A stretch of DNA of 59,597 bases, the filler included, from Basidiobolus ranarum (Eukaryota): assembly GCA_040143965.1 (NCBI GenBank). It is 11 parts of 11 records of this genome, joined end to end, with 100 filler letters (N's around TTAATTAATTAA, not from the genome) between each part and the next. Parts side by side here need not be neighbours in the genome. Positions count along the whole stretch, not along the records: positions 43,456 to 48,775 come from JASJQH010001634.1; 10 more parts are not named here. One strand, given 5' to 3'. A program made the translations under genes and the position numbers. This document shows positions 1-59,597 of this stretch, in pieces (the stretch's first letter is position 1; the number at the start of each line of letters is the position of its first letter). Below the pieces are notes generated by a model. The model was given only the letters and a program-made list of their open reading frames with translations, did not search any database and was not told the origin of the DNA.

Positions 1-746
1 ACCATAACATAAACCTGGTTTCCTTCTTTTGTAACCTTTGTACTTGCCAAAGCTATGTTTTCCAGCTCCAAAAAGAGCCACTTCCCCAGATTCTTCTTCC
101 AAATTCTTACTTCTGAGGTGTTGATGCATTAGTCTTGCCACCACAAACTTCAAAGACAACTTGTCAGATCTTGCTTCCAAAGCTGTGACCAAGTTTGAAT
201 ACTATTCTGGTAGACTACTTAGAAGAGTCAGATCTTGCTTCCAAAGCTGTGACCAAGTTTGAATACTGTTCTGGTAGACTACCTAGAAGAGTCATAATGA
301 CATCTTCTTCCTGCAAAGTTGCACCAATATTTTCCAGTTGTTTTGCCAAAGATCTCACATTTGCAATACAAGTAACCATGCTTTCAGACTTTTCCATCTT
401 TATATTGAAGAATTTTTGTCTGAGGAAGAGTCTATGAGCAAGACTCTTTGCTTCATAACACTCTTCCAATAAAGCCCAACCTTGATGGGAAGTCTTTGCA
501 TAATGAATATTAGGCTAAGTGAATCCTTCAAACTTAGACAAAAGACATTAAAGGCCTTCTTGTCTCTTTTCTTGTAAGCTTATAATAAAGAAGGGTCAGA
601 AGGTTCCTTTTCATCTCCAGAGACTAAATCCCAAAGTTCCTTGTCTTCCAGCATGATTTGCATCTTGAACTTCCAGAAATTGTAATTTTCTCCATCAAGT
701 TTTCAACACTTGAGTTAATAAAAGTGGTAGTAGTGGTTTGTGTCAT
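1..746 (-). pseudogene. Ty1/copia gag remnant (DUF4219/Retrotran_gag_2-like)
   Basis: Minus strand reads LDGENYNFWKFKMQIMLEDKELWDLV...RLFLRQKFFNIKMEKSESMV...MTLLGSLPEQYSNLVTALEARSD, with stops and frameshifts. Confidence 0.88.
163..294. repeat. 64-bp tandem duplication inside copia gag
   Basis: 163-226 is repeated at 227-290 with 2 mismatches; GTCA microhomology at the unit boundaries. Confidence 0.9.
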
Positions 747-765
747 GCTGTAAAGGTTAAACATG

Positions 766-1155
766 GGGCTCATAGCCTATTGGTTAGATATGGGCTGTGT
801 GCAGGAACTTTTGAAAAGTGGAGTTGTGAATAGCTTTGTGAGATAATTATTTATTGTCCAGAAATAAAGCGTTTATATATTTTGATGGAAATACAGGAAA
901 CTAACACTGGGTTTGTATTCAGAACATCTGTGGGAATAAAATGAGCTATTTTTGGGGCAATTTGGATAAGTATGAAATTTTCAATATGGAATTGGTAATT
1001 CTCACATGATTCTTATATATGTATAATATATGTTCCAATTTTTAGTTAAGTGATATTGGACTAAGTAATTTTAACTAGCTTATATGTGATATATGAAATA
1101 GTTAGGTGTATAAAGATAGAGATAGCAAATATGATAAAGACAATAAAGTTCAACA
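766..1155 (-). mobile_element. Copia 5' LTR (~778-1155) with half-tRNA-iMet primer-binding site (766-777)
   Basis: Minus strand starts TGTTGAA at 1155 and ends ...AACCA. GGCTATGAGCCC follows, just upstream of gag. Confidence 0.7.
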
Positions 1156-1194
1156 TGTCAAGCCATCAACATCCTTGTCAAAATAACTATATTC

Positions 1195-2200
1195 ACCTGG
1201 TGATGCCTGTGTGGGTATAACCCAGATGATTCAGTACAACAGTACTTGTGTATCATCAGCTCAGCCCACTTTTCCTTATGCAACATGGAAGTATTGTTCT
1301 ACACAAAGCTTAGCAACTAGGTATGTGGAATCATGTAGCTTACTGTAATTGCCTAGATGCTATTCAATGCATAAAAGTAATAGTTCAGCAACCAGAAGTC
1401 ATTTTGCATGTAACAGTTCTAATCATGATTTTCTACTATTACAGCCATATCTGATGTATGTGGATAAACATCAAACCACCCAAACCTACCAATATGTGAA
1501 GGCTGTATTTATGAGTATGGTCATTCCTTACAATATAGCCCACTCACCACTATAAATTTGACCACAGATATTCAAGCATTTCCAGGCATGCAAAAAACCA
1601 TTAACATGAAGCTCAAAGCCATATTGGTGTAACATTGTTTGTTAGTGTTCCATCTCTCACATAGAAGCCAGGCCAGCCATATGGATGATGTACTTGTGTT
1701 AGCAATGCTTCAACAATGAAATACTCTAATCTGGAAATGCTTCTCACAACATACAGCTTGTAATCTCTGTGTGACAATAACTATTATTGTATGCTAGCAA
1801 AGTGGTCAAGAATCTCACTATGGCTACTACATTACAAAGTGTTACTATGTGCTGCATAGAAGCTAGGCCAGCCATATGTGAGCATGGTGATGCCTGTGTT
1901 TGTATATGTCAGAGAATCTAGGATAACAGTAGCTGTGTAATGTTATCTACACTTGTTTTTGTTCATGTGGCATGGCAGAAGATTTATGGAAAGTCATGTG
2001 CCAAATGGTATGTTTAGTTTTACAATATACTTCTACTCTTTATATGTTATGGATTGTAGCCAGGTAAACTGTGAGTAAGTGACAAGCTATACATATATGT
2101 GATGATCCAGCAACCAAAAATCATTTCACTCATAACAGCTCTCCTAATCAAGATTTTTGTTTCATTACAGTTGTACCTGATGCAGGTGTATGAACATCAA
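1195..2200. repeat. Old degenerate ~700-bp-period duplication (1195-1480 vs 1885-2200), probably TE-derived
   Basis: Shared blocks GTGATGCCTGTGT, CAGCAACCA.AA.TCATTT, TAACAG..CT...AATCA.GATTTT and AACATCAA occur in the same order; CpG-depleted. Confidence 0.55.
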
Positions 2201-2822
2201 GAGGTACATCACTGCAACAGCAATCTATGAACTACAAGAAATCAAGAGGTATATCACCACTTATTATTCAGCAATATCCCTGTATCACACATTATTGCCT
2301 GACCAGCCATATGTGAGGATAGGAAGAACTGCTTTGATGGAGGTGTTGCTGCTGGGAATCCCTGGCTAGTTACCATAGTCATTACAGCTATTATGTTAAG
2401 CAACATGTCTGGGGCAGTTTTATATGGGCATAGGAAATCTATGGAAACTGTGACATGGGGTACAATACAGGATTGTGGAAGCAATGGTAGCCCTATGGCA
2501 AGCAGAGAAATCCTGTATTGCTACCACTGTATTCATAAGTGTTTCCATGACTTGCAGTGATGCCTGGCCAGCTCAATGCAACAGTTGAAATACTAATGTT
2601 CAGAGAGATCAGCTAAAAATCACAGCAACCTGCAAGCAGTATTCACAAGTAGAGTTATACTAAAAATGGCAATAAATACTTTCTTGCTCATGCTTTTTAA
2701 CTCTATCTATCCATTACCACTTTTAACTAGTACTAAGTGGGTATACTCTGAGATGGACAATCTTCAAAGTAACAAAAGAGCAAACTTCAACACTAGCACT
2801 TTTGGCTAATACCAAAAAGCTA

Positions 2823-2855
2823 TGGTAAATTTCATGTAAAGCTAAATATTGGCAA

Positions 2856-2889
<34 letters not shown>

Positions 2890-3458
2890 ATGAAAAGAAC
2901 TTTGAAAAGAGAGTTAAATAGTACGTGAAATTGTTAAAAGGGAAACGCTTGAAGTCAGTGTTGCCGGCGGAAAATCAGCTTCAGACTGGAGACTTGCGTG
3001 GGTGGAGGGAGTGTTAAAACCCCTTGCCTACGTACAGGAACCTGGATGGAGTGCACTTTTCAGTCGGCAGGTCAACATCAATTTCAGCCGGTGGAAAAAA
3101 GCTAGCGGAACGTAGGTTGGAGCAATCTAACTGTTATAGCCGCCAGCCAATACACTGGGTGGGATTGAGGACAGCAGTGCAGGCCATTATGGCGGAAGCT
3201 CAGTGTCATTCTCCGGGGGGCATGTCAAGACAGCTTGCTGACTTGGTGTGTACACTCTTGGGAACGATGCGGATGTACTTCTCCTGCACTAAGGATGTTG
3301 ACGAAATGGCTTTAAACGACCCGTCTTGAAACACGGACCAAGGAGTCTAACAAATATGCGAGTATTTGGGTGGCAAACCCATATGCGCAATGAAAGTGAA
3401 TGTAGGTGGGATCTCATGCTTTGGTAAGGGTGCACCAGCAACCAATCTTTAGACTTCT
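2823..3458 (+). rRNA. Isolated nuclear LSU (25S/28S) rRNA fragment spanning the D2 region; likely a dispersed pseudogene
   Basis: Conserved GCTAAATATTGGC.AGAGACCGATAGCGAACAAGTACCGTGAGGGAAAGATGAAAAGAAC, and the NL4/LR3 site CCGTCTTGAAACACGGACCAAGGAGTCTAAC at 3321. Flanks are TE debris, not rDNA. Confidence 0.95.
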
Positions 3459-4059
3459 ATAAAATTGCTAGTAAGTACCCAAAACCTCTATTGGAAGTTA
3501 TTGCCTTCAAAGGTGTATTTTTAGAGCCATAGGAATATGTAGATTAGACTTATTCATCATATTTGTGACAAAATAGAAGTTTATTAGCATTTAAACAGCA
3601 ATCAAATTCTTTCTACAGTACCACAAGATAGCTAATGTTTTGACTCACCTATATGGAAGTACCTCTCTTAGGTGTTTGAACTCCATGCACAGAAAGAATC
3701 TTTGGGAAGCCTTCCTTTTGTGAGAATATAAATATGCTATCAAACATATTAGGCACCTACTTGATAATATTGGACTGGATTCCATCAAAATTTACATTTC
3801 TGTCATTGGTCACCTTTACTGATCCTTATCAATAAACTAGGATGAAACTTGTGATTCTGTCAGATATTGTATCCTGATATTTATATATCTACCCCTTAGT
3901 CAAAGGTTACTATATTTCCAACTAGAACATATATTAACAATCAAGCATTTAAAGTGTTGTTGGGAGTAATTGGGATTTCTTTATATTCAGTAAACCAATA
4001 TTGGGAAGCAGCATAATTGATGTACTATATGAAAGAGCTTTTGTTGATAGTCAGAGATA

Positions 4060-4690
4060 GAGTGAAGATGCACAAGTGATTATTTGTTACAACAGCAATT
4101 CCAAGTGCAGTCCTCTTTCTTTAGCAATTCTTTTAAAGCAGTCTGTGATTAAATGGTCAGCACTTTTGTTGTAATCACTGAATATGTTACTTCTCTTCTT
4201 ATGGTGCTTTTGACTTTTGTAAGAAGGCTTCTCATTGTGTATTTAAGCACTTTCATCTCCATTTTGCCAGGATTGTAATTTGGGTAAATCTCTATCCAAT
4301 AATCTGTTCAATGCATAATATAAGGCCAGATTTTTAGTTTTTAATTCCAAGACCATTGTTTGACTTTTAAATCTGTATGGCTGACTCTTTGGGTCTGGAA
4401 TATAATATCTAGCTCAGTAATACATAAGACAATGCATTCTAATTTATTTGCTGAGATATTATTACTATGATTTAGTAAGGTCATGTCTTTGACTGGCTTC
4501 ATTGCCAAGCCAAAGAATTGCCCTAAGTTCATCATTTTAGCAGCAGAGTATTTTTGGCAGTGTCTTCAAAGGCTTCTCAAACCTTATTGGCAGCTCTAGC
4601 TCTTGAACATTAAATTAGCAATTTGTCTATGACAATAAGGCAAGTTATAATAGTTGGAGGACATCAACATAATGGCAGTAGACTATGTAT
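4060..4690 (-). pseudogene. Ty1/copia (family B) gag remnant with decayed CCHC zinc knuckle
   Basis: Nucleotide similarity to 29460-29530 (CTCTTGAACATT.AATTAGCAATTTGTC). Minus strand gives HLITDCFKRIA. Confidence 0.65.
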
Positions 4691-5341
4691 ACTAAAGGCA
4701 GCTTTTGATAGTGTTTCAGTTACTTTGTTCTTGAGAAAATATGACGATATATATAGTAAAGAAGTAAATCAACTATTTGAGATATTCAGGAGTTGGTAAA
4801 GTAAGATATATTAGATTAGCAGAGGTAATAAGACATACATAATATATAGATATTGAGATATTTCTAGCTAGAATATAGATGCCATAGATTAATTGCTTTC
4901 TGCTTCTGATATATGCAACACAACTGAAGCTTAACTAAGTGGTTGAATAATGATTAATTATCCAACAGTATTGAAGGCACTTTGCTCTTTTTAATTGGGA
5001 GGAAAACTTTAGCTTCAGATAGTTTGGCATTGCTTTCTTCACCTACAATAACTTTCAAAAGCTCATTTTGGTTCCATCTACAAAAAGGTTCAGAGCTAGA
5101 GAGGTAGATATAAGAGAGAGAGCAATCCTGTACCCTATTGTATTATTATGGTATTCAGTTAAAAGTGTTTTAGAGAAGTAGAAGTATTGGTGGTTTTGAC
5201 TCATTCATTTATGGGGTGATATATAAAGATTTATGTCTTGTCAAGGAGTAAATCAAAAAAATGTGTAGGACATGTTCAGAAAGGTCCGAGCAACATGAAT
5301 GCCAAGATAGGGACCTCTAGGGCAAGCTTAGAAATATATGT

Positions 5342-5441
5342 NNNNNNNNNNNNNNNNNNNNNNNNNNNNNNNNNNNNNNNNNNNNTTAATTAATTAANNN
5401 NNNNNNNNNNNNNNNNNNNNNNNNNNNNNNNNNNNNNNNNN
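5342..5441. other. Artificial contig linker (44 N + TTAATTAATTAA + 44 N); identical linkers at 10782-10881, 16218-16317, 21652-21751, 27082-27181, 32509-32608, 37935-38034, 43356-43455, 48776-48875, 54187-54286
   Basis: Same 100-nt cassette with stops in all six frames each time. The intervening segments are non-increasing in length (5341 down to 5311 nt), as for size-sorted contigs. Confidence 0.98.
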
Positions 5442-6602
5442 TTATATGTCCTTGTAGTGTGACACTATTCAGGGTGCTTTGTGATATTTGTGCAGCTTGT
5501 TGGTTGTGTTTAAGTTTGGGGCTAATATCAGCTCTTTCAAATGGCCCCATTGAGGCTGGAGGGCTGTGAGTTTTATTTGCTGGTGTTTTGGCTTGTTAGC
5601 AGATGCCAGGTGTTTGACAAATTTCCAAATTTAACACTGTTCCAACTGGTGTACTTGGTTCCAAGGTAACTTCAAGATTTTTTGGTAATATATTTACTTG
5701 TATATCTAACTCTGGAAATACAGTTCTTCATAATGGTGTGAATCATTTGGTAAGTAGGAGAGTAAAGCCTAAACTCACTGTATCTCTTACTTTTCCCTTA
5801 GGTTTACAACTACCTGCTTCTTAAGTACCTCTTTTTCTGCATTTCTGTCTTTTCCAAGTAAATTTTTTTGTATATAATTAATATATGTCATAAATAGGCC
5901 TAAACAAGCCCAATTACTATTTGCAAGCAAAAAACCAAGATAAGCCACATCAAATGAGTCAAGAACTCTCTGAATAACACTTGGTTTTTGGTTTTTCACA
6001 ATTTGATCCAATCAAGATGATGTGGGGTAAGATTCCAAACAGTTTCCAACATGTTGACTATTCATCATCACAGCAGGTGAGAGCAGCTCAAACATTCAGA
6101 GTCTTTTGTTAGCTAGTTTTCCTATAGGTTTCTATTTTCAAGAGCCCAAGCAATGTCAGGTCATTGTGTATGTTTAATGGTACAACACATATTCTGCTCT
6201 GCTAGTTTGTCATGGTGACATTCATGTGTATGGTGTGAGATTGATTGAAATTGCATATGAGAATGGATAGAGAGAGCAGCATGTTGATGCAGCTCAATTA
6301 CAGCATTATGAAGGTCTTGTATCATTGTTGAGGGACTCACTAACTGTTGACTAGTAGCTTCAGAATGCTGCATTAGTAGCAATATTGCAGCTATACTGCT
6401 TGTTATGGCCTGTTTACCTACTTTACAGCTTGTACTTATTATTGCACACACATCATTACATTGTTTGCCTGAGATTTCCTTGCTGTAATAATTCCATCTA
6501 AATTGTCTACCACAGGGTGTCAATAGTCGGCATAGAAGGCATTTTGGAAGCTTATGGGCTTGATGGTGTTTCTGTTGAGCTGTGCTCAACTGTTAATTTA
6601 CT

Positions 6603-6784
6603 GGACTTGTTCCATTGTGCCAGGATTTATTGGGCTTTGGATCAATATATTGAAGTAAATTTGATTGAAATTGATCATGCCTGAGGGTGATGGATAGTGC
6701 CAAATTGTGCCGCATAAACTTTATAATACTTTATCCAATATGATATATACAGCACAATCTGGCACTATCACAGAGAACAAGTCC
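6603..6784. mobile_element. 182-bp MITE, copy 1 (perfect 10-bp TIR GGACTTGTTC/GAACAAGTCC; 3-bp TSD ACT)
   Basis: TIRs at 6603-6612 and 6775-6784; ACT at 6600-6602 and 6785-6787. Internal inverted repeat GATAGTGCCA.ATTGTGC / GCACAAT.TGGCACTATC. Confidence 0.85.
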
Positions 6785-7049
6785 ACTGCATCATGGGGGG
6801 ATTACAATCCCTTCAATTGCACTATTGCTAGATAGGAACACATCTGGTAAATTGATCAATACTTCATCATTACTTGAGTTAGTTTCTATCATGTTAATGG
6901 TTTTCACAGTGGATAATGGATTGCTAGACTGCTCACCAATGCAGTTCTCTGTTCTTGATGCTATTTTTCCTGTTGTGCCAGCTGGCTTTTGCTTGGAAGC
7001 CAATTTTGATAGAGATTTTGAATGTTTTATGAATGGCATTGAAATTTTA

Positions 7050-7964
7050 GATGCTAAATTTGGTTTATTGAAATTGCTTGGAAACAGATTATACTAAACC
7101 AAAATTGCATCCACAATTGCAAATATCTTGTAAATCCCCTGATAATAGATCTGTGATACCATCCCAGAATTGGCAATGATATTGAAGAAAAACACCTGAA
7201 AAACCACCCTGCCATAGTGGGTGTTCTTTTCCACAATATCGTTCTCATGCCACAACACAAACATTCAAAGCAGCCCTACTAATATGGCCACAAATTTCTG
7301 TGCTATGAAAGCAGGAGGCTACATAAAATTTTTGAACGGACTAAATCTAAAAGCCAGAAACCATTTTCTAATTTTATAGATATTCCTTCTCCAGCACCGG
7401 CATATAGTTTATTAGATATACATTGCCTACCATCATGAGTTATGTACCGTAATACTATAGTTTGGACTACAAGATCATCATTGCAATATTGTTCTGTACA
7501 TTTGGAAATTGCATCCAAAATACTACCCAGGGAAGAATTTATATATCCTTTTGATGTAACAAGAGTAATCTTGCAGGCAGTCCAACCATCACCAGGATTG
7601 TATATGTGTCCCCATTGTTCTACAGCCTCCATAAAAGTATGAATGTTTTCTTCTGTAATAGTTATAGCAGGGCCTTCTTTAGTAACAATATAATCACATT
7701 ATGTATAGCTGTTAAATAGCAACAATAATAATGCCCTTTACTGCCCCATCCAGTAAAACCTATAAAATCCTGTTCAGGGGTATTGTACCGACTCCAATAC
7801 TTGTATTCTTTTAAAGTGGCTTTGTAAATATAATTTTAACAGCATCAGGAGAAGTATTAAAATCTTCTTTAATTATTGGAATTCTTTTTTGTATATTTGC
7901 AGGAATACTGTCATAATCCATGGTTATTATGTCTACAGTAGTCTACACCTGTAGACTTGCTCAT
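7050..7964 (-). pseudogene. Frameshifted intronless ORF of unknown function (includes ORF fragment 7303-7632)
   Basis: ATG at 7964 lies 9 nt downstream of the neighbour's stop. Protein-like reading continues across frameshifts (...EQDFIGFTGWGSKGHYYCC...MEAVEQWGHIYNPGDGW...). No TE motifs recognised. Confidence 0.4.
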
Positions 7965-7973
7965 TTTATATTA

Positions 7974-8195
7974 TTACACATTTAATTTATTAATTCTTTC
8001 CATAAGCACTTTGATAGCATCATGTATATCTTCTATTCCGGACTTTTTATCAACATATTTAGAAGATAATCCCATGCTTTTTCTATTGTCTACACATTGT
8101 TTATTATGACATGTTTTACAAAGATGTCTATTCTTATGAAAATCAGGAGATGTTTCTGTACATAAAGGATTTTTGCATTTTTTGTTATCAACCAT
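7974..8195 (-). CDS. Small 73-aa Cys-rich (Zn-ribbon-like) protein with C-terminal coiled coil
   Basis: MVDNKKCKNPLC...HLCKTCHNKQC...IEDIHDAIKVLMERINKLNV; intact ORF from ATG 8195 in an AT-rich context. Confidence 0.55.
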   Translation of the reverse strand: MVDNKKCKNPLCTETSPDFHKNRHLCKTCHNKQCVDNRKSMGLSSKYVDKKSGIEDIHDAIKVLMERINKLNV

Positions 8196-9699
8196 AATTA
8201 TATTTAGAAGTATAAAGTCTACAAATATGTAGATATGTAGACTATGTTTCACTTTTTAAAAATATTTGACACCATCCCTGCATACCTTTTTTTTATATAT
8301 TTTGATTTAATAAACTTTAGTAGGATTTGAAAAAAATAATTTTATTACCTTTGCAGCAAATCCTATAGGAGTAGGACTTTTGGCCACTGCCTTGCATGCT
8401 TGCACAAGTACTTTTTTAAGTAATTTATCAAAAATGGTTTCTACAATTATATACATTGTTTTAGTATATAAACTACAGAAAAAAGGTCAATATGCATACT
8501 AAATATTTTTTTATTTAATATAGGCAAATACCTTTTAATAATGTAATATATAATATTAGAAAATTAAAATGTATAAAATATAAGGTTTACTATAGGTAAT
8601 ATTCCTTTTTGTTAGATATGTATAAAATATAATGTAAAGTATTATAAGTACATTAGGTAAAAATATGGTAAAAGTGTGTGTGACGTAACTTTTAGAAAAG
8701 TATCAAAATGTATAGTAGTTTCACAATCAGGATGTAGGGGGCAAATAGAAAGCCACCAACTGTGCAAAGCCTGGTGAATATCAACCATGATAAGAGCACA
8801 AGATTAACTTTAGTTTTGCCCTCTGAGGCCAATGGTTGTGCTCTACCTCAATGTTTGGTAACACTGCTGAAAGTCAAGAAACTGTGGAGTTACTACAGCT
8901 TTATGACCCAACTGATGTAGGCAGAAATTCCACTTTGGTTGAAATAGTGTAGTGTGGGACAGGAGTGTTAGCTCAAATATTCAGTAATAAAGCTTTATCC
9001 CACTACAAATATCAGCAACACTGAATTTGCTTTACTGGAAGTTTAAAATATCAACAGGAGATATATTCTTCACCCTATCTTTAAAGGGTAAAGACACACT
9101 GTAGTATGTCAATAGCTGGAAGACTTGCTGACAAAAGATTGTTTCTCAAAATAGAATTATCAATAATCTTCAATACTACATGGTTAGATAAAACTCTGAT
9201 GGTTTATCTCACTTGAAATTTGAAGAAAAAAATATAGATATTTTGAGATTGGCAAAGATTTTGTTCAAGAGTTGGATAAATTCTATGGCTGTAAAAGTGA
9301 AGATAACTATGAAAGAATCTAAACTCGATCTTCCATAGTCAAGGCTTGTTGAGTTGCAATAGAAATCTTTATTATCCTACTATGACATTGGGTAGAATAT
9401 CAAGCTAAAAAAAGAATGAAGAATATGGTGTAATTTTGGATGGTGCTAAGGCTAGAAGCTTTTTTGCTAGGGGAAAGGGTTGCTTATATAAAGAAATAGC
9501 TGAGATTAAATACTCTGAAATGATGCATGAGTATAAATGCTATGATTAGGTGGCTTAGCATTGAAGTGCTAATAAGATCACTACTATGCAGTAGTGGCTT
9601 TGAAACTTCAAACACATTGGCATCATGTTCTGTTGCAGCTCTGTGCATATTGTCAAGTAGGCACTACTGTTGTGGGCAGCTTGAGGTCTTGAATTCCCG

Positions 9700-10781
9700 T
9701 AGTTTTTGTTCTAAACATGGAATTAAGCTACAAACTACTGAACCTTATACTCAACAGCAAAATGGAGTTGCAGAACTTGCTAAAAGGACCATAGTAGAGA
9801 TGGCAAGATCAATGTTACATGATCAAAAGTTAGATTGCCAAAATTGAGCTGAATCTGTCTCCACTGCAGTCTATATCAAAACAGAAGCCCAACAAGATTG
9901 ATACCAAAATCTACTTCTTTTGAAGCTCCATATGGATCAAACCCAAGTGTCAATCATCTCAGGATCTTTGGTTGCGCAGCATATTGCTTAATTCCAGCTC
10001 AAAAGTACTCTAGATTGGAATCCAGAAGCTGAAAATGTATATTTCTTGGCTACTGTGATGGATCTATGGCCTTAAGGCCTTTTGATGCCAATATTTAGAA
10101 GTAAGTTAATTGCAGAGAGTGATTTTTGATGGAAAAGCAAATTTTACACCTCAACTCACAGTTCTTGATCCAGAAAACAAAATTAGTACTATTCAGGAAG
10201 TGTCTGATGAAATTCCAGCTGTTTTCAGGCCCTATTCAACCAGAATTCCCATCACAATTACATCACAACTATAGTACATAATACTCTACAGCAAAATGGA
10301 GTTGTAAAAAATGCTAGACCATTGTGGATATGGCTAGATCAATGTTACGTGAGCAAAAATTAGATTACCAATATTGCACTGAATCTGTCTCCACTGCAGT
10401 CTATATCATAAATCAATGGCCACAAGATTGCTACACAACTCTACTCCATTTGAAGCACTATATGGATCAAAACCAAGTGTGGCTCATCTTGGGATCCTTG
10501 GTTGCATAGTATATTGCGTAATTCCAGCCCAAAAATGCTCTAAATTGGAATCTAAAAGCAGAAAATGCATATTTCTTGGCTAAACTGATGGATCTAAGGC
10601 TTACCAACCATTTGATACCATAATTCAGAAGTAAATCAATTGCAGAGCTGCAATTTTAGATGAAAAGCAAATTTTACACTTTAAATCACAGTTCTTGATT
10701 CAGAAAGCACAATCAGCACTATTCTGGGAATGTCTGGCAAAATTCTAGCTGGCTCTGAGCCCTATTGAGCCAACTTTACAG
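9700..10781 (+). pseudogene. Two tandem decayed copies of a copia integrase segment (~9700-10260 and ~10280-10781)
   Basis: PYTQQQNGVAELAKRTIVEMARSML and a second QQNGV...DMARSML about 530 nt later, each followed by GC.AY and FLGY remnants. Confidence 0.88.
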
Positions 10782-10881
10782 NNNNNNNNNNNNNNNNNNN
10801 NNNNNNNNNNNNNNNNNNNNNNNNNTTAATTAATTAANNNNNNNNNNNNNNNNNNNNNNNNNNNNNNNNNNNNNNNNNNNN

Positions 10882-12060
10882 CATACTTAGAATGCATCTT
10901 GGTGATATCTGGCTTGTTTAAGTTTAAAACATTGATCCCAATATCTTGGTATTATTAATATATATCAAGTGCATGTGGTGATGTTGATCATAAGCCACAG
11001 TATCTGCACAGTTGCTTACACAGTAACAGCAAAAATTTGGCTCTATTTGGAACCTAAAGTGCATCATCAATTTTTCAATGTGCAGTAGACATATTTTGGT
11101 CAAAATTGGGCACAACTGTAGCAATATCAGTGACAACTAGTCTATAATCATTTACAAACTAAACTTCCCTTGTTTGTATTGGTTTATGACTGGGAGACCT
11201 ACTTCTTTTTGACATATGCTGAGAAGCCCATGATTCAATGTACAACATTTCTGAGTCTTTTTCAGTAGTTACTGATAGAGCAGACACCAGTTGATGATAA
11301 CTATTGGTTCTTGCCTGATTTGCTTGTTCCAATTTTTGCTTTTCTACAAAATCCTTTTCCTGCAACATTTGAGTGAATGGCCTGGTTTCTTGCAATACTT
11401 GCTCAGGATTGATTTCATATTAAGAATACCCTTGTTGAAGCCTGTTGGATATTTTGTTGCTCCAAAAAGTGCCTGCTTTGCATTTTTTGCTGAAGGCTAG
11501 ATCTTGTCAATTCTTCACTCAAAGGCTTGGCATTAATGTATTAAATTGTTAGTAGCTCTGATAGTGATTGTAAGGTTCCTAAACCTCTTTTGCAGTCCCC
11601 CCAAGTAGTTTCATGACTACTTCATCTTAATTGTGTGGTGCTCCAATGGATGAGTGCTGATCTGCTACAGCTTTGATTCAATCAATACAATTAGTCATAG
11701 AAATTCCAAAGTTTATCTAAACTGAAAAACATTTTTATCTAAGGGTATTAGCTTGACCTTTAGTCTCATAGAGTCCTAGCAGTGTTTTTAAAGCATTTTG
11801 GATGTTTATGGCTGAGTTTATTTGCCTCAAGAGAGAGTCTCTGAGATGTGGATAAAGTGCAGAGAGTGCTATCCTTTGCTTCTTGTGGAATGCAAGGATA
11901 ACTCCTGGAATCCTTTGGCCCTATTTCTCCTCCTGTGATATTCCTTAAAGGTTGTTGTCTTTTAAAACCATATATATCTTGAACATACAAAGTAATAGTA
12001 CTTTTGGACATTCCTTTGCCAGCTAGCTTACAGCATAGAACTTGATAAAGGTGATCAGGG
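10882..12060 (-). pseudogene. Ty1/copia (family A) gag-protease remnant
   Basis: Collinear with 18600-19700. LYIESWASQHM is a decayed WYIDSGASQHM protease motif; KKPGHSLKC zinc-knuckle remnant. Confidence 0.85.
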
Positions 12061-12479
12061 TACTTGCAAACAAATCAATTACTAAAATATGTGATGTAAT
12101 TTTCAAATTATAACTAAGGTAAGAAACATGCAAAACCTCACAAATAACAACTGTCAAACTTTAGAGAGAGCACGTCCACTGAGAATTTTGCCTGGAATAC
12201 TCCTGTATATACACACCTACAAAAATATCTCACTGGGTGGTAAAAGGTGGTCTGTCACTTAAATGATCAATATTACAAGATATATTTGTTTTTCCATATC
12301 AAATATTAATCCCAAGTCATAGCAACATGCAAGCACTACAAAGTATTCATTAAGAAAGATCCAACACAACAATATGTTTCTCAAGAGTTATGGTAAGAAT
12401 AATACCTTCCTAAAGACAAGGCTGAGTATTGCATATCTTGTAATTCTCTATCAGCTAAGAATTCATGAGGGTTGAGTGA

Positions 12480-13250
12480 CTAGATTACTGGCCTCATGAA
12501 TCTCCAGGATAAACTGTTCCTAAGTAGTGATTGTGGGATTTCTCCTGTAGCTGCTGCTCTAGTTCTGTTATGATACCACTGTAGGGCTGCATTGGTATGA
12601 TAGGAGACTGCATAGTGTTGCTTGCTGGCATTGTGAACTCCTCTAGCTTTAAAGGTTTTCCCTGGCTGAAAGATTGAAGTTGCAAGATTTTTGTCAACTT
12701 TGCCATGATACTAGTTCACTTTGATGCTCATTGCATTTTGTGACATGGTTAGTCTGGGTAGATTCTGGTAAGCAGTAGCAATTAATTGCTGTTGCTGGCT
12801 CAAAAGCTGCAGAAGTTGGGACTGCTGGGTAATGATCTGTTCTACACTAAATCTCCATTGAGATGTCTCAGACATTGCAAAGGTTCTTCTTTAAGGTGAA
12901 GGTTAGGGTGTTACTGCTACCAATGTTATAATTCTTAAGTTGTTAAGAATTATAGGATGTTCAGCAGACTAGTATTGTATTCTCCAAAACTGGACTGAAG
13001 TGTATTGAGAGAGATACTCCTGTATTTATAATTAAACTGATGCATCAGATGAGTAATGACTCATCTGCTGATTACTAATCTAATTACTAAGTCAGAATCT
13101 AGCTACATAATACTAGGGTGGCACAGTTCTTGGCCAAGATATCCCAGGGTGGCACAGCAATCAGCTAATACATGTGGACATGGCACAGTCAAGGTGATTA
13201 TGTGACCTGCTAGAAAGGGGGATGTAATCAAGTGACCTTCCATGGTTTAT
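12480..13250 (-). mobile_element. LTR retroelement 5' end (probably gypsy-type): LTR ending AACA at 12924, PBS TGGTAGCAG at 12922-12914, gag-like remnant
   Basis: Minus strand ...TATAACA-T-TGGTAGCAG is a canonical PBS pairing with a tRNA 3' CCA end. Confidence 0.5.
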
Positions 13251-13432
13251 GGAGTTGTTCTCTGTGATAGTGCCAGATTGTGCTATATATATCATATTGG
13301 ATAAAGTATTCTAGAATTTATACAGCACAATTTGGCACTATCCATCACCCTCTGGCATGATCAATTTCAATCATATTTACTCTAATACATTGATCCAAGG
13401 TCTGATAAATCCTGGCACAATGGAACAAGTCT
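13251..13432. mobile_element. 182-bp MITE, copy 2 (opposite orientation to copy 1; TSD TAT)
   Basis: Termini GGAGTTGTTC...GAACAAGTCT; TAT at 13248-13250 and 13433-13435; high identity to the reverse complement of 6603-6784. Confidence 0.85.
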
Positions 13433-13699
13433 TATGATCATAAGAACATCATGTAAACTACTATGAGTAACTTCCAGAACATCATATGACTGCTCACTAG
13501 TAATGATTAGCATCTAAATAACTGATAACTGATGATACTGGTAATACTGATTTGGTAATAAAACTGATGTACTGATGATACTGAAATTTGCATAACATAA
13601 CTAATACTTAGGTTACTATGATTAAGTAATTCATAATAATTCAACCTACAAAATGTAGAATCATGTATAAAATGACCCTGAAAGGTATCCATATCACAG

Positions 13700-14500
13700 T
13701 TTAGCTGGTGCTGACAAGGTTTTACTCCATATTAGCCGGAATTAGCTGCTAGGTGTTGCCTTGTCTTGCTACAGCAATCTCATGTGTTCTGCAGTTGACA
13801 TTCAGATAATGTAAAAGAGCCAAACCTTTCAAAGCCTTGAATAAACTTGCTGAATTGCAACATATTGGGCCAAGTTAGAAGAAATTCTGACTTTTTCCAT
13901 TGAGATCAGCTGGAGTTGCCATGGGCTGGCTAATTTACATGTTGAAACCTTTAGGATTTCTACAATATGTGTAGATTCATTCTGAATGATATTCTGATTG
14001 ATTTTATCTTTCATGATTTGAATTCCAGGAAAATACCAAAATTGACTAATATTGGTAATTTGCAATTGGCTTACCAAGCAGATTTGCTCCAATTGAGAGC
14101 TCATCAATCCAATGTGGTTGTGATTAGGCCATTCTCATACAGTGGCAAGATACGGTTTCTATATTCAGATTTCCTGATGAGAATTAAATGATTTAATGTA
14201 CATATTGGGAATTCTAATATTTCCAAATAGGTATATCTCTTGTTAGCCTAAGCCCTAAGTGATTACTGCAGTCCATATAGTAATTTGTTCAGTTTATAGA
14301 CCTTGTCAGAGTGCCCTGCATCAACAAAATCATCCAGTTGCTCTGTTCAGAGCTCCGCTACCTGATATCATATGGCAAGGCTATCCTTAAGACCATTTGG
14401 TGTAAATGGAGATTGTGTTTGGCTGAGAGAGCCAGGATATATCTATTGAAGCTAAATTAAGCTACTGGGGCCAGAGCTCTTACAGAGCTTCAACAAGGCA
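13700..14500 (-). pseudogene. Ty1/copia reverse transcriptase remnant
   Basis: Minus strand EQLDDFVDAGHSDKVYKLNKLLYGLQ and downstream YLVIGSL-like remnants. Confidence 0.75.
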
Positions 14501-15094
14501 TCCAAACTTTAGTAAAATTAGCTGTATATAAAACTTGAAACCTTTTCTTCACTCGCAACAGGTACTTTTGCAATTAGCCTTTTGATTGGTTATCAATGGA
14601 AATATGAAACATGCTTTTTATCTTCTGGCAGTGGGCAGTCTTCCAATGGAATCATTTCCCTATCTTAGACATAGTCCAATTGGCTCCAGAGAGAACAATT
14701 CTGCATGTCTTTGGGATTTATTAGGATTGATATGACAACTAGTGCAGGTGCTGATGTATTTCTTTATTCATCAATTGGTCTTGGGCCACCACACTCTTGT
14801 CCTCAACAGGCTAAGTGCTGCTTAATTTCCTGGAAGTCATAACCATAATATAGCTGATGACTTAAGTCTAATTGGTTTGGATAGGGGTGGCCAAGTATTG
14901 CTTGGCCATCAACAATATGACAGAGAGCCTTTGCTTGTTCCACAAAATTGTCTGCTCTTTGACAAATGATTTTATGTACTTCCTCCCCAATTGATTCCAA
15001 GATTATTTTGCCCTCTAAAAATTGTTGTACCAGTGTAGGTCTATCTGATTCCCAATGACATTGATTTCCTTGAGATTGTCAGTAGTGACAGTGT

Positions 15095-15425
15095 TTGGGA
15101 CAAGATTTGGATTTGTGAGTGAGAGAGTTATGCTTTAATGAATAAATAAGCCCTATTTATGGTTTACTATGAAATACAACTATTGGACCTGTTTAGTTCA
15201 TAAAAAATATGCAAGTAGAGCATGGGTGAATATTTGACATGATTGGGAGAACATTTGAGCAATTAGTGTAAATTGTTTGAAGTGATCTAATAGATATTTT
15301 ATCAATTAGAGCTATAAACATATACTTTTGAATGGCAGAATTGAGTCCTAAATAGTCAAAATATGTATAAACTAACCACTAAATAATTAGTTACTAACTA
15401 ACTAATTTGAAATTTCCTACTCAAC
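15095..15425 (-). mobile_element. Copia family A LTR (degenerate) with adjacent polypurine tract
   Basis: Reverse complement resembles 18219-18570; GAGTAGGAAA PPT on the minus strand at ~15412-15423. Confidence 0.7.
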
Positions 15426-15719
15426 TCACTATTTTATATTTCTCTTGAACCTACCTTTTATCTTAGTAATTCAAAGTGTGCTCCTGCCAAAGGTTTGGCT
15501 AAGAGTCAGCAATCATTTCTCCAGCAGAGCAATTGACAAATTCAATCATGGCATTGTCTATAGCTTCCCTAACAAGATGATGCCCAATAAATATGTGCTT
15601 TGTTCTAGAATGAAATGTAGGGTTTTTAGCTATTTAAATTCAACTTTGATTATGTTGAAATACAGTATAGCAAATTTTTGCATATGTACTAAGTCTGTAA
15701 ATAACCTCCTTAACCACAT

Positions 15720-16217
15720 AGTTGTTAGAGCATTTGGGAGCCTGCTGGAAGTGGCTTGGAGAATTAGAGAAATTGGTGGACTTCACTTATTGATTTATTG
15801 AGTAGAAAGTTGACATTTAAAGTTTTGTCACAATGTAAGCAAACTAACATGTAGAATGTGTAAAGGATAGTCCTAGGAGCATGTGTGCAAAGTTTGGGGC
15901 TTTTAGCAAAAGTTTAAAAAAAAAAAACATATCTGAGAACTTCTAAGTTGGTAATATATTTTAATTAAATTCCAGTTGAGAATAAAGGACAATATCTTAA
16001 TGAAATATAAGATTACTAAGTACCAAGCTATTCATGACTATATAGGTGCTTAGGCAAGGCTAATTTCAACAATAGCTTCTTGCATAGTAGCAGAGCAGCC
16101 ATATACTCTGCTTCTGTAGTGGAAATTGCTAAGGTTTGTTGTTTCCCATTATTCAAAGTTATGGTAAACCAATAGTTGAGCAAAGTGCAACAGAAACACC
16201 ATCAAAACCAACAACTT
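15720..16217 (-). mobile_element. Copia family B LTR
   Basis: Similar to 29754-30120 (TTGATTTATTGAGTAGAAAGTTGACATTTA; CTGAGAACTTCTAAG); a related fragment lies at 5230-5341. Confidence 0.7.
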
Positions 16218-16339
16218 NNNNNNNNNNNNNNNNNNNNNNNNNNNNNNNNNNNNNNNNNNNNTTAATTAATTAANNNNNNNNNNNNNNNNNNNNNNNNNNN
16301 NNNNNNNNNNNNNNNNNCCAATAACAGCCAAAGTAGCAA

Positions 16340-16610
16340 TTAAATATGGAAGATATTTGGTGATTTTTCGTTTGGGTTTAACATTTAATTCTGTCAATTA
16401 AGTCACTTTTACCAATTTTCACTATTTTCTCAAAATCTCTCCAAATCATCTCAAATTTTCACCCATGCTTAACAGGCATGTTTGTTATGATCAAACCAGG
16501 TCCAATAGTCCTATTTCATTGTAAACTATACATACGACATATTCAATTCAACAAAACTCAAGTGTTTATCTCACAAATCCAAAATTGGTCTAAACCACTT
16601 CCAAATCCTT
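16340..16610 (+). mobile_element. Copia family A LTR fragment
   Basis: TCACTTTTACCAATTTTCAC...CCAATAGTCCTATTTCAT...GACATATTCAATTCAA shared with 18350-18550 and 53460-53660. Confidence 0.75.
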
Positions 16611-16899
16611 TAATGACTTTTATCACTAACATGAGGCTCTGTTCAATGCTCTCATGGGTTTTTGCATTGTATTGCAAAACTAACACAACAAAACACAATC
16701 CACGGGCATAGAGTTGGTACCTATATGATTCAACTGTTTTGGTATTGTAATAAACTGACTGCATTTGTTTTATAAGCTGCAAAACAGATTTTATAATGAG
16801 ATTGGTTGTGATATTCAATATTGTTATCTAGCTATGTGGTAATATGTCACAAAAATGACCCTTCCACTTTTGTCTGGAGATTTGTTAATTACAAGTTGT

Positions 16900-17260
16900 G
16901 GATAAACAGGCTGAACTGTTTGTGGCGTTAGCAAAAATCCATGAGCTCATTCTGATTATCAATGGTAACAGCAGTTGATTATTTGCTGGTATCAGTTCTA
17001 TCCTAAATTTCAGATGTACAGCAGCTCTTCCATCATTAGTTTGCTAGCAAACCATATTGATTTTGTTGGATATTATTTGACCATGCCAGTGTATGCATGT
17101 GTAGAAACCAATACAACAAGATTATTGAATCATTTAATTTTCATTATGACTGGAAAATGGAGCCTGAAACAACATAATAATGGCATGTATATTGATTCAA
17201 ACTCCTATGTTAGTAAACACTTAATGAGGGCAATGTGTGATATTCAAGTCAAACTGTGAT
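16900..17260. repeat. Dispersed repeat family C (unclassified), internal part
   Basis: AAATTTCAGATGT...CATTAGTTTGCT...CATATTGAT...ACAACAAGATT shared with 27280-27410 and 38056-38185. Confidence 0.7.
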
Positions 17261-17279
17261 AAGTATTCACTCCATATTG

Positions 17280-18218
17280 TCATTCTTCTTGAGAGAATGT
17301 TTTGCTGATACTGTACTGCAGAGGGACATGGGCCATCTTTGCAGCAGTCTTAATACTTTTTGAACAATATCTGCAGATTTTAAGGTACTGACTTAAAGTA
17401 AGCATTTCCTTTGCATGATTTGGACAGATATGTTCTTCACTATTTACATTCTTGGAGTCAAAGGCAATTTGGGTATTCCAAATGTTCAAAATTCTGGTTA
17501 GCAGCTCTTCTTATGGCCTAGTGTGCCATATCTTCAGTGAGAATGCATTGGTGATTGAAATTCAGAATCTTTTAGGTAGGCAACTTTGCTAATTCAGCTA
17601 CCATGGATTGGAAGGCTCTTCACATCAACATTTCCAACTGATACCACATCATTTCTTGAGTAAGTTTTAACAAGTGGGCAAGATTGTGCTAAATCCTATA
17701 ACAAATGTCCATTCCTATGATTAACCTGAGTCTCATATGGTAGCTGGCTATTTCTAGTTCTGAATTAATGCAACTATTCTGGGATCCATGGCTATTCCCA
17801 AACTTGTGCAATAAATCCTAAAAGTTGATGTTTGTACTTGAAAAAATCACACTTGTTGGGTTTTCCAGACAGTTGGTTTGGTCCAATATTACTAAGACTT
17901 TCTTTACTTGTTGCATATTCTTATCCTGATTCTTACAATAGATCAGAATATCATCTAAGTAAAAGATTACAAAGTAGTCAAAGTACTTGGTAAAGTTGTT
18001 CCATATTTACTATTACTAGGATAGCTGGTGCATTTGTAAAACTGAAACTAGTAACATAATATTGATTGTGGTAATATGTTGACCTAAAGGCAGTCTAGAG
18101 GGTGTTTTCAGATCTCACTCAGATCTAGTTTTAGCCTGCCATAAGTTTAATTTTGCTAAATATTTTGGTTCAGTAAAGTTGATGTATCACAAGATCCATT
18201 TTGAGGATAGTATATTTG
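17280..18218 (-). pseudogene. Ty3/gypsy reverse transcriptase/RNase H remnant, interrupted by a nested copia insertion
   Basis: Minus strand KYFDYFVIFYLDDILIY (YLDD motif), FSFTNAPA, KTAF-like motif and FVIGFS..LAHL. The copia LTR starts at 18219 within the RT N-terminal region. Confidence 0.85.
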
Positions 18219-21207
18219 TGTTGAAAGTGGGTAAATAGCAATTCATTATTTAGTAGTTAGTTTATTCATATTCTGATTATTTGGCACTCAATTTGGCCAC
18301 TCAAGAACAAGTGTTTATTGCTCTAATTGATAAATATATCAATTAGATCACTTTTACCAATTTTCACTTTATTCTCTAAGATTTTCCAAATCATATCAAA
18401 GTCTCACCCTTGCTGTATAGGCATGTTTGTTATGATCTAAGCACACCCAATAGTCCTATTTCATAGTAAACTATGAATAGGACATATTCAATTCAATCAA
18501 ACCTAAGAGTGTAATTCACAAATCTAAATCTTGTCCAGAACACTTCCAAGTCCCCTAAACACTTTTATCAGGTTATGAGCCCCAAGCTAGCTGTTAAAGG
18601 AATGCCTACCAGTACTATTACCAGTCTTTTTGCATCCACAGAGAAGTTTGAAGGTGAAGACTTTCACCTCTGGAATTTCAAGATGAATATGGTGCTAGAA
18701 GTCAAGGACCTTTGGGGATTTGTTACAGGAGAAGAAATAGAGTCAAAGGGACCACAAGAAGCTATTCTTGCTTTCACAAGAAGCAGAGGAAAGCACTCTC
18801 TACACTTTGTCTACATTTCAGAGACTCTCAATTGAGGTACATACAATCAGCCAACAACAGCCAAAATGCTTGGGAAACAGTTGAGGGACTATATGAGACT
18901 AAAAGTCTGGCTAATAGGCTATATCTTAGGCAAAAAATATTATCAATTCATATGAATTCTGATGAATCTGTGCTTAATCATATAAGTTGGATAAAAACTA
19001 TGGCAGATCAGCTCCCACCCATTGGAGCACCTCTAAATAAAGATCACTTAGTCATGACACTACTTGGGAACCTGCCAGATAAGTTTGGGAACCTCAAAAT
19101 TGCCCTAGAATCAAGATCAGAGCCATTAACAATTGAATAGGTAGGTGGTAGGCTTTTGAATGAAGAATTAAGGAGATGTATTTCTCAGCAAAATAATGCA
19201 GAACAGGTGTTTTTGGAGCTGTAAAACATCCAACAGGCTTCAATAATGATGCCCCTAATAGGAAATAAATCATCTGCAAGTAATGTAAGCAACCTGGCCA
19301 TATTGTTAAAGATTGCAGAAAGGATTTTGGACAATGAGCTATATTCAGAACAAGCGAATCAAGTAAGCACTGATAGGGATCATCTATTTGTGTCTGCCTT
19401 ATCAGTAACCACTAAATGACTCATAAATAAGGTATATTGATTCCGGAGCTTCCCAGCATATGTCAAACAGGAAAGATTGGTTTTCCAGCTTAAAACCACT
19501 CCAAACCAGGAAAGTCTACTTAGGTGATGACCATGCACTAGATGCAGATGGTAATGGCACAGTTGTACTCAATTTAAACTAAAATTCAGCTACACCATCT
19601 GCAAAATTGGATGATGTACTCCATGTACCAATTACAGCCAAGAATCTGCCATCAGTAAGCTAAGTAGCAACTCAAGGACAAAATGTCATGTTCAGTAAGG
19701 CTGGATGCACTATCCCAGATCAGAATAATATCAAGTTAGCTACTGGGATCAAAACTCAAAACTTATACAAGCTGTAAATTAACAAATTGCCTTCTTAGCA
19801 TGCAAATGTGGTCAAAACCAGTGAATTAAGCTGTCAAATATGGCATGGAAGATTAGGACACATGGGAAAACAGAAACTGACCCAAATGATACAAAATCAG
19901 CTTGTTTCAGGCATAGAAATTGAAAATATCACTAAATTGGAGCTGTGTAAAGGTTGCATATATGGAAATATCACATGCAGCCATTTTCAAGCTCTGCAGA
20001 GATCAGATCCACTCATAATTAAGCCCTGACGCATTCTGACCTATGTGGGCCCATGAAAATGTCTCACTTGGTGGAAAAAGGTACTTTGTGACCTTTATTG
20101 ATGACAAAAAAAGATATACTTGTATTCTTTCTCAATTCAAACCTTGAAGCCTTAGCTATGTTCAAGCACAACAAAGCAGTGGTAGAGAAAGAATCAGCAT
20201 AAAAAATAAGGGTACTAAGGAATGATAATGGTGGAGAATACTGCTCAAAAGACTTTACTAGTATATGTTCCAAACATGGAATTAAGCAACAAACCACTGT
20301 ACCTGATACTGCACAGCAAAAAGGAGTCGCAGAACATGCTAATAGGACCATAGTGGAGATGGCAAGATCAATGTTACATGATCAAAAGTTAGATTAACAA
20401 TATTGGGCTGAATCTGTCTCCACTGCAGTCTATATCAAAAACAGATGCCCAACAAGATTGCTACAAAATTCTACTGCATTTAAAGCCCTTTATAGATAAA
20501 AACCAAGTGTGGGTGCTACAAAATTCTACTCATTTTGAAGACCTATATTGATCAAAACCAAGTGTGGATCATATCAGGATCTTTGGTTGCACAGCATATT
20601 GCCTAATTCCAGCTCAAAAATGCTCTAAATTGGATCCCAAAAGCAGAAAATGCTTATTTCTTTGATACTCTGATGGATCTAAGGCCTATATACTGTCTGA
20701 TATCAAAAAATCAGAAATTAATTAAGTGCAGAAATATGATTTTTGCTTATAAAGCAAATTTTGAACCTTAAATCACAGTTCTTGATCCAGAAAACACAAT
20801 CAGTGCTATTGAGGAAGTGTCTAATGCAATACCAGCTGTATCTGAGCCTTATTCAACCAAATTCCTAGTCCCAATTACAGTAGAGGATTATTCTGGACCC
20901 AGAAGATCCTCCAGAAGGAGAAAAAAGCCAGGACACTGGTGGAACACTTCCAATGATGACGTATATGCTCATGCAGCATTCTGTGACAAGCTACAGACTC
21001 TAGATCAAGCTCTGGAATGTCCAGAATCAAAATTATGGGAAAAAGTAATGTCTGATGAGTTTTCTACACTTCAGGACAATACAATGTGATTTTTAAGTCC
21101 TGTAACATCAGGGAGAAAGCCATGAGTTGCAAATTGGTTTACAAAGTCAAAAACCAAGCTGATGGAACCATAGAAAGGTACAGAGAAAGAATTAGTTGCA
21201 AAAAGTT
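18219..21207 (+). mobile_element. Ty1/copia family A element: 352-bp 5' LTR (18219-18570), PBS (18571-18582), decayed gag-protease-integrase-start of RT
   Basis: LTR TGTTGAAAG...TTTTATCA, then GGTTATGAGCCC. Protein motifs: EKFEGEDFHLWNFKMNMVL, YIDSGASQHM, WHGRLGH, HSDLCGP, DNGGEY, QQKGVAE, KVKNQADGTIERY. Multiple stops and frameshifts. Confidence 0.93.
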
Positions 21208-21651
21208 AGACTTGTTCCATTGGACCAGGTCCGATTGTGCCGCTCAATTCAGCCTGCTAGTATACCATCTGGGACAACCTGTCAATTACCATGGCTGGGT
21301 CCTACAACACTCAATCAGACACTATAAGGAACAATATGGCACTATCCCACCACAATTGGACACAATGATTTTATTGGAGATATTGTGCCAGCCTGTGCCA
21401 AGTTACCCAATTTAGTATTGCCAAATTACAATTTTGGTTAACTACAAAGTAAGTTCATCCGCTAGTTTGTAACTTACAAATTACTGAATGTGTAACAATA
21501 AGCAATTTATACTGTAACTTACCCAATCAAATGTATAACCAAGACATTCACATGTTTTTAGACCAATCATTTGTCCCTCACTAACACAGTATCCTGATTT
21601 ACAATTTGGTAAAACAGCTCCGGCATTACAAAACACCAGTAGTTTTGGCAC
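21208..21651. mobile_element. One end of a larger TIR DNA element related to the 182-bp MITE, inserted in copia RT
   Basis: Starts AGACTTGTTCCATTG (same terminus as the MITE) exactly where RT homology stops. Carries subterminal ATTGTGCC/GGCACTAT motifs; runs off the contig end. Confidence 0.65.
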
Positions 21652-21794
21652 NNNNNNNNNNNNNNNNNNNNNNNNNNNNNNNNNNNNNNNNNNNNTTAAT
21701 TAATTAANNNNNNNNNNNNNNNNNNNNNNNNNNNNNNNNNNNNNNNNNNNNTCAGTCGACTGGTAGAAGTGAGGAAGGACAGATCTAGACTTAC

Positions 21795-21940
21795 CACACG
21801 CACACAGGTCTGCGAGGTTTTTCTCGCTGTCTTTTGATTAATAGAGACGATATAGCTATCAAAGCTAGGAGTGCTTGTATACAGATGGCAAACCCATCCA
21901 TAAGTTCACAGTTCAGTTTCCGAAAACTAAAAAACAGCAT
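21795..21940 (-). CDS. 5' exon of a STIMATE/TMEM110 (yeast YPL162C-like) membrane protein; gene truncated by contig end
   Basis: Reads MLFFSFRKLNCELMDGFAICIQALLALIAISSLLIKRQREKPRRPVCV(W), matching the family's C.L...F...IQ..L......L..KR.RE.P.RP...W start. Ends at a GTAAGT donor (21794). True start could lie in a further upstream exon. Confidence 0.8.
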
Positions 21941-22779
21941 GACAACGTGTGTAAGGTAAGGTACAGTGAGGTAAGGTATCGAAGCTACTGGTTAAATGCC
22001 ACAAAATGATACAAGAAATGAGCAAAAAGTGGAAGGTGTAGTACTGTAAAAATAGTTGTCTAGGGAGGAGTTTGCCTATAAATTATAATTAGAAAAGGCT
22101 GAATCATCCCACTTTAATGACCATCGCTACCCATATATAGGACAACAACATCATCCAATGGATCTGTGACTGTATTCTGGATATCTGTTCAAGAGCTAAA
22201 TGGGAAGATTCATGACATCAAATTAGAGTGAGTAAAATACATTCATGCAAAGAGTTAGTTTGAGAGTGGCGAATTTTTCATTTAATTTGCTGATTTCTTG
22301 GTCATCTCCGATGATTTCAAACCTTAGTTTGTGAAGCCCCGCAGAGTGATCCCAAGAGTTGCAACACATGCAGGGGAGCAATCATTGTAGCAACTGCGGC
22401 AAACCAATCATCAGGCTTTCATGTCAAGTATGAGTTGCTAATAGGCTAACGATTAGAATGCAAATTTATTACCAGGAATTTGAGCTTTTGCACATAATGC
22501 GACTTCTAAACCCCACAACGGCAGTGTATTCTCGAACTGTTTTGATAATAGATGAACTACGGTTCGAAACAATCTAGCAGAGGCCAGATAATATCTGGAT
22601 ATAATCTGATCATCATACGAGACTATTGATCTGTCCTTCTGGAAACAAGTTTCATTAAGCATTGAAAGTGAGGAAAATCCCTGAGTTATGTGACCGCTTC
22701 TCTCGATTTTTTTTCATCAATTTTCTTTTAACAATGATATCAGCTCTCTTCCCGAACCGACAGATCACCTCTCCTCAAT

Positions 22780-23436
22780 ATGAATGCTCAAAACAAACCA
22801 CAATGTCAAGTGTGCCAGACAGAGCTTTCCAAATATAGATGTTCAGTATGTCTGATTCCATAGTAAGTCGCCCATATCGTTCATTCTGGTATCCCCGTCT
22901 AACATTTTTGTTACCTCAATAGTTGTTCAGTTGTTTGTTACAAAAAGCATAAAGGTGACAATCTAGCCTGTGATAATATTTTAAATGTAGTTCTCATACT
23001 TTGTTACTTGTAGAAATCCCTTGCCAAAAGCCAACTCCACAAATAGAAGGTTAGTGACTTTGAATGGAATATTCAGTCAGTCTTTAGTTGGTACGAATTG
23101 ATTTTTCATATAGAACCAGTTCCAGTTGAGAAAGAATCTGAGGATGACGAAAACAAGCTATCTGATGAACAGCTACAGAAGCTAGGTATTGCTAAATGTT
23201 ATTCAACTGAAATCATCTTTGAAGCGTAATATTAAAATTTTCTAATCCAACAAGCCTCCTCCGAGAAAGTTCAAGATATGCTTAAGACTACTTATCTAAA
23301 GGAACTAATCAAGCAAATAGATTCTTCGGAACAACCAGAAAAAACTTTAGACCAAATTCGACTAAAAGAACCCTTATTTGACGAATTTGCAGACACTTTG
23401 ATTGATGTTCTAGTTAAGCGAGAGAAAGAAGACTAA
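22780..23436 (+). CDS. HIT1: Zinc finger HIT domain protein (ZNHIT3/Hit1, box C/D snoRNP assembly), 134 aa, 5 exons: 22780-22862, 22923-22954, 23014-23049, 23114-23185, 23255-23436
   Basis: Spliced product [42 protein letters not shown]...LSDEQLQKLASSEKVQDML...LKELIKQID...EPLFDEFADTLIDVL. GT-AG introns of 60, 59, 64 and 69 nt keep the frame (405 nt). Absent from the ORF track. Confidence 0.92.
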
Positions 23437-26400
23437 CAGTTCCCAGCGTTAAGATAAAATTTTTTATCGCTCTTATTTCGTACCATTAGAATTTTTAGAC
23501 CATTTGAAGTTGTGTTCGTAAAACGTCAGATACCATTCCAGATTATTTTGGAGGTATTCCAAATTCTTTAGAATACTGACACAGTTGTATTTAGAATATA
23601 TGATGTATAATTAAATTATCTTTATCGTTACGCTTGAATATTTTCAAAACCCTAGACAAGTAATTAGTTACCTCATTTAAACTCTAAATCTTGGTCGCGT
23701 TGCCTGATAGCACCAAAACCATTTTCTTTCACGATGATGTGCATGAGCATACGTATTCTTATGTTTTTGCCAAGAACAGCACTTGTAAGGGAAAGTCCCT
23801 GGGGCAACTACACATGATTTTTCGCTAAGAGAGCACCTGCACTCTAGATAGACAGCCACTACTTCCTTAATTTAGTGGAAGAAAAGTGAGGTCAATATTA
23901 AGGTGCTTCATATTATTCCACATAATTTATAACTCTATATGAGAAATCTGGCAACGGGTACTATTATTGTCTACTTCACATCAAAATGCTGTATAAATCA
24001 GCTGCTTGGTGAGGGAGTTTGTCAATCACCAAGACCTATATTGCATACTTAAAGTGAAAATCACAGCAGTGCAGTTAGACATCAGAAATATTTTCATATG
24101 CCACTGTAGTAATTCAGCTGAACTTCATGGGTCTTTGCTATAAAGTACCATTAAGAAGGTACTACCAACTTAATGCAGCTAATAGTGTTCTGGCCACTGT
24201 ATTTAGGGTGAGCATATATGATTTTACTACTCTTAGATTCAGGTCAAAAACATACTATCTAGACCTAATGTACAGTTTTCTAACAGGGCTCAACTGTTAT
24301 CTCGATTGAACAATATTTGATTTCGCATCCGGAACCTGTATTTTCTATTGTGATGCAATAGCTGCTGGAAAAATATTGGCAAGACAAAGTTGACTTGATT
24401 TTCAACTAACACGGGGCCATCTAACGAGCAGCCGAATGAAGCTTTAATGAGATAAACATTAAACCAATGGTCTCACTATCATCTCACAATAACATCTAAG
24501 GAGGATCCTCAACATCGTTGCCAATTAAGAGGTTACCTGTGGAAATACTTTACTAGCCTGGTTCCATTTTGGTGCTCAAGAGTATATTGATTCAGTGCAC
24601 AAAATCGTTGATTAACTGACAGGAGATGGTCCCGAGTCTATTCTTAGAAGTCTTGGCTAACTGTAAATATGATCGAGGTCAACAACCTGGCACTCGTTTC
24701 AACGCCATATTTGGGGAATTAATTACTTGGCAGACGCCAAACGAGTGGTCTATCATCAGGGATTACAAATTCGAGTCATTACTGGTATTGACAATGTAGA
24801 AAACCAGAAGTCACAGAATAGGTACATTGCGGCTCAACGCCAATGTTGAATCTAGCTGTTTATAACGGTGATGGTAAAGTTATTGGTTGGATAGAAAAAG
24901 AATTTCTGTCTGCAGATTAGAATTAATAAACATCAAGTTGCTACATCCTTCTAGGCGGAAGCTGTCCAAACGCAGCAGCATTAGCTTGCCCTCACTTTCT
25001 CGTAGACATATATAACACATCTAAAGTGTATTTTCGCAGCATCTAATACAACATATGAACTTAAATCCTGAATGAGGTTTCGGAAACCTGGTGATTAGCC
25101 ATTGGCCACCCGTCTCTGTCAAATCTTGGTTACTGTTTTTTTGATAAAGGTCGGCGCGAATCGCAAGTGCACTGCTACAGCCCTTGATGTACCCCTTAAA
25201 TAAAATCAGTCTTGGCATGTCGCACAAATACCAGCAACATGTAGTGTGAGTTGTTGACACTCATTGCGTTGAAACCTAAGAATCTTCGGGGCGGAGATTT
25301 CCAGCTCCGAGAGAGGATTATGGCATTATAATTACAAACTATTATCTGACAAGCCAATGTTTTGCCCAAACGGCCCAATCATTGTCCATTCAAAGTAATA
25401 TCTCCAACAGGATCTCAGAATCAATGGAAATGGGCAAGAGCCAATGGATAACACACATGCCAACAAAGGACGACCAAGCGTTGTTGGTGATCAATGTAGT
25501 ATGTTTCCTCTCATGATCGCTTGGCTGTTCTCATGGCAGAGATATATCCTATTCGGTCAACAAGAGCTGGTATCACTCTGTCCGTAGCCTGCCTTCTATT
25601 TCGGGCGCAAGTTAGGATTTCCGCAGTCGAAGGTTCACTTGATCTGACTGCTATCAACTTGACCATTATTGGAGGATATGAAAAAGATGAGTAGGATCCT
25701 TATGCCTCCCACTCTACGTCACTACCTGCCCCGAACATCTTGCAGACAATATCAACAGCAACAGCTAAAAATGCACCACATCTACCATTGCACTATACTC
25801 CACTCCCATTTCCCTTCCAAATGACTTCTGTGCCTTTACCCAATAGGGAGGGCCAGCTTATACCAGAAACCACCTATAGTGAGACATCGATATATTGTAA
25901 TCTGTAGCTGACTAATAGAGTGGAACATATTCCTGAACCTGATTTGCCTATGACGCCTACTGCTATTCCATGTCAAGTGTCCAATGTGATTCCTGAGTGC
26001 GATTACTAATCCTTATATAGCTTTAGCATGCAAAAATTGGAGTTTTCAAAGCCACTGTTGGCTTTCCTCTGAGCTATAGAATCCCAAATTAGGACCGCCT
26101 GGTTGCGTCTGCAACGTACGTAAGGCTTTCAATACTCTAACGAGAATCAGCATCAACAATGTCATGACCGCAGCTATGTTGACTTGGCGCTTCTCAACCG
26201 CAGTCTAGCTAGGAAGCTTATACATTCTTGAGTATCGGACTGATGATCTGATAATTAGTACTGCGTATGGCTACGCACGTAAGCTCCTTTATGGAACCCC
26301 TCGGAATGCCTGATTATTAATCGACAGCTCCTCAGTTGCATAGCCAGATAACATTCCTGAACAAAGTGACCAATTCTGAACCTAATTAGACTTCCATCTG

Positions 26401-26957
26401 TCATAATGCATGTCATGGTACTCCATTCTTCAATGTACTCAGAAAGAGTAATATTGTATGTATCAAGTAAATGAGTCAGGGGCGGTGTGGAGTTGATGAG
26501 ATCCTAAGATCTACAGTAAGCCATTCCGGAATGTTCCTTAACCAAAACGGAACTTTAATAGATGGTGTGAGTGTGAGAAGATTGAAAACAGCGAATCAAC
26601 GCCCTCTAGAAGTACGGAGCTACAATGGGTTTTGCATTTCAGATTAGCCCTCGGTAAATCCAATTGGTGGGCCATATGAACCTGGAAAAACGGGTTATCC
26701 TGCTATTTCAAGGTCAGATTACCCATGATGTGCTGAGACTTGGATTACCATAAAAACTTACGCCTCCTCTGAACCTCATCACCAACCTTTTCCTTCTTTA
26801 TTGCTTTTTCTTCTGGAGATAAGTGCTTCCAGGCCACAGCGGATGCTTAATTTTTTATTACGCTTCGTGTTAAACACTATTTCCAGATAATTTACAACCT
26901 TGCACCACTATACTTGCCCCTACAACAACACTTGATCTGTTCCCTCCATTATCTCCA

Positions 26958-27081
26958 TTCTTCATATCTCCTCCTAATTTATTAGGTCATCCTGATAATT
27001 ATGTAGCAGCTAATCCTTTAGTTACACCTCCTTCAATTGTCCCTGAGTGGTATTTCTTACCATTCTATGCCATTTTAAGAT
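26958..27081 (+). pseudogene. cob: Mitochondrial cytochrome b fragment (probable NUMT) at contig end
   Basis: [36 protein letters not shown] including the PEWY motif, joined directly to non-mitochondrial sequence. Confidence 0.92.
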
Positions 27082-27181
27082 NNNNNNNNNNNNNNNNNNN
27101 NNNNNNNNNNNNNNNNNNNNNNNNNTTAATTAATTAANNNNNNNNNNNNNNNNNNNNNNNNNNNNNNNNNNNNNNNNNNNN

Positions 27182-27739
27182 TGGGGATATATTGGCTGAA
27201 TTCTTTACAGAAATTTGCCAAAATCCAAGCTTATTCTCATTGTGATTGATAACAAGAGTAAGCTCTTTGCCAAGTGTCAGTGCTATTCAAAATTTCAGAT
27301 GTTTAACAATTTTTCCACCATTAGTTTGCTGGTAAAGCATATTGATGTTGTTTGGTTATGTCTAATCAGTCTAGTATGTCCATATATAGAGACTAAACAC
27401 AACAAGATTCTTGTGTTTTTTGGTTGTCAATACTGCTGGAATATAAAGCCTAAAATATCTAAATAAAGGCATGCATATTATAGCAATAAAACCAGTAATT
27501 TGCCATTAAAAAATTATATTTTTGCAAAAGTTATCTGATATTGAATAATGTATGCCAAATTTGAGGATCACTATTTTAACTTGTATGAATACCATCAAAT
27601 TACCATCAAGAAACCGCTGTCACATCATCAAAATCCCTGGCAGAATGCAAGCCACCAATATTGTGATGGTTCTCTAACAGTTTTGCTCTTGCAGTGGGTG
27701 CATCTGATCCAGATCAAATTGATTTTATTTTTCTTAGGG
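27182..27739. repeat. Dispersed repeat family C with terminus ...GATCCAGATCAAATT.ATTTTATTTTT.TTAGGG
   Basis: Collinear with 38035-38524; both end at TTAGGG with different flanks. Here it interrupts copia RT right after LHGLKQ. Confidence 0.8.
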
Positions 27740-30120
27740 TATTGTTTTAATCCATGTAGTGTTTTTTGGAGTCTGCAAACTTCTCTAGGGCTTCTTGGGT
27801 CCATGTATCCATCTAGCAAGTCAATGTAGATTGCTCTTCATAGCCATCTGAGTTCATTCTGGGTGAACATATCTTATTTCAAGCTAAAGAATGGTAACCC
27901 AGAAGTAAAAATCTCTTACTGTACAATCAATTTGACCAATTTTTGGTCATAAATTTGAAATAAGGTTTGCATCTCAAGATCCGCAAATGTTTTACATCAG
28001 GTTTAACACCAAACCAAGCTTGATATAGTATACCATTGGACAGACTTTTAGCAAAATGCCTATTCTTCAGATATATAGCTGAAGCAACAGCTTCTGCCAG
28101 AAAATTATCAGATAAATTCAGTAGATTTATCATAGATCTTGCCATATCTATCATAGTCCCATTAGCTTGTTTGGCATCCTCATTTTAATTAGGTAAATAG
28201 GGGGCAGTAATTTCTTGCTTTATATCATGACTTTTATCAAAGAGGTTAACCAGTGTTGAATAATATTCTCCACAATTATCTTTATGTATTTTGTTGATTC
28301 TAGTTGCAGTTCCACTACTCACAGCTGTTTAAAAGCTCTAAGGATAGAGAGAGCTTCTTCTTTTCTTTCCATAATGTAGAACAAACTATCACTTGTATAA
28401 TCATCAATCATTGTGATCAAATATCTTTTTTCACCTAACAATACATATTGCAGTGGTTTACACAAATCTGAATGAATTTGATCCAAATTTATGATAGAGT
28501 AGCTTGAAACAGAGACCTTCAGTTGTTATCTTGCTTGCTTTCCATTTTTACAACTCATACAAATTTCTAGCTTGGTTGGAAGAGCAATGAAAGTTCCAAA
28601 AATTAGGCAACTTTTGCTCAATTTTATCAATTAACAAATCCAAAATGCAAAGTCTCTTATGCCATATTCAAATGGTTTCTGGATCGGAATAATTTCTATT
28701 TATACATAAACCTCTAAGATTATATGAAAGCATGTAAAAGTTCTGCTCCTTTTCTCCCAACACAAAATCATTCCCTTTTTGTTCAGCAATGTTTGATCCT
28801 GACTTATCAAAATTGAATATTAGCCTTTCTGAGAAGGCCTTGCATAAAGATATTAGGTTCTTGGCAATATCTGGAACATGTAGCACATCTTTAAAAGTAT
28901 ACTTTATCTCTTCAGAAGCATCTGTTAATCTTACTCATATTGTTCCCGTTCCAATAGCATCCAGTTTACAGTCATCTCCATGAGAACCTTTCTAATTTGG
29001 ATTGCTGCATAGTTCACAGACCAAAGCCTTTCATTTGTGATGTGTTGGGAGGCTCCAGAATCAGTACATCTTGTCTGAGAATCCTTTTGATAGTCACAGA
29101 TAGAGACAGATATGAAAAAGCAATCCTCTGTTCTTTTGGTGGGATCCTGATTTACATGAATCTTAGTCCAGACATGTACCAAATGTATAATTTGAAAGTG
29201 AATTTTTATTTCATGATTCTAGAGTCAATACTAGGATCTTAAGCTCTTAAGGTAGGGTATTCTGGACTGTAATTAAAAATTCCTGACCTGTAGTAGGAAT
29301 GCCAATGCACACCACTTAATCCTGAAAAATAGCGGCTCCATTGATGAGTGGCTCTATATTTTTTCCTGGCTTTATCTTAAAATTAAAGAATTGTCTTCCT
29401 AGAAACAGCTTGTTGGATGCAGAACATGTTTGATAGGGGTTTTCTACAACTTTCCTTACCTTCTGGCAGTTTTAGCTCTTGAACATTGAATTAGCAATTT
29501 GTCTTTAACATTAGTACAAGTTGTGTCAAAGACAGTTTGTTTGTTTTTAACCTGGAGTAAGACTTTAGTTTCAGGTAGTTTTCCATTATCTTTGCCTACA
29601 ACAATGTCCCAAAGACCTTTTTCTTGCAGCAGCTTTTTCAATTTAGTTCTCCAAACTTGATTGTTGGTGCTCTCAAACTTTTCAGAAGAGGGAAGAGTTC
29701 CAGAAATTCAACAAGTACACATTACAGATAGTCCAAATATGCAGCTCATAACCTGTTAAAGTTTTTGGGAGCCTGTTGCCACAGGTTTGGATAATTAGAG
29801 AAACTTGTTGTTTGCAGTTGTTGATTTATTGAGTAGAAAGTTGACATTTATAGTTTTCTCCAGATGAAGACAAACTAAAGTATAGAATATGTCAAGGAAG
29901 GTCCCAGGAATGTGTGTCCAGATTTTGTGGCTTCTAGTACAAGTGTGCAAAATTTATATACCTGAGAACTTCTAAGCTTGAAAAAATAATCCAACTAAGT
30001 TCAGAATGTAAATTGTGGGTAATAGCTTAGTGAAATATAAGAATCTTAATACTAACCTGTATATGAATATCAAGGTGATTAGACAAAGCTAATGGCAACA
30101 ATGGTTACTACAATATGGTC
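27740..30120 (-). mobile_element. Decayed Ty1/copia family B element: LTR (29754 onward), PBS (29744-29753), gag-protease-integrase, RT fragment
   Basis: Minus strand ...AACA-GGTTATGAGC. Motifs KGLWDIV, DSGASQHI, LHVPDIAKNLIS, IHSDLC, DMARSM...AEAVASAIYLKNR, VCRLQKTLHGLKQ. Confidence 0.88.
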
Positions 30121-30199
30121 AAGTGCATAGAGCTAACAGAATTGGGTTTGTGTTATCTAGCCTGAAGCAGATATCAATGTCAGCTTTACTCAGTTGGAA

Positions 30200-30700
30200 A
30201 CAAGGTGTTCCCAAAAAAGTGACAACCTTGCTATTTCAAGTTCCTATATTTCATGCTCTAGGGTGTTTTCCAGAGTGTGCAAACCTTTTTAGGATTTTAT
30301 GGGTGCACAAATCCATATGGCTGGTCTGTAAAGATCTCCTCAGTAAGCTCACCATTCAAGAAAGCAGTTTTAGCATCTATCTGCTATATAATATACTAAT
30401 ATTTAGCTGAAATTGCCATAGTCAATTGAATTGAATTAACCTTTGCTATTGGAGTAAAAGTTTGATATAATCTATTGCTGATGTTTGGGAAAAGCCTTTG
30501 GCTACTAGCTTAGCCTTTACCTTTCTATACTGACATAAGAGCTATATTTGAGCTTAAACAACTTTTATCAGCCAATTGAATTTCTATCTGCCTATTGGTC
30601 CGTTAAAATACATGTATGATTTTCAATCAAATCCTGGTACTCATTGATAAGGCAATCAGGCCTATTTCTGATCTAATTTGATCTCCTTGTTTGGGACAAA
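30200..30700 (-). pseudogene. Copia RT remnant
   Basis: Minus strand YRKVKAKLVAKGF, QFN.LWQF (QMDV-like) and CRPAIWI/LYG-like segments; CpG-depleted. Confidence 0.55.
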
Positions 30701-30842
30701 GGCACTGCAGCTTTGGGCATTTTATTGGGTACTTGAGTAGACAAAATCTCAGTCAAAGGGTCCACATATATGCTATTTTCTTAATTGTTTTGGTTTGAAT
30801 CCATATGAATGATTGGATCAGGACAAAATTGACTACAATATC

Positions 30843-31023
30843 AGAGTTGTGGCCTGTTATGGTGCCAGATTGTGGTATACATATCATATTATAGCAAGTA
30901 ATCTATATTTATGCAGCACAACTTGGCACTACCCAGCACCCTCTGGCATGGTCAATTTCAATAAGATGTACAGTAATATATTGACCCAAGGTCTGATAAA
31001 TCCTGTCACAATCAAACAAGCCC
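30843..31023. mobile_element. MITE copy 3 (older, more diverged; flanks ATC/ATT)
   Basis: Aligns end-to-end with 13251-13432 (GTGCCAGATTGTG...GCACAAC.TGGCACTA...CACCCTCTGGCATG...GGTCTGATAAATCCTG.CACAA); 181 bp. Confidence 0.75.
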
Positions 31024-32508
31024 ATTGTGTAGTAATCACAGATCTTGCAACTTCGATTAAAGTCATATGAGCTCTTTCAGCAACTCCATTCTGTTGAGAT
31101 AAATGGAGGGCAGTAGCTTCTTGCTTAATTCCATATATTTGCAAAGCAAATAAATGGTGTTGAAGAACTTTCTCCAACACTATCAAAATGTATTTTCTTA
31201 AATTTAATTGCAGTTTTAGTCCCTGCAAGAGTTTTGAAACCTCTCAAAATAGAGAGAGCTTCTTATGTTCCATAAAGTAGACCAAAGTGTCCCTCACATA
31301 ATAATCAACAGGTGTATTTAAATATCTTTTTCCACCTGTATGAATATTTTGCATAGGTACACACAAATATAAATCAATTGGTTGCAAATTTTGACTGAGT
31401 TGATAAAAATCAAACTCTTGAATGGTTGTCTGGCTTTTTTGTTATGTATGCAAACCTTGCAAACATACATTTTGGTTGTACAGGTTGATTTGAATTACAG
31501 AAATTAGGCTTTTTTTACACTCTTTTCTCAAGTAATTCAATCTACAATAGCTGAATCTCTTATGCTTTTATTGAGTAGTTTCCTGTTTGGAATCAGTCAT
31601 ATTTATACAAAAACTTCTTGGTTGTATATAGGTCAGTATTAGTGGTGATCCTTTTCTCTTGAAATAAATTATACACAATTTGGCCAGTGATGATGCTTCC
31701 TGACTTTTCAAAATTGAATTTTAGCCTTTCTGAGATGGCCTTGCATACAGCTATTTAGCTCATGGCAATATCACAAACATTCAGTGTATCCTTAAGGGTA
31801 TACACTTTCTCTTCAAAAAAACCAGTTAAATGAACTTGAATGGTTCTCATGTCAATGGCTTCCAAATATTGTTATTTCTCATGAAAACCTTTCTAATGGT
31901 GAATTCTCTGTAACTCACAAACCATTGTTTCTAATATATCAAATGCAATGAGGCTGTGCAGTTGTAGTCCCATGTCTAAGAGTCTGTACTGGTAGTCATA
32001 GGGAAAACAGATATGTACAAATACTTTTCTGTTACAACCACATGTCCAGATTCTATTTGTTTTTCTACTTTTGTAATGGTCGTGCTGTAATCTTTCTTAA
32101 ATGGATCCCTGTTGGGAGTTTTATATAGAGCAGATATGAACAAGTGATCTTCTATTGTAACCATATTTTCAGATCCACTAGATTTTTCTTCTGGTGCAAT
32201 TCTTTCAAGGCAATTTTGGCTCTCTTGGCCAGTTCATTTACATTAATCACAGAAAATACTACTTTTCTTCATGCAGAGTCTATAACCTTTATGGCAGCAT
32301 GATTTTGCTTAGCCCTGTAAAGCAGTTACTTGATTATAATGGTTGGATCCTGATTTGCATATAATTTCTTCCAGAATTTGGCCAAATGCTTAATGAAGGG
32401 TCAAATTTTCAGTTCTTGAATCTGGAGCCATTACTAGGTTCTGATATGTCAAGTTATTTTGGGAGTCTATTGGAAGTGTAGAAATTGATGGTTTTCACTT
32501 CTTGCTTT
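31024..32508 (-). pseudogene. Copia family B gag-protease-integrase remnant
   Basis: QQNGVAERAHMTLIEVARS; MVTIEDHLFISAL, shared with 49252 region; zinc-knuckle remnant. Confidence 0.82.
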
Positions 32509-32608
32509 NNNNNNNNNNNNNNNNNNNNNNNNNNNNNNNNNNNNNNNNNNNNTTAATTAATTAANNNNNNNNNNNNNNNNNNNNNNNNNNNNNNNNNNNN
32601 NNNNNNNN

Positions 32609-32918
32609 TCACGTCGGTAGATATGAACAAATTTCCATTAGAGTTTTTGGTACATATCATGGTTCCCCTGGTGAGCTTCCCATAGTTATGGGCACCTCCT
32701 CCATTTCTTACTGGTACACCTCCAGCTTTGCAGACTATTGCCACTAAATCCACAGGAGATGCCTGTCGATTGAAGTAGCCGCCATTGCATCCATAGTACG
32801 GTGCAGAACTGACATTGGTATTGCCCACATCGGCAACGCCAATGGTAGTCACATCAGCAACAATTGCTGTTACTTCAGTGCCTTGGTAGGTGAATTGATT
32901 GACTCGAGCTTCTGACAT
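32609..32918 (-). CDS. Phosphodiester glycosidase (NAGPA/DUF2233-like) protein, paralog 2, truncated at contig end
   Basis: YYGCNGGYFN...PVDLVAI...TRGTMIC aligns with HYGINGGFFN...PGDLLSI...TRGTIIC of 34068-34973. Confidence 0.8.
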
Positions 32919-34067
32919 GAAGATAGTAGTTGTCTGGAATACAGTCGTTTGTAGCGGTATTTGTAGTAATAAGTGAAGTTACGCACAGTGCATTTGATGC
33001 ATATAGTAGGGTATTTTCGAAGAGCAATGCTTCACCATTACACAAATTGGCGCCTCCAGAATACTAATTTCATTTGATGTAGCTACTTCCCAGGTACCAT
33101 AGAGTTCAAAGATCAGTGCGTGGGCATATATGGACTCAGCTACTACTGTATATTGATATTCTAGCTGGTTTAATACTTGGAATCAGTTATTTGTCATTGT
33201 GCCTTACAGAATATAGCCAATTATTTTAGAAATCATATTTTGGGTGGATTTTAAGCGCACAGCTGTATGTATGGATACTACTATAATTTCAATAGAATAG
33301 TACCAAATGATTTGGCTTTATTATCAATGGCTAATGATCATTCTCCTGGATGTCTATTGCCGTATATATTTCTAATAATTGTTACAACCTTCGACTAAAG
33401 CGCAGAACTGACATTTTAATCTTAATACATTTTCGATTTGTGACAAGAAACTAAAATTCCCAACATTTGACAAAACTACAAAACGCATCTCAAAAGGGTT
33501 GGGAATCTGTTGTTACTCAAACTAGCCATCATGCAACTATACATACCACCTAATGCATATGTGTACTACTAGACTAAGCCATCTTTCAGCCAAACCCGTA
33601 AAATGTACTTGGAGTTCTAAATGGCAATTACTGGATGTCATGCATAGCGGGAGGTAACAAGTTGATTGAGTAACCACTGCCCAAAATCATATCTAAATCA
33701 CCTATTGCTTCAATCGGGCTAGGGGATCCAGTACTACTAGGCCATTTTAGTAGAGCGTGATGGACTTCTCTCAACTTTAACTTGTTTTCATTCTCACAAG
33801 ACCATATATCAGTCTAGTTTGGAATATGTAGTTCGAGTACTTGAAGTTATGGTCGCCATGTCCTTTTTTTGCTATATCCTTACTCATTGTTCTATTTATA
33901 TACGTGCAACATATGAGAGCCAAAAAATGCGAAAAATGGCTAGCCTTAAGTTTACTCAACTCCAATAATAAGCACTTTTGATAAAAAAGAATTCCATGAT
34001 GGTATACTGTGTGTATTAGGGATAAACATTGATGCAAGTAGTAAAATTGTCTGCTCACAGGCTATGA

Positions 34068-34973
34068 TTAGCAATACTTGGCTCTTCCTATAGTGACACC
34101 AGCTGGGATCAGAACCTTTTTCTGGATCAAACTTCTCACATCAACCCAGGCAGAGGGATCAACAGTAACCATAGAATAGATAGGGCGCCCTCCTTTGTAT
34201 TCCTTTCCTCTACTTCTTGCCTGAGCCTCATGGGCATAGTCAATATGAATCTCAGTCTTTACATCAAACCCGGATATCTGTGATGAGCCTCCGCCATCAA
34301 GCATTATTCCAATATCGCATAGGTAATCATACCTCATGGCCTTTCTAACCTCCAGGACTGAACAGCAACGGAAACTAGCCAAGACTATTTTTCTATCTAC
34401 TCTTCTGAATCCAATGGCTGATCGATTGGCATATCGAGCCCTACCAACTTTATTGATACTGCATGCATGCTCTTCCAATTGTATTTTCGACAGATAGTCA
34501 TGATCGTTGTAGTTTTTGTCCAGATGAAGGCTATATCCTCCCATTGCCCATTGTATTTTCTCTTCAGAAATCTGGGAATCTTTTATATCTCTAATGACTG
34601 CGACATCTGCAGTTAATTCCCCAACAGAATTCCTGTGGCAAATAATTGTTCCCCTGGTGAAATTTGTCGGAGTCGATTGATCATAGCTTAATCCTTTTAT
34701 TAGTCTTCCACTTTCGCTGCATTTAGAGCTTCCATTACCACCCTGCTGCTTCTGGTTCTGGTGGCCATTTGAGACCTTGGTGAAATGAGTAATCGACAAT
34801 AAATCCCCAGGTGGATTACTGTCGGGATTAAAAAATCCGCCATTAATCCCATAATGTCCGGAATTAGCAACTGATACTGCTCCAACGTAAGCGACGCCTA
34901 CTGCTTCAAGATCACTGATGATTACAGTAGATGAGAGTTCTTTGCTTTCCACAAGTCCGGCCTCAGTAGTCAT
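34068..34973 (-). CDS. Phosphodiester glycosidase (NAGPA/DUF2233-like) family protein, 301 aa, intronless
   Basis: Family motifs GINGGFF, RSAIG and MLDGGGSSQ in correct order; no signal peptide. Confidence 0.85.
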   Translation of the reverse strand: MTTEAGLVESKELSSTVIISDLEAVGVAYVGAVSVANSGHYGINGGFFNPDSNPPGDLLSITHFTKVSNGHQNQKQQGGNGSSKCSESGRLIKGLSYDQSTPTNFTRGTIICHRNSVGELTADVAVIRDIKDSQISEEKIQWAMGGYSLHLDKNYNDHDYLSKIQLEEHACSINKVGRARYANRSAIGFRRVDRKIVLASFRCCSVLEVRKAMRYDYLCDIGIMLDGGGSSQISGFDVKTEIHIDYAHEAQARSRGKEYKGGRPIYSMVTVDPSAWVDVRSLIQKKVLIPAGVTIGRAKYC

Positions 34974-36129
34974 GTTGCTGCTAGTTCTGATGCATCAGGA
35001 GGAGTGGATATACGTTATCTATAGTGTTATTCCAAGGTTGCAGTTGTATATATCCCATTTTCCTGATGTGGTATAGTGAGTTGTTTCGCGGTAAAACTAG
35101 TGTTTGGCTGTTTATGTGGTTAGGCATTGGCTTGACTGAAGGTAACGTACTAATAAAGACCTTTACTAATTTTACATTTATTCTGACATACACAACCCCG
35201 GTCATTCTCTTTCACTGGTTTTTTAAGTATGAATAATTAAGAAGAACTGATATAATGGCCTTTATTCAGATTCTGGGCCAGCAAGATGTACCCCCCAAGT
35301 ATTTGCAATTAGATTCGAGTAACACTCCACAGTGGTTTTGGGTCATTATTAGATATCACCATTATTGAAAATACCACGCACAGTAAAAAGATAATTCTAA
35401 ACATTGAAACATGTATCTTCCCATCTTATTTTGAATAGTTCGTTTCGAAGTAAGATATATATATATATATTGTATATTAAGGTCATTAGTTTATTTATCG
35501 ACAATAGGTTTTTGATTTGCACTATATATCTCACTTGGGTATTGTGAATGAAAGTCATAGCCAGCCACTTTGTGTTTCTATTTATGATTACCATACACAA
35601 GTACAAGTGCTTATATACACAATGCCTTAACTAATACAATCGGATAACTTGTCCGATACAAAGATAAAAATATTTATCTTCTTGATAGCCAATATCCGGA
35701 TTTTGAGTTACATTTGATGGTATCTTGAGCCACAAGGAGCTGTAGAGATCATTCTGGTTCGTTAAGCCCTATTCACAACCAAATATCGATTGATAATATT
35801 CTTAACATCGGCTTTACTATATTGTAGTTGGATAATTAGACACTAACTACGCTATTTCCCATCTCGCAAGAATGAACCCGGTTGCACCATTCTGAAACAT
35901 CAAGTAATTGTGGAATCAATCCGTAAAATATATTTTCCCTCAGCAGATATCACGCATATGGGAGATATTGACTATTCTATAAACATTGGTAAAGTAGAGC
36001 CTGTACTTTGATCTGAGACTTTGTCTATTCGCGGGGGCTTGTGTAGTCTTCACCCCATGGATATACAGCCATTTTGCTTATCTTCGAATTCTCCTCACTT
36101 ACAGCGACTTTTTCCAAATCTCTCCACTA

Positions 36130-37934
36130 ATGGCAGCACCAGACAAAGATATCAAGGAATCGCGGAAGGATGGTTCTATTCATTTGATACACCACAGTAG
36201 AACTCTAGAGAGCAGCAATTCCTTCTTACAGACTGATGCAATCAAAAATATATGGGCGCCGTTTACTTCACTATTTTCCAATTCTCAGATCAACATGATG
36301 CTTATGGCCTGGCTCCCATTCAAGATGGAGAAATACTTCTCTACTGGCATAATGACTGTGGATATGTTTATAATTTCTGCTCTTGCTGCTGGTATTGTTG
36401 CGCTATTCAATTTCTTGGGATATTTTGCAATATCGGCGTCCAAATATCAGCCAAAGAGTCAGACCGAGTCGATCATTGTACAGGTAGAGCCAAAGTTCAT
36501 TGGACTCTACGACGAACTAGAACACAACGAGCATCATAAAGCCCTATCCTGGATGATATCGGAGAAAAGTAAATATTTACCTAAAGGGCTATTCTTAATG
36601 GTGCCCGAAGTTGACCGTTTCGCAAAGCACAACGAAGATGAAGACATAAGGATTCCACTCTTCAATGTCTTACCCCAAGATAATGAGACACTCTATATGC
36701 GACATAAAAACGATGTATATAAAGTGTACTTTAAGGAAGCCTCAGATAATGATTATCAACAACCTACTGATGAAGAAGAAAATGAAGAGAGTACCAACTC
36801 ATCTAGTAATAAGCGTAAAAGGAATATTAGAGTGTTGCCATCAATCATGGTGGAGCTCTGTTACGAATTTTCAACCGATTCGAAGATTAAAATACCACCT
36901 CGGACAGCTATGAGTGACAAACGAATTCAGACTCCAGATGATGGAAATACTGACATGAATAAGGTTTTAGATTTTATTATGACAACCACAATAGAGTACC
37001 TTATGGTCCAGAAAAATGAACAAGTCCGGTCACGGTATGAGCGGGGGTCCTGCGGATGGAATGCAGTACAAACTCTGATACTATCTCGAGGACTGGATGC
37101 TGTAAGTCTGGAAAAAAGAAACGAAGACTTGCTGAAGTTGGATCTCGAGGTATTCTTAAACGACAAGGAGTTTTATCAGCAGCTTGGTCTTCCATATCGT
37201 CGTGGCATTCTTCTGTATGGAAAACCTGGAACCGGGAAGACATCACTTGTGAATGCAATTGCAAGTGCATTAAACCGTGATCTCTACATGATTAACCTGA
37301 AGGAAATAGACAGTGATGCTTCATTGAACGCCACCTTCAACTCTATCCCCCCTAATCAGATCATTGTTGTAGAGGATTGTGACACTCAAAGCAGAGTATT
37401 GCATCCACGTAAGCAAACCACTGCCGCCGAGCCATCCGATAGAAATATTTTCTCGGAGGGATTTGGGACATTATGCAAAAATGGCGGTATTGACGGGACA
37501 TTTTCTTTAGCGACCTTTCTTGCCAATCTTGATGGCCATTGCCTTGCTCCGGGGAATATCATTATTTTAACAACCAATCATCCCGAAATGCTTGATCCAG
37601 CCATTGTACGACCTGGTCGAATGGATTTGAAAATGGAGATGGGCTACTGCTCACATTACCAAATTCAAAAGATGTACTCTTCAGTGATGAGAAATACCGA
37701 GGCGAAGCTTGAGCAGGCATTTTTGGATGAGTGTGTTCCTGAAGGGCTGCTTCCCCCTTGTGAGGTGATGACCTGTTTTGTACTGTATCGCCGTACCCAC
37801 TCCACCATACCAGAGAAGTTAAGCCAATTGGTCAGTAAATTCCAAAATGCCGATGCCCTTAGAGAAGAAAAGTTACGTTCCTCAGATGTATTACCGAGGA
37901 ATACTGATTCCACAATACCGATAATGGATTCAGG
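36130..37934 (+). CDS. BCS1-like AAA+ ATPase with N-terminal hydrophobic segment; 3' end cut by contig end
   Basis: FYQQLGLPYRRGILLYGKPGTGKTS (Walker A), IIVVEDCD (Walker B), TTNHPEMLDPAIVRPGRMD (SRH); uninterrupted ~600-codon ORF. Confidence 0.92.
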
Positions 37935-38034
37935 NNNNNNNNNNNNNNNNNNNNNNNNNNNNNNNNNNNNNNNNNNNNTTAATTAATTAANNNNNNNNNN
38001 NNNNNNNNNNNNNNNNNNNNNNNNNNNNNNNNNN

Positions 38035-38524
38035 TCTATTTGCAAAGTTTGAGGTTCTATTCAAAATTTCAGGTGTTCAGCAATTTTTCCACCATTAGTT
38101 TGCTGGTATATTAAATTGATGTTGTTGAGTTATGTCTGATCAGTCAAGTATGTGCATATTTAGAGATTAAACACAACAAGATTCTTGTATTTTTTGACTC
38201 TCATTATGGCTGAAATACAAAGCCTAAAATGTCCAAATAAAGGCATGCATATTAATTCAAATTCCTATGGCAGTAAACCCAGTAATTTGCCATTTGAAAA
38301 TAGATTTTTGCAAAATTTGCTGGAAATTAAATAATGCACGCCAAATATGAGGATCAATGTTTTAACATGTATGAAGACCATCAAAATACCATCAAGAAGC
38401 CACTGTCTCACCATTGAAATCCCTGGCAGAATGCAAGCCACCAATATTGTGATGGTCTCTGACAGTTTTGTGATCCAGAAGGGTGGATCCGATCCAGATC
38501 AAATTTATTTTATTTTTGTTAGGG
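38035..38524. repeat. Dispersed repeat family C with shared TTAGGG terminus
   Basis: Collinear with 27260-27739. Confidence 0.8.
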
Positions 38525-39457
38525 ATATTTTATACCCCATAGATCATGCACTATCCTCTATCATGATTTATAATAATATATGTTATCATAATCTTTGAGG
38601 TAAATTCCTCTTGAGAATAATGAGTGATATCTTAGTGAAATAAGGAATAGCTTAATGCTAAGCTATAAGTGAATATATAGATGTTTAGGTTAGGTCAATT
38701 TCAACAGAATAATCTAATGCATATATAAGAATAAATGAATATGCTTTTAAAATATTCCTATATTCCATTTGACTCAAGTTCAATAGCTCTCAAATTCAAG
38801 AGAGCAGTAATATCACATTTATTTTATGGGGTGTAGTAGTTATCATTAAATGATGCAACTTGTAATAGATAGCTGTATCCTTTATGTGAAAAAAGCACTA
38901 ATCGTTATGTTGAAGCATGGAAAGATATTTATAGGTGTTTGACACTATTGGAGCAGTTTAAGATATATTGCTGTTGCGGTTAATTTTTAATTATAGCATA
39001 TTTTGCTAGAAGTCAGGTTTTTACTAATAAACTTAGAAATGTAGTAGCAACACACCAAGTTCTGTTGTAGCGTGTTAAGTTGAAGAAAACTCTAAGAAAT
39101 TGTTGCACTAGTCTGGAATCTTCACCCACTGGCAACATATATTAATTATATCCAAACCTGACGTTGTACTTTAGCGTATCGTCTACACAAATAAATAAAA
39201 ATCGTTTTGGGCCTTGTATAGGAAAATTAGGCATATCACTGTAATGTTTCAATAATATTGAGTAAGCTGAAATATATACAGGAATATAAACACTGGCTGC
39301 TCAGTAGTTACAGTACCTTACTAGAGTCGGAAGCTCTCGCCTAATATTATGGATGAATAAATGAACGCAGGTACCAGATTTCATATCTATTTGCTTGACA
39401 ATTTATTTAACAAAATTACATATCTCAAGAGTTTACAGATCGTCTCAATATCGACAC

Positions 39458-40921
39458 TTAACCGCGACTAGAGAACATAACACCAGTACCTTCTAGGCAA
39501 GAAGCAATCTTACGAATGGCATTGGCAATTGCGGCTGTGCGGTAATCGATGTTACCAAATTCATTGGCGGTCACTCGAGTCTCTTCACAAGCCTTGATCA
39601 TGGTGTCCTCCAATCCGGAGTAAACCAACTCATGCTCCTCGGCACCATGAATCACTGTTTGACGTTCACCATCAGAGAGTTTACGGCCGGCTTGCTCCTC
39701 TACAAGAGCAAGGAGACGCTCTTTTCCTTGTTCTTCCCACTTTCTGTTCATGCGTCCAAAGCGAACATGGGACACATTCTTCAGCCACTCAAAGTAGGAT
39801 ACACATACACCACCAGCATTGGCAAGTAGATCCGGAACAACCACCACTCCCTTCTGCACAAGAATCTCATGAGCGGCAGGTGTAATGGGTCCATTGGCTC
39901 CCTCATTGATGATCTTGGCTTTGATGTTGTGCACATTCTTGAGTCCGATTTGACGCTCGAGTGCTGATGGCACCAGAATATCACATTCTACCTCCAACGC
40001 TTTTGTGGATCCGGCCACAACTTCACCGTCAGGGTACCCTTCGAGACTACCATGTTCCGCCTTGTACTCTCCGAGCTTCTCAATATCCAGACCATTCTGA
40101 TTGAGGACACTGAATCTGCTGTCAGCAACGGCAACAACCTTGGCGCCATTGGCGACAAAGAATTTGGCCGCATAGAAAGCAACATTGCCGAACCCTTGGA
40201 GTGAAACGGTCTTTCCTTCAATCTCACCTGTGAGGCCGGTGACCTTTTGAACATCCTCATATTTCAAGAACTCACGAGTGCTATAGTACACTCCGAGTCC
40301 AGTAGCCTCAGTACGACCACGGACTCCTCCTTGGTTGATGGGCTTGCCAGTGATACACCCGGCAGCATTGATATCGGTGGGGTTGAGTTGACGATATGTA
40401 TCCATCATCCAAGTCATCTCACGACCACCAGTGTTCACATCAGGAGCGGGAACGTCCACGCCAGGCCCGAGGAAGTTCTTTTGGCAAAGCTCAAGAGCGA
40501 AGCGACGTGTGATACGCTCCAACTCTCCAACAGTATACTTTCTGGGGTTGATGGCTACTCCTCCCTTGGCTCCACCGAAAGGTACATCAACCACAGCACA
40601 CTTGTATGTCATGAGGGAAGCCAAAGCCTCAACCTCCTGCATGTCAACATCCTCAGCATATCTGATACCTCCCTTCACTGGCAACTTGTGACGAGAGTGT
40701 TCAGCACGGTAGGCACGGACAATCTCGGTCTCGCCATCCTCGCGCTCAATGGGGAAGGTAACACTGAGGATAGCATCTACTCCTCTGATGGTGTTAACCA
40801 TTGACTTCTTGACTCCACTTGCTTTTGCGGCAATATCGAAGAATTCCTCAACACATTGAAGGAAGTTAGGCTCGTGAGCTTCGCAAGCAGCGTTTTCGTT
40901 TCCGTGGTATTTTGTAGACAT
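39458..40921 (-). CDS. GDH: NAD(P)-dependent glutamate dehydrogenase, GLUD1-type, 487 aa, intronless
   Basis: HSRHKLPVKGGIRY, MTYKCAVVDVPFGGAKGG, DVPAPD, GRTEATG, QGFGNV, EGANGP, PDLLANAGGVCVSYFEWLKN. Confidence 0.97.
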   Translation of the reverse strand: MSTKYHGNENAACEAHEPNFLQCVEEFFDIAAKASGVKKSMVNTIRGVDAILSVTFPIEREDGETEIVRAYRAEHSRHKLPVKGGIRYAEDVDMQEVEALASLMTYKCAVVDVPFGGAKGGVAINPRKYTVGELERITRRFALELCQKNFLGPGVDVPAPDVNTGGREMTWMMDTYRQLNPTDINAAGCITGKPINQGGVRGRTEATGLGVYYSTREFLKYEDVQKVTGLTGEIEGKTVSLQGFGNVAFYAAKFFVANGAKVVAVADSRFSVLNQNGLDIEKLGEYKAEHGSLEGYPDGEVVAGSTKALEVECDILVPSALERQIGLKNVHNIKAKIINEGANGPITPAAHEILVQKGVVVVPDLLANAGGVCVSYFEWLKNVSHVRFGRMNRKWEEQGKERLLALVEEQAGRKLSDGERQTVIHGAEEHELVYSGLEDTMIKACEETRVTANEFGNIDYRTAAIANAIRKIASCLEGTGVMFSSRG

Positions 40922-43264
40922 TGTAAAAGGTATAAAGTGATTACTTTAAGTTGCTGATTTTTTAATCCTAAGATGAATGTAATTTATACTTTGCCGAAGT
41001 GGATTGTTCTCTGATTGTAGATGATTATCAAACTGATTTTTTTTATTACGTTTTCTTCCGAATCCTGGCGTGCCTCCATTCTGGTGAAATAAATCGGGAT
41101 GGAGACTGTCATATGGGAGTGAGGTGTAACATTCATTGTGTTTTCATTAGATATTTTTGTATTTTTCAGGATGCTCGATACTTCCCATTCATTAGATGGT
41201 TGTAGTGAATATGGAAGGTTATCATCATTTTTAGCCTAATAAAGATGCCTGCAGTCACAAGTGCTTAGTCCATATGAACGTTAAATATATGATCGTTGGG
41301 TTGTGTGACGAGTACAAACACAGGTCCTTAGCAATTGACGACTTTTTCGAGTTTGAGTAAACTTAGGGCATAGATTACATTTTTAACTCTTATCAAAAGA
41401 GATCGAAATCAAATGACTATAAATTAAGAACATGATGTATTTTATGATACATGGCTTAATCAGGGCATCTATGGATAACCAGACCGCTGATGAAAATATT
41501 CTCTTGGGTATTGGTTTAGTGGATCTAATTGGCTAGTGGACTCCCATGACTTAATTATGAACAGCTACACAAAGGAGGGCGTATGAAGGCTGAAATACAT
41601 AAATCAATGTACGAAGTCTTGTGGAAGTAATGATTGCCTTGGGTAATATAATGGGTTTTGGGCTTCGATGAAGTTCATGATGATGGAATCTGAATATTTA
41701 GTGTTGTATAGATACTGAGTAAAGATCTGCACCGCCAGCATTGTCCTATTTCTCATACAAAGAATGGCCCCGTTATATTCCGCCGTGATCCTTACTTTAT
41801 TATTTTTCGGGTAACGGCTGGGGATTGTTACACGGTTTGCAGTGCTTATCTATACGTTTAATATTATAAAATGTACTCGATTCTCGTTAAAGAAAATAAT
41901 TTCTTAGTGTCGTGTTCATAAATGGGAAAGGTGATAAGGGTATACTCGGAACCGTAATAACAATCACAGTGCCAAGTCAATTTCACTAATTTTCGATTTG
42001 GCTAAATACAGATAAAATCGGTTGCTCCTCAGACTCGGAACTTGAAGACAAGTAGATATCGAGTGGCCGAAAGAAAAAAGGGGGGTCGTTGGGTAAATTT
42101 TCGGATAATAGTCAAAAAACCTTAAAAATGGCCAAAAATCGATAAAGGTCGAATTACTCATGAATTAATAATGCTGTACTATAGCGCGTTTGCATGGAGG
42201 TGCGTAATATAATGGTTCATCTAACAGTCAAAAAATGTTGGGGGTTCAGAAAGTACATTCTCGAATAATCCTCGAAAATCCGCTGAAAATGTCGATTTCT
42301 CGTAGCCATAAGTAATTCCCGAATTTCGGGACACTGCTTTGACGAGTCAATAACAATCCCTTGATGAATTGGGAATTGAATTACTTGGCTCTGGTATAAT
42401 GGAATCAGAGGAATACCACGCAGTGAATGCTGGATAAAAATCAGTTAAATATCGATATCTCATTCCCACTGTAATATTCACTAGCAAGAGCGATCGCATC
42501 AATTTCCAATTATGTAGGAAGAAAAAAACCCGAAGCTCATCTGACTGGCAATAGGATATGAATCGCCATGTTTACCGTTTCCATCAGGTTACCAAAATCA
42601 GAAGGTGAATATCTGAGCATGAAGTTCAATGAAGAAAAACTCCACTACTTCAATTAGTACGTCAAGATGACAGCATGATGCAACTATCACCAATAATCTG
42701 CGACTGTATCGAGATAGGCTTAATCGCGAAGGCCATGACATGTGAATATATCTTATCAAGATCCCATTCCATTTTACCTCTGTGAGTAGGGACCCGTATT
42801 TCCCCGCAATGATTAGGTCGATAAGATATAATTCAAATCGAAACCTTGTGATTTTAGTTGACATAGAAACAAGGGTTAGGGTCAGTGGCACCCAAATTAG
42901 GAATATGAATCGAAGTTGCCCATTATTTTGGTAGTTAAAGCTGTTTGGCCACCAAATCCACGTGAGTATTCAGTTAATGTAATACCTAGGATTTTATATC
43001 CCTTCAATCATAATTCAATTTTGATGGAGCTATTTAAGAGCTTAGGGCTAAGCCTTGATCTCAACATCTAATCAGTTCACGCGACCTTTAATCTGATCAC
43101 ACTAATGTCGGAGTCACTGTTGCACAAACAGGGAATCGATTGCTCACCAGAAACAAGAAAGTAATGGACATGTGACGAACGATGAGAAGATAAAGAACAA
43201 TCCAAAATCATATATAACTAGTGCCAAGATTACCATTTGTAGCCATACTTCAATAAATAATACT

Positions 43265-43355
43265 ATGAAATACCAGGGAAATGAAAATGCCGCTTGCGAG
43301 GCTTACGAGCCTAACTTCCTTCAATGTGTTGAGGAATTCTTCGATATTGCCGCAA
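43265..43355 (+). CDS. GDH: 5' end of a second, divergently oriented GDH paralog (truncated by contig end)
   Basis: MKYQGNENAACEAYEPNFLQCVEEFFDIAA vs MSTKYHGNENAACEAHEPNFLQCVEEFFDIAA; the last ~50 nt are identical to the reverse complement of the first copy. Confidence 0.88.
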
Positions 43356-43554
43356 NNNNNNNNNNNNNNNNNNNNNNNNNNNNNNNNNNNNNNNNNNNNT
43401 TAATTAATTAANNNNNNNNNNNNNNNNNNNNNNNNNNNNNNNNNNNNNNNNNNNNATTTTTTGCATTATTAACTTCTAAAAATCGTAAATGTAGATAGAA
43501 TGAACAAGCTAAATTGGTAATAAATAAATTATTATTTGTGGAAATCAAATTATC

Positions 43555-44367
43555 ATGGACGTATCACACTTTGGTAACTCTGCCTCACAGTTTTCTCTCA
43601 AAGATGAACTGGCATTAAGAATAAATATTTCTGACGTTGATTGCATTAAAGATATTATAGGAATAACCGACGATGTCATAGATGATACTTCGTTTGAAAA
43701 ATTTTACTTACCTGGGTTTAACAAAGGAGAAATTATGACATTTGTCCCAACCAAACACCCAGAACTATTTAGTAGCCAAAAAAAATTTTTAAATAAACTT
43801 CGCATTGTCATGGTAAATAACGATATAACTAGTGTTGGCATAAATTTCGAAAAATATATAGACGAATTCGTATCTTTCCTATATAGCGAAATGGAATTTG
43901 ACGATGGAGAAGAACTTACTATGCAACCATGTCATCTCAGAATGGAAATTGGAGAAACAACGTTCGCCGCCTATGCCGACCGAGAAGGCAGACGCGGAAC
44001 CGAAATCGTATGGATCTTGAACGAAGACAAACACAGAGGATCTACAAGATATAAAAAGGGAGAGGTCCAAATGGTAGCGTGTATGATTGCTGCCATGCAA
44101 TGGAATTATAGCATATCAGAAGATGCATGCCCTAAAAAAATTATAGGTATTCGAGTTATTGGTGATAAATTTTGCTTTTATTCTGCAAATGTGTCAACAT
44201 CGTACTTAGAGGATCTTCGAAAAGGTCTCCCTAAAAGAAATCTTACTGTAAAAAAATATCCATCGGGTGATGGGTTGGAAATATCAAGTGAATCTGACCG
44301 CAAGAAAATATTGGAGTGTTTATATCTACTTAAGAAGTATGCAATAACAATTGTTCCCGTTTATTAA
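43555..44367 (+). CDS. Putative PD-(D/E)xK restriction-endonuclease-fold protein, 270 aa
   Basis: A.AD...(W)ILNEDK...GEVQMVACMIAAMQ.N...IIGIRVIG..FCFY...YL..L..G.P...GL....DR..IL.CL. This pattern resembles a fungal/giant-virus REase-like family (Crinkler-type effector domain). Confidence 0.6.
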   Translation: MDVSHFGNSASQFSLKDELALRINISDVDCIKDIIGITDDVIDDTSFEKFYLPGFNKGEIMTFVPTKHPELFSSQKKFLNKLRIVMVNNDITSVGINFEKYIDEFVSFLYSEMEFDDGEELTMQPCHLRMEIGETTFAAYADREGRRGTEIVWILNEDKHRGSTRYKKGEVQMVACMIAAMQWNYSISEDACPKKIIGIRVIGDKFCFYSANVSTSYLEDLRKGLPKRNLTVKKYPSGDGLEISSESDRKKILECLYLLKKYAITIVPVY

Positions 44368-44399
44368 TATTATAAACATCGTAAACACAAACAATCACA

Positions 44400-44800
44400 T
44401 CTAATCTAGCTAATTCGAATTCTAAAACTCCTGGAAATATTTTTTTAAAACTTTTTTTATTCCAAAAGTTAAAATCAAGTTAAATTTTAGTTATCACAAT
44501 TGGGTTGTTTCACATTTAATAGTTTAAGTTTCCAAACCATCTGAAAAAACTTTTTTATCAAAAGTTAAAGTTGTGCCATCACCTTAACCATAATTGTTGA
44601 AACTAGGTTATGTCCCATTTAATAAATTAAAATTCCCAAATTCTTGGAGAAAGCTTTTTGCTAAAAAAAATATTTCCAGGAGTTAAATTCCAAGTTTACA
44701 TCATAGTTATTGTGATTGGGTTGACTCATATTTCAGATTTTAATTTTCCGATTTTTTTTACTCATGATATTATTTTCTGTCACAAAATAATTTAAAAATT
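44400..44800. repeat. AT-rich degenerate repeat array including a perfect 21-bp inverted repeat (44426-44446 / 44664-44684)
   Basis: AACTCCTGGAAATATTTTTTT / AAAAAAATATTTCCAGGAGTT; recurring AAAACTTTTTT...AAAAGTTAAA...AGTTAT..CAAT modules. Confidence 0.75.
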
Positions 44801-45024
44801 TTGGTTTTCTATACGTTACACATTTTATAAACTAATATAAGATTAAAAATTTTAATTTTCTGGACAAACCAATCTAAAATCAAAATTTTTTACGGATTGG
44901 CTTTTTAAAAGATGTTAATTTTTGGCTTGTTATATATAATAAATATATTATTTTAAAAGTGTCGTAATTATCAAATAAATATTTAAATGATGTAAATGCT
45001 TGTAATTTTAGTTACTTAATTATT

Positions 45025-45663
45025 TTAATACACAAGAAGTGTTATGCCAATAATAAATATTAAATTATAAAAATTAATAAATTTAGAATTGGCCATTGAA
45101 ATTTGTGGAGGATTTTTATTTGGGGTAGGAGTTGAATTAGTTTCATAAATGTGAGTGGGGGTAGCAATAAATGTAGTAACAGAACCATTAAGTGATGTTG
45201 GGGTATTATTAACTCCTGCATCAGGGGACAAATTTACCTCTATATATCCAATGGAATACCCGGTATTATTAGAATTTATAACAATAAGATTAACTGATAT
45301 TTTTAGTTGGGTGCACCGATTACATATATTAATCGATGATATGCCAGACCCCCTTAGATTATTTGCTATTGTCAGTACATTTGTTAGATGGATAAACTGC
45401 TTGGTTGAACATTCATATTTTGCAAAAGCAAAGGCTGTTTTACCAGACATTGCCTTTAATAAATTTTCCTTGCAATAACCAGTTGAAAAATCCCACGTAA
45501 TCGTAATTGGGCTATTAGGATTTACCAAAATGTCTTTCTGGGGATAAGATACACATGTAGATAAATCCATATATGTATCAACCATTCTGGATACAGTACA
45601 CGTTTGCCCAAAAATGGTTTGAATTAGACAAAAAGCAAACATAATTAAGATACAGTTTTTCAT
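45025..45663 (-). CDS. Secreted/membrane-anchored Cys-containing glycoprotein, 212 aa
   Basis: N-terminal signal peptide (MKNCILIMFAFCLIQTIFG), Cys-containing ectodomain, Thr/Pro/Asn stalk, C-terminal hydrophobic tail (FYNLIFIIGITLLVY); intronless. Confidence 0.75.
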   Translation of the reverse strand: MKNCILIMFAFCLIQTIFGQTCTVSRMVDTYMDLSTCVSYPQKDILVNPNSPITITWDFSTGYCKENLLKAMSGKTAFAFAKYECSTKQFIHLTNVLTIANNLRGSGISSINICNRCTQLKISVNLIVINSNNTGYSIGYIEVNLSPDAGVNNTPTSLNGSVTTFIATPTHIYETNSTPTPNKNPPQISMANSKFINFYNLIFIIGITLLVY

Positions 45664-45719
45664 TGTTATACTATATATTGTATTTTTATAATAAATATAT
45701 TACAAAGTTTGATTCAACA

Positions 45720-46700
45720 AAATTTTTTTCCAGATAAAATTAATTTGGTTTGGAGACTTTTGGTAATAATTTAGAGTATTAAATTTTTGTTCATGATGAT
45801 AATAATTAAGGTGAACAAAATTTAATTAGAAAACTTTTTCAGGTTAACGACTTTTAGGTTTATTCAAACCATTTTAAAATTATTTTGTTAATTTGGTTTC
45901 AAGAAGTAAAACTTTAAGTTAACATAGATACTATCATAATTAATAATTTAAAATTCCCAAACCCTCCGAGAAACTTTTTTTAATAATCTGGTTCCCAGAA
46001 GTTAAATTTTAAGTTGACATATAGTTATCGCAATTATATTAACCCATAATTAATATTTCAAGTTTCAAACTCTCCAAATCCAAACTCTTTTAAAATTATT
46101 TTGTTAATTTGGTTTCCAAGAGGTTAAATGCCAATACCTAGTTATTGTAGTTACATTATGTTTAATAATATTTAATACGTTTCTAATAAAATATTTTTTA
46201 AAATTTTATTTCCAAAAAGTTTAAATGTTGTTATTAATAGTTATCACAACTAGTAGTTAGATAAGATTTTGGATGCATTTCGACAAAAATATTTTTTAAA
46301 ATTTTATTTCCCAAAAGTTTAAACGTTGATACCGTTAATTATTGGAACAATGGTTTGGATAATAAAGTTTTAATATGTTCCGAGAAAAATCTTTTTTTAA
46401 ATTTGTACCGAATTTAATTTTATTCCAAGAGGGTTAAACTATTGTTAACCTGATTATTGCAACTAAATTGTGCCACATTTTATTTTTAAGTTTCCCAAAC
46501 TCTCAAAAAAGTTTTTTTAATTATTTTTTTTCTAAAATTTAAATCAAATGCCAAACCCAATCGGAAATATAATTGTTGAAAATAAGTTACGTTTTGTTTC
46601 AAAATTTCAGCGTTAATTTGTAAATATATTATAATTAAGACGTTTTAAAAAATTTATTTTACCAAAAAGTTAATTCTGAATGTCAACATATAGTATATTA
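45720..46700. repeat. Intergenic array of degenerate ~95-110-bp AT-rich units
   Basis: Recurring TTTTAAAATT(A)TT..TT...TTCC(A)AG/AAAGTT(T)AAA...AGTTAT..CAA module. TTTTAAAATTATTTTGTTAATTTGGTTTC is exact at ~45872 and ~46088; AAAATATTTTTTAAAATTTTATTTCC is exact at ~46188 and ~46286. Confidence 0.8.
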
Positions 46701-46735
46701 TAATTTATTGCTGTTACTATTAAATGTTATTAATA

Positions 46736-47692
46736 TTAGGCTTTGTTCATCATCACGTTTTCATCTTTGACATCAAAAAATATTCTAAACAACTCACTCA
46801 AATTTTGGACTTGTCCATCCATTCCTACTACCAATCTAGGATTGGGTGCTTCCCCAACTAACATTTGTCCATAACCCCAAGGCTTGAATCTGGATAAACC
46901 AAATAATATTACCTATAGAATAATTAAAGTTCCAGTAAAAAAAGTTATTATATTTATAATTGGAGAAAACCAACCCAAAATTTTGTATTCTTCTGCAACT
47001 TTATAAATTACCGGTGCAATTTTCACAAAACCATCTTCTGGGTTAAATCTTGGGGATGAATATGGATAAAATTTACCGGAAAAAGGATTGCTATATGATT
47101 TAACTGACATTGTATTTATATTATATAATTTTACTCCGTTAATTAACTTTGTTTCTTCTTCGTTAAAATTAACGATAGAAATTGATGAATTACTGTAACT
47201 ACCATATTCTGGCCAACTACAAAAATTTCTATTGTCGTTTGTATCAAAAGGGGTTACATAATAACTCGATGGATACAAATTACTTATATGTATATATCCA
47301 AATGGAAACAAGTTTAATTCTCCTTTTAAACCAGGAAGAATAACGTTTGTAGTATTTAAAACAAACAAAGTATAGCCAGAGCTAAATGGTTTGGTTGTGC
47401 CATTTAAATTGTTACAGTATATTGTAGAAGGATTTAGTTGCGTAAAATCTGTTTCTTTTTTTACGTGATTATATGTAACAAAAGAGACCTCTATTTTCCT
47501 GTTGGAAAAGGTGTCAGTGTTTAATTGTATAACAATTCCCGGGGCGGGTGATGAAAAAGGATTTTTGTTTTCCATTCTTGTAATTAAAACTGGTTGATTA
47601 AGAACAGAATTTATGCAATCATAAGCATAATACCCAAATAAAGATCCAAATGCCAATATAAATATCAACTTCAAACAGTTAGTTTTAGCCAT
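46736..47692 (-). pseudogene. Two-TM channel-like protein (PAC/TMEM206-DEG/ENaC-like architecture), 318 codons with one in-frame TAG at 46913-46915
   Basis: TM1 followed by PVL.....PAPGIVI; large loop; TM2. The frame continues 58 aa past the TAG as VILFGLSRFKPWGYGQ...VQNLSELFRIFFDV to TAA at 46736. Confidence 0.65.
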
Positions 47693-47788
47693 ATTAATTC
47701 TATATTAGATCAACAAAATGCATAAAAAGTTATACGCACCCATTCTCATTTCACGGTTTTGATAATTTAAATTTTTAAAAAAGAGGTA

Positions 47789-48421
47789 TTATTTTGTCAT
47801 ATAATCAGATATGTAAGTAACAAACATTATTAGGCTTGATGTTACACTAAATACATTTAAATTATATGTATTACCATTGTTTGATAGAATATTAATATTA
47901 TTTTTGTTTACTGTAATTACCTGGGATAAACTTAAGGTACCGGTTGGTTTATTAGCTAAACTTGACTTACTAGATAATGTGGAATTTGTTGAACTCGTCA
48001 AAGGGCTTTCATCAACAGAAAAAGTGTTTTGTGGGATCCCAAGAAATCTTGACGTTTTTATGTTACCATTTTCATATTGCTGAATGACAAATTTTGGGTC
48101 TTTGCTGCATTTAGATTTGCACTGTTTTGCCAAGTCTAATATTATTATTAAAGTGGGATTTATGTTGACATCAAACTTGAACTCGCGGATAATATTTCTT
48201 GTATTGTTATATTTATCATCAATGCAATCTGTTTTAACTATACTAATATTTGTGGCTTAATTAAAATTTTTTTGTAAATTATCTGTATTTATTTCAAGAC
48301 TGATTGCATCATTTGACTTTTTTGCATCAATTGTTTCAGTTGGACAGCTTAGATTTTCCACGTCGTTGGTTAAACATATTTGTATAAATGCCCACAGGAT
48401 AATAAGTTTTTTCCAAATCAT
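47789..48421 (-). pseudogene. Secreted/membrane-anchored glycoprotein, 210 codons with one in-frame TAA at 48257-48259
   Basis: ATG 48421 MIWKKLIILWAFIQICLT (signal peptide) is in frame with listed ORF 47789-48133. Cys ectodomain, Ser/Thr stalk and hydrophobic C-terminus match the layout and size of 45025-45663. Confidence 0.7.
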
Positions 48422-48496
48422 AATTATATTTTTGTGTATATATAGATTTCAAATGTATGACACGTAGCTAATTTATTTTTATCGTACAAAGTTATA

Positions 48497-48775
48497 ATGG
48501 GTAGTTGTTTTTCAGGGCTTAATAAGGAAAAAATTTATGAAGATAAAAGAAATGGAAATGTTTCTGGGGCAGTAAACGCAATTGTTGTAGTTGTTACAGG
48601 AAGGGGTAAATCTAGTGTTGCCAATGCATTAGTCCAGCGATCCATAGTTTCTGATAAACAAAATTATTTCCCGATTGGGGCTCGTCGGGTACGAGTAACA
48701 GAAAAGGCTCCTAGCGGGGCAGGATCTGGGTGGAAGGTGGTGGATACTGTAGGTGCATCTGATGGGTATGGAGAT
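48497..48775 (+). CDS. AIG1/TRAFAC-class GTPase-like protein with N-terminal MGSCFS lipidation motif; truncated at contig end
   Basis: G1-like IVVVVTGRGKSSVANAL (first Gly replaced by Val), G2-like RVT, G3 VVDTVG. Confidence 0.72.
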
Positions 48776-48875
48776 NNNNNNNNNNNNNNNNNNNNNNNNN
48801 NNNNNNNNNNNNNNNNNNNTTAATTAATTAANNNNNNNNNNNNNNNNNNNNNNNNNNNNNNNNNNNNNNNNNNNN

Positions 48876-49720
48876 TAAATGATTTCCATTTGTTCTGTGA
48901 TGGTGCAGTCTGTCTTATCAAAATTGAATTTTAGACCTTCTGAGGTGGCCTTGCATACAGATATTAAGTTCTTGGCAATATCTGGATCATCTAATATATC
49001 CATAAAAGTATACATTTTTTCTTCAGAAACTCCAGTGAAATTGACTTGAATTGTTCCCACTCCAGTAGCATCCAATATGTGGTCATCTCCCATGAAAACC
49101 TTTCTAATTGGGATTTCTTTATAATCCACAAACCAATGTTTTTCATTTGGGAAACATTGGGAGGCTCCAGAATCAATATACCACATCTGAAAATCCTTGT
49201 TGGTAATCATAGATAGAGCAGATTTGAACAAGTGATCTTCTGTTGTAACCACATTTCCAAATTCAGCATGTTTTTCTTCTTGTGCAATTTTTTTGAAGCA
49301 ATCTTTGCTTAAATGGCCAGTTCTTTAACAGTAATACCAGAATGTGTTACTTTTCTTCTTTAAGTGCTTTTGACCTTGATAGGAAGGTTTCCCATAGCCA
49401 ATTACAGCATTTTCTTCATTCTTTTTGCTGTATATTGATTTTCATAAATCTTCATCCAGAGGTCTGCCAAATACATAATCTAAGGTCTAATTTTCAGTTG
49501 TTGATTCTAGGGCTATTAATAGGCTCTGAAACTTTTGTGGCAGGCTATTTAGGACTGTGTCTATGATATCATGATCAATAGTAGGTACTCCAATTCATTC
49601 CATTTTATCCATAAAATAGTGACACTATTAATTGGTGATTTAATATACTCTCCTGGTTCATGTTTAAGTTGAAGATTTTTCTTCTTAGAAACATCTTGTT
49701 GGCAGCAGAAGTTGTTTGAG
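48876..49720 (-). pseudogene. Copia family B gag-protease remnant
   Basis: WYIDSGASQ...VFMGDDHILDATGVGTI...PDIAKNLISV. Confidence 0.88.
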
Positions 49721-49769
49721 AGGTGTCAAATAAAACTAAATTGAATCTATATGAAGACTATATACTTTG

Positions 49770-50710
49770 ATAACATCACAGGCAGCTGTTTTCAAGCTCT
49801 GGAGACATCAAATTTGCTCCAAGTTTTGCCCTAATTCATTCTGATATATGTGGGCTTTTAAAATGTTTCAATAGGTGGCAAAAGGTACTTTATGACCTTG
49901 GTTGATGACAAAACAAGGTATACTTAGGTATTCTCTCTCAAATCAAAACATGTGGCCATAAGTTTGTTTAAGCATTACAAAGCAATGACAGAGAAAGAAT
50001 TGGCACAAAAATAAGTCTACTTTGTAGTGATATTGGTGGAGTATTTTGCTCAAAGAACATAGCAAGCTTTTGCTATAAGCTTAGAATTAAGCATTGAACC
50101 TCTGTATCTAAAGCTTCTAAAAAAAGTGGAGTTGCAGAACATGTTATATAGAATCATAGTGGAGATGGAAACAGCAATGTTGCATGTTCAGAAGCTAGAC
50201 TGCCAATATTGGGCTGAATCTGCGTCCATTGCAGTCTATAGCAAAAACCAGTGCCCCACATGTTTTGTACAAAATTCTACTTCATATGAAGTCCAATATT
50301 AATCAAAACCAGATGTGGATCTCACAAACTTTGGTTGCTCAATATATTTCCTAATTTCAGCTTAAAATGCTCTTAATAGGAAGCCAAAAGCAGTAAATGT
50401 ATTTTTCTTGGTTACTATGATGGATGTAAACCCTGCAGACTGTTTGCTATCAAAACTCAAAAGTCAAGTACATGTAAGGATGTAACACTTGATGAAAAAA
50501 CAAACTTTGCCCTCAAGTCACAGATCTTAAACCAGATAGCACAATCCAAACAATTTGGGAAGTGTCTCACCAAAATCTAGCTTTATATGATTGCAATTCA
50601 ATCAAGAATATAGCCTAATTACATCAAAAAATATGCTGAATCTGGCAGGTCATCTAGAGGTAAAATATGCCAGGGATATGGTGGAACACTTCCAACAATG
50701 ATATGCATAC
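49770..50710 (+). pseudogene. Copia family A integrase remnant
   Basis: LIHSDICG, LVDDKTRY, SGVAE, YWAESASIAVY; collinear with 19980-20970. Confidence 0.85.
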
Positions 50711-50739
50711 ATGCATTAGATACTCAAGTTTTACTGAAT

Positions 50740-53330
50740 TAAATATGTGTTATTAATAGTTTACTATGGAACAAGAGTGTTAGTTGTGCTTGGATCATAA
50801 TGAACATGCCAGTTGAGCATGGGTAAAATTTGAGGTGATTTGAAGAAGTTTTGGGAAAATGTTGAAAATTGGTAAAAGTATCTAATTAATACTTCTATCA
50901 ATTAGAGCATAAACTCATTTTTTTGAGTGGCAGAATTGAGTGCTAGATAATCAGAATATGAGTGAGCTAACTACTCAATAATGATTTGCTATTTACCTAA
51001 TTTCAACATTCCTACTCAACCACTTATTTTGTATTTCTCTTAAACCTTACACATATCTTGATAGTTCAAATTGTACTCTTGCTTTGGGTGGAGTTAAAAT
51101 GTCAGCAATCATTTCTTGAGTTGGGGACTAAACAAGTTCAATTAGATCATTCTGTGTTTTTTCTGTAACAAAATGATGCCTAATATTTACATGTGTAGTC
51201 CTAGCCTGAAATGTAGGGTTTTTAGACAATACAATGCAACTTTGATTGTCTTCAAATACATCATTAGCACATTTTGCATTTATCTCAAGTATGTGAATAG
51301 CTCTCTTAACCACATAGCTTCCTGTAAAGTAACAGAGGCAGTCATATAATCTGTTTCAATGGTGGAAAGTGCTACAGTTGGTTGCTTCTTACTATTCCAT
51401 GTTATGGCACCTTTACCATAGAGAAAAGTGTGCCCAGTAGTTCATCTTCTATCATCAAGGTTTCTTCCCCAGTCTGCATTACTGTTGCCTTCAAAAATAC
51501 CTATGTCAGGAGTGCCAAAATATTCCAGAACTAGATTTACAGTGCCTCCGAAACACCTGAATATTTGTTTTACTGCAGTTTTGTGCTCAGATTGTGAAGA
51601 TTTGAGATATTGGCTTACAGTTCCTACTACTGCAACAATGTCAAAATGTATTCCAGCCACTGTTTACAATACACCCCTCCAATCATTGATTGATAAGGGA
51701 ATGCATGGCTTTGATTTCTGTCATTTTGGGCTAATTCACAAGAAAATCTTGGTAATTTCACATTGATTTAAATTGCCATTGATACAGGCTTGCTATTTTG
51801 CTTGTTGAAGCATTTTAAAATGCCTTGGATGTGCCTAGAGTGATTTAGCATGACTTTCTGATTAGGTTTATCTCTCTTGACTTTGATTGCCAGGATATAA
51901 CTGAATTTTTTCATATCAGTCATCTGAAATGGTTTTGATAAGCTGCTTTTTGTTTAAATTAAATGCTTCTTGATCATATGTGGCTACAATTAAGTCATCC
52001 ACATATAGTGCAAAGATTGGGATCCTATTTCTTGTTGCTTTGAATTAAATACTGTGTTATGCTGCACAGTTTTGAAATTCCAGCAATTCCAAATAAGTAG
52101 CTATCTTGTTACATCATGCCCTAAGTGCTTGCTTGAGTCTATATAGCAATTCTTGCAGCTTACAGATCATAACAGGGTGTCTTAGGTAAATAAATCCATC
52201 TAGTTGCTCAATACAGAACACCTCTCCTTGATATCCATTCAGAAAGGCTGTTTTACATCCATTTGATGTACACAAAGGTTATGGATGGCTGAAAGTGCCA
52301 ATATTGATCTTATGGAACAAAATTTAGTTACTGGAGCAAATGCTTATCAAAATCAACTCCAGGAGGCTTGAAATAACCTTTTGCAAATAGTATTGCTCTG
52401 TACCTTTCTATGGTTCCCTCAGCTTGGCTTTTGACTTTGACAACACATTTGCAACTGATTGGCTCTCTTCCTGATGGTAGAGGACTTAAAACCCATGATT
52501 ATTGTCCTGAAGTGCACAAAACTCACCAGATATTGCTCTTTCCCATGATTTTGATTCTTAAAATTCCTCCTTCTGCATGAAGTTCTAGGTCCAGAATCAT
52601 CCTCTGATGTAATTGAAGCCAGAATATGGGCTGCATTGGGCTCAGATACAGCTAGATTCTGGGCAGACACTTCCTGAATTGTGCTAAACGTGTTATCTGG
52701 TTTAGGAACTGCAACTTTAGGGGAAAGTTTGTTTTTTCATCAAATATCATATCTCTACACTTACTTAACTTGCTATTTTTGGTATCAACCAGTCTGTAGG
52801 CCTTAGATCCATCATGTTAACCTCAATATATGAATTTTCTGCTTACAGATTCCAATTACAGGCACTTTTAAACTGGAATTTGGCAATATGCTGAGCAACA
52901 AACAATACTGAGATGATCTACACTTGATTTTGATCCATATATGGCTTTGATTGGGGTTGAAAATGGTAGCAAGCTTGTTAAGCTTCCATTTTTGATATAC
53001 ACTGTAGTTGAGACAGATTCAGCCCAATATTGGTAATCTAACTTTTGATCATATAAGCTTGATTGTGCCATCTCCACTATGGTTCTATTGGCAAATTCTG
53101 CAAAGCCATTTTGCTGTGTAGTTTAAGTTATGGTGACTTGTTCCTAATTCTTTATTTAGAATAAAAACTAGCAAAGTCTTTAATGCAGCATTCTTCAGCA
53201 ATATCACTCCTAGCTAACATTACTATGAGTGCTAATTTTTTTATGCCATTGCTTTGTAGTGCTCAAATACAGCTAAGGCTTCAGAATTTGCTTAGAGAAA
53301 GAAAACCCAAGTAAATCAAGTTTTGTCTAC
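50740..53330 (-). mobile_element. Copia family A 3' portion: integrase-RT-RNase H remnant, PPT and 3' LTR (50740-51008)
   Basis: Minus strand EMAQSSL, ALYVDDLIVA, SNADWG...DDRR, EDNQSCI...RTTHVNIRHHFV; then GAGTAGGAA + TGTTGAAA. Confidence 0.9.
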
Positions 53331-53334
53331 AATA

Positions 53335-54186
53335 TATTGAAATTAAGCAAATAGCAACTTAGTATTTAGTAGCTACTATATTCATATTCTGCTTATTTAG
53401 CACTCAAATCTGTCAATGAAAAACATGTGTTATTATTCTAATTGATAGATATATCATTTAGTTCACTTTTATCAATTTTCACTATTTTCCCAAACTTCTC
53501 CAAATCATCTCAAATTTTCACCAATGCTTAACAGGCATTTTTGTTAAGATCTAAGCATGTACAATAGTCCTATCTCTAAGTATACTATAAATAGGACATA
53601 ATCAATTCAATACAACTTAAGTGCTTAATTCACAAATCCATATCTTGTCCAAAACACTTCCAAGTCCCCTAAACACTTTTATCACATTGTGAGCCACAAG
53701 ATAGCTATTAATGAAATGTCTACCAGTACTATTACCACATTTTGGCATCCACAGAAAAGTTAGATGGTGATGACTTTCACCTTGGGAAGTTCAAGAGGCA
53801 AATGGTGCTGGTGGAGAAGGACCTTTGGGGATTTTTTTACAGCAGAAGAAATAGAGTCAAAGGGACCACCAGAAGTTATCCTTGCCATTCATAAGAAGCA
53901 GAGGAAAGCACTCTCTACACTTTGTCCATATCTTAGAGACTCTCAATTAAGACACATACAATTGGCAAAAATGTCCAAAATGCTTGGGAAACAATTGAGG
54001 GACTATATGAGACAAAGGTTTTGCTAATAGTCTATTTCTTAGGAAGAAACTATGCTCAATTCAGATGAATTCTGATGATTATATGCTTAATCATAAAAAT
54101 CCAATAAAAACTATGGAAGCGCAGCTCCCCTCCATTGGAGCGCCTAGTAATGAAGATGCCGTTGTCATGACACTACTTGGGAGCCG
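53335..54186 (+). mobile_element. Copia family A 5' LTR, degenerate PBS and gag remnant
   Basis: Collinear with 18219-19070; ...ACTTTTATCA then CATTGTGAGCC; KKQRKALSTLC. Confidence 0.88.
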
Positions 54187-54286
54187 NNNNNNNNNNNNNN
54201 NNNNNNNNNNNNNNNNNNNNNNNNNNNNNNTTAATTAATTAANNNNNNNNNNNNNNNNNNNNNNNNNNNNNNNNNNNNNNNNNNNN

Positions 54287-55897
54287 GTGAGCCTCAGTAG
54301 TGGCTTCAGTAGGCTTGTGAGACTCTATAGTGGCCTCAGTAAGCTTATGAGAGTCAGTATTGGCTTCGGTGGGCTTGTGGGACTCGGTAGTGGCTTCGGT
54401 AGGCTTGTGAGAATCAGTAGAAACTGCAGTAGATTGGTGAGAGTCAGTAGGGGCTTTAGTATGTTTGTGGGATTCAGTTGTAGCCTTAGAAGGTTTGTGA
54501 GAGTGAGTAGAAACTTCAGTAGACTTGTGAGACTCAGTGGTTGCCTTTGGAGTAGAGGCTACAGTAGCCTTGTGAGATTCGGTTGTAGCATCGGAAGGCT
54601 TGTGAGAGTCAGTAGAGGCTTTAGTAGGTTTGTGAGTTTCAGTTGTAGCCTTAGAAGGTTTTTGAGAGTGAATAGGAACTTCAGTAGACTTGTGAGACTC
54701 AGTAGTAGCTTTAGTAGGCTCGGTAGTGGCTTTAGTAGACTCGTGAGACTCAGTAGTTGCCTTTGAAGTAGAGGCTACAGCGGCCTTGTGAGATTCAGTT
54801 GTAGCCTTAGAAGGTTTGTGAGAGTGCGTAGAAACTTCAGTAGACTTGTGAGACTCGCTAGTGGCTTTAGTAGACTCGTGAGACTCGGTAGTGGCTTTAG
54901 TAGACCCGTGAGACTCAGCAGTTTCCTTTGAAGTAGAGGATTCAGTGGCCTTGTGAGATTCAGTTGTTGCCTTTGAAGGTTTGTGAGAGTCAGTAGAAGC
55001 TTCAGCAGACTTGTGAGATTCAGTAGTGGCTTTTGTAGTAGAGGCTGCAGTGGCCTTGTGAGAGTCGGTTGTAGCCTTGGTAGGCTTGTGAGAGTCAGAA
55101 GTAACCTCGGTGAGCTTGTGAGAGCTGGTGGTGGCTACGGTAGACTTATGAGCTGTAGAGGAGCTGCCAGAAGTAGTATTAACCTTGTGCTCATTGTACC
55201 AATTGCAAATTGGGCTCATTAGGCGTGAAGCATTTGTTGCTGCTTCAATACCACATTTTTTCAAAGCGCACCACCCGCTCTCTGCTAAGAAGTCGGCATG
55301 TCCTGGATTATCAGAATCGCAGAGGCAAGAGAATGATTCCACAAAGTAAGGACTATTTTCATCTTGGGTATAGTGAGACCAGCATTTCTTTCCTGCTTCT
55401 AGAGAGCAGTTATCGATGCATTTGTTGGGATTATGGAACGGAAAATGGTTCGCTCCCTTTGTTCCGGTAGGCTGACTCTCCGAGGTTGAGGTAGGCTTTT
55501 GTGTTTCAGTTGATTTGGAAGCTGTGCTAGAAGCGGTAGACTTGTTTTCAGTAGACTTGGGGGTAGGTTTGTTCTTATTGTACCAAGCGCATATTTCACC
55601 TTCTGTGTAATCTTCGTAGATGGCCCTTTCTACCAACCAGCATGTTGCACTCATGCATGTGTTTATACTGTTCATAAATGTGGTATGTCCAGGATTGGTA
55701 GAATCACAAAGGCAAGACAGAGATTCAATAAAGTTAGGGCTGTTTGGATCCTGAGTATAGTCAGCATAGCACACCTTTCCGGCTTTTTCGTTACAAGAGG
55801 TGACACAACTCGGCACATAAGTATTGGGAAAATCTACGTTAGCAGAGACAAATCCAAAGGCAGCAAGGCCTGCAAATATGGAAGTAGTAAAATGCAT
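54287..55897 (-). CDS. Secreted protein with two Cys-rich domains and a long His/Thr/Ser/Lys 10-aa repeat stalk; C-terminus cut by contig end
   Basis: Signal peptide MHFTTSIFAGLAAFGFVSA; two copies of C...C...AGK.C...YTQD.NSP.F.ES.SCLCDS.NPGH..F.....C....C...........IC.WYN; many 30-nt repeats encoding KATTESHKST/EVSTHSHKPS. Confidence 0.9.
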
Positions 55898-57376
55898 TTT
55901 ACTGAACTTTTTTGGCGGCTATCACAGGAGATAATCAAAATATTTATAGTATTTCGATTTTCAAGTATAAAAATGTCTTGGCATAGACGAAGACTGGAAA
56001 GGTGGTTTAATCGCAAGTTGCACTTACTGATAAGTGATATTTGATGTTTATTATTCGACCAGGCTCAAGTGGAGCCCTAACGGGAAACAGTTTAGAGTAT
56101 CTGCATAAACCTGGACTTTGGTACAGATAAGGCTTATTTGGAAATTTTAGGATATCAATTTTAATGGCCCACAATTTTAATCAGCCACCATGGACACCAC
56201 CAATGCATATAATAAAGATTGAAACTGTTGGATTATCTGCTTAGAACGACACCAACAGAAAGCCACAGCTACTTGGATGTTGTGTTAGATAGTACCAATA
56301 GGCTGAGAACTGTTGGAAATTTCTTAATCGTCTAAGAAGTCTGTGACTAATGGAATGTAAGAGCTACCTAGCCGCTATATTATTCTCTTTGAGAACAGAG
56401 TCCTCAAGAAATATTGATGATATTATCTGAATATACCAAGGAAACTACCGATAAGGTCTTGGTTCTGGCCGAGGATAATAGAGCGTTTATTATCAGCGCC
56501 GAGTAGACGTTTTCTTCAATACTAACGTAGAACACCTCTGACTTAGTCTGGTGAAGTAATGGGCTTATATGCAGTGTGATGATTTCCGAGATGATAAATG
56601 ATAATACCTAGGTTTTTACCTGACTAATGTCCTATTTGTAAATAGATTCTAGGCTGTTGCTTAACATATATTCACATAGTTTAGAAGAAGTGTGTGAAAA
56701 GCACCAATTCTTCTAGCTCTCCCCTTCCGACATCTCCCAAAAAGATTAGTTGCATTGATCCCACTTTGCTATATGGATTTCTAATTGCAAGGCAAACACA
56801 TCTTGTATCCATCAATTTTATTTGTGATTTACCCATTTTTTTCACTAAAATTAAGTAAACTGTCAAAATATCTGAAGGGGATACTTCTAAGTAGTAACTT
56901 TCTCCAGCATTGTACAGTGAATCGGTATATTCCTTCTATATAGCCAGTTGCAATAAAATGATTGAACATTTCTGAGGGATGCGATTGGTACTAGTGAGCA
57001 GGCTTTATATTAAGCATACAACGGGAATGGCTTAAACTGTAATAAAAACAATTCGGATCTAAATACCCAGTATTTGGAAATTACCCAGTATTTGGAAATG
57101 TAGGCAACAATTTATAATTTTAGTGTAAGACATGTTAAGCTCAAAAGTGATTCTCCAACTCGAACAAAATGAATGTGTGCAACATCACATGAGTAGTAGA
57201 ATCCCCAGCATGATGTCGAAAGTTCTACTTAGGCTGTGCAAAAGTAATATTGTTGTTTGAAAAATACGTGTAAAAAAAGCGGATCGGTTATGCGCGCTAG
57301 TGTACAAAGACGTGGTAATATTATAAAATCTTAAAATTCCAAAATTTTATTTTCTTATCATTATGTAGTATTGACC

Positions 57377-57870
57377 TTGTGCCAACTGTACCAATTGTAA
57401 ATTGGGATCCGTAGATGTGGAGCGTTAATTGCGGTCTCAAAACCACATTTTTTGAAAGCGCATAACCCGCTATCGGTAATGAATTCTATATATTCTGGAT
57501 TATCGGAATCGCAAAGGCAAGAGAAACATTGCACAAAGTAAGGACTATTTTCGTCCTACTTCCATGGAGCACTCATCGATGCATTTTTTGGGGTTCCTCA
57601 ACGAAAAATGTTTTGCTCCCTTTGTTCCGGTAGGCTGACTCTCAGAGGTCGTAGTAGTCTTGCGAGATTTAATTATAGCCCAAGTACACTGGTAAGTATA
57701 AGGAAAGTTTACTGCTGCAGTAATGTGTATAACGGCAGAAAGACCAGAAGTACCTTAGTAGCGAAGTACATTCTATAAATCCTTGTGTTGATTTGCACAA
57801 TTCTAAGATGAGGGTCAATGTATAGGTTACTTTACGAATGTCTTGGCATAAATGATGACTCGGTACACTC
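57377..57870 (-). pseudogene. Decayed paralog of the N-terminal/Cys-rich part of 54287-55897
   Basis: GCTCCCTTTGTTCCGGTAGGCTGACTCTC, CACAAAGTAAGGACTATTTTC and TGTACCAATTG.AAATTGGG are shared with 55185-55490. Promoter-side AATGTCTTGGCATA is shared with 55972; deletions present. Confidence 0.85.
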
Positions 57871-58743
57871 TTCTCCCAAAGTTCACCTAACTTTTATTCA
57901 TTGACATAGTTTGCCAGTCGTAGATAGGACTTATTTGTCTGGTTATAATCATTTATAGTGAACATTGAGCTAGATGCATCGGGAAAATATCTAACAAACC
58001 CCAGATTATTAATTTTAGTTTTATATGCTAAACTAGATACAGAACAGAGCATGTGCAAATTTAGTTCGTAGATCTAGTTTCTACTGAGATTGGTAGCCGT
58101 TGGAGAGTAACCATATTTACCACTACCAGTACGAAAAAGGCTTGATAAGCGAACTTAGTATTCTCCCAAATAGGGTAACCCAATTTCTTACATCTAGACT
58201 CAGATGTAGATTTACCATTTACAAAGCAAAATGCCATTGCTACTTACCTCCATTACTGCTGATAGTAATACTAGCGCCAACCACGGCATATTAACCACAG
58301 CATACTGTACCTGGAGCGTATGGCTATAATGCCAAGAACTCCTGTAATGCGAGATATGTGCATGCCACCTGCAAGATACTACAACTAATATATTGAGCCA
58401 CCGCCTTAAAAGTATGATTTTAGTATGCAACGTTAGTGTGAATATTTTTGCCATGGAGCCACGACTTGGTATTTTATACAAATACCATGCAGAAAAGGAG
58501 TTTACAATTGACGGAATGTCGAATATTCCTTGGTAACCCTAATAAATATGTTAGCGCTGCCAAATATAGAGTTCCTAATTGAGCATGTCTAGAGTACGGC
58601 AAGATCCTGAAATATTGGCTTTATTTCTTTACCAAAGGATAAGTGTCAGGGGAAACCCAATACTCATTATTTCTTTACCCGCATCATATAAGATATAATA
58701 TTCGAGAATATGTGGCAGTAGAGAAAGAGAAGGCAGATACGTT

Positions 58744-59540
58744 CTATGCTCAATCACAAAGGATGAAATCATTGAAGGTTTCGCATACAGTACCAGCTAT
58801 ACAAATGCTCTCTAGCTCCTCGCCGTAAACTCAAATAGTAGACTTCTGTAAAACTCCTGAATCGACGAACTTGTATGCGCCTTCGGTACAACCAGAGCGG
58901 ATAGGTATGAGAATATTGGAGGATGAAACGGCGGTAGCAGTAAAAGAGCTGATAGGTGCGGGAATATTGGAAGCTAAAACTGAAGTAGCAGTAAACGTGG
59001 CGGTACGAGCTACTGCAACAGTAGTAGGAACATATTGTGTGAATCATTAGTGATTTCAGTGGCCGTGTGAGACTCAGTAGTAGCTTTTGAAGGCTTTTGT
59101 GAGTCGGTGATGACTTCAGTAGGCTAGTGAGGGTCGATTGTAGCCTCAGTAGACTTTTGAGAGACAGTGACCTTATGAGACTGGGTAGTTGCCTGTGAAG
59201 GCTTGTGAGATTCCATAGTGAGATTCCATAGTGACCTCAGTGGCCTTGTGAGACTTGTTACTGACTTTAGTAGACTTTTGAGAGTCAGTAGAGGTTTCAG
59301 TCGGCATGTGAGCTTCGGGTATAGCCTTGGAGGGCTTTTGAGACTCCGCTTTAGCCTGGGTAGACTTGCAACAGTCAGTAGAAACTTCAGTAGACTTGTG
59401 AGACTCGGTAGTGGATTTAGTAGATTTGTGCAGGTCAGTAGAGGCTTCAGTGGGCTGGGGAGATTCGGTTGAAGACTTGGTAGGCGTGTGAGATTCGGTT
59501 GTAGCCTTGGTAGGCTTGTGAAAGCCAGTAGTAGCATATA
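58744..59540 (-). pseudogene. Decayed paralog: His/Thr repeat stalk plus C-terminal CBM19-like chitin-binding module
   Basis: Frameshifted 30-nt repeats (13-bp duplication at ~59207-59235), then GCTEGAYKFVDSG...TI*VYGEE..SICIAGTVCETFNDFILCD*A*. Two Cys and a Trp of the CBM19-like pattern are mutated. Confidence 0.75.
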
Positions 59541-59597
59541 TGGATGAAATTATAAAAATGTATCCATTGATCCACCGCCTTAAAAGTAAAAACCTAG

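Follow-up and report, generated by a model that had tools for sequence, protein, structure and literature searches.

Layout and composition of the contig

The analysed window is a stretch of 59,597 nt from the Basidiobolus ranarum assembly, in which 11 contigs of ~5.3 kb each are joined by N-linkers. The contig studied here is a single complete one, flanked by N44-TTAATTAATTAA-N44 linkers, and carries five ORFs (g1–g5), uninterrupted apart from the in-frame stops of g3 and g4, as well as two blocks of intergenic repeats (Table 1); g5 runs past the contig end.

Table 1 Coordinates of the contig and its features, counted along the window
Feature	Position	Strand	Description
Whole contig	43456..48775		5,320 nt; GC 28.5%; CpG o/e 0.80; composition unlike the other 10 contigs
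g1	43555..44367	+	Intact, 270 aa, PD-(D/E)xK restriction-endonuclease-like fold
Repeat block A	44394..44753	+	~3 degenerate head-to-tail units, start-to-start 103–113 nt
g2	45025..45663	-	212 aa; predicted secreted or anchored protein
Repeat block B	45845..46680	+	~7–8 degenerate units of the block A family, spacing 95–131 nt, GC ~21%
g3	46736..47692	-	Membrane-protein gene; one in-frame TAG at 46913–46915
g4	47789..48421	-	Ser/Thr-rich protein gene; in-frame TAA at 48257–48259 (codon 55)
Divergent g4/g5 spacer	48422..48496		75 nt; contains one TATATATA
g5	48497..48775	+	AIG1/MMR_HSR1-type GTPase, codons 1–93; contig end cuts the gene

With a GC content of 28.5% (coding 32.5%, non-coding 21.8%) against 34.3–40.7% in the remaining 10 contigs, the contig is the AT-rich outlier that a first-pass annotation had described. 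Its CpG o/e of 0.80 (coding 0.72, non-coding 1.00) also bears out the claim that CpGs are retained here, unlike in the transposon contigs: six contigs of the window, at least two of them with copia-type gag/Pol remnants, show values of 0.03–0.15, and the four contigs with ordinary genes lie at 0.59–0.76. GC3 is 0.21–0.29 in the five contig ORFs and 0.38–0.48 in four host ORFs (Mann–Whitney p = 0.016). Within the Basidiobolus assembly, the contig looks like foreign DNA.

The layout is compact, with the very short spacers previously noted (96 nt between g3 and g4, 75 nt between g4 and g5). The five genes are indeed uninterrupted, but the absence of introns is not distinctive, since an exact-sequence lookup of the four host ORFs matched two to deposited, uninterrupted proteins (487 and 301 aa; the other two, both running off their contigs, were not found by this lookup). 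TATATA-rich leaders, by contrast to the annotation, were not recovered: the contig has 10 TATATA sites against an estimated ~11 expected from base composition, and just two sites lie directly upstream of genes, jointly serving g2, g4 and g5. A Pfam scan of all five ORFs returned nothing above curated cut-offs and no virus hallmark gene, in agreement with the earlier statement that none lies in these 5.3 kb.

A repeat search identified 17 families of degenerate direct repeats in the two intergenic blocks, with spacings of 98–124 nt, the main families showing 60–75% identity to their reference copy. Iterated nhmmer matches are confined to 44394–44712 and 45845–46544, all on the plus strand, so that the annotated arrays of degenerate ~100-bp repeats are reproduced by both approaches; no such arrays were called by Tandem Repeats Finder. 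Block A additionally contains a perfect 21-nt inverted pair (44426–44446 and 44664–44684). By iterated nhmmer, neither the remaining 10 contigs nor the six metagenome loci described below contain the family.

Gene products and signs of decay

The gene annotated as encoding a nuclease-fold protein is g1, whose structural model (pLDDT 85.4) adopts the restriction-endonuclease (PD-(D/E)xK) fold. Its best alignments were to the mitoribosomal chains 7a5f_s3 and 3j7y_5 (Z 13.9), and it also aligned with DrdV (Z 9.1), BpuSI (Z 8.7) and an HsdR fragment (Z 6.9). D142 (in strand 2 of the model), E157 and K159 (an E-x-K at the end of strand 3) are conserved without exception in the 12 aligned family members. 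Because g1 is intact and keeps this metal-binding D...ExK, its product, as modelled, probably still cleaves nucleic acid. The fold is that of the nuclease domains in type IIG/IIL and type I restriction enzymes, but g1 stands alone, at 270 aa and lacking a methylase or helicase partner. At sequence level, it could not be placed in any Pfam, PADLOC or PHROG family, and PDB sequences gave no match.

Two surface glycoproteins and a channel-like protein had been proposed for the next three genes. The former proposal is a prediction from sequence features: g2 has 8 Cys, 5 N-x-S/T sites and two hydrophobic segments above the hydropathy threshold, one N-terminal and signal-like, the other C-terminal, whereas in g4, which has 4 N-x-S/T sites, no 19-residue window exceeds it and the N-terminus looks hydrophobic by eye only. 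The channel-like assignment of g3 found no backing, as no homolog or Pfam family was found, a model built from the single sequence was of too low confidence to be used (pLDDT 33.7), and the only features seen in the protein are a hydrophobic helix at the N-terminus and a single membrane span at the C-terminus. The only relatives of g2 are two hypothetical proteins of B. ranarum (30–34% identity).

Both g3 and g4, which are adjacent, carry the single premature stop attributed to them. The TAG of g3 falls inside its C-terminal membrane span, where a hydrophobic stretch (residues 241–270) straddles the stop, and the 57-codon tail that follows is still coding-like in composition (GC 35.7% versus 21–22% in intergenic sequence). 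Past its TAA, g4 continues for 155 open codons, which has a chance of 2e-6 given the base composition and includes no ATG until near the end. The best explanation takes g3 and g4 for dead or dying genes of membrane or secreted proteins.

The N-terminus of g5 (MGSCFSG) is of the myristoylation/palmitoylation type, and both g5 and an 82%-identical relative begin MG(S/N)CFSG. The P-loop reads GVTGRGKS in this relative and VVTGRGKS in g5, so the first Gly, reported as missing, is replaced by Val. Judged from the motif, this Walker-A change should weaken nucleotide binding, from which we infer a loss of function. The sole sequence homolog of g5 is a B. ranarum protein, whose Atlas look-alikes are cellular AIG1 clusters, largely fungal but also from other eukaryotes. 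Searches of IMG/VR found no relatives of g2, g3 or P0025 (a full-length relative of g5), and no member of the g1 family.

Relatives of g1 and their genomic contexts

Only g1 has relatives outside Basidiobolus, and it is the one gene of the five that is linked to viruses. Homologs with 37–41% identity over ~260 aa were found on metagenome loci, of which six were considered, four longer than 12 kb and two of 1.3–1.4 kb. In all four long loci, the homolog lies beside giant-virus-like (Nucleocytoviricota-type) neighbours: ResIII helicase, Hint, HET, ATP-dependent DNA ligase and Rpb2 domains 6–7 in L002; Rpb1 and dUTPase in L003; MutS domains I, II, III and V in L004; and DUF5757, DEAD helicase, mRNA capping enzyme, Rpb5 and Rpb1 in L005. 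ORFs of at least 90 aa cover 58–91% of these loci. The Rpb1 of L003 matches cellular Pol II with a best E of 2e-42 and is therefore not a housekeeping polymerase.

AATTGA, the mimivirus early-promoter core (PMC5294985), occurs within 80 nt upstream of 7/14 ORFs in L002, 8/15 in L003, 3/12 in L004 and 1/7 in L005. With an expectation of 0.02–0.05 per ORF, the motif is enriched on three of the four long contigs. Together with MutS, split or divergent RNA polymerase subunits and the capping enzyme, it likens the contigs with g1 homologs to Imitervirales, an order assignment made from promoter motif and gene content only. These mimivirus-type features belong to the contigs of the relatives and not to that of the window, where AATTGA is found upstream of none of the five genes. 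Across the window, AAATTGA is not enriched (33 observed versus 30.6 expected), and tblastn of g2–g5 against the six metagenome loci gave no match.

A tree of 19 rows (18 different sequences) was rooted on a single, very long branch. Its deepest split has sequences from giant-virus contexts on either side, and the clade of the window, to which a Racocetra persica protein also belongs, lies nested among these sequences. This fungal protein is the closest named relative of g1 (metagenome and Logan entries set aside); the closest sequence relatives, at 51–61% identity, sit on short contigs. The nearest Atlas clusters comprise 329, 144 and 61 members and are 93–100% eukaryotic, the largest being 93% Eukaryota, mostly Mucoromycota, and the other two belonging to Basidiomycota. 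Structure neighbours include Mucoromycota clusters with a Crinkler domain in 17% and a kinase domain in 42% of members. Since the Atlas clusters are mostly eukaryotic and the closest relatives lie on short contigs, the g1 family may be fungal and borrowed by viruses of fungi.

Origin of the contig

The best single reading, which we put forward tentatively and at somewhat less than even odds, is that the contig is a decaying remnant derived from a giant virus (Nucleocytoviricota), or from an island seeded by one. A giant-virus genome, or such an island, would have entered the fungal lineage and then decayed, g1 perhaps persisting as a selfish gene or a domesticated conflict gene, while short MITE-like repeats of ~100 bp would have filled the two long spacers and the contig would no longer work as a unit. 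The stops in g3 and g4 and the Gly-to-Val change in g5 fit early decay. We infer both the viral origin of the whole contig and its integration into the host genome. The first-pass proposal of a giant-virus piece is partly supported. It gains from the contexts of the g1 relatives (4/4), the AATTGA enrichment on three of those contigs, the published Basidiobolus fossils discussed below and the GC3 contrast with host ORFs, and is weakened by the missing hallmark genes and upstream AATTGA, the restriction of g2 and g5 relatives to B. ranarum, the lack of any for g3, the cellular look-alikes of g5, the eukaryotic Atlas clusters of g1 and the empty IMG/VR searches; its 'host-interaction module' is speculation.

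Several of these points serve a close rival, which we consider possible but rather unlikely, namely that the contig represents fast-evolving, AT-rich accessory DNA native to the Basidiobolus genome, whose surface or secreted proteins would be lineage-specific and whose restriction-endonuclease-fold protein and AIG1-type GTPase would be products of conflict-type genes. The g1 family would then be fungal and picked up by giant viruses, so that its presence would be uninformative on the origin of the contig. The overwhelmingly eukaryotic g1 clusters and Mucoromycota neighbours with Crinkler or kinase domains agree with this, as do the B. ranarum-only relatives of g2 and g5, the fungal and other eukaryotic AIG1 families resembling the relative of g5, the failure to find g1 relatives in IMG/VR, the likewise uninterrupted host genes of the window and the absence of the viral promoter motif from the contig. 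A native region is harder to reconcile with a GC3 that is lower in all five genes than in all four host ORFs, with repeats that are not CpG-depleted, unlike repeated DNA elsewhere in the assembly, with the giant-virus-like nature of every long g1-homolog context recovered, and with such contexts on both sides of the deepest tree split. That the contig comes from an AT-rich eukaryote contaminating the sequenced sample appears highly improbable. The composition differs from that of the host contigs, and the B. ranarum relatives, which lie on small contigs (1.3–3.4 kb), are no independent proof of fungal genes because they may come from the window's own assembly; yet g2 and g3 hit no other sequenced organism (g2 matching B. 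ranarum only and g3 nothing), the closest named g1 relative is fungal, and the contig carries no housekeeping gene of another organism.

Linear virus-like plasmids are also AT-rich and intronless, and an extrachromosomal or exogenous element co-sequenced with the fungus, either such a cytoplasmic plasmid or a persistent Basidiobolus giant virus, would account for the compact AT-rich layout with its divergent pair across 75 nt. The non-coding CpG o/e of 1.00 also fits DNA never exposed to nuclear methylation. We nevertheless regard this origin as improbable, given the in-frame stops in two of five genes and the lack of a DNA polymerase, terminal repeat or plasmid housekeeping gene on a contig that ends, on one side, inside g5. 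The window contig likewise has no chitinase, and the contigs with g1 relatives (16–35 kb) encode separate Rpb1, Rpb2, Rpb5, MutS and ligase, which the plasmids lack. In one report, Zymocin-like linear virus-like plasmids, recognised by 7–37 times higher coverage, are small compact DNAs of early-diverging terrestrial fungi, often encoding secreted proteins, and occur in other Zoopagomycota and in Mucoromycota, with Basidiobolus unmentioned there (PMC13348850). Giant viruses that persist in zoosporic fungi have been reported as well (PMC13533422).

For the favoured reading, a remnant of giant-virus origin, there is precedent, as endogenous giant-virus fossils in Basidiobolus have already been published. 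Those of B. meristosporus and B. heterosporus ('fundsalphaviruses') are defined by a DNA polymerase B grouping near Pithovirus (Gong, Zhang and Han 2020, PMC7017919); they share with our contig the host genus and the finding of giant-virus-related DNA with decay signs in a fungal assembly, whereas the contig has no polymerase or hallmark gene and the viral contigs with g1 homologs have a mimivirus-type motif and MutS. In Rhizophagus irregularis, a giant endogenous viral element of 1.5 Mb is Asfarviridae-related, has a GC content of 36.6% versus 28% in the host and encodes PolB, RNA polymerase, capping enzyme and VLTF3; its integration was shown by reads and Hi-C (Zhao et al. 2023, PMC10640383). 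Common to this element and the window contig are a host-deviating GC content, low coding density, pseudogenes and non-coding repeat expansion, but the window contig is AT-richer than its host, has no marker gene and is only putatively integrated.

The repeats invite comparison with two further kinds of DNA. On the contig, they consist of direct, very degenerate units of ~100 nt with a single 21-nt inverted pair. Pithoviruses, by analogy, have arrays of AT-rich non-coding repeats that occupy the space between genes. Relative to the transposon contigs (CpG o/e 0.03–0.15), the undiminished CpG content of the contig repeats (1.00) fits a recent arrival or an unmethylated state.

Composition and gene content of the AT-rich contig

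The contig under study (43456-48775, 5,320 nt) is one whole record among the 11 contigs of the window, which measure 5,311-5,341 nt each and are joined via N44-TTAATTAATTAA-N44, genome adjacency not being implied. With a GC content of 28.5% versus 34.3-40.7% in the other ten, it is far more AT-rich than the host-gene contigs, as the first-pass annotation had stated. The accompanying claim that it keeps its CpGs, unlike the transposon contigs, also held: its CpG o/e is 0.80, compared to 0.03-0.15 in six contigs and 0.59-0.76 in the four that carry ordinary genes. Its coding DNA has a GC content of 32.5% and a CpG o/e of 0.72, and its non-coding DNA 21.8% and 1.00, respectively. GC3 amounts to 0.21-0.29 in its five ORFs (g1-g5) versus 0.38-0.48 in four long host ORFs of the same window (Mann-Whitney p = 0.016). 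The compositional break from host genes that is expected of Nucleocytoviricota-derived DNA is thus present in both GC and GC3.

GpC is normal or raised (1.13-1.35) in the six CpG-poor contigs, and remnants of copia-type gag or Pol were identified on at least two of them; the CpG loss agrees with transposons of this Basidiobolus decaying heavily through methylation-driven C-to-T changes. The glutamate dehydrogenase of the window falls into a ≥90% cluster with enzymes of B. meristosporus CBS 931.73 and B. ranarum, at 89-90% identity to two of them. Six B. meristosporus paralogs, five of which come from a single 75.7-kb scaffold, share this cluster with several partial copies from B. ranarum; the enzyme is hence strongly multi-copy in the genus and was dropped as a yardstick of host divergence.

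Coordinates of the features discussed (positions along the window, or along the named metagenome locus)
Feature	Position	Strand	Remarks
g1	43555-44367	+
g1, codons 1-50	43555-43704
g2	45025-45663	-
g3	46736-47692	-
g3, in-frame TAG	46913-46915
g4	47789-48421	-
g5	48497-48775	+	3' part cut off by contig end
First repeat block	44394-44712		single orientation
Perfect 21-nt inverted pair	44426-44446 / 44664-44684		217 nt apart, within first repeat block
Second repeat block	45845-46544		single orientation
Near-CpG-free contigs	1-5341; 5442-10781; 10882-16217; 16318-21651; 27182-32508; 48876-54186		CpG o/e 0.03-0.15
Copia-type gag remnant	18658-19137		on CpG-depleted contig
Copia-type Pol beta-barrel domain	48878-49324		on CpG-depleted contig
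Glutamate dehydrogenase	39461-40921	-	intronless, 487 aa; identical protein deposited at NCBI
L002, HET/Hint-module ORFs	6781-8226; 3403-4638	+; +
L002, ORFs preceded by GC-rich stretches	9998; 11107; 13089; 18247
L003, Hint-module ORF	3901-5151	+
L003, Rpb1 ORF	13119-15584
L005, Rpb1 ORF	7893-9812
L005, g1 homolog	9848-10828		begins 35 nt past Rpb1 ORF

The five genes with very short spacers described previously were recovered, the spacers measuring 657, 1,072, 96, and 75 nt in gene order, and neither tRNA genes nor Rfam matches were detected in the contig. Their description as intronless is correct insofar as all five ORFs are uninterrupted, but this trait does not set them apart: an exact-sequence lookup of four host ORFs showed two to be deposited as uninterrupted proteins (487 and 301 aa) and gave no match for the remaining pair, which run off their contigs. 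TATATA-rich leaders were not borne out, as the contig holds 10 copies of TATATA compared to ~11 predicted from base composition by our estimate, and half of these copies lie inside coding DNA.

Two adjacent genes indeed carry one premature stop each. In g3, a single in-frame TAG is straddled by a hydrophobic span (residues 241-270), and the 57-codon tail past it has a coding-like GC content of 35.7% as opposed to 21-22% in intergenic DNA. In g4, the frame stays open for 155 codons past a single in-frame TAA at codon 55 and offers no usable ATG there; the chance probability of such an open frame is ~2e-6 given the base composition. A reassigned code with TAA or TAG as an amino acid was rejected because the TAA of g1 coincides with the ends of its homologs and that of g2 directly follows a C-terminal hydrophobic tail. 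An intron over the g3 stop was rejected as well, the TAG lying upstream of the sole nearby GT and the subsequent GT...AG stretch spanning only ~23 nt.

For g3, searching 5.8 billion proteins by word index returned no homolog and Pfam no family, and the single-sequence structure model (pLDDT 33.7) was unusable. Its earlier label as channel-like thus found no support; only one clear membrane span exceeds the hydropathy threshold. The only match of g2 among 1.8 billion representatives is a B. ranarum hypothetical protein, whose cluster contains a second protein of this species (30-34% identity), and no g2-g4 paralogy was detectable (E 0.17). The g5 fragment starts with MGSCFSG, and its sole database relative is B. 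ranarum K7432_017497 (P0025; 292 aa, 82% identity). An intact Walker A motif GxxxxGK[ST] is absent from g5, where Val replaces the first Gly (V-VTGR-GKS versus G-VTGR-GKS in the relative), in agreement with the P-loop defect noted at first pass. The AIG1 model scores 11.4 bits for the fragment and 21.2 bits for the full-length relative, the curated cut-off being 27; the relative is labelled an AIG1-type G domain protein in UniRef, and its nearest Atlas structure clusters are cellular AIG1/MMR_HSR1 GTPases, mostly fungal. Going by its sources, the window may derive from the same assembly as the B. ranarum matches of g1, g2, and g5, and these were therefore not counted as evidence from an independent strain.

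Both long spacers contain degenerate direct repeats with a spacing of 95-131 nt, matching the arrays of degenerate ~100-bp intergenic repeats reported at first pass. An iterated nhmmer profile placed all copies in two blocks and found the family neither in the other ten contigs of the window nor in the related metagenome loci. Tandem Repeats Finder did not report the repeats, as expected for copies this degenerate. A perfect inverted pair identifies the leftmost part of the first block as an inverted partial unit and lends the block a MITE-like outline. Among 23 inverted pairs, none was a terminal inverted repeat, and one contig end falls inside a gene. Any likeness to pithovirus repeats would be one of analogy; the units here appear shorter, direct, and highly degenerate.

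The g1 nuclease family and its giant-virus contexts

An AF2 model of g1 based on a 12-sequence alignment (pLDDT 85.4, pTM 0.87) has a restriction-endonuclease-like alpha/beta core, as found by both exhaustive structural comparison and Foldseek. The best structural matches are two mitoribosomal chains (Z 13.9, 206-214 residues aligned), which are mL37/mS30-type proteins with a restriction-endonuclease-like fold. These are followed by the DrdV and BpuSI nuclease domains (Z 9.1 and 8.7, respectively), an HsdR fragment (Z 6.9), and many more proteins of this fold, while Foldseek matched MGME1, RecE, Cas4, and phage PD-(D/E)XK proteins. Residues D142, E157, and K159 are invariant in all 12 family sequences and map to core strand 2 (135-148) and the end of strand 3 (150-158). 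The first-pass assignment as a nuclease-fold protein is hence confirmed in fold and D...ExK motif, and from the modelled layout of the metal-site residues, which is as in active PD-(D/E)xK nucleases, we infer nuclease activity. No meaningful family was returned for g1 by Pfam, PADLOC, or PHROGs; Pfam gave only scattered single chance matches across all 12 members, and a family profile found nothing below E 0.24 among PDB sequences.

The protein search with g1 yielded 12 matches, including JGI and Logan proteins (38-59% identity), a protein of Racocetra persica (Glomeromycota; 60% identity over half its length), and a partial, 98% identical B. ranarum protein. The latter differs from g1 at four positions, all within the first 50 residues, and at none of the next 154; the nuclease core therefore appears constrained. 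In the Atlas, the nearest structure clusters comprise 329 members (93% Eukaryota, mostly Mucoromycota; TM 0.88) as well as 144 and 61 members (Basidiomycota). A minority of members in neighbouring Mucoromycota clusters have Crinkler or kinase domains, and PMC6131194 and PMC5289972 discuss Rhizophagus Crinkler proteins that carry restriction-endonuclease-type domains.

Scanning metagenome contigs with g1 revealed six loci, two of only 1.3-1.4 kb and four long ones (L002-L005). All four long loci resemble giant-virus DNA: ORFs of at least 90 aa cover 58-91% of them, and their CpG o/e is 0.76-0.93. They encode a ResIII helicase, Hint, HET, an ATP-dependent DNA ligase, and Rpb2 domains 6-7 (L002); Rpb1 and a dUTPase (L003); MutS and a distant second g1 paralog (L004); and DUF5757, a DEAD helicase, a capping enzyme, Rpb5, and Rpb1 (L005). 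The Rpb1 of L003 is distant from its cellular Pol II counterparts, the best match among which reaches E 2e-42 over 822 aa. According to PMC5294985, the early-promoter motif AAAATTGA lies upstream of ~45% of mimivirus genes. AATTGA precedes, at a distance of no more than 80 nt, 7 of 14 ORFs in L002, 8 of 15 in L003, 3 of 12 in L004, and 1 of 7 in L005, compared to an expected 0.02-0.05 per ORF; the feature is thus weaker in L004 and barely present in L005. Gene content and AATTGA enrichment together indicate mimivirus-like giant viruses as carriers of the g1 family, and a HET domain is encoded by one of them as well. In the contig itself, a AAAATTGA-type motif precedes none of the five genes, and AATTGA occurs once per strand, both times inside coding sequence.

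A family tree was built from 19 rows, namely g1 of the window, 11 database proteins, six locus-derived homologs, and the L004 paralog; P0001, P0010, P0013-P0022, and P0024 were left out, being duplicates, fragments, or members of a cluster that are near-identical. Virus-context sequences stand on both sides of the deepest split and surround the clade in which the window sequence groups with P0002, P0003, P0004, and the Racocetra protein. With the root resting on a single very long branch and a genomic context known for only the minority of rows, the tree hints weakly at a viral origin of the family. A tblastn search of phage records with g1 gave no match. In IMG/VR, no relative of the g1 alignment, P0025, g3, g2, or the L004 MutS was confirmed, the single-protein mode detecting close relatives only.

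Origin of the contig

Endogenous giant-virus DNA is established in fungi, Basidiobolus included (PMC7017919, PMC10640383). The former was the sole relevant report found in literature searches on Basidiobolus and giant viruses or NCLDV. Nothing useful was found on Basidiobolus GC content or AT-rich regions, and PMC9894930 and PMC5751038 held nothing relevant to the contig. We rank first, tentatively and at somewhat below even probability, that the contig is a decaying giant-virus-derived remnant, because this is the only reading that explains together the composition break, the undepleted CpG of the repeats where transposons of the same assembly have lost nearly all CpG, the solely viral long contexts of the g1 relatives, the early gene decay, and the giant-virus fossils of Basidiobolus (PMC7017919). 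Such a remnant would have no collective function: g1 would survive as an intact nuclease, selfish or domesticated, g3 and g4 would be pseudogenes, g5 would probably be impaired, and MITE-like repeats would have spread through the spacers. Whereas the known fungal fossils have pithovirus-like or asfarvirus-like sources, it would point to a mimivirus-like one, judging by the contigs of the g1 relatives and not by the contig itself.

Against a viral contig stands that g1 is the only one of the five genes with relatives in giant-virus genomes. No match to g2-g5 was found in the six metagenome loci by tblastn, and searches of IMG/VR found no relatives of the g1 family, g2, g3, or P0025. Neither upstream AATTGA nor a hallmark domain is present. 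Pfam searches of the five ORFs and their read-through forms returned no domain at curated cut-offs, and hence no capsid, PolB, A32, D5, VLTF3, RNA polymerase, or capping enzyme in the 5.3 kb, consistent with the initial remark that capsid, polymerase, and packaging genes are missing; given the shortness of the contig, such genes may still lie close by. Moreover, the g1 Atlas clusters are mostly eukaryotic, the relatives of g2 are confined to B. ranarum, and the Atlas neighbours of P0025 are cellular. The main rival is an AT-rich island native to the fungus and made up of conflict-type genes and orphan surface proteins, in which g1 would belong to a fungal family borrowed by viruses; we rank this second, not far behind the first, and regard it as possible, if somewhat unlikely. 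An episomal virus or plasmid-like element seems improbable. Zymocin-like virus-like plasmids, recently found in Zoopagomycota according to PMC13348850, which does not mention Basidiobolus, are a formal look-alike of the contig, yet their defining genes are absent from it; Pfam detected no domain of a protein-primed DNA polymerase or of plasmid housekeeping genes. Least probable, and rather doubtful, is that the contig is a contaminant.

If the contig is viral, a mimivirus-like source would be added to the pithovirus-like fossils reported in Basidiobolus; if it is a native island, the result would be an ordinary one, a region that evolves fast and harbours conflict-type genes next to orphan surface proteins. 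The more useful outcome is the g1 family itself, an uncharacterised nuclease family common to fungal genomes and soil giant-virus contigs. It could serve as a probe for recovering fungal viruses from metagenomes and for following virus-host gene flow.

Giant-virus-like loci and terrestrial fungi

We know of no exogenous giant virus described from a terrestrial fungus. A bolder proposal, which we consider unlikely, is that the g1 family marks a mimivirus-like giant-virus lineage infecting, now or recently, terrestrial fungi (Basidiobolus, Glomeromycota). The contig would then be a fresh scrap or an episomal copy, and L002-L005 the first exogenous giant-virus genome pieces of non-zoosporic fungi. 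Published fungal giant viruses infect zoosporic fungi (PMC13533422). As a lead toward giant viruses of terrestrial fungi, the g1 family and the four long loci could matter most.

HET domains are mainly fungal. A HET protein (E 8e-14) is encoded in the giant-virus-like locus L002, and proteins with a Hint module occur in both L002 and L003 (58% identity over 170 aa); the HET protein hints at a fungal host for viruses of this type. In both L005 and L003, the Rpb1 ORF ends shortly after entering domain 5, and the parts of these loci examined yielded no second half of the gene, which may be split. The adjacent position of the g1 homolog in L005 makes for a nuclease gene adjoining the Rpb1 break, an arrangement that recalls free-standing homing endonucleases. 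In L002 (34% GC), strikingly GC-rich intergenic stretches precede four ORFs, whereas the AATTGA-bearing promoters of their neighbours are AT-rich; these stretches may be inserted mobile elements.
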